Position numbers and translations under genes: made by a program | Notes under the pieces: generated by a model | What the model was told of the DNA's origin: nothing | Seen by the model: the letters and a program-made list of their open reading frames with translations, nothing else | Databases searched by the model: none | Source: Marsupella aquatica | Lineage: Eukaryota > Plantae > Marchantiophyta | Direction: 5' to 3' | Length of the DNA stretch: 64,000 nt | Assembly (NCBI GenBank): GCA_973895155.1 | Contig: OZ316896.1 | Coordinates: forward strand, 5,469,303 to 5,533,302 | In this document: positions 1 to 64,000 of the stretch, in pieces | Numbering within the stretch: the first letter of the stretch is position 1 | How the letters are laid out: the number at the start of each line of letters is the position of its first letter

Positions 1-679
1 CAATTTTGACTGTGGGCGAAGTCAGGCTTGTCTTGGAGAGGCAGAACTTGAATGGCTTATAATAGAGGCCGAAACTTCCGTATAGGTCGTTCAATATAAT
101 GGATAGTCACTATTTTGTCTTTACCCAACGGATATTTTACTTGTTTTATTCAAAATTGTTTGGTTAGCGCGGGGCGCTGCTTCCAGAAATCTTACTTTTC
201 TTGCTTTATTATGTACGCGTGTAGTGTAAGCATTACAACATGTTTTATTTAAAATGTGTAAGTTGATATCATTATGTTTTATCTTTAAAGCCGCGTTTAT
301 TCAATTATTCTGAAAAATATAGTTATCGCTAGGAGGTGTTTTGTCATTTGTTTGTCACGATACACGGTCCATTTAAGTGAACTCATTTTGATTGAGTTTA
401 TTTGGACACTACTCTTCACTTGTTCTATGGTGGGTCCCACCCTAAGGTTCACTTTTTAGCTTGGACGAATAGTGATATTTGAATGAATGTTTCATTGAGT
501 ATAGTCCCAATACCGTGTTCAGTTATCTTCTACAACAAAATGTTGTTGCAAGGGAGGATTGCTAGTACTCTTCATCCATCGGATGGCACAAAATAATTGT
601 TTGTTTTAAACCTAATTCACTAAAGCAAAATTCTGTGATTAGCGTAGTTTTTCATTCGAACCAAAGGGCTATGGTTGAT

Positions 680-790
680 GCAAAACTGGTAACAGGGAAT
701 CGCTTACTAGTAACAGGTAAAATTTGACTGTTAACAGCAAAATATCTCCTGGTAACAGGTTTTCTGTTTTCTGTCATGGCTATCATACCC
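680..790 (-). mobile_element. Terminus of a MULE-like non-autonomous element (same family as 13314-13711 and 29185-29524); other end not located
   Basis: Reverse complement starts GGGTATGATAGCCATGACAGAAAACAGAAAACCTGTTACCAGG, matching the GGGYAT terminus and AAACAGG/CTGTTACCAGG subterminal motifs of the two complete copies; it truncates the copia gag at 791. Confidence 0.6.
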
Positions 791-1285
791 TTTGTCCTTG
801 TCTCTATTCTTATTCCATGATTTGCCAGGGGTCATAGTCAAAGCGGTTCCTGAGGAACTAGATGGCATAGAGGACGAGACCATTTTTTGTTGTATGTCAT
901 TAGTCAGCAAAACGCTTATAACCTCATTATAGGTGATAGTTGACTTATCACGATGAAGTAACACTCTTGATAGAGACTAATAGGATGCAGTCAAAGAACT
1001 CAAAAGATAAAGTGTTTTTCTCTCATCAGTTAATTTCTCTCCAAGATTCAATAAAGTTGCAACGAGATCATTGAATGGATCAATGTGATCTTGAATCTTG
1101 GTGATTTTATCCTTCATCTTGAAACTCATTAGTTTCAAGGATGTATAGAGCCAATTAAAAAGCTACATGTGATGGTATGTTTGTTGCAACGTCGTGAACA
1201 AAGAGGTGCATGATGAATGGTCATCAAGTTGCTTGATGATATGAGGCTGGAGATACTTAGAGTTAATGATACTCATACCTTGGGA
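791..1285 (-). pseudogene. Ty1/copia gag remnant (UBN2/Retrotran_gag_2-like)
   Basis: Minus strand reads ...DHIDPFNDLVATLLNLGEKLTDEKKTLYLLSSL..SY*SLSRVLLHRDKSTITYNEVISVLL, typical copia gag; truncated on both sides by other elements. Confidence 0.75.
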
Positions 1286-1288
1286 ATT

Positions 1289-2118
1289 GAGAGAACTAAG
1301 AGGGAGGAGCGAGCGGAGCGCTTTTGGTGGTTTGGCTATGGCCGCTGACCTTCGGTGGACTCGCTATTGCGCCCTGTCTTCCTTGGCGTTAGACGGATCG
1401 TGAAAAAGATTCAGGTATGGCTGCCCTTGCTGTAACGCGAGCAGGACCTTGACAGGATTTGGGCTGGCAAAACATGATCTGAGCGGAAACAGAAGACTGA
1501 GCAGGGAAAAACTGGGAAGCAACGCGCTTAGATCCGGGATACTCTTGGAGAAAGTGGTGCGTGAACTGCTGCCTCGAGTGGTAGTTTTAGCTTCGAGCAT
1601 TGGAAAACCAATCACTCTGTGAAGCAAAGGCTGCTTTATCTTCTGCTTTTGCTTTGCACGGTGGGACCATTCCGGCTGGGGCTTTTGCAAGCGCTCTGAG
1701 TGTGTTTAGATTGACGCTGATAGCTTGAGATACGATCTGACTAGATGGAACATTTCAGGAGTTTGGGGATGCGGACACGAACCAGCTATGGTCGGGGTTC
1801 GGGGCGTGGGTCTACTTTGTATTTAGAGGTCGGCTCTTTTCACGGGAGTCGGACGATGGAGGCTGCAGGAAAAGGACGGGCTACATCAACTCTGAATGCA
1901 AACACCATTACAGTAGTGGATAGGGGCAGACGTATAGGTGAAACAGCAGATAACACAAGATTCTCTTTACAAGATGCTAGGGGCGGACTGAAGGCTGCTC
2001 CTTTTGATCTGTATGGCCACCCGGAAGGAAGAAATCTAACCACAGAAAAAGAAAAAGGAAACCGGCCTAGCAGCAGAAAATTCATTCCGCGCTCTGGACC
2101 TTCATGGGCGGATCAGAT
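1289..2118 (+). mobile_element. L1-type LINE copy A: 5' UTR and ORF1 N-terminus, split by the CACTA
   Basis: 5' motif GAACTAAGAG...GCGGAG is shared with the LINE 5' ends at ~39150 and ~60214. ORF 1745-2118 RFSLQDARGG..APFDL..KGNRPS.RKFIPRSGPSW.DQ matches ORF 58761-59825. Confidence 0.85.
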
Positions 2119-3563
2119 CACTAGTAGAAACCGGGGCAATTTAGACCAAACCTTATAGGACTAAGGCCACTAAGTCCTTTTTTACAACTTCAAATGACTC
2201 GGAACCATTGCACCGGTTCACATGAACACTACAAAAGACTCTGAGTGCTTTTTGGTTTAGGATAAGACTATGAAAAGTTTCCACGTACCCTACTTTGCGA
2301 AAGGGTGAACACTCTCGCACATGAGTGTTGTAGGGTTTAGTTGTGGGCTTCAATTTGATAATGGGCATATGGGGGGTTTACGTTTGCTATATTGAACACG
2401 TACAAACTCACTACATGTCTAAATGCCCTAATGTCTCATATACTCCATAGTGGGTTTAGGGGGGGTTTACGTCTCAAGGGTGGGCCGGTTATATGTGAAG
2501 GGTGTGGGTGGTCACCACTAAAGGGGGTTTAGTGGGGTTTATATGTCAAGGGTGGGCCGGTTAGGTCTCAAGGGGGTGGGGGTCACCAACATCCCGTTCT
2601 ATTCAAGTTTGCCAAGCCAAGAACCGGGTGCACGCATACCCAAGATTTTTGGGCTAGCATGATTTTCAATTCACAGTCGGCTCTACTTCACCAACATCCC
2701 GCTTTATTGAACTTTTCCAAGCCAAGAAAAATCAGTAACATACCCAAGATGGCCATGCAGTAACACTTTGTAGTGGTGTCTCACTTTGGGTGACACTCAA
2801 CGGCTCACTCAAACGGTAAGGCTAAGTGGCTCCCCTTAATGACTTAAGTCCCCTAATCTGGTAAAGAGGCACTAAACTGGTCTTTGGGAGTGACTTTGGA
2901 GTGTTCGGGCCATCGTCATTGGACGCAAAACGTGAGGGGTCCAAGGTTTGGGGTTTTACGTTGGATTTAGGTTTTGGCTGTAGCCCGGCTAAGAAGGTTG
3001 TGGCTGCTGCAACCTTCGATCAAAGCTAGTTGTGAGGGCTTCATTCTTTGGGGATTTTTGAGAGAAGGGCCTCTCATTGTTGCACGTTTCTCCTGACCCG
3101 CTGCACTGCCGATGTGTTGTGGCTGCACCCAGAGCAACTTGGTGTTGCCATTTGTTTCAAGAAGGTCGTGCTACCATCACGAGCTGCTGAGGAGAGGGCC
3201 AGTTGCTTGCAAAAGGATTTGTAGATTGTGTCGGAGGTCTAGATTTCTCCATTTCTACCAAGAAACGATGTGCAACAAGGCAATGTGGAGCGCAACGGCA
3301 ATGTCCAGGGTAGTCCTGAGTGCTTAGGTCATTCCATTCCTTATGAGAAATGTTGTGCGGCAGGGCAATGTGCAACGCAATGGCAACATTGTTGAGGGCA
3401 CTCCTGAGTGCTTAGGTTTTTAGTGAGTTGCAGTTTGGGAGGAGCTGTGATCTGGGGACTGAGGTGCTGAGGGTTTAGCTGAGGGGAGGAGCTGTGATTT
3501 GGGAAAGTGTTGCGGTGCCGAGGTCTATCGTAAGGTGAGGTGATTGCTGTGGAAGTTTAACTA

Positions 3564-3790
3564 TAGTGGGTCCTTAAGGTCGCGGAGGCATTCAAAGGAG
3601 GCGTGAGCAGGGCGGCAATCATTTGCTGCTGCAGAAGGTGGACATTGGAGTTGTGAAGGCGATGTGGAAGGCAACCATTGCGGAAGGTGGACTGCAGTGG
3701 GTCCTTAAGCTTGCGGAGGCATTGAAAGGAGGCTGAGCAGGGAGGCAATCGTTGCTGCTGCGGAAGGTGGACATTGGAGTTGTGAAGGAG
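3564..3790. repeat. ~130-bp tandem duplication inside the CACTA
   Basis: AGTGGGTCCTTAAG..GCGGAGGCATT.AAAGGAGGC and GAAGGTGGACATTGGAGTTGTGAAGG each occur twice ~130 bp apart. Confidence 0.8.
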
Positions 3791-6500
3791 GTCATGGAGC
3801 TTAAAGAGCAGTTGCAGAATTGGGAGCCGGTTGTTTGTTAGGAGGAAGCAGTTGATAGTGCTGCCATTGGTTATCAGTGTCATCAGCCAAAGGTTAGTCC
3901 CGGCCATGCAGCTGAAAGTGCGCTTCTTTCATCCCTTTTCCAGCAACTTTAGTTCCACATTGTTTTGTTGGGTTGTTTGTTGAATACTTTCATTGCCTCT
4001 ACAGGCTGAAGGTTACTATAGGCCTTGGCTTGCGCACCCACTCCTTACACTCATGCACAAAAACCAAACAACAAGTAGCAGAGCTCAAGCAGATCCGCTC
4101 CGCTCTGTTCTCAGCTGGCTGCGTAGTAGCCACATCTCCTCTGGTCCATCCTATTTGAGCAATGTCATACCTCCGTAGCATACAGCTTGCCCGATTGAAT
4201 GGTAGATTAGGTTCAGCACATTCTCCCTATGGCTGAAGAGTTATGGAAAACCCCAACACAATGAAATTCATTAAGATTTGTCTTGGCAGTCGAAGCTGCT
4301 GAAATTGCCAATTTTGATTGGATTCGGTAGGAATTCAGAATTTGTTGAGTTTGTTTGTTGTTGGATATGAGTTATTCAAGACTCCATGATTTGAGAGAAG
4401 CCATTCAGCATCCCCTGTAGATCCTGGTACCATTTGACATTGTGAGGGCTTGAAAGCCTCAAGAGACCGGGCCATCGCTGTATGCAGATTTTTGTTGTTG
4501 TATTCATGTACAGGATATTATTGTTCTATCTAGGCTGTGCCAAGCCAACAAACTGTTGACAACCAACATGGAATAACAACTATCCAGTGCAATGTCAGAG
4601 GACACTGTATGTCAAATACAGGAATGACATGGTTCTGTTTTCAATTCCCTGCTTGGATGAGGCATGGTGTTGCTTGTAATCATGTATTTCTTCACACTAG
4701 AAAAGCAGTCTGTCATATGAGGTTGTCGGGATTGTCTTCCGGTCAGTCATCTTACGGACACCTAGCAACGTCAAATGAAGGGCTCAAGCGGGCCATGTTG
4801 TCATTTTGAAATTTGTCTTTCCTTTTGCCATGCTACCCAATCATTCTGTTAGTCCATGAGTCATGGTTTCCCGTTGCCAAGAGACGCGTTTAGCTCTGTC
4901 TCTCAATCCCTCTCCCTCTTTCCCCTCTGACTGCCCAAGTTTTGCACCAATTCTTCAGTGTATTAGGGAAGAACAATCAAGTGTCTATCTTTTCTGCTTT
5001 TGGCCATGCTCCTTCACTTCTTGCTGCAAGCTCAATGTGCTTCAGCTATGGCAATATTCACTTACCCTGTCCCAACGCCACTGCCGTGAGCTGCGGGACA
5101 GCCAACAGAAGCTGTGTACAGATTGCATGTAAGTCAGGGTATTTTATGGATTGCGGAACAACTGTCCAAGTATGCTGCAATGGTCGGTCTTGCACAGCTC
5201 AATGAGTCAATTTCATTTTCCCTGTGCACTTCTATTTCTCAGAGAATTCCCTGGTCATGCTTATTTCCCCCAAAGTTAGAAAACAAAGAAGAAGAGCTGA
5301 CTAATTGTAATTCCAATCCATATCCTGATCGGTCAAGGATTGTGAACTACATTGGCCTTGTCATCGGCCGAGGTCACCAAATTTTGCTTGGTTTCATTCC
5401 TGTGGAGCACTGCTGTGATGGATGAATAGTGTTGTCTTGCCTTGAAGTGGGACATTGGATGAATCCCTCATGCCTTGTCTGTTTTCAAAAGCTATGGGCG
5501 GTTGACATCTTTTAGCATTCTTTGTGGTGGTGCCTTTGTTGCAGAGCTCCTGCTCCAACTGCCCCTTTTTCCAGGTAAGTTGTGCAACCTTGATTCCAGT
5601 ATAGATTGAAGTATTCTTGTCTTAATTGTGTCTATGTACATAGTGTCCTTCATTGCAACTGTCGCTTTGACCTGCTGAGTTTCAGCAAAGTGAATAAGGC
5701 ATTCTACCATAAGGCATTCTGCCATCATTCCAATCGACTTAAACAAAAATTGAGCTTCAATATGAACTGAGAGCATTTATCCCCTCCCTAGACTGATCAA
5801 AGTTTCCTAGCGAAAGTTTATATGTTTTAACTGTCCAATTGTAGGTTTAACCGTGAAAGTTCAGGCCGCTACACCAAGTGCTGGTTGGTGGCCTAAGTGC
5901 AGGGTGGTAGGCGGAGTACGTTGCCCAGCCCTTTTACTTTTGCATTGTTTGCCTATGGTGTTGGCATTTTTCTCACACTCATTCTCATCCTGCTATAATT
6001 GGCAATTCAACTATCCTCTAGAATTCAGTCAGAAGATGAAGTATTAGTAAGACTACATTTTCCCTTTGCTCACAATTGAATTTCATAATCCTACTTGTCG
6101 TAGCATTCTGCAAACGATCACGGTTTGCTTATGGCCATTATTTGCAATTTTCTGCTACTAAGATGTCTTCTTTTGAGCAGCATACACCGGAAGTAAGCAA
6201 TAGTGGAGGTTTAACTGCACATCAACACATCCAGTGAACTACCTCTCTGTTACGAACTGCAGGGTGAGACTTTCACTCTTTCTGGATATTGTAGTTTGTA
6301 AGCAAGTTGATTAGGACTGTTTCATGCTATGTTTATACTGTGACCTCTAACTGGAACCAGGGGAATGACACAGTGAGTGGGAACTGATAATTTAAGGTTG
6401 GTTGCTGTTGGTGAGGCAAGTACAACTCCTGCTCACCTTGCTGATCGAAGGTGCTTATCAGAGGACGTGAAAAGAGGACATCTCCACAAAAGCAGCACTT

Positions 6501-6950
6501 ATGGTGAGGACCCGCAACGCTAAATATGTGCGGCTTGCACGCAAGGCAGAGATGTTGCACCTTGAGTATGTCAGACTTGGGATCCTTCCAGCCCAGTCTG
6601 CATGGTACTTTGAGTACCCTGTTGTTTCCAGGAACAACTACAGCTGGCCTCTACCTGCTTCAGTACCCTTCCCGACATCCTTGGTATTTGTGTCTCTTGT
6701 ACATGACCCACCACAAATTAGGTGCCAAGGGTGTGTGCACAGTTGCCAATATGACTGTCCTGCCTGTAGGGCTTCTGGCCCAGAGTTGGATGACCGTTCT
6801 CTTGGATGTTGGTTTTTGCATAGAGCACAATGTATCATCTGGAACCATTTGCCATCCTGCAGTGTGTCTGGCGATGTCACTTGTCCTGCCCTCCCAGACC
6901 CCAACACCGGTGCCTTTGGTGTCTACACATGTTTGGATCACACGCTCTAG
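6501..6950 (+). CDS. 149-aa protein with a C-terminal PHD-like (C4HC2H) zinc finger; CACTA cargo
   Basis: Uninterrupted ATG ORF; CPAC..GC..(AQ)C..WNHLPSC...YTCLDH spacing resembles atypical PHD fingers; an extra CQGC precedes it; basic N-terminus. Confidence 0.5.
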   Translation: MVRTRNAKYVRLARKAEMLHLEYVRLGILPAQSAWYFEYPVVSRNNYSWPLPASVPFPTSLVFVSLVHDPPQIRCQGCVHSCQYDCPACRASGPELDDRSLGCWFLHRAQCIIWNHLPSCSVSGDVTCPALPDPNTGAFGVYTCLDHTL

Positions 6951-7618
6951 AGGACCACTTGTCTCACCGCATGCACAGACCAGAGACCATTGACCTATAA
7001 CTTAACACTCTGACTTGAACAGAGAGGATATTTACTTAAAATTTTGAATTATGAGCAATTTTGGGTCCAGGGTTTAGGGTCAACAGTACATAACTTATCC
7101 TATTATGGCTGCACTAAGTACAATATCCTAATTTAAGAGGCTAGCAAGCTCACTTAAAAGTCTCCTTTCAAAGACTGGAATTAATGGGCCATGTGATAAC
7201 CTGGAAAAAGTGATTTATGCCTAACTTATTTGTCTCATTCACTATCATAGCCTATTTAGGATGTATAAATTACAACCCTGATCACACTGCTTGATACCAA
7301 TCCTATTTGAAAAATGCCTGTTTTACATGTCACGACTATTGTATGTGATTCAAATGCATTAAATCTTTGTTGCAGATCTCCTTTGGTGAATCATAGCCAC
7401 AAAATTGAGGTGTAGGTGGAGCTATTGTACTAGGGGATCAGTTTTCAGAGTGGGCTCAACAAACCAAAAAGTATGTATACTCTGCATCTATGTGTGATCA
7501 TTTCATTGCAGTAGCAATTGCCACTCTAGTCTATATGCTATATTGTACTTTTTGTACACTGCTAAATTGTATTGTCTGTGCACTCTGCTAAATTGTACTA
7601 TCTGTCTCATGGGTAGGC

Positions 7619-8299
7619 ATGGCACGCCCTAAAATCCGAGCCAAGAAGTGGGGGACAGAGGTGAGCAACATAGGTGTAGTTGGGCCTGATGGTAGTAACT
7701 TCTCCGCACGTCAGATTTTCCAGAAGGCAGCTCATTGTTGTGCCATTTGTGACGATGGTGGGGGCTTAGCCATATATGAGGGCCCTTGCATGAGGCATTT
7801 CCACCTCAACCCGGAGTCTGACCTTGCTGCAGAAAACAACTGTCCAGGGGTGGGCCTCCCGTCAGCACACCAGGGAGGCTAGATGTGCATTGATTGTTTG
7901 GAGATGCAGGCTAAGTGTGCACAATGTGGGAAGTTGGGGTCTTATGAGGGCTCTGTTGATGCTCCACCACTTGTTAGGAAATGCCCTGACAAATATTGTG
8001 TGAGGTTCTTTTGTTTTTCATGTTTGCCCGATCTTGCCACAGCTTGCCCACTTCATAAGTGCAAGGCATGTGGTCAGCACGATGAAGATTTCTGGGTGGA
8101 CATAGTCCATTGTGTTAGGTGTCCCACCATGTGGCACTTTCATTGTTTGAAGGATCGTCAAGCAGAAGGCTATGCTTGTGACAGACACATCTATCATCAC
8201 TCTGCACATGGTGTTGATCGATGGATCTTCTATTGTCATCGCCATGCCATAGATCCTACTTTGCACACTCCTATGAGAGATCACATTTCTTGGCTTTGA
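7619..8299 (+). pseudogene. EDM2-like composite PHD-finger module (one in-frame TAG at 7880-7882); CACTA cargo
   Basis: CAICDDGG..EGPCMRHFH..C..CGKLGS..CPLHKC..C..CVRCP..WH..CL..IFYCHRHAIDPTLHTPMRDHI parallels the recalled Arabidopsis EDM2 PHD region (CAICDNGG..EGSCLRSFH..CKNLGS..CPLHKC..CRRCPKSYH..LIYCQEHEIDEELLTPVRDHV). ORFs 7619-7882 and 7883-8299 are in the same frame. Confidence 0.85.
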
Positions 8300-8929
8300 A
8301 CCTGAATAATGTACTTGCATAGTGCACCTGATGTGGATACCTTGGAGATTGCAGACATTCCAATTTTGAGAAGGACCTCTGTAGGAGAGGATGCTTAGGC
8401 AACAAGTACCCTAAGTTCATTACTTGTTCCTGGGTACATGCCTTCAAAAACTCCCCTTAAGCCTTCTAGGAACTTTTTTAACTCTGCAATCATTTTGATC
8501 ACGACTTACATGACACTTCTTAAATTAAATCAGGACTTCTGATTATGTGCATATAAGTTACAAGGCTATTTAAATTGCGAGAATTCCCTTAAAGTGTACC
8601 AACATTTTGTATTCTCATTGAATGTCTGCCCATTTACAACATCTGTACATGTGGCATCACAAAACAATTGCACTTGTCACCTTCAATATTGTGAAGGCAC
8701 ATATTCAAACTATGAGGTGCATCCTTGCAGGTGTCTAGTATGTTTGTCCCAATATTTCTCCCGTTTGGAATCGGAGCAGAGACTCACCAGACGACTAGAC
8801 TAGACCAAGTTATAAATGCAACATTTTAGGGGCCCTCCGATTATCAGGTGAACGCATTATCTTCCGGTCTGTTGTGATTAGGTGGGGTGTGTGTACATGG
8901 CCTCTAGGAAACGTACAAAGGTTGACCAC

Positions 8930-9743
8930 CCGCATCTGTTGGCTGGAATCAAAGCCATTTTGATTCCTGGCCACTATGGGTTCACCCAAGTGAGTTGGCC
9001 AATCGTACAAAAATGATTATCAGAGTTCCATGGGACTGAAGTCAAGGACATCACTCCACAGACTACACATGTTGTTGCGGGGACATGGCTGGATGTGATG
9101 AATAAGTGGTCATGGTCCTTCATTGATTCTGCCATTACCAACCAAGGTCTAAAAGTAGTTGAAGTCTCTTGGCTGACCGATTCTATTAAACATAGGTGTG
9201 TACAGAGTACTGAGCAATATGAGTTGTGGGAGAGTGAGGAGGCCACTGTAGAGGCTTTGGCTAAAAAGGAAGCCTATGAAGCAGCGGTAGAGAAACCCAA
9301 CTTTGCTTGTCCAATATGGACCTGTTATCAACATAGGACACCATCCTATGACTGCAGATGCTATATTGAATGAGCATGGCAAGGAGAGAAATACCATTAT
9401 GAAGGGGTTCAGTGTGGTATTTGCAGAAGAGGGAATTGGGGAGACTAAGTGAAGACTGTACAAGTCCATAGTTGTTGAGCTAGGTGAGACAGTGGAAGAG
9501 AGTCTAACAGAAACCTCCACTCATGTTGTAGGTCTGTCATACATGAAAATATGCAGAAAATTCTTTAAGACAATAGTGCGTGATTTTGTCATGAACAACA
9601 ATCTTTGGGTGCTTTCCCCTGATTGGCTTCTGGAATCAGCAGCAACAGGGAAGCGACAAAATGCTTGGGACTTTGATATTTTTGAGGCCTGGCCCTCCAA
9701 GCTTCAGCGAAGATGTATATTTACCAATGGTGGGAGAGAGTGA
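8930..9743 (+). pseudogene. Two tandem BRCT domains (DNA polymerase lambda-like); CACTA cargo, disrupted
   Basis: Domain 1: LLAGIKAILI..QK*LSEFHG..ITPQTTHVV..KVVEVSWLTDSI. Domain 2: MKGFSVVF..GIGETK*RLYKSIVVELG..STHVV..VLSPDWLLESA..DFDIF. Both have the THVV and W-x-x-D/E-S BRCT signatures; TGA stops at 9014 and 9450, and a frame change between the domains. Confidence 0.75.
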
Positions 9744-9883
9744 GGAGTAGGAGTCCCTCATATTTTTGTATAAATCACAATTTTGTAATAAATGTGATCC
9801 TTGAACTAACTCATCTTGTCATGGTTGGTCGCAGTTGAAGTGATTGTTGTTTCCTGCTGCGTGGGGTGTGACTGTGAATCTAC

Positions 9884-10429
9884 TTGCTGGGCTCTGTTTG
9901 GCTGAAGACTTTGGTGGGTATGCTGCCTCTTCCAGACCGACAGGCCCTATGTAGGGTCCTCCTACGGGTTGCATCGTGCATGGCTGCTGCTTGGGCTTAC
10001 TTGTGTGGATTGGTAACCAGACAGAGTGTAGCTCCATCCGAGATAATGCCTGTAGACCTTAGATGTGTTGTGAATGCTGTGGTGAATGAGGATGCACAGT
10101 CCGAAGAGGACATTTACTTTTCAACAGATGAGTTAGACAAGCATGATGCTGTAGGTGGTTCCTTGTTGCCTGATTTGGTAGATGATATAGTTCTTGTGGT
10201 GTCTGGCGCACAAGATATCTGCAAATATAGACTAATTAGTACCCAGTGGAGGGACTTGGTAGCAACATGTGCACCGTGGAGGGCACTGCTACCACTGCTT
10301 GTAGGCACGGATCGAAGACCACCATGGCATGAGCAGGGTTTAGACCTTGATGACTTAATGTACATGCCTAGGTACCTTAGGGCTGAGTGGCATCAACAAC
10401 AGGATTGGTATCCGTATTTGATGTGGTAG
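9884..10429 (+). CDS. F-box-like protein or exon; CACTA cargo
   Basis: SLLPDLVDDIVLVVSGAQDICKYRLISTQWRDLV resembles the F-box consensus LP..I..L..D+.+.R.VS+.W+.+; ORF has a non-ATG start, so may be an internal exon. Confidence 0.45.
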   Translation: MLGSVWLKTLVGMLPLPDRQALCRVLLRVASCMAAAWAYLCGLVTRQSVAPSEIMPVDLRCVVNAVVNEDAQSEEDIYFSTDELDKHDAVGGSLLPDLVDDIVLVVSGAQDICKYRLISTQWRDLVATCAPWRALLPLLVGTDRRPPWHEQGLDLDDLMYMPRYLRAEWHQQQDWYPYLMW

Positions 10430-10760
10430 TAAGATGAGGACATCTCACACCGGTCTCGCACCTGGCACCTGTGTCTATGACTATACATGATTGGACTCTG
10501 ATATGGTCATGGATGTACGTGCAAAGGCAGTACATGTGAGGACAGCGGAGGAGTTGACACCCTCAAACATTTAGGAATTTTGTCTCATTCACTTGAGAAT
10601 AGGTACATGACTCAGGCACCTATATTTTTTGTTTTTTTGTTTTTTTGGAACGTTATGCTACGTATTTTGGCAAGTACAGTCGGGGGTGAAATCCTTAACA
10701 GGGAGTGTATTTTTCACTTGCATAATAAAATGACAGGGTGCTGAGTGCGTGTGTATAGTG

Positions 10761-13700
10761 ATGGCTCCAAGGTTGCCTCTTCACAACCCATTTAGGATTA
10801 GGCATCATGATTCTAAATTGTGGATGCATGAACAAGCCCGGGCCGCCCAAGGTAGGAGTAGGAGGATGAGATGCCCATGCACACAGTGCCAAGGATTCAA
10901 GTCGTTGAGTTTGAACACTATGCACCTTCACCTGCTGCGGCATGAAAGGCACCCTCGGCGAGACCCTCGGTGGAGGGTTTGGAATGTACCAGCAAAAGAA
11001 GACTCCTCTGATGAAGAGTGGAGAGATGACTTTGTGGATTCTAATACAGCTAGGCGTAGAGACTACGTAGAGCAGGACATAGACTGTGCAGAGGATGGTC
11101 CTGGGGTACAACATGAGAACGTGGATGACCAAGATGGAGATGCAGAGGCAGTCACTGAGGATGGTGGGATGGATGTCCCAAGAATGGTTCAAGAGATTTT
11201 TGAAGACCTTGATGCTTTCTATGACACAGTGTAATTAGAAGAGGACAATGAACCGCAGCCACACATTGGAGACGGCCAAGCTAAACCTGACTTTGACATT
11301 GGGGAAGGTGTAGCAGAGAGGGAGTGGGTGTTTGGGGGCCCAAAACACATCAAAGAAGCTTGCATTCCTATCTACGAGGGGTCGAACTGCTCCAAGCTGG
11401 GTTTTGTCGTGTTGTTGTTGAACATCTGTGGCAATCACAATGTTCCCAATATATTTGTGACAGAGTTGTTGACCTTCTGGCGCCAAAATGTGTTACCAGA
11501 TGGTAATTCAATTCCAAAAAATATGTATGAGGCTAGGAAATTGATGTCTAACCTTGGGCTGAACTATGTGTCTATTGACGCATGCCCTGATGGGTGTGTT
11601 CTCTTTCGCAAAGAGCATGCAGATAAATTGACATGCCCTCATTGTGGTAAGCATAGGTACAAGAATGTAGGGAAATGTACACACCCTGCCAAGGTTCTTC
11701 GTCATTTTCCTCTCATTCCTAGACTACAACGTCTGTTTAGATGCCCTGCCATTTCCAAGCTGATGACATGGACTCCTGATAACAAGAGCAGTGATGGCCT
11801 GCAGCGTCACATTGGAGATTCCAACCATTGGAAATTTGTTGATGAGAGGTGGCCACAGTTTGCTGCAGAGAAGCGGAACTTTCGATTTGGTCTATCACTG
11901 GATGGAGTAAACCCATTTGGAGACAAAAACAACCGTTATTCATGTTGGCCGGTTACGCTGCTAAATTACAACCTTCCCCCATGGATGACTACAAAGAGGT
12001 TTTTTGTCATGATGGTGCTGCTAATCCCTGGACCAGCTTCTATGACCGAGCAATTCATAGATATCATGTTGGCTCCAGCAGTGGAAGAGTGGAAGACTTT
12101 GTGGATAGAAGGGGTGTTAACCCATGATGTTCTGAAGGGGCTTCTTTGACCCAGCCCCTTTAGATTGCATGCAATTTGTTTGCTGGATATAGCAGATTAC
12201 CCAGGCCATGGCATCATATCTGGACGAGTGACAAAGGGCTATGTGGGGTGCACACCATGTGGGAAAAATGTGACAAGTGAGTGGTCGCATGCCTTGCACA
12301 GTATGAAATTTCAGGGGCATAGAAGGTATCTGCCTGCTGATCATCCTTACAGGCACACACGGTCTCAAATTGCACACTTCAACAACAAAATAGAGCTTTG
12401 TGGCCCACCATAGAGGGTCACCAGAGAGCAAGTCCTGAGGTGCGCAGCCAGGAAGGCTGATTGGGACAAGAGAAGTGTCACTGATCGAGAACCTGAGGAT
12501 CCAGTGGTGAAACACGGTGTGAAAAGACAGACCTTGATGGACTTGGACTTGGAGTACTGGAGGGTAATGTACTTAGCCTCCAGCCCCTGTATGATTGCAG
12601 ATTGGAGCAATGGTGGATTGATGTTGGTTACAATCCTCCTATTTGGTTAATTAGTGTTTCTGTTGTTGAATTCTTTGCTTTGTGGAGTGCAGGAATTCGA
12701 GCCCAGCAAACACAATGTGGACGTCATGCACATTGAGAAAAATATTTGTGAGAGCTTGCTGAAGTTCTTGTCGGGTGAGAAAGATACAGGAGCAGTTCGA
12801 GCTGATATGCAACAGAAGGGGATTTGCCCTCACCTTTGGTTGAAGCCCCATGCAAGCAATCCCAATGTACTTCTCAAGTTCCAAGCTCCCTATGTGTGCA
12901 CACAGGAAGAATGGAAGACATTCTTGTATAGATTGAGCTGTCTGAAAGTGCCCTCTGGCTATGCTGGTGCCTTCAAGAAGCATATTACAAAGAATAAACT
13001 TGGCAGTATGAAAACACATGACTTTGATGCAGCACATTCTGCCCCTATGCCTCAGAGGTCTCATGCAGAAACCAGTCCGTAATGTCATTCTTTGACTGTG
13101 CAATGTATTTTGCCGTATATGTGTGAAAGTGTGGGATCCCCAAGGATTGGAGCAGTTGAAGCAAGATGCTGCTTATGTCCTCTATGACTTGGAGATATAC
13201 TTCCCCCTTGCTTTCTTTGATGTTATGACTCATCTCCTAATCCATGTGGTAGAATTGCTAGGGCAGTATGGGCCAGTCAGTACCAGATGGATGTACCCTA
13301 TGGAGCGATACATGGGTATAGCGACGGAGACAGGAAACAGGTAAACAGGATTTTTTTTTCCTGTTTTTAAAATGCTGTTACCAGGAAAAAATCACTGTTA
13401 CCAGGAAAAATGACAATTTAAAAATGTCTCCTAAAACATGTTATTTCCAAAAAAAATTAACAATGCAACATTTTTGGCTAGCTTTGGGCGCTACTATTAG
13501 CAGCGCCGGGCGCTAGCAAAAAAAATTGGTCGACCGAAAAAAAAACTTTTTTTTTCTCAAAAAAAAAAATTCAAAAAAAAAATTCAAAAAAAAAATTCAA
13601 AAAAAATTCAAAAAAAAATTCCACCCATTTTCCTGTTACCAGTTTTTTTTCCTGTTACCAGTTTTTGTTATTAAATCTTGTTTCCTGTTTGCTGTCTTTT

Positions 13701-14863
13701 GTAAACACCTCCGATACATGAAGTTGTTGAAAGGTCATGTGAGAACATACTACAGGCCTGAGGCTTCCATGGCATTGGGGTACATTAAGGATGAGACGTT
13801 GGGGTTCCTAACAGAGTACATGGCTGGGTCTGGTGAAGCTATGACAAGAGTTTGGAAATCTGGTGAAGATGATGGAGTGAGTGGCGAGGTTGTTGAAGGT
13901 GTGGGACATGCTGTTCAACTGCCTGTTGCGATTCGAGACAAGGCTCATTCATATGTGTTGGCAAACACAGAGCCTATGCAACCATGGTGGAGGTGAGTGA
14001 TTGAATTGACTTGCCTTTGTTGTGATGCTTCTTGTCTGTTCCAAGGGTGATCTTAGGTTGTCATGTGTTGTTTAGACCTAACTATGCTTGTACCTCATAT
14101 TGCAGGGAATATGATATGCAAAAAGCTACACACTCTGGGTAGCAGGATCCCTTCCCACAGTTCGAGCAGTGGATTCGGGTGACAATTTGAGAGCATAGTA
14201 GACATCACCCAGATATGGAGAAGGATGTATCTTCTATCTGTGCCACCACGATTGTCTATTTTGACCTACAAACGGATGAGAGCTTATGGAAATCATTATC
14301 GAGTGAGGGATGAGCAGGGTGACCATTGTGTATCATATGATTGTGGTTTGATTTCTGTGTTTGAGCAGAGAACCTCTGAAGAACAGAGGGGGTGGATGAA
14401 GATGGGTTACGTGGGGGAGTTGATAGACATTTGGGTGTTGAATTATGGTAACACAAGTGTCCCAGTGATATTGATGAAGGGATCATGGGTGAAATCAGAG
14501 TGGCAGAGACCAAGGGCCACCATGAAGCGTGATCATGATGGGTTCTTGTTGGCCAATTTTAGGTCCAGAGTACCAGAATGGTCTGAGCCTTTTGTTTTCC
14601 CTAGCCAAGTTGAACAGGCTTTCTTTGCAGATGTGGAGGAGTCACATGGCTGGAGGGTGGTATGCCATAGCCAAGCACGGAACAGGCGGATGGATGGAAG
14701 TAAAGTAGAGTTCAGTTTGGATGACCATGCTGCATTCGAGCATCCTAGTCACGAGACTGTACTTCCAACTCGGGCAGGGACTGACTACATCCCCTTAACA
14801 TTGAGAGAGACATATGATGAACCTGAGGAGATGGAATATGATGAGGTTGATGATGTGCAATAG
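10761..14863 (+). pseudogene. CACTA TnpD-type transposase (Transpos_assoc, Transposase_21, DUF4218, DUF4216) with stops, a frameshift and a MITE insertion
   Basis: CPCTQC..HLLRH; IDACPDGCVLF..CPHCG; LRHFPLIPRLQRL; GLSLDGVNPF..SCWPV..YNLPPW; DYPG; DVMHIEKNI; FFDVMTHLLIH..RWMYPMERYM; EPFVFPSQVEQAFF. GT-AG introns predicted at 12564-12692 and 13993-14105. Confidence 0.95.
13314..13711. mobile_element. MULE-like MITE inserted in the transposase DUF4218 region
   Basis: 8-bp TSD CGATACAT (13306-13313, 13712-13719; a 9-bp reading is also possible); ends GGGTATA...CACCTC; imperfect ~40-bp TIRs with AAACAGG repeats. Removal restores PMERYM-KLLKGHV. Confidence 0.88.
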
Positions 14864-17800
14864 GCAACAACTGGCGATTGGCAAGTATGAGGTTGAGGAT
14901 GACTACCTGCATAGAGTCATAGAACGGGAATTGCTGCCTGGAATGATGTTTAGGATAGTTGGATATGCATGAAATTGATTGATACTTTGAATTTAGTGTG
15001 CTGATTCTCCCTGTTTGGTTGTGGGTGCTGTGCAGAAGCTATGGGGGAAGAGGGTGATGACATGGAGACAGACATGGGGCTTGGAGAGTGGGGTGAAGAG
15101 GAAAGATTGGATATGGATGGAGACCCAGATGCAGGGGGCTCACAGAAAAATGCACCTGTGCAGGATTTAGGGCCCTCATCAAGTGCCAGGTAGGTGGGCA
15201 GCTAGAGAGAAATCACATAATCCATACCCTAGAAGGAGCCAGAGTTATTAACAAGGGACGCCTGATAATTATGATGATGACTATGATGGAGCAGAAGATG
15301 GATGGGATGAATATGAACACCCAAAGCGTGGTAGAGACGGGTACAGAGGGCAATGGAAAGGTGAGGAGGATGATTGGACAAGTAAGTGTCTTGTGCTAGT
15401 GATTTTGTGATGGTAGTAGAGATTTAGCTCAATATGGACTTATCTGATGTGTAGCTAGGGCAAAGAGTTTATCTTATAGGTCCATGAGTGTGGCATGTAC
15501 CTGTTGGTATGCAGACTCTGATTGGGACAATCATGAAAACAACAAAGGCCATCCACGTTCAGATAGGAGGCAATCATTCACAGGCGGGAGAAACGGCCCT
15601 AATTCATCAAGACAAAGCAATAGGACAAGTGGTCCAGAACCATCTATGCGCCAAGGGAGAGGTAACTTGGTCATTGCAGAATTGCTCTGAAGTCCAGTGT
15701 ATATTTGGCAGCAGGATTTATGATTCATACTTACCTAATGGATCCTGTAAATGTGCAGGGACTCTAGGGAGGTTTGGACAATGCAATCTAGGCCATGGGG
15801 GGAGATCAGGCCGTGGAGGGACCCCAGGCCATGGGGGGACACCAGGCCGTAGCACTTTAGGGAGTACCAAGGCAGGAGACAGTAACAAATTTGGTAAAGT
15901 AGAAGTGAATTCCGATGGTTGGATAACTCCCACATGTGATGGTAAGAACCGTTGGCATTCTGACCTAACAGGAGAAGTATTGCGTTGGTTAGATTTGAGC
16001 ATTACAGAGTTTAGGAGTCAGAACAAAGCTGAGTGGGCTGCTATCTGCAAGGACATTCTTGAACGGTGGGACTATGTTGGTAATGATGGTAATTAAGGGC
16101 CCAGTTGAAGATTGCATATCAGATTATGCAATGAGGATTTTGAAACAAGAGAGGCATAGGTTGAAAAGAATGTGGATAGACAATGGTTCTAACAGGAGAA
16201 TGCCACCACCCCCATCATTGGAATTGGATCAATGGACACGGTTAATCAAAGGGTTCATGTTGGAGGCTGGGCAGAGCAAGAGTGAACTGATGATGTCAAA
16301 TGCTCGAGGCAAAGTGAAACACCTGTCACAGGCTGGGAGAGGAAGTTATGCTCCAGTGAAAGAACAATTGGTAAGGCAGTGACATGCCTGATAGTAAGCC
16401 TCAAACTTATCATCTTGCTACCATTATTACATTTTCATTGACAATCAACACTTGGTTTCATTCATATGTATGTTGATGTGGACTGCAGAAGAAATTGACA
16501 GGTGAAGAACCATCAGCACAAGAAGTGAGAGAGGAGTTCATGAAACAAAGGAGTGAGGTGACAAGTGTGACTTCCAAATAGGTGATTATGTTGTAATTTT
16601 GTATGTTTTGTGACTATTTGGCCTTGAGCATCAGAAAGAATTGTAGTAGGAAGTAAGCAACCAGTTCTTGGGGACAATTATCTGAGATATGTAAGCTGTG
16701 TTATGATAGGGAACTGTTACAACTCTCATAGAGATGTGTGAACGGTTGAAGTCATTAGAGTGTGGACTCCCTCGAGTGGAAAGTAAATTGGCTGATCGTT
16801 TGGATATTGTGGAGGCATCTGTAGCGAACCTTCTTGCATTAGTGGAATCTAATTTCAAGCTTGTGATTGAAAAATTGGGTGGTTCCCAACCAAACAATGA
16901 GGGCAACATTGTACAAAGTGTGCCCTTGTTAACAAAAAAGGGAATTGGCAAATCTAACACAGGTATGGAAATGACACCGGCCCATTGTTCATTGTGTCCT
17001 ATGTTCAAATGTTAGAAGTAAGTTTTCATGAATTGAGTGAATGGTTTGAATGCAGGAAGAGTGGAGGCAGAGAAGGACCCTGTAATCAGTAAGCAGAATG
17101 GCAAGAAGGTTGTTGAGACAGGTAACCTGCTATGATCCAGTACATTACATTTGAAAAGTGCATGGAGTTTTGTGAAGCTTAAGCCGGTTGGAGGTAATCT
17201 TTTCTGTAAGAACTGGTTGGATCAACTGGGATCTGAAGTGACATCATGATTGATGTATCAGGTGATTCAAAGAGCAATGAAAAGGATGTGCCCAGTGCCT
17301 CAGTGACCATAGCCAAGGAGGTATCAGGTAAGCTGATGCTTTAAATTCCTCTCCTAGCATTGTTGAGAAACAATTCAATGGTGAATAGATTGAACCTGAA
17401 TATTGTGGTGTGTTTATTGATCAACAGAAGCAGACATGGAGGATATGGCAATGGCAAAGAAGGGGAAGAAGACTGTTCATAATGGTAAGGAGATAGTGAC
17501 AACTTTGTGGTTGGTGACATGTACATGGCGCACATGTGATGAGTGATTCACTTATGTTGGACAATGCACTGAATTGTAGTTGATGTAGAGTTGACAGACT
17601 CTCAACCAAGTGGGAGCAGGGTGAAGCGACGTCAAAACTTGGGAGCAACATTAGATGCAAGTAAGATTGTAGATGCTTCAATTGAAGCAAGTACAATGTT
17701 GGCAGATATTGAGATGATGTTGCAGGGAAATCCTGCTACACAATCGGAAGTGTCAAATATGGATGCAAATTCTTTGAAGAAGAGTGTAGCCAATTCTCGA

Positions 17801-18124
17801 TCACCAGCACAAAACACTCGTGCCAAAGTCATGACTCGCAACCAAGGTATGAATAATGTCAAGTATAAGCCACCCGGGAAAGCCAAGAAAAACAGCCAGG
17901 GTAAGGTGGAGGTGATAGCCACAGCAGAGCAAGTCCATAATCTTCTATCATGGGAGGATGACTCGCAGGTATGTGTGGGTACAGGCATTTTGCGACCAGA
18001 TCATGCTAAATTCCATGGCAAAGTGGTCCTGGATGACCATGTAGTAGTGTTGTTGACTACAGTGATTGTATCTGATTGTAATTTGTCATTTCCGAATAGA
18101 GACGATGATCCACCTCAGAAAATA

Positions 18125-19687
18125 CACTAGTACATATTAAGCTGATTTCCGATGCTCAATTTTTGCGAACAATCGGCGTCCGATTCTTTTAGCATCGAAA
18201 ATTCCGATTATCAACAAATGGCAATATGCCATACTCTCGGCTTTGGATACCTTCATTTCCGATATAATTGACAACGGAACCTTTCCGATGCGTTAAAAAA
18301 CGGATCATATCCGTTAGAAAACACATCGGATCCCTCAACAGAAACTTTGATTGATATGTCCGATGTTTTTTGTAACGAAAATGATGTGCGTTACAATATT
18401 GATCGGAAACTTTCCGTAGTTAATAATAACGGATATTATATCCGATTGTGCTAACATGGCAAAGTCCGATGTTGGGAGAATGGGAAAGTCCGATGCTGGG
18501 AGTATGGGAAAGTCCGATGCTAGAAGAATGGGAAAGTCCGATGCTGGGAGTATGGGAAAGTCTGGTTATGACAAAAAGAAAATTTTTGATTGTGTTAGAA
18601 TGAAAAGTTTTGATGTGTTAGATGGGGTATGTGGTTGCACCGACATACTCTTCCCAAAAGATGCAATCATTCTTGCATGCATGAATAACTTCATACTTGA
18701 GGCAAATGGACTTGAGTGTTGTTTTTGCCTCATTCCAAGACCCAACATATTGTTCCCTTACGGAAATATGTGCTCAACATGCCAAGTCCAAAATACATCA
18801 TCTAGAAGGAGGTTGCTTGTCCCATGTAGTCTTTGTTGCAAGTCCAACAACAACATAGTTGATAAAAGATGAGACAATCAGGAGCCATTGACGCTGAGGC
18901 TTTGGAAGGACCAAAATATCATCCATAACTAATAAGCCATAATTATCCCATATCAAATCTAATGAAGGAGGGCTTTACTATCGATGAATGACCCCTGCCA
19001 GATTTCTATTGGTTTCTCCTAGGGGAATGTAATAGGGTAACTAGAATAGGTCACGTGATGCAAAGATCTAATCTCATGATAGAGAAAAATGGATCAAGAA
19101 TGGGTCCAAATTATGGGTCTTAGTAAACTCACAAGTGTATAAAATCCCCAAACACTCTAAGTCAAACAACAAAAGTGCTAAGCTTGCATGTACAATGTAA
19201 GGAATAAGAACCACAAAGTTAAGCTCATGTTGGAGGAATAGCAATTGGGATGGGTGACCAATTAGTTGAGAAAATTTGAAGAGTTCACATGTCAAGGGAG
19301 ATGGGCACCTAGCTCATAGTTCCAAATGAAAGTAGAAACCCAATTAAAGGAAGAGATGGGTGACCTGAGCATGTCGCGTCCGCTGACATGCATATCCCAT
19401 TTTGATTGCTTCGGACTTTCCCATTCTCCTAGCATCGGACTTTCCCATTCTCTCACCATCGGACTTTCCCATTCTCCTAGCATCGGACTTTCCCATTCTC
19501 CCACCATCGGACTTTCCCATTCTCCCACCATCGGACTTTCCGATAGAAGTCCGATTGTCGATATCCGATACTATTAAAATGGCATGTTGCGATGCTAGTA
19601 GTATCGGATATATGGTTTTTCAAATTTTATTTTACAAAGGCGTCCGATGTGGAGAGAATCGGAAAAAGGAGGTAAAATGTACTAGTG
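18125..19687. mobile_element. Nested non-autonomous CACTA, 1563 bp
   Basis: TIR CACTAGTACAT / ATGTACTAGTG; TSD ATA (18122-18124, 19688-19690); many TCCGAT/ATCGGA subterminal motifs; 24-bp tandem arrays in opposite orientation at ~18455-18565 and ~19410-19545. Confidence 0.95.
19204..19259 (+). promoter_or_regulatory. 5S rRNA-derived internal control region (box A/IE/box C-like), Cassandra-like
   Basis: ATAAGAACCACAAAGTTAAGCTCATGTTGGAGGAATAGCAATTGGGATGGGTGACC aligns with plant 5S ATCAGAACTCCGCAGTTAAGCGTGCTTGGGCGAGAGTAGTACTAGGATGGGTGACC. Confidence 0.6.
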
Positions 19688-20653
19688 ATAATTGCATATG
19701 CAGTAGGATCTCTTGTGCTCTGGCCATCAGAGTGTGTTAGTCTGCAGTGACTAAATGCAAGTGTAGATAGAATCATGTGAATTGTGTTACATTTTGACAT
19801 TGCCTTGGAAAGATCCAAGAAATATTTGTACCAATTTTATTTGGTAAAGAGGATGAAGGAGCCGTTGTGTGTGACATTGATATTTCTGAATTCTGTATGT
19901 ATGAAACAAGTGATTGATGTCAAACTATGGCTCTATGGTGATTGTCTATGATACTTGAATCTGTTTTGTATCATTTCAGTATTAGTGTGTATGGTATAAA
20001 CAAATGCTTTGTGACCTTCTTTATAGTCTATGATGTTTAAATCTGTGAATTCATATTAGTGTACATGGTATAGAAGATGGCTTTCTGAAAATTTATGTGA
20101 GGTTCTAATGTTAACATGGTGAATGGTGAGCTTATAGAGTGAGTTCATTCCAAGTACACAATAAAACATGAATGAAATATGTTATTTGTGCACAAGAGTG
20201 AGTTCATTCCAAGTAGTATAGTGGGGTCTTAATTCATCACTCATTTCCAGTTGACATGAAAGACTTATACATACCCCACAAAGTGTCTACTTTAGTCGTT
20301 TTATAAACCCTCACAAAGTGTCTACTTTAGTCGTTTTATAAACCCACAAAGTATACTTAAAGACTACCCTCCATAACCTTTTGAGTCGTTCCCAATGACT
20401 CACCATCGCAGCCCATAAAAGACTGAAAAAGACTCACCAAACCTACCCACACAAAGACTACAATAGACTGAAGATCTAGTCTATAAAACGACTTATAAAC
20501 CAGTCCTATAAAGGACTCAAGTTGATTATAGTAACAAAACATACGACTCATAGTCCTATAAAGGACTGGAGTCCTTCCCAGTCATTTCCAAGTCCTATAC
20601 GGTATTGAATAGTAGTTTAATGGGGTCTAAATACCCCCCGGTTTCTACTAGTG

Positions 20654-21795
20654 GATGGACCTGGACATACAAGAGGCAGAGGCAGCGGTGGCATTAGAAT
20701 TACAAGGTCAGCAACCCTCGCGGCCTGAACATTCCTATAGAGCAAGGGAGAGAGTGGCACCTGAGAACTCTGACCCGAGTGTGCAATTCCCTGCTGCTGG
20801 TAGTGTCCAGCAGAGATCGGGTGGGAGCCATTGGCTACCGGAGGAGACACGACCACAATAGAGAGGCAGGCAGCAATCCGATTGGAATGACTCAAGATTT
20901 GATCATACTAACAAAGCGGATTATGACGGGGTCTCGGAGGAACCCTTGAATACATGTTTGGAAATGCTGAGGAAAATTGCAATCAGCTCCACTAGTGACT
21001 GGCCTAACACGTTACACACCAAAATCCAATGGTCCATTGAGGAGGCTACTCTCTCTATTACCGAACTATACAACTGCACCATGATGTGTTATTTCACGGA
21101 TCGCCCCCTCTCTTACCGGCCTTTCATGATTGGGCCGAATTTGTGTTCATTCAAGACCTGGGCTGGCCGATAACTTAGATCAAATTTTCCGGTAAGAATT
21201 TCTATGTGATCACATTTGAATTCCCAGAGCACCGTGATTCGGCCCTGGAGCTGGCGCCCTTTTTTATGGATAGGAAATTTGTGTTTACCTTCCCGTGGGA
21301 GCCCTCCTTTGATGCAAGCAGTGACTCCTACACCAAGCTGCCGGTCTAGATTGAGCTACCATTCAGAGCGCTAGTACTCGAGGGCTGCAGGAAAAGGATT
21401 GCAGAGTCATTTGGGAAAGTTCTATATTACATTCAGGGCGATGAGCGCAACTCATTCCCTCATGATAGGGCTTGCATTTTGTGGGACACTGGACAGGAGG
21501 TTCCGCGGTGTGTCGGAGTGGATATTACGGAGGGCATCACAATCTGGCAGCCGGTCATATCTAGGAATATATCGTATCATTGTTTTAAATGCAACCAGAA
21601 GGGTCACTTGGCAAGGGATTGTAAAGCCCTTGAGCAGGAGGAGAACACTTCTAAAGGCAAAGAAATAAACGGGGATAACAGGTCAAGGGAGACGGAGGGT
21701 GACAACAATAAAGAAGCCAGGATGGTGGCGGAAACCTCGGCTGGCGGCAATCAGAGGCACTCTACGAACCCAAACCTGCACCGTCAAGACAACGG
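20654..21795 (+). pseudogene. LINE copy A, rest of ORF1 (DUF4283-like + CCHC zinc knuckle), 3'-truncated
   Basis: NTCLEMLRKIAISSTSDWPNTLHT..; CFKCNQKGHLARDC; close match to ORF1 at 36430-38163 and 58350-59825; abuts a gypsy protease fragment. Confidence 0.9.
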
Positions 21796-24067
21796 CTTTG
21801 ATTGCAGACTTACCCAACATCAAGGGCTGAGCACCAGTATCCAGTAACACTCTCTCTGGCTGGTATATGGCTCCAATAGGCCCAACTAATCGGAAGATAC
21901 CACTCCGATTATCCAATGACACAACACTAGGTTTAAACCTAGTCCTCTCAAATGCAAGGCGTGCTGGTAAATCCACCAACCTTGCTGCTGCTGCATGCCA
22001 GGTCTCACTAGTAGCAGTGGGTGGTGTCAACTTTTTTGCTCTAGAACTGCATGCTGCCTTTGCATAAGAAGCCAAAATGGGAGTATCCTCGCATAATGTG
22101 GCTGCCAATCTGAACACATCAGTTTGGACCAACTCCCAAGTTCAGCATGTCTGTCGTTGAAAATAATGGGGTGCGCACTATGGTTGTAGCTGCCCCCAAC
22201 AAGGTACCTGTCATCCCTGCTGCATCACTACGTGATTCGGCCAACTGACCCACACTAGGGTTTGTCTAAACCGGGTTCATAGAGGCAGTCTAAACTGTCT
22301 CTAACAATGTAAAAGACTGAGGAAGCTTTGTCTGCCGACGTTCATCCCCCCTTTGTGGATCTAGCTCCACTACTGCTCCTCGGGGCTCAAGAGCTTTTGC
22401 TGCCCCACGCGTCAAAGCTGTTGATGCATCAATGTGTGCAGTGCCACACATGAATCCCATAGTGACAAGATCTCCATCAACCCCATAAGATGTGGAAGCC
22501 CCATAGGATGTAGAAGCCCCATCACCAGAAGCAGGTCTCACCTGAGAACTAGCCATAGCAGCTAGTTGTTGCTCCAATTGAGCAATCTTAGTATCCTTAG
22601 GATCTGTGGTCATAGCAGGAGCAGTATCACCTCCCTACCTTGCTACATGTGGCATACCTCGGCCATGACCACCACCTCTACCTCCTCTTCCCTGATCATG
22701 TGTGCATTGTCCTCCTCTCCGTAACTCAGGATGGAGTGAAAAACACCTATCCTTGGTGTGTCCAGGAGCTCCACAATGATCACATTGCCGCTGATCAGGT
22801 GCTGAGGCCCCTCCTGACCCTCTATGATCAGGGCAATACCGCTGCGCATGATCCCCACCACAGGTCCAACATCCAGGCTGCTGTCCAACATAGGAAGGCA
22901 CAGGTCTCTGACTGGTAGATTCCCGTGCAATGGGCTTCATCAGTGATTTCACTAACTCTGGACATTCTTTTGTCCATTTTTTTACCATGAAATTTCCAAC
23001 ACCAATTATTCTTTTCCCTATAACTTGAGTTCTAGAGTACATTGTATGTTATGCATAGATTTATTAGGAGTAGCTTGTTAAGCTTCATATATCTTGATCA
23101 AAAAATTTCAAATATGATATTGATAAGTCTCATATTTATCTACAATTTAGTTGATTTAAATTTCCAAAAAATTGTTATGAAATTTCCAAATTGTTAATAA
23201 TATTCCAGAATTAGTGAAACTATTGATCTTCTCCCTCTGACTCTTACGTGCAGTAGGCTGTGATGTGGGTGTAGATGCAGCCTTTGGTGCTTCCTTGGCA
23301 AACCCGGAAGTCACCACTTTCTCATTCACCATATTGAGCTTGATGCGCTCTGAAAGTGTAAAAACAACTACCAATGTGGGATCTGCATCCCTAAGTAGAG
23401 TGACATCTCTCACTCTGCGTCGCAATTCTCTATCCAGAATTGCATACCAAAATTGGACTGCCCGAGCCTCTGTCACTCCCTTGGTGACAGTGATCAATCT
23501 ACGCATACGAGTGTATGCCTCACGTAGACTCTCTCCAGTCTTGCGCTGAAACTCCTGGAGACCCTTCAACTTATCAGTCCTCACACCCTGATAGTTTTGC
23601 TTTAATACTTCAAAGAACTCCACCACAGGGTTAAATGTTGGCGTAACTCCAACCCCCGTCACAATCGCACCGGTAGGAGTAGCGGTGGATGTTGTTGGAG
23701 TGGTACTGGTAGATGGTGTGCCACTCTGGCTAGTGTTGCTAGAAGAAACAACAGCTGTAGCAATGGGTTGGGCAGCCGCTCTAGTGCCATAGGTGATGGA
23801 CACATAATTAGGTGACCAATGCTGCCTCCATGCCTCAATCTCAACCAAATGAGCCTTCTGAAACTCATGGTAGTCATCCATGGGTGGCCCCTCCAAATGC
23901 TGAAATAATCCCTTCCATGGCATGAAAGGGGTAAACAACGTGGCATTACGTAATGACTGCATATCGCACCACGTATCAAACTCTTGGATGAAGTCATCCA
24001 GATCAATCGTGCCAACTACACCAGAGTATCGTCGTGGGCCCTTTGTAGCCCCGTACATCTCTTCCAT
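21795..24067 (-). pseudogene. Ty3/gypsy gag-protease remnant (element 1)
   Basis: Gag motif LQEFQRKTGESLREAYTRMRRL; two zinc knuckles CWTCGGDHAQRYC and CDHCGAPGHTKDRC; aspartic protease VLLDTGA; RT missing. Confidence 0.85.
22939..23227. mobile_element. AT-rich MITE in the gypsy gag
   Basis: Imperfect ~24-bp TIRs ATCAGTGATTTCACTAACTCTGGA / TCCAGAATTAGTGAAACTATTGAT; TSD reads as CTTC (4 bp) or AT (2 bp); either excision restores the gag frame. Confidence 0.75.
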
Positions 24068-24490
24068 GTCTCACAACAAAGGTGCAATCACCTGATGACA
24101 AGGAGAACTGGTCACAGAGTCCTCGTCAGAATCACTATTTGAAGCTGCACTTGCAACTATTATCAATGTTGTTGGCCGAAAGGGCACCCCACTTCGAGTG
24201 AAACCAGTCCTCTGTCCCTCGGACAGTCCCGTAGCAGCCAAAGAATCTGTGATGACAAATCTGCCCTAAATCATCACCATCACCTTCATAATAGGCTTCA
24301 CAATGCCCCAAGGTTGTAGCTAAGAATCCATGCAAAATTAATCCAATTTATGCATCTAGATGGATTCAGAAGTATCCAAAACCTCTAAATAGCTTCTGAT
24401 TTGGCCCAAAATAGGTCTCTAGACAAACTAATAAGTGTATAAAGCCCCCTGGCCCTTTAACTTAGACAACAAGTTGTGAAAGCTTGTGTG

Positions 24491-24561
24491 TACACTGCAT
24501 GCCATAAGAACTCCATGGTTAAGCACGCGCAGAAGGAATAGCTTTGGGATGGGTGACCTCC
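24491..24561 (+). promoter_or_regulatory. 5S rRNA-derived segment with Pol III internal promoter boxes, Cassandra-like
   Basis: TACACTGCATGCCATAAGAACTCCATGGTTAAGCACGCGCAGAAGGAATAGCTTTGGGATGGGTGACCTCC aligns to the central part of plant 5S (TGCACCGGATCCCATCAGAACTCCGCAGTTAAGCGTGC...GGATGGGTGACCTCC); the 5S 5' and 3' ends are absent. Confidence 0.75.
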
Positions 24562-24606
24562 CCCCTTGGAGTTATGCACCAACTTAGGCACTCCAAACCA
24601 ACCAAT

Positions 24607-26164
24607 TGTCAACTACTCCTCACGTACCAACAAGCTACCTTGCGGCCCGCTCCGGTCTGGCTCCTGTTCTGCCCTCATGCCCCTCGTCACGAGTCGCCTT
24701 GAAACGCCGAGATGAGCCTGAGGGAGCCCTTCACACTCGCCACACTTTGCTACGTCGGGGTGAACCTCCAATTCAAATCCATTCAATAGTCATCCGGATG
24801 CCCGGTCCACAAGTTGGAGTGGGATGATCCCAGTCCAAGTCCTTCATGTCCTCTACACAGGTGAAGTCGCCAAGATACAGTTGGATTGGGTTGATTCTAA
24901 TCCAAATCCACTTCAAGGTCCAGATGAGGTCTCTGGACACGCCAACATACAGTTGGATTGGGATGATCCCAATCCAATTCACCTTTGCCCAAAATCAAGT
25001 CTCCAATGTTGTCAATGTACAGTTGGATTGGGATCATCCCAATCCAACTTCAACTTCAAGTCCAAATGGGGTCCGAAGTTACCAATGTATAGTTGGATTG
25101 GGATGATCCTAGTCCAAATCCAACTTCGAGTCAAAATGCGGTCTCAAGAGACAACCCACAATTGGACTCGGATGATCCCAATCCAAATCCAACTTTGAGT
25201 CAAAATGAAGTCTCAAGAGACAACCCACGATTGGACTCGGATGATCCCAGTCCAAAACAAGGCGCGCCACAAAACACGCCGCAATTCTTGGACCAAAACA
25301 CTGTTCAACAATATTGTCATTTTCCTTGTGCCCTAGGTCGCCGCCGCACCTCGTCGCAACGCGGACTCCATCGTGACGCCAACAACACAATTCACCAACA
25401 TTTGATTGTCACTTTCTTTGTAAAAGTGTACAATCCATCAACGAATCTCAAATCCGCAATAGCCTTTGCGATGCTGCAACGCAATCGGTAAGGACTAGAA
25501 CTCTAAAAACACAATGTAGCAATTATCACTCAAGGCGCCTTCTGATCTTTGATCAGTCCCTCATTGCCATAGCTTTGAGAAGCTCCAAATGTCAATTCGG
25601 TAATCAACTCCAGAGAGGACTTCAAGAACAAACTATCAGAGAGCTTCAAATAGCACCAAGCTGTACTCTCAGAGCAATCAATAGCTCACAATCTCCAATC
25701 TACCAATGGCTGATCTGACTTGAGCTACCACAAGTCAACCAGCAAGATCTCAACAATCCAAGCTACCATGGATCAACTATGCAATACAGCAAACTTTGAA
25801 ACAACTTCGAATCAACTTGTAGTGATCTTTCAATGTAATCTTCAATTGATGATATCGAACAATGATCAGTGCTAATCCAACATCGATCCCGTCCGACGCG
25901 ATCACACATATATGTCAAGCCCAACGCACCTTGTGCTTCAAAGAATCTACGTTACATGCACACAACCTGGTCAGCCACACCATAGCCACCAAGCTCATGC
26001 TCAAGGGCTCAACATTGAAAGATGAGGCCTTTGAGCCAACACAAGGGGATAACTATGATCCCTCACACTCAAACTAAACACAAAGTGCTCATATAGCACA
26101 CATACAAAACCTCTATACCCTGGATAGTACAATATACTTTACTACCACTCTAAATGGTGTGACA
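24607..26164 (-). mobile_element. Candidate 5' LTR of gypsy element 1
   Basis: Bounded by TGTCA (24607) and TGACA (26164); truncates the gag of gypsy 2 at 26165; no partner LTR in the window and no clear PBS. Confidence 0.45.
24812..25256. repeat. ~70-bp tandem array, 7 copies, with palindromic core TTGGATTGGGATGATCCCAATCCAA
   Basis: Cores at ~24813, 24880, 24952, 25022, 25092, 25161 and 25230. Confidence 0.9.
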
Positions 26165-27754
26165 ACATTGAGAAGGCAGTGATGAAGGTAAGTCATTGAC
26201 ATAGAAGAAGAGACTTGGATCAAGAGGCTATCAGTGGAGTTCCAAGTCAAACCAAGACATCAATCACTACAAAGATGGATAATACTACTAGTGGGGGTGA
26301 GAAGAAGGAGATCAAGCCCACAGCACAAGAAGGCAAAGGAGGAGCAGTTGAAGAGCTTGCTGATTTGATGATCGAGGAACTTGACCATTCTTACAACCCA
26401 AGTTCTAAACCAGACACAAGCAACCAAGACTACAACAACAACAAATCGCACATGGAATTGCATGTGGTGTGACAGTAAGGGGCATAGAAGAAATGATTGC
26501 ACTAAACTTTCTGCAGCACTTCAAAATCGACTTCTGAAGTTTGTTGGTGAGCAAGTGCAAAAGAAGCTTGCATACTACAACAATGAGGAGCTTATATCAC
26601 TCAACAATAATCGTGGAGGGATGAGAGCCTTAGTGGAGAAAAAGTTGGCAACAGAAGGAGTAGACACAGTAGCAACTCTAATCAAGCCGAATGTTTTTGC
26701 TGCAACAAGTTGTTTTTCAGAAAATGTACTTGATGAGACAGGAAAGAAGAAGCTTGCTGACTACATTCGTCAACAAACTGGATGGGATGTTCCTGTGTTA
26801 ATAGCCCCAATTACTGCAGAAGTTGGAGCTACATGGGAAGCAAGAGTGGAGGACAAGCGCAAAACTCCTTCAAGTGATGAGCCAAGAGGAAAGATGCCAA
26901 GAAGAGAAACTTCAGATTCACCAATGGAGGAAGTGAAGAAGAATGAGAAGTCAACCAAAAAGGGACCTGGATGGATACTAGGCCATGATATGGAACAAAC
27001 AATTGAACCAGAGAGAATTGCTGATAAGTTTTGGAAGCAAGAAGCCCGTGGTTTTACAAATGAAGAGTTCTTTGGAAGTTTAAGGAAAGACATACAAGAA
27101 GCAATTCTTACAAGATCAAAGAAGAAATGTTTTTACAAAGAGGGTCCTCATGCTCTAGCTGGGGAGATGGAGGATTCAGACAATGAAGGAGAAACTAAGA
27201 GCGTGAACATTTGTGCAGTACAAGTTGAAAGACAACAAAGTTGAGATTCCTATCATGCTAAATCTATAAAAGAAATGAAATCATATTGGGTAAGAGCTTG
27301 TGATGAAGTTGAGGTGGAGCTGATTGGAGTCAAAGGTCCTATCAAGGCACTTATTGATTCAGGATCAGAGGTGAATCTAATGTCAAGGGAGCTCTACAAC
27401 CAAGGAAGGTGGAAGGTGGATCGAGACATCCAATGGAAGGTGAAATCAGTCAATGCAAATCACAATTCTTTGTGGGGAGCTTGTCCTGATGTGAAGCTTA
27501 AGGTAGGAAATGTGCTTGAAGACATCAATGTCTTTGTTCATGATTCCTTACCTTATCCACTTCTTCTAGGACAACCTTTCATTACAGAATGGAGACTAGA
27601 GACTAAGGTTCTTGATGATGGCACTCATATGGCCAAAGTCAAGAGTAAGGATAATCTTCGTGTTATCCAATTTCCAACAGTTCGCCCAGATCATGTGAGA
27701 AATAGGAAGGAGCTAAGAGCAAGTGAAGAGGTGAAGGACCAAGAAAATTTCTGA
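26165..27754 (+). pseudogene. Gypsy element 2 gag (5'-truncated) plus protease
   Basis: CMWCDSKGHRRNDC knuckle; ALIDSGSEVNLM protease with LLLGQPF; stops and frameshifts present. Confidence 0.9.
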
Positions 27755-30700
27755 TTGGCATCCCGTTAGTGAGGATGAGCAGGCAGGATGCCAATGTGAG
27801 TGACTCACCAAACATAAGATTTTCCTCGTCTTTGTTTGTAGCTATAGGGAGAGATAGAGAGGTTTCATATATGCAAGTTAGAGAGGCATCAAGAAAATTG
27901 AAAAAGAGAATTGAAAGGAGTAAGGCTATGTTAGTTAGTCAAGGTGTTATGGATTTGAGTGATAATATGGAGGGTGTGCTAGATGAACAAGGTTGTTGTC
28001 CCACTTTGCAGCAAGTTATAGTAGATTTGAATGATGGAAAGGGTGAGATAGAAGTAGGCCCATTGTTATATCAACATATAGAAGAGTTGGTTGAGGTGAA
28101 CACAAAGTACAAGACAATAGATAAGAAGGTTAGACCAGCAGCCACACCTCTACCAGCTGATGCAAGAGATATTTTAAGAAGTGCTAGCAAGGAGCCTAGT
28201 TTGAGAGATAAAAGAAAGATTGGACATACATTCACAGAAGACACTTTGAACCAATTGCAAATTGGTGATGATGGACTACTTACCATGATCGAGAAGGAGG
28301 CATTCAAGAAGATGATCAAAGAGCATGGGAGAGCATTTTCCTTTTCTATGGAGGAGATAGGATGTGTGGATCCACAGAAGGTAACACCAATGGTTATTTT
28401 TACAGTTCCACACATACCATGGGATTTGAAGCCAATTTTGGTTCCAAGAGCACTAACACCAAAGTTGATAGCATTGTTGAAAGAGAAGTTAGATGCTAAG
28501 ATACTTGAGAGATCAGATGCACCATACTCCAATCGGTGGTTCACAATGCAGAAGAAGAATGGGAAGCTAAGTTTCATTCAAGACATGCAGCCACCAAACA
28601 AAGTCACAATTCGGAATGTTGGAGTTGGACTTGTGGTAGACGAGTATGCTGAAGACTTTGCTGGGAGGGCCATCTATTCCATTGGAGACTTGTACTCAGG
28701 ATATGATCAATACCAACTTTCTCAAAGTAGTAGGGATATCACCACCACGAGAACTCCACTTGGACTTTTGCATATGTGCAATTTGCCACAAGGTGCTACT
28801 AATTCTGTTGCACATATGCAAAATGCTATGAACAAGATTTTGGAGTCTTTCATTCCACAAAAAACTAGACCATTCCTCGATGATATGCCAATCAAAGGAT
28901 GCTTGGAAGAACTCAAGGATGAAACACTTTGAAAGGATGGGATACGTCAATTTGTTTGGGAACACATGAAGGATGTAGGGGCTATACTAAAGAAGTTGAT
29001 TGAGGTGGGAGTTACACTCTCGGGAGAAAAATCAGCATTTGGCTTGAGGGAAGTCAAAGTGGTTGGGCAGATGTGTGGGCCCTATGGAAGAAAGCCAAGT
29101 AAGGATAAGGTGGAAGCAATCAGCCAAATGGAAGATTGTCGAACAACTTCAGAGGTACGAAGGTTTCTAGGAGGTTGTATCTTCGGGCATAACCACCGTG
29201 CCAGGAAACAATAAACAGGAAACAGGAAACAGTAAACAGGAAAATGGATGAGAAATTTTTGAAAATTTTTTGAAAATTTTTTTGGAATTTTTTTTTTTGG
29301 AATTTTTTTTTTTTTTTGGTTTGTATTTTTGGAATTTTTTTACTAGCGCCCCAAGCTAGTAATAGTAGCGCCTGGCGCTAGCCAAAAATGATCGTTTTTA
29401 AAAATATTTTGAAAATTTTGAGTTTTAATGAGAAATTTTTTAAATCTCATTTTTGCTGATAACAGTAAAATTTTGCTCATAACAGGAAATCATTTTCCTG
29501 TTTCCTGGCACGGTGTAAAGCCTCGTATCTTCTATCGAATATGGATACCACATTTTTCACATGTTTCACATCCATATGGCTTGCTTAAGAAGAATGTAAG
29601 ATTTATATGGAAAAATGAACATGTAGAAGCAATGCAACACTTGAAAGAAGCTTTGTTAAGTTCACATGTGCTTTGCCCATTGAAGTATGATGGTGTACAT
29701 CCAATAGTTCTTACAATATATGCAAGTCCATATGGAGCAGGATGGGCATTAGGACAAGATGATGATGATGGGCATAGAACAGTTGCTCATTTTGGAGCAA
29801 AGATCTTTAATGAAAGACAACAGAAGTATCCGCAAATAAAGAGAGAGCTTTGGGGAGCAAAACTAGCACTTAGGCAAGAAAGAGATTACTTGATAGGAGC
29901 TAACATGATTCTAGAAACTGATTGCTTACCCTTACTTGGGATGATTATAAACTGTGATACTCCCGACATTGCTATGCTTAGGTGGATAGCTTTTATCCGA
30001 ATGTTTAATCCAAAACTGAAGCACATAACTGGAAAAGATAATCCAGTGGATGATATGTTGTCAAGAGCTAGATATAAATCAGGCAAGCATAGTATTGAGT
30101 GTTCACATGGTGAGATTGACGGACAAATTAAGGAGTTGTTATTCTATGAAGATCTATATTCAGGAGAGTTGCTAGTTATATGACGTTATTTGACTACATT
30201 GGAGAGAGACACTAGATGGAGTGATGAAGAATTCAGCAAGATTCGAAAGAAGGCTTACAAGTTCTTGGTTCGAGATGGATACTTATGGAGGCGTCCAAAG
30301 GCAAGGAGTCAAGTACCTCTGAGAGTGCTTGATATTGAGGGAGAGAAAGTTCAAGTATTACAAGAGGCACATGATCTTGAAGCAGCAGGGCATCGTGGAG
30401 TTCAGGCTATATATGAAAAGTTAAGAAGATTCTACTGGTGGGTTGGAATGTATGTGGATGTTCGGGAATATGTTGGATCTTGTGAGATTTGCCAATACTA
30501 CTCAAAGATTCAACATAGAGATGGCTTGAACCCTACATATCCTCTATCTTTACATTTTTAATGGGGTATAGATATTGTTCATATGCCACCAGGGATTAGA
30601 GGTGCAAAATATTTAGTGTTAGCTAGAGAAGACTTGTCTTCGTATATGGAAGGGAGGGCATTATCTTCTAACAAAGCTAAAGCCGTATGCAGGTTTGTGT

Positions 30701-31492
30701 TAGAAGATATCATTGCTAGACATGGATGTTTTAGGCGCATGAGAGCTGACCATGGAGAGTTAGATAGCAAAGAGGCAAAGACATTCTTTAAGAAATTTCA
30801 TATCCGCTTAAAGCTAACTACATCTTACAATCCAGAAGCAAACGGCAAGAGTGAGAGAGGTCATCCACCAATTGTTAAATAATGCCTTAGTCAAATCATG
30901 CAAGGGAAAGGTATCAAGATGGCCAAACTTACTACCTTTAGCTCTATTAGCAGATAGAATGACTTGTAGTTCGGTGACAGGATATGCACCGGTAGAATTA
31001 GTGAGTGGGCATCTACCTTTAATGCCATTAGAGGAGAATATTTTTAGTTGGAGGACAGTTGACTGAGAAAATCAGGTATCACATGAAGAGCTACTTGCAA
31101 GGAGAATGGAACATTTCCAAAGAACTCCAGAAAAGATTGACATTGCAATGGAGAAAGTGAAGCAAGCACGAGAGAACAATAAGGTCGAATTTGATAAGAC
31201 TCATCGCTTGAGACCTATTCAAATCAAAGAAGGAGATTGGGTTCTTATTGCAGAAGGAGGGTTGGAGCAACAACATTCGACAAAAGCTAAGTTTATGAGA
31301 AGATGGAGAGGGCCATTTGTGATTGTTACTATTCACCCAAATGCAACATACACTGTTCGAGAGTTAGATGGAGCAATTCATCAAGTTCCTTATGCAGGCA
31401 AGAGGGTTAAGCTTTTCAAACAACGTTTGAAATTTCATTTGCAAGATGTATATGATTTAAGTGATGTAGAGGACTTTGAAGCTGGGTCATAA
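27746..31492 (+). pseudogene. Gypsy element 2 pol (RT-RNaseH-integrase), disrupted
   Basis: RT: DLYSGYDQ, LPQGATNS, PFLDD. RNaseH: ASPYGAGWALGQ, ETDCLPL, DNPVDDMLSR. Integrase: H..GHRG..CEIC, RADHGEL, YNPEANGKSERGH, WRGPF. No chromodomain. Confidence 0.95.
29185..29524. mobile_element. MULE-like MITE inserted in the gypsy RT/RNaseH linker
   Basis: 8-bp TSD GTATCTTC (29177-29184, 29525-29532); ends GGGCATAAC...TAAAGCCTC; perfect 17-bp inverted repeat CACCGTGCCAGGAAACA set 9 bp in from each end. Confidence 0.92.
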
Positions 31493-32626
31493 GGTTGGTG
31501 CAAACCAGAGGCTGCACAGGTTTAGTGGGGGTGATATGTCGTGGGGATTCCCTTTAGAAGGCTAGAATCCATATTGTGTTATTTGAGTTTATGTGAAAAG
31601 AATTTTACTTGAAAGCTTCATAGTAATACTATTAGAGCATATATGTTATATTCTATATGCAGTGTGTACATTCTACAATGATACATAATAGTTTCACTAA
31701 TTACCCATAGTAGTTTTACCAACCATGCATAGTAATTCCACCAATTATGCATAATAGTTTCACCAAATACGCATAGTAGTTCCACCAATTACGCGTAATA
31801 ATTCCACCAACTATGCACAGTATTTCCATCAACTATGAATAGTACTAGCACACTTATAGGTGCTTGATGCTTGCCACTTGGCTTCCATCCAAGGATCAAG
31901 GCATCGATCCATGCCCTCTTGGAAAGAACAAAGGGGTACTATAAATAAAGTGAAGAGGAACACACTCTCCTCATTCACATTATTTGATCTATCATGTTGG
32001 ACTTGCAATATTGTAAGAAACTCTTCCCCTCTTGTGCACATGTCTTGTTTGTTATTATTTTTTTTATCTGGAACTTTTTTGGTCCTTTTCAAGTAAAACC
32101 CGCGAAAACCCACGGGAAGGCGGCCAAAACAGCCAAAACACCATCCAAAATGCCGAACAATCAAAGTTGAGGCCCCATGGGGCAGAGCCGGCAAGGAGCA
32201 CAAAGCACATGAGTGCTTGTGGGAGTGACAAAGCCAGGGCAGAACTCTAACATCTAAAGGCCTTGTAAGTCACCGGACCACAAACCGATCCACAGTGGAA
32301 GGCCACTACCGTCTAAAGAGTTGCTGTCAAGAAAGTGAATAGGCAAAATAGAAAAGCGCCAACTGAATGAACAGATCTAGAGAGCCAAAGCTCACTTCTA
32401 AGCCTAATAGAGCCACTGCCTTCCCCTAGTAAGTGCCCAGTGAAAAAAAGACACATCACCATGTCGCAAAGGCATCCTTCCTTCCCAACCACCGCCTTCT
32501 CTCACTGAGCAAAGCTTCCTTGGCCTGGAGGAGCCGCGCGTGCTTGCAGCAGGGGCCATAAGTTTCACATAGCCCATGGATGTTGTCCGCCATCTCAGAG
32601 AGGACTAGATTAAAATTGAAGGAGCG

Positions 32627-35600
32627 TCATATTAGGGGATTGAAAAATTGTTCATTTCTGGCAGTCCACAAAGTCCACAGGGCCTGATAGACCATGAAGG
32701 CCACGATTGTGTGCGTAAAGCTGGGTCCTTTGAAAGAACCAAGCAGTTGCATAATATCCGCAGGAGGCCAAAGAATGATACCCGGAAAAGACTGAGACAC
32801 CAAACTCCAACATTTACATGCAAATTGACATTTAAAGAAGAGGTGAGGGATAGATTCCAGTTCCGTAGAGCAGATTTGGCACATACCATTGCTCTTCCCA
32901 ATTCTAAGAGCCCGTGTGCCTATGAAAAGACCTTGTGCAAGTATCCTCCATACAAAGGTGCGGGATTTCAGAGGTAAATCCAAAGTCCATAGTGACAGCC
33001 ATAGGTTATTCCATTCCGGCTCCGTGAGAGCAGTATGCCAGATCCCGTTTAGCCGTCTGTAGTCTGATCCTTTGGGTCTGAGCAACTGGTACATGCGTGC
33101 ATTAGGTAGTGTAAAGTGCCTCAGTGCAACGGGTTTGTCCAACCACCGCCATTTCCCTGCAAAAACGTGCCCTGACCGCATTTGATCTGTAAATATAATG
33201 CAGGTGATTTTGCTTAAAAAGCCCAAGCTCAATTCTTTAGTCCGGTCATCCAAGCCACGCACTCTGGCTAGTTTGCTGGAATAAAAAGCAAAGTTGCTTG
33301 GAGAAGGCGCTTTCAGATCTGCTATGTCCCGGATCCCGATCCTGCCACAAGTCCTGTTGATGGCACAAATTGTGTCTTCCCCAAGATCTTGCAGACCCTC
33401 CATGCATCGGATCACATCCTCCACCCGCCACCGTTTTGCCACTGCAGTGTCCCTAGGAGAAAAAATGAGATGTGTACGTAGCGTCTCCCAGGAGTGCCAA
33501 AGACTTCCAGTGTAGCTCATTCCACTGAAAGCCCGTGGGTAGCAGAGTAAGAGTCGATCTATAAAGGAATAATTGTTCCACCTGATCGTTTTGGCATTAC
33601 GCCATTTAGCCAGACAAAGGTTTGCTGCAAACAACCGGGCCCATTCAGAGGATGGCTGATCTAGAGCCTGGTTAAACCATTGGCAGAGTAAGGCATCGGA
33701 GTGAGCCCTGAAGTCTTTCAGACCTATACCTCCATCAATCTTGGCTCTAGACAGTGTTCTCCAGGCAACAAGGGGCACCTTTCTTCCGCCGTCAGCATTG
33801 TATCCCCAGAGGAAGTCCCTACAGAGTGCTACTAACTTGGTGACCAAGCTGTTCGAAGAATGCAAAAACATCATGTGGTAAATGAGAATTGCCTGTAAGA
33901 CATGTTTGACAAGGATGGTGCATCCAGTGAATGAAAGGAACCTGTTGGCCCAAGTTGAGAGTCAAGAACCAATTTTGTCCAGGCAGAAGGAGTGAAGCTG
34001 TGTTGAATGCAGACCCCATCCCATCGGGGCACCAAGATATCGTTGAATCTCACCCCGCTTGCTGATCTTGCAACCCGTGCTGATGAGCCACTCTGGTATG
34101 CTCTCCATAGCCAATGGGATAATGGTAGACTTATGGACATTCAGCTTGGCTCCAGAAGCCAGTTCATAACACGCAAGTGCCCCTTTGGCGCCATGAAAGT
34201 TTGTTTCACATGCCGGTATGAACAAGCCCATGTCGTCTGCAAAAAGCCTGTAGCTGATCATGAGAAAATCAGAAATCTTAACCCCCTTAAATCGCCCAAT
34301 CAAGATTTCAGAGTCCAAGTGGTCCATCAATGGCTGGGTCGCTAGAACAAAAAGAAGTGGAGATAAAGGACAGCCTTGACGAACTCCTCTCCGCATCTGA
34401 ATGTCCTTGGAGAAGAGGCCGTTAATATGCACTTGAGAGCTGGCACTGCTAATAAGGGAACGGACCAGGCTGATAAAGTGTGAGCCAAGCCCCAGAAGGT
34501 GAAGAGTCTCCCAGATATAAGAATGGGAGACCCGGTCGAAGGCTTTCTCAAAATCCAATTGTAGGAAAAGCGATTCCTGTTTTTGCTTGGATACCCAATC
34601 CACCATCAGCCATGCTATGGAGATATTTTCTAGTATGTGTCAGCCTGGTATAAATCCCGTTTGCTGCGAACTGATAAGCTTTCGTAGGAGAGGTTTGAGA
34701 CGAAGAGCTAAAATCTTTGCAATCAGTTTGTATGCAGTATTGAGCATTGTCAGCGGCCTCCAATCTTTCAATCTGCGCTTATCTGGCTTCTTTGGGATGA
34801 GCTTTATAATGCCTTCTTTAATGTGCGAGGCCAGCGTTCCTGTCCTCCAGAAGTCCAGAATCATGTGCATCAAATCCTCCTTGATAAAATCCCAGCATGA
34901 GCAAAAGACCTCCGCCGTCAGTCCATCCGGGCCGGGGGCTTTATCTAAAGGAAGCAACCATAATGTGGCACGGACTTCATCGGTAGTCGGAGGCTTTTCC
35001 AGCCTGTGAATCTCAGCCACTGTCAAAGCCTTGCTAGTATTCTTGAAGAGGACGCGCCTCGCCTCCCTCACCACCGTAGATGCACTGCTAGCCACCTCAT
35101 CACTCGCCTCATAAAGGTCAATGAATTGATGTTCCACCTCTTCAAGGATCCTGTTTTCCTGTGTGATGATTGAGCCATTTTCCAGGAGCAAAGAGGCCAT
35201 ATTTTCTCTACTACGTTTGGCTTTGATGCTGGCAAAATAGAACTTAGACGGCTCATCATCTTGTCCAAGCCACCTGAGTCTGGAGAGCCGCCGGCCATGC
35301 TGTGCCTCTTCATGTTCCGCATATCTCATTTCTTCCTCTGCAGTAGCATAATCTCTGAGGTCCGTGTCTGAGTAGTCACTAATCATAGCTAACTTTAGTG
35401 CCCGAAGTTTTTCTCTTAGGCCCCGGGTTGTAGCTTCTTGCGCTAAAGTAGAACCTTGTAGTTCCAAAAATCTGTTTCGAAGTCGTGTAGTGGCTAGATG
35501 GAAGCGCAGGTGAGGGTTGTCCTGAATCCTGTTGCTGCTCCCCCATGCTTTCTTAAGTTCCTCAACAAAATTTGCCTCCTTCAAAACACCTGAGTGTGCT

Positions 35601-36382
35601 TTGAAGTAAGTCGCTTTCTTGTTGTTATTGCTGCTACCAGTAGAGGCAAGTCTAAACTGTAGTAGGATCGGATCATGGTCTGATAGCGCAGAGCCCCCTT
35701 CGTGAATCAACTTTTCCACCTCTCCAGCCCACCAGCTGCAGCCACTAAAATAAAATCGATCTAGTCGAGATTGGACCAATTTTCCGTTGATGCTCCTTCT
35801 CCAAGTAAAGCTAGAACCCTGACAAACAGATGCCAAGGAAAATGCATCCTCCAGGTCAAATCGAGTTTTGAAGAATCGCCAATATTCTGCTTCACGTCCA
35901 TGTATAAGGGGAGAGGGGCCAGACGAGTCGCACCGGCCCTCCGTCATATTGAAGTCCCCGCAAACTATCCAGTTTTCTTGTGGTAAAGAAGACTTGAGTT
36001 CATGCCAGAGTAGGGCCCGCTCCCTGGGGATGTTAGGCGCGTATATACTCACAATGCCAATGCGGACATCCGGATGTTCCACCCGGGCCCAAACCGCGTG
36101 CCCTTTATCCACACTCCCATGGTCAATCATTTGAAGCGAAGGGTGTAATAGCAAAGCCGAGCCCCCCCTACCCTCGTCAGGAGCCGATGCCAAGTGTGTA
36201 TAGGACGGGAGAATTGTTTTTAGAGCCAAATCTAGTCTAAACTTATCAGCCTTGACTTCTTGTAAGCCAAGAGCTACTAAAGGTGTGCGCAGCGATGCTA
36301 TCCAGTTCTTGACAACATGCTTTCTATTAGTCTTGCATAGGCCACACACGTTCCATGATGCAATAGTCAGCGGCGAACCCAT
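32627..36382 (-). pseudogene. LINE ORF2: APE endonuclease, reverse transcriptase, zf-RVT; a few stops/frameshifts
   Basis: SWNVCGL, LQE, GDFN, SRLDRFY, SDHDPI; KAPGPDG, WRPLTMLN, LDFEKAFD, GVRQGCPLSP, FADD, YLG; CQIC..ESIPHLFFKC. Confidence 0.96.
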
Positions 36383-36429
36383 CCTGCCCGAGTCTCAACT
36401 TCCCAATTTGTCAAAAGCTCCTCATTTCC

Positions 36430-38893
36430 TTACTGCAACAAAGGCCCCCGGTTGCCAGGGGAAACCCGAGAGGCTAGACGTTCAGCTGAAAGGGTCTGTC
36501 TTTGGGTCCCATCTCCAACAGCACCACTGGAGTAAGGGACCAAAGCCTTCCTAGAGTAATCATGTGCCAATGCAAGGTCTGTTAAAGGGGAAGCAGCGGT
36601 AGGATCCTCCCCAGGGAATTGAAGTGCCTGGCCTTTTTTGTGCTCTTGTTTCTTTTCCCTCCTTTTCAGATCCGACGGCGGTGTCCTGAGTTCCAATTTA
36701 CGAGCTCTTTCCTTCTTAAGTTGACTCTTCGAGATGTATGCTTCGTAGTCAGACATTTCAATGTCTGATCCACCTGGAAAAGAGACAACATCATCTTCAC
36801 CTTCTATGGTGTAAGCCACCTCAGGTTCCTCGTCCGCATAGGTCTCGTTGTATTGGGAATGTCCAGGAGAGAAGCCAGGTGTAATGCTACGAGGAGCAAT
36901 AGAGAGGGGTGCTCGATCAACCGCTACCGCCAGGTTTGAGACAGCCTCCTTCCCCAGAGCCGGCCAACTCTCAGAGGTGAGGTGCGCCAATGGAGTGTCA
37001 TTGCCCTCGTGTGGTTCCGGAATCATGGGTAGCCCTGTGTTTGACAATGTTTGCCTTGCAGTGGCGACAATAGAGCGGATGATAGGAAGCGGTCTAGGGG
37101 AGGAGGTCGTTCTGGCCTCCATCTCGGCTTCCATCAAAGCAGCCGCCCTAGGCGACGGTGAGTGCGTTGAATGAGATCTAATATTAGCCCCATGCAAGTG
37201 TTGTTCTACGACTGGTTTGTGTAACGCTGTCAGCGCAGTCATTGCACGTCTGTCAGCTTGTTCCTCCCCCTCATGCAACGGGTACGAAACACGTCCCATA
37301 GTTGCAGCCTGCGTGGTGAACGTTCCATGCCATGTATTTCCGGGTCCGTGGTCCTCAGGTGCAGCCGCCGCAACGTGAGGGGGGCGGCTAGTGGAGCCGG
37401 AAGCAATGCCAGCACCTCTGGTGTCCAATCCATGGTTATCCGCTGCAGTCGATGTCTTGTGCTCGGCATCCTTCTTGCTCGGCTCCTCACCAGCCTTGCA
37501 ATCACGTGCGAGATGGCCTTTCAGATTGCATCGGAAACAATGATAGGGGATGTTTTTGAAGATCACCGGTTGCCATATTGTGATTCCTTCCTTGATGTCG
37601 ATTGCAGCACATCGTGGCACTTCCCTGCTCGTGTCCCAGAGAATGCAAGCACGATCATGCGGATACAAGCTCCTCTCATCCCCTTGAATGTAGTAGAGTA
37701 CTCTGCCAAATGATTCCGCTATCTTTTTCCTGCATCCTTCAAATACTAACGTTCTGAAGGGGATCTCAATCCAGACCGGAAGTTTTGTATAAGACTCACT
37801 TCTGACGTCAAAAGAAGGGTCCCACGGGAAAGTAAAAACAAACTTTCGATCCATGAAGAATGGTGCCAGTTGAAGTGCCACTTCTCGATGTTCCGGGTGT
37901 GCAAAGGTGATCATGTAGAAGTTTTTCCCAACAAACTTGATCTGTTCTACTGGCCATCCCATATCTCTAATGAAGATCCCCTCAACCCATTCCCTGAATA
38001 CCGACAAGAGTGGCATGCGATCAATGAAATTGCACATCATAGTGCAGTCGTAAAATTGTTGCACAGGCACAACAGCCTCTTCCACAGACCAATTTATTTG
38101 AGTGTGCAGTGTGTTCGGCCAATCTTCAGTAGAATTAAGTGCAATAGTCCTCAAAATCTCCAAGCAGGTGTTGGAAACATCATCCTGCAGCTCCTCCTGT
38201 ACTGATGAGCGCTCACGTTCAGAAAAATGTTCACTACCCCCGACTGCTGGTTACCTTGATGTGTTTCCTCTAGCTCTTGATAATCCATTTCATCATGGTG
38301 GGAGCGGTGAGAAGTGCTTATGTTCTCGTTCCTAAAGCCGGGGAGACCATTGTGGCGATTCCCCTCCTCAAGGCCCATGTTATTGCGATGTCTGTGATAT
38401 GAGCCCGATTGAGACGCAGGCCTTCTGGGCAAAGATTGGTCAATCACAGCCTCCCTATCCATCCGCACTTCTCCGGGGTTTCTGTCTAATTGCTCCATTT
38501 CCATCTGATCAGCCCATGACTGTCTATTCCGGGGGATAACAGTAGATACACCCCGACGGGGCTCCTCAGAAGAATTCCCTCTGCGTGCGTTTGTGTCAAA
38601 AAGGTCAAAGGGTCCGGGGTAGGCCCCCGTCTAGCATCCTACATAGAGAACCGGCTTTGCTCTGGTTCAGACCGTTGTTGCCAACTAAATTCCCCTTGAA
38701 TGCCATAGTCCTCTACGTTGTGCAGACCATCTCCATAGCTGCGCCCCCAGCTTTTGCCTCTCGCCAAACCAGAAAGGCGACCAGGGCCCCTACCTGCGCC
38801 CGCAGCAAAATAACGACCACCTTGATGTGCATAACTCATCTTGTTGGTACTTGATATCTCTTCAACCCGACACGGAGCAAACAGAAATCCCAC
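36430..38893 (-). pseudogene. LINE ORF1 (DUF4283-like + CCHC knuckle); N-terminal part disrupted
   Basis: 577-aa open segment 36430-38163 with KLPVWIEIP and CFRCNLKGHLARDC; upstream segment has SRFSM.DARRG and WADQM like the other copies. Confidence 0.9.
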
Positions 38894-40558
38894 CAGTTTC
38901 AGAAGAAGAAATTGGACCTGTCACAAGGTGTTGCAAGTGTTTCTACGACCAGCACTTTGATCCCCGGTTCGTAGTCGTGTCAAGGTCAAACCCGTCCAGA
39001 AGAGGTGCGTGAGACGCCAACAATGTTGCACTTCCCGGTGTATTCCTTAGAGATTCTAAGCCGTCCTTGAATCTGATTCTGCCATAGATTGTGACACCCA
39101 AACCTCAAGCTCACTCCGCTCTGACAGCTCTCAAAGCTCTCTTAGTTCCTCGTCTTCATGTCTTGTTTGTTATTACATCCATACTTGGGTACTAACTTGA
39201 TTGTTGGCCTTAGAACTATTTTATGTTTTATGTTTATTAGTCTTGAGATCAATTTAGTATGCTTGTAATGAATAATATGATAAATGGAGTACCTAGAGTT
39301 TATCCCCCACCTGTTGTGCCATTTGTCAATCCTTTCTTAATTAGAATTCATTGTCTTAGCAAGCATACCATGAGAATGCATCTTCTTTATCATTTTAGGT
39401 TTGAGTTAATGGAAACAGTTATGAATAGCAATGCACCATTTGTATACCCGATTATTGTTTATGGAAATGAATGGAATGTAACTATTTTTATTTTATATTA
39501 GATGGATTTTAATAGACAACCCGTAAATATACCGGAGTTAGATTTGAATAGGCTTCCTAATAATGTATCTGATTTTCCTTCATCTATTGACATTAGAATG
39601 GTATGTCATAGGAAGGTTGACTGGAGAGATGTTTTAGTTAGAAAGTATGAAGATGAAAGATACAATGCTATGCTTAGGATGCCAGAGCCTGTGATTATAT
39701 CATCTATGGTAAATCTTAAGATCATAATCTTTGTTTTCTATAATTGACTTATCTAATTGTATGATTATTGGAAATTACAATCCATGACTTGACTTAGGAA
39801 GTAAGTTATGTGGAAAGAAGATAGGCCAATTTGAGGCTTAGTGTGAGGAAGCCGCTCATCGTAGAGTGGGACAAAGGCTGTGAGAGATATTTTAGAGGAT
39901 AATGGTGAGGGAAATTGATCGACAAAGGGGATCGCAAGGGTAATGTGAGGTGAGAAAAGACGTACTTTGGAAAGGTTTCTTCCAAGATAGGAAAAAAAAG
40001 AGCTCGGTGCTTCCCAAGAACTAAAGATTCCCCCAACACCGCCGCCTCTAATGCCCGGAAAAAGTGAGTCACCAAGCTCCCATAATCAACCATGAGAGAG
40101 CTTCAAAAATAATTGCAAGAGCTGGAGAGAGCTTTCGGAAATGAGAGCAAAGTGCTTTCGGCAAAGAGAGGAGTCGCGCGTTGTGATGCCTAGCCAGGAA
40201 TCACTAGGCCGGTTTACATGGTAAAAGCAGGAGTGTACCTTGGAAACACCTTAGTATAGTAACAAGATAAGGAAAATATAAACAATTAAGGGTGACTATG
40301 GAACCCGGGCCGAGGCCAGAAGTAAGGACGCCGGGGGAGAGAACACGATTAGGGTTAGGGCGCGCTAAGCGTCGGCGGCTAGGGGTGACCAACGGGAGGG
40401 AAGACCAGAGGAGGAGAGGGGTAAGGACCGCTCGCAAGGAATAGTGGCTCATTTGCAAGCACGAACTGGGCAGACGACTACGGGAGGCCAAATACTGTTA
40501 GTTGCTTAGGCAAGCACTTTGGGTGGGAACAGATACCAACGATTGAGTCAAGGAGGGT

Positions 40559-43500
40559 ATGAGCAACGTCAATCAAGCGGCATATTTTTGGGGATGCCTG
40601 TTCGAATGGGTAACTGAGTACATTGGGACTTACGAGGACAAGGAATCGGAGAGAGCAGCTCGAGAACGGCAGGAGCTCGCTCGACTGTGGGAGCTACAGA
40701 AGTCTGCCTTCTTAGGAGGAGAACTCATCAAGGCCGAGTTCTTGTGGACTCCTACTGCCAATCAGCTCGATGACCTTCTGTTTTGCGAAGACAGAATCGT
40801 CGGCATTCGGGAAGCCATCAACCGCTGCAACGACGCGCACTGGGAGTTGAAGGATAGCACGGAAGGGTGGACAAAGGCAACTGTGCTAGGAGAAACATCC
40901 ACGGCAGCCGAGATGAAGAGGAAAGGAAACAACAACAAAGAGGCCACCCCGGCAAAAAGAACGAGGTCGGCGGCACCAAGGAAACCAGCAGAGCAGCAGA
41001 ACAGGAGGCAGGGAGAAGCCAAAGAGGAGGAGGTCGATCGGACCATCAATGCCATTCCAACAAATGATGACACCTGGAAAGGCTGGGCGACGACCCTACC
41101 AGAGGAAGTGCAATTACATTTTGCACGGGAGGAGGATGCATGCTTTACGGCCATGCAGACCAAGAAGTACCAGGGCTTCATGGCCGGATCCGGCTTGGAA
41201 GCCTTTGTAAGATTACCATGGCTGAAGCCGGTGGTGCCGGACTCAAACTTATTAGAATTTGTGGGATCATGGGAACCCGAGACCAATTCCACGAGGGTGT
41301 ATGGGACGGATTTCTATCTCACTCCTTGGGTGATTGCCGAGGTGTTTGGCTTGCCGATGGGTAATAAGACCAAGGTTGATACCAAGAAGACCTTACATGA
41401 CAAGGAGTTCCGGTCGTTTCCAAGACCATCAACAAAGAATGGCTTCTTCCGGAACACCTGCACCAACCCGCACATCGGAGAGATGATCAATTTCTTGCGG
41501 GTGACCATGCATTGTAACTTGCCGAGGGCAGAGATCGGCAAGGCTCAAGTCTACCTGGCAGAAAGGCCAGACCCAAGCCGGGATTACAACGGGTACCTCC
41601 TCAACCAATTGAAGGAGATCTTGAAGGAGGAACAACAGGTGATCGGCGTGGGAAGCGTGTCCCGGCTTGGCTATCACATGCCGCTGTTGTGCCGGTATGC
41701 CAGAAGTCAAATCTTTGCCCCAGTACTTCCCCTATCGGCAAGGGCACCGGAGGAGGTTCCGGAGCAGAGGCCAGCAACAGAAGAGCCCAAACAGCCTCCC
41801 AGTCCTACGATCGAGCAGGTGTTTCGGCCAAGGAAAGAAGACTTGCCGATGCAGCAATCAGGCATGTAGAATCTGCTGAAAATGCTGGAGAAGGAGAGAA
41901 CGGCACCAGCAACGGCAACGGCACCGGTACAAGACACTGCCCCAGAGGCCAGCCTAAGCTGACTCAGGAGGGAAAACCCTTTTACCGGAGCCAAGGAGAG
42001 AAGGAGGCCGAAACACAAGCCGGGAGTGCGAATGTATGTGGGAGCCTCAAGCCCCGAATCGGAGGCAGAGCAGCCTAAGGCTCCTTCCCGCGGAGAGCAA
42101 GGGAGAGGACAGCCTGGAACCCAGGGGAGGAACAAGAGCCCGTGATCTGTGAGGCCGTTTTCACGGCAGGACCAGGGGAACAGAGGGGGAAGTCGGGAGT
42201 CCAAGCATTGGAGGAGGCGGTGGAGGACTACAGCAATGATAACTCCGGCTAAGGGTCGGATCATCATGTTCCAGGAGTAAGGACCTGTGGCCAATTTATC
42301 CCCACGCTTCCAAGAGTAGTTCGAGGGGACCCCACCCAGCATAGTAGCCCCGAGTCTCCCCCACCAGAGGTTGCTCCCCCGAGATTTGACGGCATAAAGC
42401 AGACGGCACAAGAATTTCAGGAGCGACTTAGGGAGGAAGAGAAAGTAGCCCTGGCTAGGGAGAAAGATTTACCAGGAGGAGATTGGCCGGAGGACATCAG
42501 GTGGCTTGCCAAAAAACGAAGCAACCCTCTTGCCATCGTAGAAGAAATCCGCAAGGCGGCTTGGGAGCAGAGGCCGAGGTGGTTGATGCCGATGACTTCT
42601 ACTTACTCCACCTATGCTAAAGATAGAGCCATGGAGTACGGGGAGATGTGTGGGGACCTGGCGCTCAATATCTTTGGGGAGGAGTTGGAGCAGGGACCTT
42701 TCTTCCAAAGGGAGAGGTTGGAGAAGCACCAATTAGAAGAAGCGGTGGCTTTGGAGAGAAGCAAGAAGGACGAGGTCATCCGACGGCTTAGGGAGAAGGA
42801 AGCCGAGGTGGAAGTCCTGCAGGCGGCCAAGAAAGCCCATGATGAGCTGCGGATTAAGCGGCATGAGCTAAACATCATGCAAGGACAATTGGATGCCGCT
42901 CAGTCTGGCAATCAGATTATCAAGGATAAACTGGCTCAGACCCAAGGGGAGTTGGCCAGCGCGGTCAAGGATAGGGAAAAGTGGAAGCAGGAGCTGAGGG
43001 ACGCAGAGGAGGCCCACTTAACCGCCAACAACCGGGCCATGGCAGAGACTCAGAGAAGGGAGAGGGCGTTGAAAGGAGAGCTCAAAGATATCCGCGGAGC
43101 CCTTGAGCAGAAGGAAGCCGAGTTAGGGAAATTCTATCAAGGGATTATTGCGAGCTGCAGCAGGAGCTTGCGTCCCTGACGGCCAGCTTCAAGGCCGACC
43201 TGCATGAAAAGGATGACCAGCTCAACCAGACTTATGCCAAGATGAATAAGATGGAGTCTGTGGTCGTAGCAAAACTCGACAAGGAGCTAAAAGCAACCCA
43301 GGAGGAGAGGGCTACCTTATAGAAAGAATTGGAGGAAGCCAAAAAGGATCTGGAGGAGGCGCGCAAGGACCTGGATGAGACCCAGGAGGAGTTGGAGGAA
43401 ATCACGAGGAAGATGGAGAACCTATAGCGGCGGGCCGACAACCAAACAAAGCGGCTAAAGAAACAAGCCATAATATTTAAATGCTTGGCTTCATCAGGTC

Positions 43501-43991
43501 CAACTCCAATTGGGGCAACCCAGTTACCAGGGGTAGTATTGGCCGACGGACAAGCCGAGACACACGCCCCGGTGCCGGAGGTAGGTAGCAAGGGGAAGGG
43601 ACCAGCTGTCGAAATAGGGAAGAAGAAGAAGAAGCGGAAACCTTCTGGGTCTGGGAGTTATACGGCTTCTCAAGCCGTTGTGACCGAGAAGATAAACCCG
43701 GCACCAACCTCCGGCATTGACACGGCGATGGATCCACCAGTCCTAGGAAGTGGGGATGGCAAAGCCGAGGCTGGGACAACCAGTAATGAAGCCAAGGTAC
43801 CAGATCCTCCACTAGAACATGACGGGGAGGCTGTGGTCAATGCTGAGGCCGAAGCCGAGGGTGGACCCAGTCAGGCCGATGAAGAGTTGACTCGGTCCGG
43901 GGTAGGTAATCTGTCAAAGGACGGACCAACAGCAGTGGCTACGGAGGAAGCGTTGGGGGCGTCCATTGAGGACCAGCCACCGGTGTCGTGA
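40559..43991 (+). pseudogene. Retrotransposon-type accessory protein (plant-transposon/Transposase_32-like domain + long coiled coil), several stops
   Basis: GLEAFVRLPW..LLEFVGSW..TRVYG..LT..IAEVFGLPMG matches GFEHLTSLPW..MTEFVKNY..TRLWG..LKMIFGLPKG of ORF 50323; coiled coil at 42583-43480; KKKKKRK. Confidence 0.6.
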
Positions 43992-45983
43992 CGGTGTAAG
44001 GGAGCCATCCCTTTTAGGGAGGGCGGACGTGGAGGTAGGAGGCGTGAGTGGGCAGGGCGGGCGCTGATCTCCAAGTTTAGACTAAGGATCAGGACCAGGA
44101 GACGGCCCTGACACTTACATTAGTGGGATTGCGGATCCACGAGTAAGGGCGACACTTGTGCTCCTGCCTCGCTGTACATAGGTAGATTACAGTTAAGTAG
44201 ATTAGGCTTACGCTGCAAGGAATCAGGCGGATCCACAACCAGGATAAGTACCTGGGCTGCAGGGAGTTGAGGGCCTCTTCTTTAACAAGTTTTTAGTTGC
44301 ACCAGCAGGGCTGGGATCAAGTAGTAAGAGAAGCTCTCGATTAGTTATACATGTTTCCTCATGCCTAAGAACTGAATAGAGTTGGCCTCACGGCTTAGTT
44401 CGCAGAGCTTGTGTATGAGATGTATTGTTTGTATGACAAGTGCATGGTATAACTCAGTCAGAAGCAGTCATTTTGCTATTTGTGTGTCGCATTAACTTGT
44501 GTGAAGAGTGCCCACATCATGAAGGGAAGTAGCAAGGGAGTGAGAGTTGGATGTGTCGAGCTGAGAGAGGTCTTAGCGGCTTAACCAAGCCAATTGGGGA
44601 TCATTTCGGCGGTGGAATCCAAACATACCTAATGGAAGACAAGGAGAGGAATATAAGGGAGGGCCTAGAATAGGCCGGCTAAGTATCTCATGACCCGATG
44701 AAGGATCTGTCCAATATATGTGTGTAAAATGTTAATAGTAGTTGAAGGAGGGTTAGCAGCGTCCCATGCCGCTAAGCCGCGGAAACAGCCTCGCCGAGGA
44801 CGAAACCTGCGGGAATCGGCTTGGGCAAGGGGGTTTCTTGGGTTTGGGGAGCCATGGGACGCACCACACACGTGGAGAAAGTAGAGAAGGAAAAAAATGA
44901 CTAATACAAGGGAAAGGGAAGGAAACCCCTTCCTTCTCCCTTCTCGTCTATTTTTCTTCCCGGCTCCCATTTTGCCTTGCGCCCTGGCTCGCGGCCCTAT
45001 GAAGGGCTCGCGTATGCCGACATGCGGCCCTCCTCGTGCTCCGTCCTCGCACCTCGCTGCTTTGCGCCCCGTCCCTTCGAGGCTGGGGGAATTTAATTTC
45101 CCCCCCCTTCCTTCACGTAGCCCTATGCAGGGCGTGTTTCCTTTTTGCCTCGGTAGCACTTTGCCTGCGCCCCAGCTCGCCCGCGGGGCCCTTTTAATGC
45201 TCTCCCCCCATCCTACGCCTCTCGGCTGCCGTTTGGCCCTCTCCCGGGAAGGTATAATGTGCCTCCCCCTGACTTGCTGTGCCCCATTTTGGGGGATTTA
45301 ATTCCCCCCGGCCTCTCCTTTCTCCTCCTTGTCACCTTCTCCCTGCGCGCCTCCCGACAACCTTTTTTTTTGCCCCGATAGCCTCACCCTGGCCTCGCAC
45401 TACTCGCGGGCTCACCGGCTCGCCTCCCTATGGAGGCTTGCCCCACTCTGGACCTTCCGCCACCCGGCTCCCCTTTTGACAGCGCCACACAGCAAGAAGA
45501 GGGCCTGAGGCTTCCTCCAAGGCCGAGGAGTTTAATTCCTCCCTTTTCCCGCACACAACCCTATGGAGAGCGCGACTCCCGACCACGGCTGCTTCAAAAC
45601 GAGAGGTTTTAAACCGCTCTAAAGCCTCCCTTATGGGACGGAAAAAAAAAGCTTCCACAAAAGCTTGCATAGCCATCCCCCTTGGGTATACCTCCTCATC
45701 TTGTCCCTCTCAATTATTACCCAGAGATTGGGAAAAAAAACAGCCGGGGTCTCCAAAATATTACTTGGTAGTACCCCCATAAGAATCTGTATTTTATTCC
45801 CCCACAACGACAAGACCCAAAAGAGCCAAGGGTCAACAAAAAGTTCCTTCCTGGTTTAAATGGCTCCGCCCCCCCTGAGCAACATGAACACACACCGGGT
45901 TGATTACCAGTTAAGAAATTTAAAAAATGAAAAACCCTTGTGTACATTGGCTTATTTATTTACATGCATCTTGCCAATAACAC

Positions 45984-48450
45984 CTAACCGTGGACTGTGA
46001 CGGGGACCCCATCACAGTCCACGGTGTTAGGATTGGGCTGGTATACCATGAGGTTTGCTTGAGTTGGTGCTGGTGGTCCTCCGCATCTAATTATGGGGTC
46101 CTCCCCCTTCAAGAACTCGACGCTTATTAACAAATTATACATCCACGCGGCTGCTGGCCCCGCCCGGCTAAACCGCTTCCACATAATCATTCCTTTACAC
46201 TTGATCTTGCCATTAAGATCCACGTCAACTTTGCCTGCTTATCCCAATTGATCCACTACCTCAATTAAAGAATGCGCAAAATAGTACCATCGGAAGTAGC
46301 GGGGTCCGCAAATGAACGCCCAAAAGGATATCAATTTGTAAGGGCATTACCCACCGCTTGAGTTAAGCCAAAAGACTTAATGGTGGGTCGGCCTCGTGTT
46401 GGGGCAGTCGCATCCTAACCCGGGGATCATGCTGCCATATCGAATGATATACAGCTATAGGGTTGGTCTCTATGTGTAGACCAAACCCGTTGTCGTCTAC
46501 AAGCTCCCAAAAAAATTGGTGTGGCATCCAGAAGATTGCAGGTCTGAAGTAATTTTCTAATCTATAATTATGTATATTTGCCTCTAACCATCTAATTAAT
46601 TCTCCGTAGGGGTTACCCTTTCCCAAAAGGATGTCTTCTCCCAAACACCCAGGCTCAAATCAGTTGGATCAAAGGGAAGCTTGTCGGTTTGAATAGTGTC
46701 CCCACACAAGCCACTGCAGCCGGATCCCTACCCAGTGAATAAAAATGAGTCATGGCAATATGACTGAATTGGGATAAGACGGGAAGGTCTATAAAGCTCA
46801 TCCACTCATTGGTTACTATAAGATGGGAGGTGTAGTAAGGATTGAAAATCACACTTATCCCATTTCTCTCTATATTGTGCCATCCGGCCATTTGGAGAAA
46901 GGTAACCAGGCGAGGCAGGGTATACCTCCCACAGTTGGTGTGGATCTCTCTCACCGCCCAGGACTTCATTACTACTTCTACTAAATCAAAGGCTTTCCTA
47001 TGTACTGCTAAACTATATAACCAATGAAGTTTCCATGCCGGACAGTCGGGATGCGTTGTGTTTGCATCCGCCATGAGAGCCACATAATGAGGATGGCCAG
47101 CGTGCTCTCACTCCAGTTTGGACAACAAGATTTATGTTACTCTATTGTTGGCCTTTCCTCCCAATCTAAAATATAAATCTGTGGGTTGGGTGAACCCTAT
47201 GGCCCCCGATCATTCAAAGAATGGAAGCATAAACCTGATCCGGACCGGGATGTCGTACCATATCCGTTCGTAGTCGTTTGGACAAATGGCCCTCTTGTTA
47301 ATCCTTGGTGCAGCCAAAATAACATGGAAAGTTTCCAACCCCATAGCTTCATCAACTTCAATAGCATTTCGGGATGCTATCTTCTGCCCCGTGAATAGTT
47401 TCCACGAGTTCACGCTCACCTTCTTGAGTTGTTTCAACTTCCTCTTGTGCATCGGATCTGCTAGTGCATCCTTCAATAACTTAGCTGCCGTGGCAGCCTC
47501 TTCTTGCAGGCCCTGCATTTCTAGTTCCCAAGCCTCGTAAGTGTCCGTCGGAATCCGGACCACCTTACTGCATTGTTGGACAAGCTCCTTACATGCTACC
47601 TCTTGTAGCCATCTCTTCCTCTCCTTCTCTCTTCTTTCTCTTTCTTCCTCTAATGCAGCAACGTATGATTGCCTGCTTCTCCTCTAATTGTCCTTGTAGC
47701 TCACGATTGGCTCTCCTTACTTTTTGGAGCTTCTCCTCACACTCCAAAGCCCCTAGTCTAGCTGATGCCTCTTTCTCTGCAAGCTCTTCCATCATTTTCC
47801 CATGCGTAGCTAGCTGGTCGGACAGTCAAAGTGCCAATTGTTCTTCTTCTCCTACTCTCCTACTCTCCTACTCTCCTACTCTCCGCTCCAACTCTTCAAT
47901 TACCCTTTGCAGCTCATCGGCCTACTGCTGGGATACAAAACCGCACGACGCATGCTGGGTGGTTACCACCTTTAACTCCTCTTTGGCGGTGGACAAGAGG
48001 TGGCTCCATTCTTCCTCCTTGTCAGCCAGCAGCTCCTACAGCTTCTTTCTCTCCTTCTGGGTCCTAACTTGGCCTTTAGGGTCTGTGTCCCAACCTTCTC
48101 TGTCCGGACCGCCTCCTGCAAGGCCTACTGAAGGGCTGTGGTTGCTTTCTCATTTTTTTCCCTTGCCTTGCCTTGCCTAGCAATCCGTCTGTGTCCTCCA
48201 GCTGTTTCAATATGATTTTGTTAGATTCAGTGGTGGACCTCGCCACCCAACGTCCTCACCGATCCCAGCACTTGCGCCTAAGTGCCCTCGGTGCCCGAAC
48301 GCCTCCACGGAATACCTCGAGCAAGCATCCAAGTGCCTCTAGCACCACCGGCGGCCACTCCCATACGAAGCCGCACTTGCTCACCTACATGACCGCTACT
48401 CAACGGTCCTCACTGTCTGCACAAACAACCAAGCACCTCGGTAAGTAACC
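45984..48450 (-). other. Cluster of closely spaced minus-strand ORFs of unknown function (coiled coil with RGRKRKKR, then 117, 142, 93 and 79 aa)
   Basis: ORFs 47589-47795 (extends upstream through TAG stops), 47210-47563, 46655-47083, 46363-46644 and 45984-46223; protein-like composition but no recognisable motif. Confidence 0.35.
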
Positions 48451-50214
48451 CTTCCGGATCTAGAACACACCAAGTCTAGCATCCTAACTCAAGCTCAACG
48501 GACGTTGGTAAATAGGTCAACGATAGGTCCTCCCGATGCCATAAGCCGGAACCAGAACCCACGCCCACTGTCCGTCCAGGACAGCTCCATCCTTGGGCGC
48601 GGCCCGGGTTCCCCCTCGTACCTATCCAGCACCAACTGACCACCCTGACCTCAGGACATGCTCATGGCCCAAATAGCGTAGCTTGTCCTAAAGCTTGTCC
48701 CAAGCTTGTCTCAACACGCCGGGACCAGAATGGCCCCGACTCTAACAACCGCTCCCGGTTTGCCCCACTAATGGTCTAGGGACTGAACGCCCTTGGGACT
48801 CAACCTCCATACCTACTTGGCCTTGCCTCCCCAACGCAAGCTCCCTTGGGAGGCTGAACGCGGCTTGGCTACTGTTCGGCAAGATTTGGCAACCGGGCGA
48901 GCTAACACCCGCAAACCACGAGAACCCATGGCACCCCCAGACCCAGCTGAGCTCAGGAGGGCGTAACCTTCCTCAAGAGATTTCCAACGCACCTAAGAAG
49001 TTCCCCAACGGACTTCCCGTTGGGAAGATATCACCATTTCTGTTTGGCGGTTTCCCTTAGTGTCGCGACCGCCGCGGCTCACGACTTCGGTTCGCCCTTA
49101 GCCCCCAGGGAGACACCACTCCCCTCATATATGCTTCTGGAGACCTGCCACCCCCGGACTAGCTTTGGTCCCTAAACATTTGGCCCCCAACTCGGATTCC
49201 ATCGCGCATAATGGGCGCGCCACCAATTGGCAACGCCCCTAACTTTCTTGATAGGCATCCGCAAGTGGAGTGCCTTAGCCCATTGTGACCGGGCTGACCC
49301 GGTGCTCATGCCTAGGCCCTCAGGTCTGATCGCCGCTCGGGGCCCCCGACCGGCCCAACCCGGATCGGGCCACAACTTGCGCCCCAAGCGTCCGTTGCCA
49401 ATGGCATCAACTCCATTGGCCTTGGGCCCAAGAGGAGCTCACTCCCAAGCCCTCAGAACTCAAAGCCCATCCGATGGTCTGGATGGCCACCCTTGAGCCC
49501 GGTGTCCTGAGGATAAGCAAAGAGGTGGGAAAAGAGGCTCAAGGGACACGCAGGGTGTATGGCTGCTTGAGATAGGAAACGGTTGCACCTGAGGGCCTAG
49601 GCATGAGCACCGGGTCAGCCCACATCATCACAAGCAAGCAAGCATGCATGCTTTCGAAACTCAAGCCATTTACATACTCATATCCAATCACAATCAAAAT
49701 AACTAGTTCAAGCTTCCCAATGTAATCCTCACAAGTCTAAGCCCAACATTCAATTGGTCACCATTCCTTTTCCAACACTTGATTGCACACAATCCCTTGC
49801 AACCTTCTAAGGTACACAAGTTCAAGTGTACATTCAATGTGGTCAAGTTAAGGGTCTGTGACGCCACCGGTACGGCGGTTAATGAGTGATTCAGTCTAAC
49901 TGCGCTCGGCACGCGCGTTAGGTGGGTCTTAGGCCGCTATTATTAGCATAACGACAGTATTTAGGTAATCATTAGGGGTAAGACATCATTAGGCAATAAG
50001 GGGGACTTCAGGTTCGGGCTGGCGGCGGGTCGCTATTCGCACACCCGGGTTACGAGCGTGGTGGGGCCCCTCCCTCGGGTCCGTATAACGAACTTAAGGA
50101 AGCGGCCACTGACGCACGCTGACTCAGACCGGCGGAGTGGCCGGTACACCACAAGCGTGAGCGGTTCAACCTATGGGCGTCGAGGAGACGTCGGGGATCG
50201 ACAAGCCCTCAAAG

Positions 50215-50221
50215 TATAAAA
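50215..50221 (+). promoter_or_regulatory. TATA box upstream of the long ORF
   Basis: TATAAAAGGGG ~100 bp before the ATG at 50323. Confidence 0.55.
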
Positions 50222-50322
50222 GGGGAGCCAACCCTTTGTAGTGCACCAGTCCATCAGTCCGCGCGCCAGCTTCGACCCCAGCTCTCTCGTTCTCTCTAGG
50301 TCGCCACTACTATCTCCTCTGA

Positions 50323-52965
50323 ATGTCGCACACGATCCTCTCCAGCTCGGCCATTCGATTCTGGACGCAGTTCCTATCTACCGGAAGGCACTTGGCCGAT
50401 TCATTGAAACACGCCAACCCGCGCCGATACGAGATCGAACGCGAATACGAGAGAGCCATCCGCCTAGCAGGACGACACCACTACGTCCTTAACTTTGACT
50501 ACCCATCTCAGAGCGAGCTTTACCGACCAGCTGAGGTATCTGGGTACTTCTTCAACAGAGACAAATATATCGGGTTCTGGGAAGCATTGCTTTGGCTTCC
50601 GGACGAGGTCTTCAATATCCCGGGTACAATCGACCTGCAGCGACATCACTTCGACCACATCCCTGCCCAGGTTCGGGCTGTCATTAACGGCGAGTCCAGT
50701 ACCAACCGTTCGACAAGGGCGTCCGCACTCGCTTCGGAGAACTTCTACCAGCACCTGCAGAGCTTCATGGGAACTCGGCCATCAACCAACATGACCAACT
50801 CAGCCAGGCCCGTACCCGTACCCGTACCCATGCAACCCCAGCCTCAACCTCAGCCTCAACCTCAGCCGCAGCCTAGCCAAACCCCACCACCTATCACCCA
50901 GCCAGCACAGGTACGCTCCGTCATCAACGCTGTGGATCTTAGCAATGACGACGAGGCTACCCCACCCTTGACCAGGCGGCCCAGAGGAACAAGCACTCGG
51001 GGGGCCGACACTATATCGTCCCCACCCCCTGCTCTGACCCCAGGAGCGGCCCCAGCAAACAACATTGTGACCGTGGCCGCCCCGGGCCCGTTACCAACCG
51101 CAGTGGCACTCCCCAGGCCCGATCGGGAGGATGGGGAAGTATCACCTTCCCCGAGTCAGTCACGGGGAAAGAAGAGGAAGGAATCCGCCACTGCATCCGG
51201 GTTACCGTTGGCCACGGTAGCCGTAGCCAAGGTGACGATGCATCGCATGGGGGAAAACGTTCATAGCAACATCCTCCATCCCAAGCATGCGGTGTACCTG
51301 AAGACTCAGGGATTTGAGCACCTCACCTCTCTCCCCTGGAACACTTGCAGGTACTACGGGGAGGACATGACAGAATTCGTCAAGAATTATGACGACGTAC
51401 GTCAACAGACTCGGCTGTGGGGAAGGAATATGTCCCTCATAGAAGAACGACTCAAGATGATCTTCGGGTTACCCAAAGGTGACCATCGAGTCGAATCACG
51501 GGCTCCCGGGGGCAAGGGGGCCAAGTACCAATCTTCAAGTTTTCCCTCAGAGGGATCAGTAGACAACGGGTTCATGATGAGGACCTGCCTCATGCCCGAG
51601 ATAGCTGAGCGGCTGGAGTTCCAGAGGTACGCTCTCCACATGATGGAACCCCGGGTGGAGATCTCCGCCGTCCAGGTTATCCAGGTCGAGAACTATCGAC
51701 CTAGGAAATGGGCGTCGTACTTCGCTAAGAAATTCCATGAAGAGATGGAGCGGCGAAGGAAGACGCTGTACATTGGCGGGAAGGCGTATTTCGCTAGCCA
51801 CATCGAAATCATTCTTGAGTGGTACGCCCGGTTTGATCGAGGAACCCTTCCCTGCATCAACGTTACAAAGCTGGTCCCAGCTAGGTGGGTTTTTCCGGCA
51901 TTGGAGAGACGGCCCCAACCCGAGGCCCGAAGTCCAGTGGACGCGCCAGCTTCACCCACCCCACCTCCACAAATAGCTGTAATCGTAACCGAGGAGGCGC
52001 CGGAGGGGTCGGTCATCGCAACCGTTGATGCGACCCAACTAGTCGGGCTAAGTACAGAAGTTGGTACGGCAGAGGTCTTACCCGAACCCGGGTCTCCCAA
52101 GGACCCGCCGGTGGCAATTCTGGAGAACCGGACATCGCTGCAGGAGGACACTCCAGCCCCTTCCAACGTTATGTCCCCAGGGCTGGACGTCACTGCCCCG
52201 GCCCCTGCGCGTGTTGATGTCTGCCCGTGCCCAAATCCGGACAGGCACAACTTGGACCACCCGGAACTCTTCGTACAGGGTACGTTTATGAACGGGCTTC
52301 TGGGAGATTTCTCTCATCAAATTGCCCGAGATACCGGGGAGTTCATGGCCCGGAAGGTAGCCTGTTTCTTCAATCAGGAGTTGGTTGCCGCCGTAAAGGC
52401 AGGTCGGGCCCAGTCGAAGGCCCTTCAGAGGATAGAGCGGTACCGGGTGGAGTCCGTGTACCTAAAGAACGAAGTGGCGGCTCAAGAGGCTGAGCTTCTG
52501 CAACTACGACCCAAGGTTGCAGCCGCCGATGAGTTGTTAGCAAAGGCGTACGCTCTTACCGCCCTAGCCGAACAGGCCAAAGCTGGGAACGAGGCTGAGA
52601 TTACACGACTCCGGAACCAGATTGACAGTTTGAAGAAACAAGCTGTCACCTGGCAGAAAGACCTGGAGGAGGCCGAGGAGCGAGCCCAGCAAGACGCGAC
52701 GGAGATAGCCACGCTACAGGCCGAGATGGCGCGGCTCCAAACCGAGGCCGAGAAGCAGGACCAGCTGGCGGGTAAACTGACGAGCGACGCCCAGCAGCTG
52801 GAGGAGGCATGTCAGGAGGCAGCAGAGGAGACGGACGCGGCGAGGCGAGAGAACGAATCTCTACTGGACCAGGTCTAGCTCCTCAAAGCGGACAATGACA
52901 GGCTTCGAAGGCAGCGGGATGGCCGTTCCCATTCGGGCGGCTCTGGCAAGCGTGCCAGGCATTAG
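50323..52965 (+). CDS. 851-aa ORF (880 aa if TAG 52876 is restored to CAG): Pro/Gln-rich linker, KKRK NLS-like motif, plant-transposon-type domain, C-terminal coiled coil
   Basis: Uninterrupted for 851 codons. The second copy reads DQVQLLK...GKHARH through this position, and read-through here gives ...GKRARH*. Confidence 0.8.
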
Positions 52966-55797
52966 CGGCGGAGTAGGAATAGATTAGGATTAGGATTGGC
53001 TTAGTCAGGCTCTTGGGACAAGCACCTGCCTTAGGTACAGCAGCGCTGCCCTGCTGTCCAGCCTGCGTAGATTAGGATCTTCTAATAAGACACAGTCGTT
53101 TTCCGGCCTGACTGTCAGCTTAGTTAGGACCTTAGTCAGCGAATCTTTGGCGAGAGGACACCCCGTCCCTCGGCTCTTAGTATTTAGTGCACCCCTCGGT
53201 AGAGGCAGGGGGGTTTTTAGTTTCAGAGTCGGACATCCGCGGGACATGCGAGGAGTCCCGACCTCTGGGAATGACAGAGTACCAAGGGGAGGGGGTAGGA
53301 CTAAGCTCGCCGGGCGAGTGCGGAGCCGGGCTCCGTTGTAGTGTGCACCCTCGGCCTTGAACCTGTGCATTCTAGGGCTGTCGTGTCAACTAAGTGTACG
53401 CATATGTTCCCTTTGTAGTAAAATCCTTTCCCATCATTTTCCTTCGTGTAAATTGAGATTGTATGCATGTGTGCGCATATGTGTGTGGGTTTCTCGTATA
53501 TGGGTGGCAGTGCCAGGCCAAACGTACTACCCGAGACGTGCACAGGGTGCAGCCTGCGGGTAAGTGGTTGCGAGCATGGGTTGAGGACCTGTATCATCGA
53601 ATCCGGATCGAAGGCGGACAGCACGAAGGCTTAGAAGCCCTTAAGCCGGGGTCGATCCTGCTATCGACTAAGGTACGTTCCGACGGCGGAACACAAACCA
53701 TACCTAGGAGGTGTCCGTATTTAGCAGTATGCGCACTTAGCGCTAGTTTACGAGAATAAGGTGCATTACGTGCTTCCCTTCCTGCCCGAACCCTCAGATT
53801 TACGAGGGATGTGCCCGTCTAAGCTGAAGTCTGAGTTAAGGCCGAAGCCTACGACGTGACAGGGTCACTCTTGGTTGTGGCTAAGACAAGTGGGACATCC
53901 AAAGGTATGCAAGGCATCTCTATGCACCATTCAAACATCCAACTTTTGAAACATGGGAAACTACTTTCGAAAAGTGACCTAGGGTTGGTCAACAAACTCC
54001 TTAACAAACATGGAATTGACCTTAGTCCCTTCCTCTAGTAGAACCACCAAGTATAATCCACAAACAACCCAATCCATCAATCAAAAATGCCTTCACTCTT
54101 TACTCTTGCAACTTCCCTCATGCATAATAACTACTTTTGAAAGTACCTTCATTCAACCCATCTACTTTCAAAAACACCTTCAAGCTCACAACAACATTCA
54201 AAAATGGCATGAAGACATTCATTCTAACCATTCCATCACTCATAGCCAAAGCAAGGCATCAACACACATCTAAAAAATGAGGATACCTCTCCTCTAAATG
54301 CATAGCAAGAAGGCACATGTAGCATCATGGCCTCCAAGTAAAAACATGGGTCACAAGCAAGACCCTCCTAGCAAAAATGAATCATCACCAAGTCTAATCA
54401 TCAACCAAGCATTCAAAATCCCTCCATAGCCTATCCAAGCTTCAAAACCCTAGTCTCCTTCTCTCACACTTCCTTCTATCAACCAAATCTACTTTCGAAG
54501 CTTCAAGTCAAGGAGTTTACAAGAGAGTAGTCCTTCTCAGTGAGCCATCTCTAATGCAAGACTCCCAAGCTTCAACAAGATTAGGTCTCATCTCCTCTAA
54601 GCTTTCAAAAATCTCCTACAAGTCCATTCTCCTCAAAACTTGAAGCAACAAACCTACATTCGAGTATGCCTTCTTGTGGGCAATCTCTCATGCAAGCTCC
54701 TTATGCTTCCTACTCACATCCTACCTCCTTCCTAAGGCTTCGAGTCAGCCTCTCCTACATTCGAAACCTCTCTCCAAATCCCTAGGAAAACCATCACAAA
54801 ACTCAATCTCTTCACATTCAAAGCTTCTACTCCATCTATCTCTCCACAAAATTGCCTCTACATCTCCTACCCTCAAAATCCTAAGGCCATGGCCAAGGAG
54901 GAGGGCTCCCCCTTCACTCATGCCTCATGCTCGAGCTCCCCTCAAGAGGTTCGCTCCTACAACTAAAAATGGGACTTAACACTCCAAAACGGCAAAACGG
55001 CAGCACTTCAGCAGCATCTAACCTCCGAACCCTTGGCCACTCAAACTTCCTCCTTTAGTATCCACGTGGGAAGGCCCAGGGCACCCACAAGCTTCTCCAC
55101 TTATGGTTTTAATCCTCGTTGAATCACAGCCCTCGATCTCACACCAATTAGATCAAACGGCCAAAAATGAGCCAAAAAACCCCTCCTTAGTAACTTGCAA
55201 ACCAAAAGAGCTTCGACCTTTTTGAAAAAGCCACGACCTCCACCAAGCCCTAACTCACATCTCCACCTTCAATCCAAACCATCCATTAACCAAAACCAAG
55301 ATCCACCGTTAAAGTAGATACATTGAATCTAGTCCATTTAAAACAAAAATCTGAATCTGGTCCAAATCTCACAAAACTGATGCACTTGGTCCAAACCCTC
55401 TTACATGCCTTGAACCTGGTCACCTCCTCCATGTATTCAATGAACCTGGTCACCATGTCGCCAAAACCCTAAATACCTTGCTTGTCAAGCAAGCAACCTC
55501 CATTCCGCCGATCCGCCAAATGATAACTTAATCGCTGGTCACAAATGAAAAACATACCCCACAATAGTAACAAGGGTGGATAGGCTCGACCTCATCCCTA
55601 CCTTGACCCTCATAACTCTACTTCCTCCTTCACCTTGGTCAAGTTAGCTCAAGTCAAGTCAACTTGCCCAAGTTAGAAGCAAAATTGGTTTCAACTTCCT
55701 TCACAAAACATGAGGATTCCTCCTTTAGGATGGAAACCTCATGACATCCACCCTTACCAAATCTGAGCAGCCTCTGGCCTGCTCCACATTGCAAATG

Positions 55798-58010
55798 TCA
55801 ATCTCCATCATCACTATCACCCTTACCGTTAGATGAATCACTTTCATCACCCTCAAAATCATTCTCATCATCTAGCACAACACTAGTATCTTTCTCCAAA
55901 AAGGTGTCATCAACAAATCGATCTCTCCTTTTGAACAACTTGACCCTTTTCCCTGCATAGAGATGGGCATGGGGAACACCATCAAGCTCACGAACTTTGT
56001 ATGTAGCATTGTCCCTCACTTCCATCACAACAAATGGTCCACTCCACCTCAAGGCAAACTTTTTAAGAGTAGAGTGCTGGTTTATCAAGCTCTCATCCGA
56101 AATGAGAACCCAATCTCCTTCTTGAATCTGGATAGGTCTAAGTCTCTTCTTCCTATCAAATCTCCCCTTACTCTCTTCTCTTGCCTCTTTCACTTTCTCC
56201 AAGGCCTCATCAATCTTACTTGGTATCAAACTGAAATGTTCAATCCTTCTTGCTAGGAGTTCCTCTCTTGAAACCTCATCTTTCCACTCAATGGATCTCC
56301 AGCTGTGTATAGCCTCCTCGATAGGCATCAAAGGTAGATGACCTGAGACCAACTCAGCTGGTGCAAAACCAGTAACTGAACTACATGTAATCCTATCTGC
56401 CATAAGTGCAAGTGGCAAAAAGTTAGGCCAAAGTGAAGCCCGACCTCTACAAGACTTAACTAAAGCACTCACTATAGGTGGGTGACCCCTCTCACTCTTC
56501 CCATTTCCCTCTGGATTGTAGGAAGTGGTCAGTTTAAGCTTAATGTGATACTTAGCAAAGAACTGACGAGCCTCATCTGAGTTTAACTCACCCCTATCTG
56601 CCTTCATCTGATAAAAACAACCATGCCTGGATATTATATCCTCTAACGCAAACCTACAAACAGGCTCGCTCTTGTTAGAAGCAAGAGCTCTACCCTCAAC
56701 ATAAGATGACAAATCCTCTCTGGCAAGCACCAAATACCTAGCTCCTCTAACCCCTCTTGGCATATGAACAATATCTAGCACCCACTGGAAATGCAAAGAC
56801 AATGGATGAGTGGGACTAAGACCATCCCTATGCTTGAATGACCTTTGAGTAAAATTGACACACCTCACAACTCTCAACATAAGTCCTAACATCTACATAG
56901 ATTCGAGGCCACCAATAGAATTGTCGAATTCGCTCATAGGTAGCTCGAACCCCTTTGTGGCCAGAAGCCTCAAAGTCATGGCACTCCTGCAAAACCTTCC
57001 GCCGTGTATCATCATCATCGACTACCCTCAAGGGTAAGTGTCCCCGCTTCTTTGGTCTCTTCCACAAGTATCCATCTCTAAGAAAAAAACCATAGGCTTT
57101 CTTCCTAATTCTCTCAAACTCCTCTCTACTCCACTCATTTTTCTTTTTCAAAGTGCTAAGGTACTCTCCAATCACTGCAAAATCTGTGGAATACAACTCC
57201 TCCTTGAACTCCAACAACTCAAACTCACTCTGAAATTTCTCCTTCCTCTTATAACTTGCAACACACACACACACCTATCTACATTTACACATGACTCACA
57301 CTCCTCAAACCTAGCTCTCGAAAGCATGTCTACTACCGGATTGTTCTTACCCAAAATATGCTCTAATTCAGGAGTGAACATGCGAATGAAAGCAATCCAT
57401 CTGAGCATGGCGATATCAGGGGTATCACAATTAGCAATCATACCGAGCAAAGGAAGGCAATCAGTTTGCAATACTACATGTGCTCCTATCAAATAATCCT
57501 TCTCTTGTTTGAGGGCACATTTTGCTCCCCATAACTCTCTCTTGACCTGTGGATACCTACGATGCCTCTCATTGAATATCTTGGCACCAAACCTAGTAGC
57601 AAACATCTGGCCATCTCCATCTTCTTGGCCAAGTACCCAGCCTGCTGCCAAAGGACTAGAGTCAACAGTAAGAATAATTGGCCTCCCACAAGCATAGTCT
57701 AGTGGCCTCAAAACTGGTGGACTCATCAACGACTCCTTGAGCTTTGCCATAGCTCTCTCACACTCATCACTCCATCAAAACTTCACTTTCTTTCTAAGTA
57801 GGCCATACAATGGATCCGCTATGTGGGCAAAATGAGAGATCCACACACGGTAAAACACACATGCTCCTAAAAATCTCTTCACCTCACTCACACTCTCACA
57901 TGCTCTCATCTCTCGGATGACATCAACTTTAGCCTGGTTAGGCAACCGCCCATAAGGTCCACACCGCTACCCAACCACTATGATCTCACGAAGTCTAAAG
58001 GCTGATTTTT
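55798..58010 (-). pseudogene. Gypsy element 3 pol 3' part (RT end, RNaseH, integrase)
   Basis: TVDSSPLAAGWVLGQ, QTDCLPLLG, GHKG..CEVC, LAREDLSSYVEGRAL, YNPEGNGKSERGH, WSGPF; same family as gypsy 2. Confidence 0.95.
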
Positions 58011-58299
58011 CATGCCAACGCCAACGGATTCAAGTCCTCATTAGTGTTCTGATTGCCACCTAGATTCTCTTGAATCTGATCCTGATCATAAGCGCTTGTG
58101 GCCTCATGTGACACCCTATTTTTGGCAGAAGGAGACGAAACCCAGTTCTCCTGTGTGTTCCCTTCGCCGCTCCTTATTCTCCGGTCTGATTTGTCTAATG
58201 ACCCCGCGTTCCTTCATGCTTCTGCTCTCTGCTCCATGTTCAAAGGCCCACGGGTCCCTCCCGCTTCCCTAAGCATGCTCTTTTCTCTTGACGCGGTTG

Positions 58300-60214
58300 T
58301 AATCTGGTAATTCTCCCTGCTGGCTGAATGTGGCACACTGGGTTGTTGTTCACGCACCATTGCTAGTGTCCAGACGAGACGTGTTCAGACTTGTGAAGGC
58401 CGCGTGGCTTCCACCAACCGGGATATTCTCCATAGTCTTTGCTTCTTGAAATATTTCTCCCGCCCTCTCGCTTGTAGTAGGATCCCGGATTGTTTCATTG
58501 GTTTTGGTGGGGTTCTCCTCCTGTTCGAGTGCTTTGCAGTCCCGCGCTAAGTGGCCTTTTTGGTTGCATTTGAAACAATGATATGGTATATTTCTGAATA
58601 CTACAGGCTGCCAAATCGTGATGCCAGCAGTAATATCCACTCCAACGCAACGTGGTACTTCTCGGTTGGTGTCCCACAATATACAAGCCCTGTCATGGGG
58701 GAAAGAGCTGCGCTCGTCACCCTGTATGTAGTATAGAACCTTCCCAAATGACTCGGCTATTCATTTCCTGCATCCCTCCAGTACTAGTGCTCGAAATGGT
58801 AGCTCGATCCAGACTAGCAATTTCATGTATGAATCACTACTTGCATCAAACGATGGGTCCCAAGGAAAAGTAAATACAAATTTCCGGTCCATGAAGAAGG
58901 GGGCCAGTTCCAAAGCAGCATCTCGATGCTCTGGAAATTCAAACGTGATCACATAAAAATTCTTACCAGCGAATTTGATCTGAGTTATTGGCCAGCCTAA
59001 GTCACGATTAAAAACCGATTCAGCCCAGTCCCTGGAGACCGGTAGTAGCGGTGGGCGATCAGTGAAATAGCACATCATTGTGCAGTTGTATAGTTCTGTA
59101 ATAGAGAGAGTAGCCTCCTCTATAGACCACTGAATCCTGGTGTGAAGCGTGTTAGGCCAATCGCCAGTGGAGCTGATGGCAATTTTACGTAGCATTTCCA
59201 AACAGGTATTTGGTAGTTCATCAGATAACCCAGCAAAGTCATCCTCATTTGTATGTTGAGTTCTGGCTGCATTAACGTGTTGTGGCTGCCGATTGCTTTG
59301 TCGTGGTCTGTGCTCCGTCTGGTGATCAAGGCCTACAGCCTCCCTCTGAGAACCCTGTGCATCTATCGTGGAGGGCCTCGTCCCTCTCTTGGGGCCAACA
59401 GCATTACGTACCGGAGCATCACCAGGCGCTAAGTTCCCAAGTGCCCCACGCCCCCTTGCAGGCGACTTAGGTATCGAGGAATGAGCCTGTAGCTCAAGTT
59501 CCACCGCTTCCTCCGCCTCTTGTATATCTAGGTCCATCTGATCTGTCCATGAAGGTCCGGAGCGTGGGATAAACTTTCTGTTGCTAGGCCTGTTGCCTTT
59601 ATCTGTAGTTGTTCTGCTACCGTCAGCAATGCCAAACAGATCAAAAGGGGCAGACTTAGGCCCGCCCCTCGCGTCTTGCAGGGAGAACCTAGTGCTACCA
59701 GAACGCTCCCCAGCCCATTGCCCTCCTTCTTCCTCTTCAATTCGTCTAGCACCTAGAGCGGAGGGATCCCGTCCATCTCCTCCTTGGGCCAACGATCGAT
59801 CCCTGTGAAAAGACCCCATAGCCAACGATAGTGATGATCCCCACCCGGGGCCACGACCATAGCCAGTTCACATCCGCGGTCCCACCCCGCTAAAAGGATC
59901 CATCTGTTCTAGTCGTGACGCTTAGCAGCCTACTCACCTTGCAGGCCCAGTTCAAATTATTGCCAAAATTTTGCCCTCCATTCACAAATGTGAAGTGCTC
60001 CAACTGATTCGATTCCTCTCCGTGACACTTCTGACCACCAATGTCCAAGCAAGTTGCAACGCCTCCGATATCAAGGTCCATGCGAGGAGTCAACGCCCTA
60101 TAAAATGATCAAAATGGTAGTGTGAGCGTGTTGGTGAGTCCAGGGAAGTCAGGCAGCCATAGCCACACCTTCGAGTTCGCTCCGCCCTCCCGCCCTCTCA
60201 GTTCCTCTCAGTTC
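58300..60214 (-). mobile_element. L1-type LINE copy C (5' UTR + ORF1), 3'-truncated
   Basis: ORF1 58350-59825 with one TGA and a CCHC knuckle; 5' end GAACTGAGAGG..GCGGAGCG..TGGCTATGGC matches copy A. Confidence 0.88.
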
Positions 60215-62219
60215 AAATGTGGTGCCACTTTGGTTTGCGGATGTCCAAAAGGGTGGGATGGTCGTTGTCTTGTAATCGTGAAGTGTCTCGGTCGAGCGGC
60301 CCATTTTGACAATCCTAATCATGGCGTTATTCTGGTGACGCTCATGATTGCCCTTTACTCATAACTTAGTAAAGGCACGATACCTAACGTGGCTATGTAC
60401 GCAGCTTCTTCTTCCTTTGTTTGGCGGCAGTACCTTAAGTACGTATTATGGCTATCCCAACTGTATTAGGGTAATAATGGTGCTTTACTGAAAAAGACAA
60501 AAAAGATGGGGTCCGCACACTGATGCATCTTCGCCAGATATTGTTCGCAAATTCATTCCATCTCGTTTGATGAAGGAGCTTCCAGTCTCACAAAAAGTTT
60601 TGCCAGAGATGTCATTTTCATCAGATTCAAAGAGTTCACGGTTGATTCTGAGTCTGGAAGAAGTGTTATTGGAGCTCCAACATCTTATTATGTTTCTCCA
60701 AGCAAATTGCTTAAAAACGACGTTTTTTTGGGAGAAAGTCCACTGTCATACCCATAGGTCAGACTAGTTCACCGCGAACCCCTCCAAATGCACCCAAATG
60801 TAGGCCTTGATTTCTAATGCCAAGAACAATGTTGCCATGTAGGCCCGCCAAGAGATCTCCTCTGGTTTTCCCAATGTCTCGTTCTCCTGGAGTCCATATA
60901 GCTTTGTCTAGTGTGCAATCGCAGTTTGAGCGAATGAGAAGTTTGACGGTGCTAGAAGTGTCGGTCGCACGAAGAATACCCAGAGGGATCCCTAATTGAA
61001 GTTTGCGGAATGGAGAGCGCAAATTGCCAATTTCATCTCCTTTGCTACCAAATTCCATTAGTGGAATACCAAGTGGGATCCATTTGTTCCTCCTACAAGA
61101 GATAGTTCAAACAACCATTGTACTTTGTAACATCAAACTAGCTTGGTTGGTTCAAGCTTTAAAAAATACATCTTGAGTGCTGCAACCCCTTTTGTATCCC
61201 TTTGTCGCTTTCCCCCTCCATTCGTACCAATGATTCAACTCAAAATCACAAAAAAAAACCATAAATTTTTGCAATTTCTCAAAAAACTTGAAACTTGTCA
61301 CCGCCATGTAGTCCATCAGCCTAGCAAACCAATGTTGAAATCCAAAATTGAAACCAAGTTTGACAAAAAACCTTTTTCATGTTTTGGTCAGGGTGGGTAA
61401 AACTCAAAATTCTCTCCCGTTTTGACCACCTTGGGAAATAACTAAAATCCAAATAACAACCCAACGTCGGATAGGCCAGACAACCAATGCATCACATTGC
61501 CAACTCCTCTGGCTATCAATTCCCTAAAGACAAACCAAAAAAGTTATCATTTTCCAAATAGAATCTACGACTGACGGCCAAAAACTTGCTCTCTATTTTT
61601 TAGGAATATTCTTGCACAGTCAAGCAGGATTATAGGGGGCTGTTTTCCCTATTCAAGCGATTACAGTTGGGGTCACCAAGCCCAATAGGTGGCACAACCA
61701 ATAGGAGGAGAGGATGAGAATTATAATCTGGGCCTTATAAGGGTCTTAAGCCTCTTACTAAAAAATCCTCGTGTATAAGGTCGATCGAGTCGATACGAAG
61801 AAGGGGGCACGTACGGGATAGCCATCATGGCTGCATATGCAGTCGCATAGGATTGTAGGCTATCAGGGAGGGGGTTACAAGTTGCAGCCGTGATTTAGTG
61901 GCAGTCAAAGGGTGAGAGCTTGGATCGAGAGAAGTCACCGATAAGGTGACGTAGGGCGGAAAGAGGTGGGCGCGAGGATTGGCTGACCCTACAGGAAAGG
62001 CAAACGACAGGAGGGGGAAGAAATAAGAAGGGCGAGATGAGGGGTTGTGCATCTCGTGGCTGTGTACATCGGCAAGGCAGAGGCGTATCAGTGGGGGTCA
62101 ACAATGTCGTGATAATTTAATTATTCATGATGAAATTACTTTTACTAAGTATATTACTAAGTATATAGATTAGGTTTACATTTTGTTACAAGGTAACTAA
62201 ATAATTTGACTATTAGTTG

Positions 62220-62560
62220 TTTTATGTGCATGCAAGGTAATCAATTATGTAAACCATAATATGCATGCACAAATTATTTTAGATGTAATAGTCATTTTAT
62301 GTGCATGCAAGGTGAGCAAATATGCAAGCCACAAAGTGCATGCACAATTTGTTTTAAATACATGCAAATCATTTTATTTGCATGCATTAGTTATTTTATG
62401 GGCATGCAAAGTGAGCAAATATGCAAGCCACAAGGTGCATGCATAATTTATTTTAGACGTATGCAAATTGTTTTATTTGCATGTATTAGTTATTTTATGC
62501 GCATGCAAGGTGAGCAAATATGCATGGCACAAGGTGCATGCATGCACAAATTATTTTAGG
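62220..62560. repeat. TGCA-rich minisatellite, ~100-bp period
   Basis: TTTTATG.GCATGCAA.GTGAGCAAATATGCA recurs at ~62295, 62394 and 62493. Confidence 0.85.
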
Positions 62561-62738
62561 TGCGTGCACTAGTAATTTTACTTGCATACATTATATTTGT
62601 TTTGATTGCAATAGTACCAGCACACATTTTTACGTTGAATGTGTGCCACTTGACTTTCATGCAAGCGTTTAGGCGTAATCCATGCTCTCTTGGATTTATT
62701 AAAAATAAAATGATGAGGGACACTCTCTCCTCATTCTC

Positions 62739-64000
62739 ACGTTTTGATAATTCTCGCGTCAAATTGATTATGTTTTCATTTCTCATTTTTTTTTCTATTG
62801 TCACGCCGTAAGCTTTGTTTTTACACGGATTTTGGCGTAGACGGACATAATCTCCATTAGTTTTGAGCGTTCGGGCAAGGAGGGATGTGCAAATTGAACC
62901 TTACTCCCGTAATCTAGCGCTAAGTGCGCCTAGTCCTACTTACAGAAATGTCATGGGTATAGTTTGTGTTCCACCGCCGAATTGTACCTTCAGTCGATAG
63001 CTGGATCGACCCCGGCTTAAGGGCTTCTAAGCCTTTGTGCTGTCTGCCTCTGATCCAGATCCGATGAAACGGATATCCAACCCAGGCTTGCAACCACTAT
63101 CCGCAGCCTATACCCCGTGCACGGCTCGGATAATACGTTTGGCCAAGCATTCTCTACCCATATACGAGATTCATACATGCAACTGAACTCACACGCATAC
63201 AATCTTGGTTTACACAAAGGAAATAGTACGAAAAGACTTTACTTTAGAATCTGTCATACACATATACACGGTTGACTCGACATCTCTTGAGTAAACAGGC
63301 CCAACGACAGAGCGGCATACACTACAACGGAGCCCGGCTCTGCACTCATCCAACAAGCTTAGTCATACCCTCCCTCCTTGGTGTTCTTTCACTCACAAAG
63401 GCCGGGACTCCCCGCACATCCTATGGATACCCGGTTTTGAAACTAAAATCCCCCCTTGCCTCTACCGGGGGGTGCACTAAATACTAAGAGTCGGGGCTCA
63501 GAACGGCCACGTGCTCGAATCTATGCTATCCAAGATTCTAAACTCTGCTAACTGTCAGGCCGTAAAATGACATGTCTTATTCTAAGATTCTAACTACGAC
63601 GGTTGGTCGGATAGGACAGCGCTACTAACTAGTTTTGGCACTTGTCCTTATCGCCTGACTATCCTATTCCTAACTCTATCTTAAACCTATTCCACTGCTA
63701 ATGTCTGGCATGCTTGCCAGACCTGCCTGAGTTGGATTTGAAGCGGCCATCCCATTGCGTCCTGAGCCGGTCGGCGTCTTGCTTGAGCAGCTGGACCTGG
63801 TCCAGTAGAGATTCATTCTCTTGCTTTGCCGCATCCGTCTCCTTCGCGGCTTCCTGGCATGCCTCTTCCAATTGCGAGGCGTCGCTTGTCAGCTTGTCCA
63901 CCAATTGGGCATGCTTTGTAGCTTCTCCTTGAAGTTGTGCCACTTCCGCCTTCAAGGCATCTATCTCGGTTGCATCTCCTTGGGCCCAAGCGTCGGCCTC
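62739..64000 (-). mobile_element. Second, diverged copy of the ORF-bearing TG...CA element (runs off the window)
   Basis: Starts TGTCACGCCGTAAGC versus TGTCACGTCGTAGGC (reverse complement of the 53861 end); ORF tail KLTSDASQLEEACQEAA.ETDAA..ENESLLDQV and downstream non-coding sequence are homologous. Confidence 0.92.

Follow-up and report, generated by a model that had tools for sequence, protein, structure and literature searches.

A 64,000-nt stretch of the Marsupella aquatica genome (the window) contains a CACTA transposon with four small coding modules aligned ahead of its transposase gene, which raises the question of whether these are accessory genes maintained by selection or passively captured fragments of host genes. 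The first-pass annotation had favored a selected toolkit consisting of a PHD-like finger, an EDM2-type composite PHD, two BRCT domains and an F-box-like protein. We assign a probability of roughly 60% to the reading that this CACTA family carries four separate small genes, of which three or more were captured long ago, trimmed to binding modules and selected as accessory factors.

Boundaries and anatomy of the CACTA element

The element occupies positions 2119–20653 (+ strand; 18,535 bp), with the terminal inverted repeat (TIR) CACTAGTAGAAACCGGGG at 2119 on the forward strand and ending at 20653 on the reverse strand, and with the 3-bp target-site duplication GAT on both sides. The empty site is represented by a contig of run X1 that fuses position 2109 to position 20653. 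The host site is a LINE-like repeat: both flanks match a LINE-like copy at 58456–59697, and the surroundings are repeat-dense. The CACTA-starting TIRs, the 3-bp duplication and the TnpD domains place the element in the CACTA/EnSpm superfamily and are shared with autonomous En/Spm elements encoding TnpD and TnpA.

The TnpD transposase gene (10761–14863, +), decayed and containing introns, matches the Pfam families Transpos_assoc, Transposase_21 (E = 3.6e-36), DUF4218 and DUF4216, and harbors an A-rich insertion of ~400 bp near 13315–13720, with a look-alike at 29214–29485. The four co-oriented ORFs of the cargo cassette lie immediately 5' of it, an arrangement borne out by the ORFs and the TnpD domains alike. 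Downstream, a fragmented coding region (14864–18124, +) with no Pfam match occupies the usual place of TnpA in CACTAs and is, by position only, a candidate TnpA region. It is followed by a nested non-autonomous CACTA of 1,563 bp (18125–19687) with the TIR CACTAGTACA, an ATA/ATA duplication and inverted 24-bp repeat arrays, for which an empty-site joint, 18121–19688, is present in runs X1 and X5. The variable 5' arm (2119–6388) contains subterminal repeats, has no Pfam match in six frames and is represented in the family far below the cargo; a search for further cargo across 12 frames of the 5' and 3' arms yielded no Pfam match. A KH/SF1-like fragment near 5280–5380, suggested by a motif resemblance, received no support from Pfam or PDB searches.

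Identity and condition of the four cargo modules

The second module (7619–8299, +; 226 codons) is a stand-alone triple PHD of the EDM2/NSD type, interrupted in this copy by a TAG at 7880 and carrying a Cys-to-Tyr change at 7775. It yields three Pfam matches to NSD/EDM2-type PHD fingers, all under the curated cut-offs (E = 6e-5 to 9e-3), its profile aligns with PHD1–3 of NSD2/NSD3 (E = 2.6e-10), and this copy keeps 23 of the 26 Cys/His sites defined by host proteins, a concordance that confirms the original call of a composite PHD. The AlphaFold models of the cargo are of low confidence (pLDDT 53 and 52), and the best Foldseek rows of the PHD model, PZP and NSD PHD domains, have E > 0.003.

Module 2 shares with host EDM2 and EDM2-like proteins the three NSD-type fingers and the C-terminal TPxRDHIx motif, at 32–41% identity to the long host proteins in databases, the closest of which are from the liverwort Calypogeia fissa (79 bits) and an angiosperm (75 bits). 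In contrast to these host proteins of 600–1,800 aa, it comprises only ~220 aa and lacks the DNMT1-RFD, the acidic region and any methyltransferase-like region; thus, it is not a full-length EDM2 orthologue, as characterized by the RFD and the methyltransferase-like ELP regions. It also belongs to a separate branch: all 17 short PHD proteins were separated from 111 others (SH-aLRT 100), and a second tree of 13 versus 31 rows gave the split a support of 100/100. The short-PHD clade resembles the host set in internal depth, and its branch is long, fast-evolving and outside all host EDM2-like rows. The transposon-type PHD lacks a stretch of ~20 residues present in host PHD2 and has two host His sites swapped; therefore, its ligand may differ from that of EDM2. 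A metagenome scan for this module recovered only 8 loci, all host EDM2-like.

The third module (8897–9743, +; about 290 codons) was originally taken for two BRCT domains. The BRCT identity stands, but the two Pfam matches, located in different frames in this copy, are halves of one tandem-BRCT gene, both 58–59% identical to a single intact protein of 294 aa, P0006, which itself matches the BRCT profile at 56.4 bits against a cut-off of 21.3 (E = 3.5e-15). P0106 and P0172 likewise combine a profile match with two repeats per ORF, and the full-length two-domain relatives number five (264–313 aa, 22–61% identity). The matching profiles are those of repair-protein BRCTs, and the sole PDB match of intact P0006, a weak one (E = 0.061), is the BRCT domain of TdT, of the Pol X family. 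When the first repeat is aligned, weakly (E = 0.03), with BRCA1, a Trp that is near-invariant across the module 3 family falls on a BRCA1 lysine. We take this lysine to be phosphate-binding, in a pocket of Ser/Thr-Gly and Thr-x-Lys in repeat 1, and because Trp occupies its position, a role as a classic phosphopeptide reader appears doubtful.

The fourth module (9920–10429, +) encodes a 169-aa F-box protein with a hydrophobic N-terminus, an acidic Y[FL]S motif and, at the C-terminus, a conserved tail of ~45 aa. Its Pfam F-box score is weak here (E = 0.066) because an in-frame deletion has removed 8 residues of the motif; loose ends occur at 10190 in X1 and X2, and an X5 contig shows a 24-base gap. 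All six relatives scanned match F-box or F-box-like (P0025 alone above both cut-offs), and the family aligns with FBXL5 (E = 0.008), so the F-box assignment holds, with the motif damaged in this copy. No match emerged when viral contigs were scanned for the F-box.

The first module (6501–6950, +), a 149-aa ORF with a basic N-terminus, is open in this copy and unclassified. It displays a conserved Cys/His pattern, GCxHSCQxDCPxC...CxxWNHL...TCPAxPDPxTG...CL, and has two relatives (53–54% identity), but the proposed PHD-like identity had to be abandoned: no Pfam match was detected for the module or its relatives even at E <= 10, PDB sequence and atlas searches gave no match, hhalign against the PHD alignment returned a probability of 0.14%, a fold search with a low-confidence AlphaFold model (pLDDT 52) found nothing, and the C/H residues suggestive of a PHD (CWFLH, the first Cys of CQGC) are not shared by the relatives. 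With the C4HC3 ligand pattern and any profile or fold match absent from the searches run, the claim that every module is an interaction domain for chromatin, repair or ubiquitination is unsupported as well, domain searches having upheld only the composite PHD, the BRCT gene and the F-box protein.

The copy in the window is dead, and intact PHD or BRCT proteins are no longer made. As the first-pass annotation had noted, stops partly disable it; in all, three stops, a frameshift and the F-box deletion break three of the four modules. The stop in the PHD module stands where five of five relatives have Trp; those in the BRCT gene, TGA at 9014 and 9450, replace Arg and Cys of P0006, respectively, and the frameshift lies near 9300. 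C-to-T decay, the proposed cause, fits the PHD stop and the first BRCT stop, is less clear for the second, and does not explain the frameshift or the deletion.

Distribution of the cargo and evidence of selection

The modules occur well beyond this copy: contigs cover the cargo in all four runs compared, which bear four organism labels. Expressed as median summed contig depth, which is not copy number, the cargo, TnpD and 5' arm reached 130,239, 187,785 and 10,257, respectively, in X1, and the cargo and TnpD 56,903 and 55,914 in X2. These are the two high-copy runs, and cargo and TnpD are similarly deep in them. In X5 and X7 the cargo is well under TnpD (96 vs 336 and 20 vs 445) and may be missing from many of the TnpD relatives in these runs. 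None of the contig pieces listed for the runs covers two modules.

Stop-free, stand-alone relatives exist for all four modules (22–80% identity). Among 150 listed of 179 matches, none spans two modules, and a single fused multi-module protein was accordingly rejected. The PHD protein P0015 (42%) and the BRCT protein P0106 (29%), the only two of 45 short-family proteins on contigs longer than 6 kb, each come from an ENA contig with a length of 13,432 bp. They probably share a single contig, a link drawn from equal size alone; chance equality across families also occurs (1,333 bp for P0102 and P0141, from different sources). None of the 45 lies on a chromosome-scale contig, and their names are only 'hypothetical' or 'BRCT domain'. 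A TIR scan gave no viral locus and one bacterial match, unrelated to the element. We infer that the distant relatives, known at the protein level, are located in transposons; they could be host genes.

To judge constraint, we compared invariant alignment columns with neutral expectation, using proteins chosen by similarity, which inflates conservation, and ignoring indels. The observed counts were 41 vs 12.0 for PHD, 10 vs 3.5 for BRCT and 10 vs 3.1 for F-box, and in none of these three families did any of 300 open-frame neutral simulations attain the observed count; for module 1, with only three sequences, 74 of 300 reached the observed value. Retention of Trp and Cys is clear for PHD only, the other modules being near or within the neutral range. 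Ten PHD relatives spanning all 26 host-defined Cys/His columns retain 22–24 of them, at 29–77% identity elsewhere; neutral simulation of the PHD kept 9–12 of 23 sites (maximum 18–20) and remained stop-free in at most 0.3% of cases.

Since the modules are neither copy-confined nor near-identical to host genes, module 2 standing at 32–41% on its own branch, and show excess constraint, the idea of a selected toolkit as opposed to random capture is supported for PHD, BRCT and F-box, but not for module 1. Judging by sequence conservation, these three are likely old, selected accessory genes, and that the element bears such genes is the part of our reading that we hold with considerable confidence. 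Passive Pack-CACTA capture is marked by high host identity and neutral decay, a picture at odds with this degree of divergence from database proteins and with the excess conservation.

Candidate roles, precedents and rival explanations

Some En/Spm elements encode additional proteins, such as Peptidase_C48/ULP1. Active TIR elements often contain ORFs besides that of the transposase according to PMC12973397, in whose Table S6 the accessory proteins of CACTAs include no PHD or F-box rows and, among 775 clusters, a singleton RTT107_BRCT_5; here, by contrast, PHD, BRCT and F-box genes stand in one cassette. As in the case of VANC of the VANDAL MULEs, a transposon-encoded accessory protein that is probably a repurposed host chromatin regulator (MAIN; PMC13547354), host-type modules appear to have been enlisted; VANC, however, belongs to another superfamily, has other domains, is sequence-specific and is of proven function, whereas our cargo contains no VANC-like protein and has only predicted functions. 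Pack-CACTAs also hold host-derived coding modules within CACTA TIRs, but the present element is of the autonomous type, and each of its ORFs spans a whole domain between a start and a stop codon of its own, far diverged from host genes and with conservation at the protein level. Drosophila telomeric retrotransposons captured nxf2, piwi, aub and the F-box gene CG12520, all related to host silencing, as fragments of 140–235 bp (PMC13534243), in contrast to the complete protein modules that this DNA transposon bears. In agreement with the first-pass annotation, we found no description of the PHD, BRCT and F-box combination in the literature, most subscription papers and Repbase being beyond reach.

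The cargo set is likely a toolkit that lets the element manipulate chromatin, DNA repair and protein degradation in its host. The PHD-only protein would retain the histone-reading fingers of EDM2 without its other domains and could bind those copies of the element that bear heterochromatin marks, or act as a competitor of host EDM2, which in Arabidopsis binds H3K9me2 chromatin at transposons (PMC7529245). The F-box protein would enter an SCF ligase, its C-terminal tail directing one host restriction or silencing factor to degradation; the double BRCT might engage the end-joining machinery at excision and insertion breaks; and module 1 would be an orphan, possibly metal-binding. An anti-silencing role is plausible, and, given selected accessory genes, we put counter-silencing as their main role at about even odds. 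Proven cases of transposon-encoded counter-silencing in plants are few (VANC and one CACTA microRNA; PMC12973397). A more elaborate and decidedly tentative proposal is that an old plant CACTA lineage manipulates its host in a virus-like manner through a cassette of several genes: a reader stripped down from EDM2 would find or shield heterochromatic copies, an F-box protein would degrade a host silencing factor, and a duplicated BRCT of Pol X-like type would steer break repair, with a new metal-binding family as the fourth member.

The same conservation data would fit selected genes that serve the targeting and completion of transposition, the PHD tethering the transpososome to a chromatin type and the BRCT pair recruiting repair. 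Chromatin-reader-guided integration occurs in other transposons and provides a precedent, the BRCT profile matches are to repair proteins, and this copy is inserted in a LINE-like repeat within a repeat-dense region; nevertheless, the modules are separate ORFs, unfused to TnpD, and an F-box better suits removal of a host factor, making this an unlikely, if serious, contender.

Selection on the transposon copies would be dispensable altogether if the relatives were clustered lineage-specific host genes, taken up passively as a block and amplified, with the copies decaying neutrally. Pack-CACTAs do capture genomic blocks (PMC13317346), the relatives are known at the protein level, and three modules are broken in this copy, but the ORFs are intronless and cut to single modules, the short-PHD branch is long, fast-evolving and outside all host EDM2-like rows, and, for all 45 short-family proteins, the contig is below chromosome scale and the gene name unspecific; we regard such uptake as improbable. 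It is more improbable still that the proteins are irrelevant and the cargo works through RNA, as decoy or camouflage, with small RNAs directed at host EDM2 or repair genes. Precedents are camouflage by captured genes (PMC13317346) and the short pieces of piwi, aub and an F-box gene carried by the Drosophila telomeric elements (PMC13534243), yet whole-domain ORFs here keep their Cys/His sites, and, with known host EDM2-like genes at only 32–41% protein identity, small RNAs could hardly pair with their targets if this host had no far more similar gene of its own.

On the preferred reading of selected accessory genes, a multi-copy CACTA with conserved small accessory proteins provides ready test objects: the PHD-only protein is a probe for transposon use of the EDM2 heterochromatin-reading pathway, the substrate of the F-box protein would identify a host restriction factor, and module 1 represents an unclassified protein family. 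If the host-manipulation proposal is true, CACTAs would have in this cassette their first protein-based system of counter-silencing, and the host factors that restrict them could be found directly.

The CACTA element and its surroundings

The window contains exactly two copies of the motif CACTAGTAGAAA, one at 2119 (+) and one at 20642–20653 (−), and the terminal inverted repeats (TIRs) of the 18.5-kb element (2119–20653) agree across 18 bases with GAT on each flank, confirming the boundaries drawn in the first-pass annotation. A contig from sequencing run X1 joins 2109 to 20653, and both flanks resemble a LINE-like copy at another place in the window, indicating that the element had inserted into a repeat. 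TnpD (10761–14863) matches four Pfam families, and the element body is CpG-depleted (~0.25–0.4 of expected). Judged by sequence, the element agrees with a CACTA in every criterion tested, TnpA excepted.

TnpD is broken by an A-rich ~400-bp insertion (13315–13720) with ACAGGAAA repeats, which has a 72% look-alike at 29214–29485 within an LTR-retrotransposon-like region. Translations read by eye and self-BLAST suggested a LINE-like (zinc knuckle, endonuclease/RT) and Ty3/Gypsy-like mosaic at 20654–35700. A non-autonomous CACTA with a related TIR (CACTAGTACA) and an ATA/ATA duplication is nested at 18125–19687, and two runs contain its empty site. It carries a 24-bp repeat in inverted arrays and a 150-codon Cys-rich ORF without a Pfam match.

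Four genes upstream of TnpD

Modules 1–4 share the + strand; each has a separate ATG, and AT-richer spacers of 177–669 bp lie between them. Three of the four original domain calls hold. Module 1 (6501–6950) is a conserved ORF with two relatives at 53–54% identity; its description as PHD-like was abandoned, as the apparent ligands are not kept in relatives and Pfam, PDB, hhalign, the atlas and Foldseek were all blank. Module 2 (7619–8299) gave three NSD-type PHD matches below the cut-off, and its six-sequence profile matched NSD2/NSD3 (E 2.6e-10 to 4e-8). The long plant proteins that match it (32–41% identity) have a DNMT1-RFD plus PHDs architecture, which fits the EDM2 architecture given in PMC7529245; the EDM2 label itself is our own assignment. 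Module 3 (8897–9743), previously read as two BRCT domains, is one tandem-BRCT gene whose halves match a single intact 294-aa database relative, P0006, at 59% and 58%; this copy carries two TGA stops and shifts frame near 9300. Module 4 (9920–10429) encodes an F-box protein, as had been suspected, lacking eight residues that are present in 9/9 aligned relatives; the missing bases are present in contigs of X1, X2 and X5.

Modules 1–3 start with short basic stretches (MVRTRNAK, MARPKIRAKK, MASRKRTK), as do many relatives, and these are possible nuclear localisation signals. AG dinucleotides immediately 5' of the module 2 and 3 ATGs would be compatible with alternative splicing of a shared leader. 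In F-box relatives (window 9920–10110), the F-box is preceded by a shared N-terminal stretch of hydrophobic residues and by an acidic Y[FL]S[AT]D motif.

Conservation and probable linkage of the modules

Searching with the shared frame 7592–10426 (X at stops; E<=0.001) returned 179 matches; among the 150 listed, short stand-alone PHD, BRCT and F-box proteins ranked on top and none matched two modules. None of the 45 short-family proteins with a visible contig size came from a chromosome-scale record, and only P0015 (PHD) and P0106 (BRCT) came from contigs >6 kb, each ENA-only with one contig of 13,432 bp. The equal size argues that they probably share a contig, with the PHD–BRCT linkage surviving at identities of 42% and 29%, an argument whose limit is shown by two contigs of 1,333 bp that agree in size by chance although their sources differ.

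Part of 4000–13300 was found in 9/11 listed runs under five organism labels, and each of the four runs examined (X1, X2, X5, X7) had depth in 30/30 bins, contradicting confinement of the modules to this copy; no contig piece among those listed for these runs covered two modules. Median summed depths for cargo, TnpD and 5' arm, which are not copy numbers, were 130,239, 187,785 and 10,257 (X1); 56,903, 55,914 and 9,831 (X2); 96, 336 and 11 (X5); and 20, 445 and 2.4 (X7). X1 may come from the source sample. The depth step at about 6390 suggests that the cassette is part of the conserved core and that the 5' arm is variable. Representation of the arm (2119–6388) is ~10x lower than that of the core, and deletion joints lie at 5423–6095 in X2 and X5. 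In X1, a contig matching 6319–6659 has different sequence in its 448 upstream bases, so 5' arms differ among family members and might carry different cargo. A KH-domain GxxG-loop-like stretch (5280–5380) was rejected, with support from neither Pfam nor PDB. Another X1 joint, 6939–13135 (short side 22 bases), places module 1 right next to the DUF4218 region of TnpD, possibly an internal-deletion derivative.

At 26 Cys/His columns defined from 84 long host proteins, ten relatives with full coverage kept 22–24 and three partial ones 19/21, 16/20 and 15/21, with 26–77% identity outside these columns; neutral simulation kept 12/23 when identity was 53% and 9 when it was 40%. Invariant columns exceeded all 300 open-frame simulations per family for PHD (41 versus 12.0), BRCT (10 versus 3.5) and F-box (10 versus 3.1), whereas those of module 1 did not (65 versus 60.6, reached in 74/300). 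The Trp/Cys test was decisive for PHD only. These are protein-level proxies, not dN/dS, biased by match selection and alignment.

After a coverage and length filter had removed 11 of 139 profile matches, the remaining 128 PHD regions gave an unrooted tree in which the 17 short PHD proteins were separated from all others by a single branch (SH-aLRT 100), a split recovered at 100/100 in a careful, also unrooted, 44-row tree. The flowering-plant host branch likewise contains short EDM2 derivatives that retain only the PHDs (proteins P0055, P0061, P0033, P0105, P0142; loci L002–L007), products of an independent trimming to the PHD cassette.

Probable selected accessory genes and their possible role

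The modules are separate, trimmed and conserved inside a CACTA. The selected toolkit once proposed is partly supported: the simulations favour it for PHD, BRCT and F-box but not module 1, and passive capture of conserved host genes seems quite improbable. In SCF ligases, F-box proteins act as adaptors, and substrates would likely bind at the conserved tail that follows the motif. In a weak alignment, the BRCT pair probably lacks a BRCA1-type phosphate pocket and leans weakly towards Pol X family BRCTs, which bind end-joining factors; it may resemble plant Pol lambda. [quoted passage not shown] A mainly targeting role for the genes is unlikely, and an RNA decoy highly so.

In Table S6 of a survey that covered active TIR elements from 1,007 plant genomes, the rows for CACTA accessory proteins include no PHD or F-box and a single BRCT entry (PMC12973397). 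No published description of the four-gene cassette was found in the literature, subscription papers, Repbase and bioRxiv supplements being outside the scope. We consider it broadly right, with a probability of about 0.6, that these are selected accessory genes with a host-manipulating role. If so, the family would resemble VANC-bearing VANDALs in repurposing a host chromatin protein (PMC13547354), although the two have no domain in common.

Follow-up and report, generated by a model that had tools for sequence, protein, structure and literature searches.

The host protein EDM2 reads heterochromatin at transposons that lie within genes. The locus described here raises the question of whether a transposon family has a reader of this type of its own. 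A sequence-only reading of the DNA had proposed that a stand-alone, intronless frame covering the PHD region of EDM2 is carried by a transposon and could play an active role there. We asked what the frame is, what carries it, what its relatives look like, and whether such a protein would serve the element or the host. All coordinates are positions on the forward strand of the window, the 64,000-nt stretch of DNA that was analysed.

The PHD frame lies within a decayed CACTA element

The transposon that had been postulated around the frame is confirmed by terminal inverted repeats (TIRs) that match at 18 of 18 nt, a GAT/GAT target duplication (TSD) and a paralogous empty site. Its parts are as follows.

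2119–20653, forward strand: whole CACTA (En/Spm-type) DNA transposon, 18,535 bp, with TIRs, TSD, a paralogous empty site and internal transposase domains
2119–2136, forward strand: 5′ TIR, CACTAGTAGAAACCGGGG, 18 of 18 nt and 100% complementary to the 3′ TIR; TSD GAT at 2116–2118
20636–20653, reverse strand: 3′ TIR, perfect 18-nt partner of CACTAGTAGAAACCGGGG; TSD GAT at 20654–20656
10761–14863, forward strand: CACTA transposase gene with Transpos_assoc, Transposase_21, DUF4218 and DUF4216, from Pfam; in-frame stops
18441–18562 and 19395–19545 (span 18441–19545), strand not given: two inverted arrays of 24-nt subterminal repeats near the 3′ end, from a repeat search

The TIR sequence has two matches in the window against 0.02 expected from shuffles, and the 3-bp duplication borders both ends of the element. 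The left flank aligns to 59697–59536 (−) and the right flank to 59538–59482 (−), together one continuous paralogous repeat. Because the two flanks meet on the uninterrupted repeat 59482–59697, where they overlap by 3 bases, this repeat provides an empty-site control for both the boundaries and the duplication. The insertion target is itself a repeat (flanks 1745–2118 and 20654–20858) found elsewhere in the window; its uninterrupted paralogue at 59482–59697 (−) has a single GAT, and a related ORF also occurs at 38151–38630 (−).

Transposase_21 (PF02992) scores 124.8 and 58.1 bits within the element and PF13960 is matched too, with PF13952 and PF13963 below the cut-off. CACTA-type termini, the 3-bp TSD, Transposase_21 (tnp2) and the subterminal repeats jointly assign the element to the CACTA / En-Spm group. 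Four in-frame stops interrupt its transposase frame (10761–13079), at 11232, 12147, 12411 and 12648; of these, the one at 12147 falls within Transposase_21, and some of the others may sit in introns. The element is a decayed, formerly autonomous CACTA copy.

Two further stretches of the element lie outside its recognisable genes. The ~5.5 kb between the 5′ TIR and the PHD ORF (2119–7600) contain no Pfam-recognisable ORF and carry short direct repeats at 2452–2588 and 3548–3788; this stretch could represent promoter or subterminal sequence, or else an insertion nested in the element. Downstream of the transposase, 15488–18127 (+) holds several open frames of 100–200 codons with no Pfam match. 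The TnpA-like gene of CACTA elements is usually positioned downstream of the transposase.

The window copy of the PHD gene is a pseudogene

Counted from the 5′ end of the element, the PHD ORF begins 5.5 kb in; the transposase, encoded by the same strand, follows 2.5 kb further downstream.

7619–8299, forward strand: stand-alone EDM2/NSD-type triple-PHD ORF of 226 codons, a pseudogene; ATG at 7619, TGA at 8297–8299
about 7739–7897, forward strand: PHD1, within the PHD ORF
7775–7777, forward strand: TAT (Tyr53) for the family TGT (Cys), a PHD1 zinc ligand, from contigs and alignment
7880–7882, forward strand: in-frame TAG at codon 88, replacing the invariant PHD1 Trp (W-x-C-x-x-C)
about 7916–8056, forward strand: PHD2, within the PHD ORF
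about 8060–8245, forward strand: variant PHD3, then the C-terminal TPMRDHISWL and the stop

The ORF begins 40 residues before PHD1 and terminates four residues past the RDH motif. It had been described as a frame of about 226 codons over the EDM2 PHD region; the start, the stop and the TPMRDHISWL end hold, whereas the frame is not open, since the TAG divides it into 87 and 138 codons. In an end-to-end alignment, window residue 88 (the stop, read as X) aligns with Trp in all five stand-alone homologues described below.

To place these changes in the family, contigs of four public runs from three organisms (X1, X2, X3 and X5) were aligned to window positions 7300–10700. Position 7881 is G (TGG) in 33 of 33 covering contigs (7, 21, 4 and 1 in the four runs). 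At position 7776, where the window has A, every contig of X1, X3 and X5 has G, as does 96% of the X2 depth; the Cys at the residue-53 column is nearly invariant among homologues. Because the other copies read TGG and Cys, the two disabling changes are private to the window copy. Going from the window to the other copies, X1 has 19 A>G and 24 T>C differences against 10 G>A and 4 C>T, with the same bias in X2, X3 and X5. The window mostly has A/T where other copies have G/C, a pattern that would fit cytosine deamination in a silenced repeat.

Three NSD-like PHD families are recognised in order in the window copy, all under their gathering scores: PHD-1st_NSD at residues 38–64 (E 9.6e-5, 22.9 bits, gathering 27), PHD_NSD at residues 97–140 (E 0.0035, 18 bits, gathering 23.9) and PHDvar_NSD at residues 148–180 (E 6.4e-5, 23.3 bits, gathering 27). 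With Tyr for Cys at 53 and a stop at 88, this copy does not have the eight zinc ligands per finger and the open frame that a functional PHD protein needs. Together with the broken transposase, these two lesions mean that the window copy can do nothing itself, and the active role once suggested for it falls away. The locus as such is an ordinary dead copy.

Stand-alone relatives retain the same start, end and zinc ligands

A word-index protein search returned five of 135 candidates at E<=1e-3, all of them 217–245 aa long. The best, P0001 (226 aa), is 80% identical to the window PHD ORF with an E-value of 3.7e-123, so the likeness is far beyond chance; identities of the others are 73% (P0002), 53% (P0003), 38% (P0004) and 37% (P0005). 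In all five, the module closes with DHISW and then L, I or F; the stop comes immediately after in four, and P0003 extends 9 residues. At the other end, P0001, P0004 and P0005 start with MAR(P/C)K and P0002 with MARK, and P0003 has MARP 20 residues into its called ORF. Alignment of the window ORF with the five homologues leaves 51 invariant columns. The Cys/His zinc ligands, whose loss would have counted against the sequence-only reading, hardly vary among 30 sequences of the stand-alone and EDM2 types. As start, stop and ligands are kept down to ~40% identity, we infer that the PHD gene has been under coding selection for much of its history.

More stand-alone forms (P0006, P0007, P0010, P0011, P0074 and others) came from an exhaustive phmmer scan, and among the 150 matches listed the stand-alone type is confined to proteins of at most 245 aa. 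Many other family members are truncated or frameshifted, among them P0008, P0084, P0088 and P0093, with frameshifts in the first three. A metagenome scan with the family alignment gave 66 stretches that fit the pattern, one of which was confirmed. This contig, L001 (1495 bp), is a stand-alone copy that starts with MARPK, ends in DHIAWLGQ-stop and contains one frameshift; its 1495 bp include no neighbouring gene. The physical link between PHD ORF and CACTA element is seen in the window element only, L001 being the sole relative contig examined for context. Neither the five nor a set of ten looked-up stand-alone forms (0/5 and 0/10) come with a source gene name or an annotated genome; all derive from Logan, JGI/IMG or ENA contigs of 1–13 kb.

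In each of the four runs, between 121 and 2740 contigs cover the PHD ORF together with its non-coding flanks, at identities from 99+ to below 90%. The 2740 contigs of X2 split into 909, 980, 635 and 216 over the classes 99+, 95–99, 90–95 and under 90%. Contigs of such graded identity indicate many diverged copies, and the depths are not copy numbers. The contigs on 7300–10700 are short in all four runs, and none bridges the PHD ORF, the neighbouring BRCT ORF (see below) and the transposase.

The module is closest to plant EDM2

A phmmer search with the PHD ORF against 1.84 billion representative sequences produced 176 matches at E<=1e-3 and 68 at E<=1e-10. The longer matches, absent among the 327 candidates of the word-index search and found by the full phmmer scan, are proteins of ~800–1600 aa with the module at about residues 220–435. 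Nearest among them are plant EDM2 proteins (E 1e-13 to 1e-17), with NSD2/3 more distant. Four of the 19 looked-up longer clusters are named 'protein ENHANCED DOWNY MILDEW 2' (Cryptomeria, Mangifera, Neltuma and Selaginella), and these matches cover query residues ~22–224, which bears out the EDM2 likeness first noticed in the letters. Other long matches, from Marchantia, Riccia, Calypogeia, Diphasiastrum, Ceratopteris, Mesotaenium and several angiosperms, are hypothetical or PHD-type proteins, and one from Bertholletia is named Histone-lysine N-methyltransferase. Pfam identifies PHD_NSD and PHDvar_NSD in the 28 phmmer matches scanned, and an N-terminal DNMT1-RFD in 6 of the 28. We also considered the PHD of plant BRCA1/BARD1 as a source and rejected it: none of the 19 longer clusters is named BRCA1/BARD1, against the four named EDM2, and no BRCT occurs in the 28 matches.

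A single-sequence PDB search with the PHD ORF returned a chance match alone (E 0.19). The profile search succeeded, and the stand-alone family profile matches the NSD2 PHD1–3 array (residues 648–801) at E 2.6e-10 and NSD3 at 4e-8. All six alignment members (the window ORF and five homologues) match PF23004 and PF23011 at E<=0.1, and P0011 passes Pfam gathering for PF23004 (31.2 bits) and PF22908 (28.3 bits). The family thus resembles the PHD arrays of animal NSD1/2/3 (PF23011, PF22908, PF23004) in profile alignment to NSD2/NSD3 and in its best fold matches, which are to NSD PHD5-C5HCH, but it is without SET or PWWP domains and its window copy stays below Pfam gathering. The spacer between the PHD1 His and the next Cys measures ~10–12 residues in stand-alone and EDM2 types against two in NSD2. 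This shared long spacer ties the family to EDM2 rather than to NSD.

With plant EDM2 and EDM2-like proteins, the stand-alone type has in common an identical three-finger order, the long PHD1 spacer and the module end TP.R[DN]H. PMC7529245 credits EDM2 with 2 1/2 atypical PHD fingers, behind which come PGR, ELP and Pro-rich regions, and describes it as an H3K9me2 binder that acts at TEs within genes. Measured against that description, the stand-alone type lacks the N-terminal RFD-like region, the ELP/N6-adenine-methyltransferase-like domain, the PGR region and the Pro-rich tail, and Pfam finds PHD families only. Accordingly small, the window-type protein has 226 aa versus ~800–1400 aa for EDM2. 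There are differences within the module as well: PHD2 of the stand-alone type reads RFFCFxC (Cys) where EDM2 reads RFYHPxC (His ligand), and EDM2's ~20-residue insert between PHD2 and PHD3 is missing. The proposal of a reader-only, contiguous PHD module with its own start and stop, carried by a transposon, is upheld.

Stand-alone modules and EDM2 fall on opposite sides of a long branch

We built trees from the PHD module alone. In a chosen set of 35 rows, 10 stand-alone and 25 EDM2-type modules lie on opposite sides of a branch with UFBoot/SH-aLRT support of 100/100, present in 100% of 200 bootstrap trees (unrooted), so the stand-alone rows do not group with EDM2. The large tree comprises 71 PHD modules covering the profile, after 11 near-identical cluster members were dropped and five partial stand-alone rows added. 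Here, too, 13 stand-alone rows are split from 58 EDM2-type rows with SH-aLRT 100 on a branch of length 1.5 (unrooted). The sequence-only reading had asked about a transposon-specific clade; a distinct clade of stand-alone modules is recovered, on unrooted trees and with the CACTA link seen in the window alone.

The EDM2 side roughly tracks plant phylogeny, with liverworts, lycophytes, a fern and seed plants. Divergence inside the stand-alone clade (paths of 1.5–2.8 changes per site) is as large as that across land-plant EDM2, and the stem between the clades is long, at 1.5–1.7 changes per site. Judged from these alignments, the stand-alone clade is not a recent copy of EDM2 from any sampled lineage. 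On an unrooted tree, the stand-alone lineage would be either old or fast-evolving after a later capture. Since the intact relatives form a separate, probably old branch, the transposon family likely keeps its own histone reader.

The predicted fold is that of a multi-PHD reader

AlphaFold2 modelled P0001 from a 30-row alignment with pLDDT 85.1 and pTM 0.77, and predicted disorder in residues 1–25 only. Foldseek matched the model to the PHD5-C5HCH tandems of NSD1/2/3 (probability 1.0, TM 0.57–0.60 on the target) and to the PZP domains of JADE1 and BRPF1 (E 2e-5 to 1e-4, low TM). VIA-align ranked the NSD3 and NSD2 tandems first, with a middling Z of 5.8 and an rmsd of 2.6–2.9 over 84–85 residues. 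With PHD1 alone it returned BHC80, TRIM66, CHD4 PHD2, UHRF1 and AIRE, at middling Z of 3.5–4.0 and up to 44% identity. One of the NSD PHD5-C5HCH matches, 4gng, names an H3K9me3 peptide in its structure title, and PHD1 resembles readers solved with unmodified H3 (BHC80, AIRE and TRIM66). The predicted fold fits a multi-PHD histone-tail reader and proves no specificity.

A small tandem BRCT gene lies next to the PHD ORF

Between the PHD ORF and the transposase lies another small reading frame.

8897–9743, forward strand: tandem BRCT ORF, broken, with TGA at 9014–9016, TGA at 9450–9452 and a 2-bp gap after 9307

The frame starts at ATG 8897 with the first repeat; past 9307 the second repeat continues in the next frame up to the stop at 9741–9743. 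Its lesions can be compared with other copies in the same contigs. Position 9014 is C (CGA, Arg) in 83% of the X2 depth, in 99% of X3 and in all of X5 and X1, and position 9452 is C (TGC, Cys) in 30 contigs that account for 99.7–100% of the depth per run. Both stops are thus minority states in the family, as sampled by the contigs of the four runs. A frame-joining TC after 9307 is present in 1 of 1 contig of X3, in 2 of 2 of X5 and in two contigs of X2 (20% of depth), and in none of X1.

Once the stops are read as X, PF00533 matches one half at 22.5 and the other at 28.6 bits, above its gathering score of 21.3 bits, which identifies two BRCT repeats. The ORF shows a weak likeness to BRCA1 BRCT chains (E 0.03–0.05). 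No longer relatives of the BRCT half were found among 331 candidates of a word-index search, which is weak evidence. We considered whether PHD and BRCT parts are exons of one spliced gene, and rejected this because the stop directly behind RDHISW is retained in homologues. Counting the PHD ORF and the BRCT ORF, two small reader-type genes without introns precede the transposase in this family, both with basic N-termini (MARPKIRAKK for the PHD ORF, MASRKRTK for the BRCT ORF).

A 169-codon open frame occupies 9920–10429 (+), between the BRCT ORF and the transposase. The stop-to-stop frame 9878–10426 has a weak F-box match (PF00646, E 0.066, 13.6 bits) at residues 112–135. The frame at 9920–10429 might belong to the element as a third accessory gene, or reflect chance.

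What the intact protein might do, and for whom

We consider it probable that the window PHD ORF is a decayed copy of a stand-alone, 226-codon, CACTA-borne gene whose intact relatives are EDM2/NSD-type triple-PHD proteins, predicted to bind H3 tails and likely to serve the element over the host. An intact protein would be made and, given its basic MARPK...KK N-terminus, would enter the nucleus. There it would dock on H3 tails through PHD1, as suggested by the resemblance of PHD1 to BHC80, AIRE and TRIM66 and of PHD2-PHD3 to NSD PHD5-C5HCH. Once bound, the reader might tether either the transposition machinery or the chromatin of the element itself to a particular histone state, and such tethering would bias integration or keep the element transcribable. 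The BRCT protein would perhaps act at the double-strand breaks of excision. Tethering is the mechanism that we prefer for the intact protein, though tentatively, with its chances a little short of even. It would resemble the PHD or chromodomain modules that are fused to other transposases and integrases, such as Rehavkus (PMC6446971), RAG2 and chromoviruses.

The main alternative to tethering is a decoy: a PHD-only competitor that would occupy the H3K9me2 sites of host EDM2 and disturb ASI1-AIPP1-EDM2 RNA processing for the benefit of the element. In its favour, the protein is an EDM2-type PHD module alone, stripped of the RFD-like N-terminus (present in 6 of the 28 matches scanned) and of everything past RDH, and PMC7529245 has EDM2 binding H3K9me2 and acting at TEs within genes. 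Yet the clade is far from host EDM2, at 35–38% identity. Because PHD2 has Cys for His and the PHD2-PHD3 insert is missing, a binding specificity identical to that of EDM2 is not assured, and there is no evident gain to the element from blocking EDM2. We regard a decoy as unlikely.

There are two other readings. The frame might be a captured (transduplicated) fragment of a host EDM2-like gene, a functionless passenger as in Pack-MULE or CACTA gene capture. Capture is common in plant DNA transposons according to PMC6446971, and the window copy is indeed broken. However, the ORF is whole in relatives down to 37–40% identity, with the same start, stop and zinc ligands, and neutral decay would not have left it open at such distances. 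The stand-alone forms also make up one clade outside all sampled host EDM2, from liverworts to angiosperms, and an ORF and Pfam scan of the surroundings found no EDM2 flanking exons or intron remnants around the PHD ORF. A passenger fragment is therefore quite improbable. Alternatively, the short relatives might belong to an ordinary host family of small EDM2-like proteins, one of which the CACTA element picked up recently. The relatives do sit on contigs of 1–13 kb, and L001, the one examined, has no neighbouring gene. Against a host family stand the lack of any source gene name or annotated genome in the looked-up stand-alone forms, the many frameshifted or truncated copies, and the hundreds to thousands of contigs in four runs in which the ORF and its non-coding flanks recur at graded identity. 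We give this reading very little credence.

A broader version of that preferred reading is more speculative than tethering, and the odds are against it. An old CACTA lineage would keep a chromatin toolkit upstream of its transposase, made up of an EDM2-type H3 reader, a BRCA1-type tandem BRCT protein and perhaps an F-box protein. The toolkit would read heterochromatin and double-strand-break signals and steer integration, repair or escape from silencing, and EDM2-type readers would have been shared by plants and transposons since before land-plant EDM2 diversified.

Relation to other chromatin-directed transposons

The PHD of RAG2 and the chromodomain integrases of chromoviruses are chromatin readers in the machinery of mobile elements. 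Among transposon-borne proteins that are chromatin-directed or anti-silencing, PMC6446971 gives the PHD finger in Rehavkus transposases and VANC of Hiun/VANDAL21, and fungal DNA transposons are reported to carry TET/JBP (PMC12730594). All of these resemble the present case in that a mobile element has its own chromatin-directed protein. The CACTA-borne reader differs from them in being a separate small gene, unfused to transposase or integrase, in being of EDM2 type and in being paired with a tandem-BRCT gene. Searches of the accessible open-access literature turned up neither an EDM2-like gene carried by a transposon nor a CACTA element that combines PHD and BRCT genes. It is already known that transposons can have chromatin-directed proteins of their own, and a CACTA-borne EDM2-type reader would be a new form.

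If the family keeps a private, reader-only module, this would add a new example of mobile elements that encode a piece of the very machinery by which they are handled, all the more so if the module is paired with a BRCT phosphopeptide reader. The clade also raises a question of direction: was the module taken by hosts from transposons, or by transposons from hosts? At 226 aa, the protein would offer a small test object for the histone specificity of the EDM2-type module.

Surroundings of the element

The rest of the window (21000–64000) is a pile of retroelements, in which no ordinary host gene was seen. It includes LINE-like ORFs with endonuclease/RT-like sequence at 32627–38250 (−), gypsy-like gag/protease/RT/integrase pieces at 26372–30183 (+) and 55798–57774 (−), and large unannotated ORFs at 40547–43991 and 50323–52878.

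Follow-up and report, generated by a model that had tools for sequence, protein, structure and literature searches.

On balance, unit A, a 4-kb insertion in the window (the whole stretch of 64,000 nucleotides of Marsupella aquatica DNA that was analysed; Table 1), is probably a solo LTR from a family of the Ty3/Gypsy type in which the LTR itself holds an accessory gene of the PMD/VANC fold, with a product that would act as a nuclear, DNA-binding self-activator. That the unit is a solo LTR is in itself likely, and an anti-silencing role of the modelled protein is a tentative proposal with somewhat less than an even chance. The observations beneath this reading are the ends and target site duplication (TSD) of the unit, an empty site, a repeated family, selection on the ORF, and a like layout in a distant family.

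Table 1. Features of unit A, its relatives, and its host element (window coordinates)
Feature	Position	Strand	Remarks
Unit B	40182..44868 (approx.)	+	Distant broken relative; candidate ends TGTGATG...CACCACA
Left TSD	49852..49856		GGGTC; a single copy at the unoccupied site in run X5
Unit A	49857..53861	+	4,005 bp, TGTGACG...CGTGACA; likely solo LTR
5' non-coding part	49857..50322	+	Predicted U3/promoter and CT-rich leader
TATAAAA	50215..50221	+	108 bp upstream of ATG; motif-level match
ORF	50323..52965	+	880 codons, ATG at 50323
N-terminal helical domain	50323..50706	+	aa 1-128, conserved
KKRK	51169..51180	+	Putative NLS-like motif at aa 283
Central domain	51211..51876	+	About aa 297-518; predicted VANC21-like (DUF1985/PMD-type) fold
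C-terminal coiled-coil-like region	52423..52902	+	aa about 700-860, 71% E/K/R/Q/A/L
3' non-coding part	52966..53861	+	Integrase-type end; AATAAG at 53084 and 53755
Right TSD	53862..53866		GGGTC; exact 5-bp copy of the left one
Host element	53867..57800	-	Ty3/Gypsy RNase H-integrase and start of 3' LTR; unit A inserted there
Copy C	62799..64000	-	3' part, diverged subfamily, flank TCTAT; continues past the window

The TG...CA ends and exact 5-bp TSD described in an earlier note on this DNA were found as TGTGACG and CGTGACA with GGGTC on both sides, and one contig of a related organism (run X5) joins both flanks with the unit absent. A loose scan of the 64-kb window for TG..CA ends with 5-bp repeats returned 47 pairs, so that the TSD by itself is not rare; a strict scan for the 7-mer ends gave 2 of 198 pairs, with 0.19 expected. 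The ends are fixed independently by the stop of the homology with copy C, which lies exactly at 53861 in unit A and 62799 in copy C, by a drop in depth at both ends, and by the empty-site contig. Unit A is an integrase-type insertion, and its 5' end is identical at 7 of 10 places to the commonest Del/Tekay U3 att sequence, TGTAACACCC (PMC4029996). Self-BLAST at word size 7 and a repeat finder detected no terminal direct repeat in the unit, in keeping with the "no internal direct repeats" of the earlier note, and the short terminal repeats that might have spoken against its reading did not appear. The longest repeats are a direct family of 22 nt and an inverted pair of 23 nt at 74%, and terminal inverted repeats (TIRs) are limited to an imperfect 7-mer. 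A TRIM or LARD is ruled out, as the unit has no pair of direct repeats at its ends that would enclose a PBS and a PPT.

The family is much repeated, with thousands of contigs from related organisms spanning the ORF and the non-coding parts equally. Summed depth in run X1, which does not equal copy number, was 74,000-463,000 over the 26 inner bins versus 1,300 and 6,400 for the outer bins, which cover the flanks; run X2 showed the same pattern, and none of the contig loose ends listed (24 of 1,109) lay at the unit A termini. With equal depth over the ORF and the non-coding ends and conservation of the ORF in copy C and unit B, there was no sign of the ORF being a separate insertion. Copy C, announced earlier as a second diverged copy starting at 62739, exists with the flank TCTAT, but its terminus is at 62799; it is 73% identical to unit A over 1,209 nucleotide columns, and its reading frame is open at the position of the in-frame stop of unit A. 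Unit B is much more distant, with a broken ORF (about 40559 to 43991), 25% amino acid identity in the central domain, and a nucleotide alignment to unit A at shuffle level apart from a 29-nt motif. Its ends are tentative, and its candidate TSD (CGCGT/CACGT, one mismatch) is of a kind that easily arises by chance. The layout is nevertheless alike: the ATG lies 377 bp from the candidate 5' end versus 466 bp in unit A, the stop 877 bp from the candidate 3' end versus 896 bp, and a single TATAAA likewise stands upstream of the ORF.

Within the 64-kb window, none of the five family termini has a partner copy, a PBS, a PPT, or any internal region next to it, and metagenome scans yielded 0 confirmed loci from 22 (close alignment) and 74 (relative P0051) pattern matches. 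The single close copy pair found on one contig in Calypogeia has accession numbers in mirror order, which suggests inverted copies and not an LTR pair. Units A and C each sit inside LTRs of other Gypsy elements; the 3' LTR of the element hosting unit A starts near 55747 with a purine tract followed by TGTCATG. Both Gypsy elements of the window are bounded by LTRs of their own that differ from unit A, and are thus hosts and not parents.

The long, nearly intact ORF of about 880 aa that had been noted before has 880 codons and one internal stop, an in-frame TAG at codon 852 (52876-52878), 28 codons before the end. The comparison of copies that the earlier note had proposed gave a pS of 0.74 and a pN of 0.15 between A and C (86 codons, Fisher p 3e-16), which shows purifying selection on the ORF (C-terminal region versus copy C); a gap of this size was absent from the other five frames except the antiparallel one. 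The absence of gag/pol was also borne out, since Pfam returned no such domain and merely two sub-threshold coiled-coil matches. Gag is rejected as an identity of the protein (no CCHC knuckle, no Gag Pfam domain), as is an env-like ORF, there being no transmembrane helix (maximum 19-residue hydropathy, 1.13). Among 1.84 billion proteins, 37 relatives were found at E<=0.001, one of them full-length (906 aa, 29%, E 2e-92), and all those with a named source belong to the liverwort Calypogeia fissa, whose loci include CAM6101870, CAM6086213, CAM6082161, and CAM6090539. A word-index search with the central domain gave no match, and one with alignment A1 gave 0 matches among proteins of 1,587-4,530 aa and 3 among shorter ones; the zero among long proteins would argue weakly against a fusion to gag-pol.

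The central domain, modelled with a pLDDT of 89, very probably has a VANC/PMD-type fold. The top Foldseek match was VANC21 (9LNJ; E 1e-3, TM 0.51; next match, E 0.67), VIA-align superposed 206-209 residues at Z 8.2-8.3, rmsd 4.1, and 9-10% identity, and VANC21 was the only one of 48,161 solved chains at Z>=5 (next, 2.4). Neighbours in the ESM Atlas, to be taken as leads only, included DUF1985 (0.80) and PMD (0.79). Neither the ORF nor the 34 aligned members reached the Pfam cut-off for PMD, DUF1985, or the Athila group, the best such signal being Transposase_32 in 1 of 34 members (E 0.059), and a viral fold library gave no match at E<=0.001. For the N-terminal domain, no clear fold match emerged, to a Gag capsid or otherwise; the highest Z, 5.3, came from helical chains of no relation, and Atlas matches were <=0.80. 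VANC and MAIN/PMD have a common fold (PMC13547354; bioRxiv 2024.09.27.615353), and as judged from the model, the protein is related by fold to the known accessory proteins VANC/DUF1985 and PMD. The gene is therefore less alien than the earlier note implied, although its placement is still unusual. The match to VANC21 is a distant one, with 9% identity, an rmsd of 4.1, and a Foldseek E-value right at the 0.001 limit; moreover, a common fold by itself shows no function.

Similarities to known systems extend beyond the fold. VANC21 of Arabidopsis VANDAL21 (PDB 9LNJ/9LNK, DUF1985) resembles the predicted central domain; it is likewise encoded by a mobile element and has a conserved domain amid variable low-complexity linkers plus a coiled coil. 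It belongs, however, to a eudicot Mutator-like DNA transposon and has introns, whereas the present ORF is intronless, has an extra N-terminal domain, and lies in a liverwort unit with TG..CA ends, a 5-bp TSD, and no transposase. The targets of VANC are 9-bp motifs in tandem arrays (PMC5735166), of which the present unit shows no clear counterpart. The accessory ORFs of OTA Ty3/Gypsy elements, e.g., Ogre PMD (PF10536), Athila ORF1/Transposase_32 (PF03078/PF20167), and Retand TRP28 (PF04195) with Smc-like coiled coils, are also long, selected, non-gag/pol ORFs with a globular domain, an NLS, and a coiled coil in integrase-type elements; they are internal, whereas the present ORF belongs to a unit that lacks terminal repeats, lies between its two att-like ends, and reaches no Pfam cut-off. 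Del/Tekay elements share LTRs of up to 4.4 kb, a CpG-rich region before the TATA box, and the att end at 7 of 10 places, and the Tekay 5' accessory ORF follows the promoter in sense orientation and has a predicted NLS (PMC4029996, PMC11728184), but it lies outside the LTR and no VANC-type domain has been reported for it. This likeness in LTR-type features does not by itself assign the family to a lineage. MAIN, MAIL1, and MAIL2, which a published comparison places in this fold group, counteract silencing at DNA motifs; they are angiosperm host genes, and PMD is angiosperm-only according to a review (PMC8616336), whereas the named relatives of the ORF are from a liverwort.

The earlier note had left the choice between an LTR containing a gene and a new single-ORF element. 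Replication logic favours the LTR, without deciding the matter: with the TATA box 360 bp inside the unit and no terminal repeats, the 5' end could not be regenerated via RNA, and a parent with paired copies is therefore indicated. A parent with two such LTRs flanking gag-pol would have inserted with a 5-bp TSD, and recombination between its two 4-kb LTRs would have left a single one. The TATA box claimed earlier is the sole TATA match on either strand of unit A (TATAAAA at 50215); it could direct an mRNA with its start some 30 nt further on that carries the ORF. With a possible end of this mRNA inside the 3' non-coding part, a solo LTR would keep promoter, gene, and terminator. In the full element, the promoter at 50215 would read on to gag-pol, as in Ogre and Tekay with their 5' accessory ORFs, and R/U5 would hence be unusually long; alternatively, the ORF might lie in U3 with an unseen second promoter. 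The protein would enter the nucleus via KKRK, oligomerise through its coiled coil, and bind short motifs in the non-coding DNA of the family, where it may oppose DNA methylation or Polycomb marks in trans and so keep the family transcribed against host silencing. With 4 kb, unit A falls within the range of Del LTRs (1.1-4.4 kb; PMC4029996). No published case of an accessory ORF placed inside an LTR was found in literature searches. Retroviral LTR-encoded genes, i.e., MMTV sag and the overlapping nef, are likewise protein genes within a terminal repeat that are carried by both ends and by solos; they lie in U3, are much shorter, and encode unrelated proteins.

The non-coding DNA of the unit contains candidate cis-acting sequence. 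Units A and C are 73% identical in the 3' non-coding part versus 26% at the synonymous sites of the ORF, and the former is therefore constrained in the manner of cis-acting LTR sequence; a motif near 53678 is common to A and C and weakly to B. RNA folding of this part was no better than that of shuffles (z 0.37). The 5' non-coding part is CpG-rich (o/e 1.07) and has a cluster of five same-strand TTAGG. In total, 10 TTAGG were observed on one strand versus 2.3 expected, none of them in the ORF on that strand, but the excess lies within the best-5-mer shuffle range (mean 7.0, maximum 11), and copy C has just 1; tandem motif arrays of the VANDAL kind are absent from the non-coding DNA of unit A. 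The CpG o/e of A (0.88) and C (0.84) compares with 0.28-0.31 in neighbouring Gypsy and CACTA sequence, and some other 1-kb segments of the window reach 0.74-0.83. The CpG richness is also accounted for by a young age or by the CpG islands of ordinary LTRs (PMC4029996).

With motif and CpG evidence this weak, the solo LTR may encode a protein that is not anti-silencing and that serves the particle, nuclear import, integration targeting, or another form of transcription control. No function is known for the accessory ORFs of Retand, Athila, and Ogre (PMC7264820, PMC11963269), and the location of both A and C in LTRs of other Gypsy elements would suit such a role. We consider it somewhat unlikely, because both characterised fold groups (VANC, MAIN/MAIL) oppose silencing through DNA motifs and the protein has no transmembrane helix.

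A stand-alone single-gene element with att-like ends, which borrows a Gypsy integrase and moves as a DNA circle or by an unknown route, is improbable. Both two-ended members (A and, tentatively, B) are indeed TSD-flanked singles, none of the five termini touches a PBS or PPT, relatives lie on Logan contigs of 3.6-4.8 kb in four of the clusters examined, and the failure to find a gag-pol fusion among long proteins adds weakly to this. Two or three solos per 64 kb are, however, expected for long LTRs, contigs of 3.6-4.8 kb suit an LTR just as well, and an element without an enzyme, a Gag zinc knuckle, or terminal redundancy would have no means of replicating the 360 bp that precede the TATA box.

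The nearest fold comes from a Mutator-like DNA transposon, and the unit might accordingly be a non-autonomous DNA transposon, Ginger-like with TG..CA ends or a TIR-less Mutator derivative, with a VANC-type gene and a transposase acting in trans. VANDALs without clear TIRs and Ginger elements, which end in TGT..ACA, can be cited as parallels. The TSD is 5 bp here versus about 9 bp in Mutators, there is no TIR beyond the imperfect 7-mer, and the ends look like Gypsy att. These points make a DNA transposon quite improbable, as does the frequency of PMD-type ORFs in Ty3/Gypsy elements (57% of Ogre; PMC6317226). An ordinary element with an internal accessory ORF that underwent a single deletion or became chimeric, as suggested by the published accessory ORFs found, all between LTRs, and by a purine tract at 53284 common to A and C, is very improbable and largely refuted: the LTR start would remain twice and is seen once, depth is even over the whole unit across thousands of contigs, the layout recurs in copy C and unit B, and no TG follows the tract in either A or C.

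The further-reaching proposal that liverwort Ty3/Gypsy LTRs carry a VANC-type anti-silencing gene, with solo LTRs as cassettes that protect the family in trans, is unlikely as a whole. If true, solo-LTR formation, the usual route of removal by the host, would leave complete expression cassettes, the PMD/VANC fold would have been invented long ago by retroelements and would occur beyond the flowering plants, and this would be, within the literature searched, the first sequence-specific anti-silencing system found in a retrotransposon. What accessory ORFs do in the LTR elements of plants is an old question, and a VANC21-like ORF in a self-contained 4-kb cassette, with one gene and one short candidate target region, allows a direct test. 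A recent paper argues that VANC originated by capture of MAIN-like host proteins; a VANC fold in liverwort-type mobile elements would instead support a deeper transposon origin. If the gene is part of the LTR, every solo LTR counted in these genomes is also a gene cassette, and annotation tools in which LTRs are taken to be non-coding would mis-annotate the gene as a host gene, as the unnamed Calypogeia proteins suggest.

Unit A, a single TG...CA unit with one long ORF, is a real feature. Its 4,005 bp begin with TGTGACG, end with CGTGACA and are flanked on each side by GGGTC, which confirms the terminal dinucleotides and exact 5-bp target site duplication (TSD) claimed in the earlier note. Apart from an imperfect 7-mer, terminal direct and inverted repeats are absent, in line with the claimed lack of internal direct repeats, and the domain search of the ORF found neither gag nor pol, as had been stated. 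The TATA box noted earlier is the sole TATA match within the unit (50215, ORF strand), and the ORF is indeed long and nearly intact, starting with an ATG at 50323 and comprising 880 codons with a single in-frame TAG at codon 852. A loose scan for TG..CA ends with a TSD returned 47 pairs across the window, and a strict scan 2 of 198 pairs, with 0.19 expected. The ends of A are fixed independently of the TSD, because homology with the diverged copy C stops exactly at A's final base and a contig of sequencing run X5 carries the empty site, i.e., both flanks joined without the unit. The only other strict pair, which has the exact 5-bp flank ATATT and overlaps CACTA Tnp2, is probably due to chance.

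Features of the window, in order of position
Feature	Position	Strand
PHD finger and BRCT fragments	7592-8296 and 9453-9740	+
CACTA Tnp2	~11-15 kb	
Second strict TG..CA pair	11456-18395	
Three related LINE copies (DUF4283/CCHC ORF1; one with most of ORF2)	20800-21800, 32600-39100, 58300-60000	
Ty3/Gypsy pol region	26372-31490	+
Surroundings of the C insertion and related 3' LTR of the plus-strand Gypsy	62610-62798 and 31538-32250	
Unit B (tentative ends)	40182-44868	+
Tight hairpin	45990-46025	
Broken ORF (coiled coil, globular stretch)	46400-48300	-
Near-perfect inverted repeats	49285-49325 with 49586-49625	
Unit A	49857-53861	+
Ty3/Gypsy pol region	55798-58000	-
Unit C (runs off the window)	62799-64000	-

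The second copy with a common terminus exists as proposed, 60 bases away from the position first assigned to it (62739). It is 73% identical to A and is flanked by TCTAT. A third family member within the 64 kb, B, has a layout like that of A: its broken ORF extends from ~40559 to 43991, and its central domain is 25% identical to that of A (E 1.5e-16). The best A-like 5' end and a candidate 3' end with a one-mismatch TSD lie 377 and 877 bp from this ORF, compared with 466 and 896 bp in A; since such a TSD is weak on its own, both TG..CA candidates are tentative. None of the five family termini in the window adjoins a PBS- or PPT-like sequence.

Unit A is one repeated entity under selection. Seven of the ten listed sequencing runs, with five organism labels, contain part of it, four of them at least half of its words. 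The four runs examined yielded 8,153, 12,757, 397, and 55 fitting contigs, and depth in X1 and X2 was of the same order across the ORF and non-coding parts with a 10- to 100-fold fall in the flanks, contig depth over A not being equivalent to copy number. The run that covers A best may be the source sample itself. Over 86 codons, A and C differ with a pS of 0.74 and a pN of 0.15, and 41 of 75 differences are at third positions (p 1e-4). Among 40 variants selected from the 682 listed, 32 fall in the ORF, 16 of which are synonymous versus 34% expected (p 0.04). Identity between A and C is 73% in the 896 bp of 3' non-coding DNA versus 26% at synonymous sites, and the 3' part is therefore under strong constraint.

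A phmmer search retrieved 37 relatives of the A protein (E<=0.001), including P0035, a mere Pro/Gln low-complexity match. Ten of 30 representatives checked carry an organism name; in every case it is Calypogeia fissa, a leafy liverwort, and the protein itself is unnamed, the remaining entries being unnamed or hypothetical. A separate protein search added one further Calypogeia protein. These names make a liverwort source of A likely. A relative of 906 aa aligns end to end (29% identity). The domain order is an N-terminal helical domain, a Pro-rich linker with KKRK, the central domain, a second linker and a coiled coil; neither a transmembrane helix nor a zinc knuckle was found in the A protein, and Pfam PMD (plant mobile domain), DUF1985, Transposase_32, and Athila ORF1 all stayed below cut-off for the ORF and aligned relatives. 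Five relatives (P0055, P0020, P0009, P0016, and P0022) keep the central VANC-like domain and lack the N-terminal one; the family therefore has at least two architectures. AlphaFold2 modeled the central 242 residues from a 34-row alignment (pLDDT 89, pTM 0.83), and the top Foldseek match in the PDB was DNA-bound VANC21, the anti-silencing protein of the VANDAL21 transposon (9LNJ; E 1.0e-3, probability 0.99, TM 0.51; runner-up E 0.67). VIA-align superposed 209 residues (Z 8.3, rmsd 4.1) at 9-10% sequence identity, and in an unbiased run over 48,161 chains, 9LNK was the sole chain with Z>=5 (8.2; second best 2.4). The N-terminal model (pLDDT 84) had no clear structural match in the fold searches. 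Kinship of the VANC and PMD folds has been published (PMC13547354; bioRxiv 2024.09.27.615353).

The leading reading of A is a solo LTR, which would be the remnant of a paired parent after LTR-LTR recombination. Such a parent is the simplest source, because a promoter 360 bp inside the unit, without terminal redundancy, enzyme or terminal inverted repeats (TIRs), bars self-copying via its own RNA. Seven of 10 positions at the end of A agree with the Del/Tekay att (PMC4029996), and A's length is compatible with long plant LTRs, those of non-chromoviruses reaching about 5 kb (PMC6317226). No paired element was seen around A-like units in the window, metagenome scans for family members found no loci, and in Calypogeia the accession numbers of the only close pair run in mirror order, which suggests inverted copies. 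A stand-alone single-gene element, consistent with the missing pairs, is unlikely in view of the barrier to self-copying, and a DNA transposon, in view of the missing TIRs, is still less likely. Both A and B carry a single TATA box ahead of the ORF, which suggests that the gene is transcribed from the LTR promoter itself; a solo LTR would then retain a cassette of promoter, ORF and 3' end signals.

According to PMC7264820, PMC6317226, PMC11728184, and PMC11963269, accessory ORFs are common within the internal region of Ty3/Gypsy elements from plants, up- or downstream of gag-pol, and their function is described as unknown. Judged by its modeled fold, the A gene is an accessory ORF of the PMD/VANC group, unusual in its placement and from an under-studied lineage. 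In the literature covered (the main text of mostly open articles), neither a plant retrotransposon with a whole gene in its LTR nor a liverwort family like A was found. The accessible text of the liverwort genome paper (PMC12885004) reports Tat, Athila, Phygy, and Tekay lineages and contains none on solo LTRs.

VANC strips DNA methylation from its own family (PMC5735166), and MAIN/MAIL counteract Polycomb (bioRxiv 2024.09.27.615353). Because both characterized groups with this fold work against silencing and bind, or localize to, short motifs in DNA, the A protein is probably a nuclear DNA-binding self-activator; anti-silencing proper is possible, if somewhat doubtful. A counter-silencing role of transposon-encoded PMDs has been proposed in PMC8616336, where the domain is termed angiosperm-only. 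The CpG o/e of A (0.88), C (0.84), and B (0.63), compared with 0.28-0.31 in neighboring Gypsy and CACTA DNA, 0.57 in the LINE and as much as 0.74-0.83 in other 1-kb windows, is weak side evidence, as age and ordinary LTR CpG islands also account for the excess. Also weak is the excess of TTAGG in the non-coding DNA of A, where one strand has 10 occurrences versus 2.3 expected, a count within the best-5-mer range of 300 shuffles (maximum 11); C has one occurrence.

Across the window, plant mobile elements lie nested in one another. Its two Gypsy pol regions, which we take to resemble the non-chromovirus Phygy/Selgy type, are related (66% nt), short and strongly CpG depleted (o/e 0.28-0.29). Unit A lies within the minus-strand Gypsy's 3' LTR, the start of which follows a purine tract near 55747, and the host sequence of C matches the plus-strand Gypsy's LTR at 71%. 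As parents of A, both were rejected: neither host LTR is similar to A, and the two elements are therefore targets. With both placed copies in LTRs, a small sample, the family may favor the LTRs of other elements. The end of A's host LTR contains near-perfect inverted repeats, with a tight hairpin to their left. The broken minus-strand ORF nearby matches neither the family profiles nor Pfam and is another unclassified element. Adjoining the CACTA Tnp2, sub-threshold fragments of an NSD-type PHD finger and a BRCT domain are possibly captured or decayed gene pieces.
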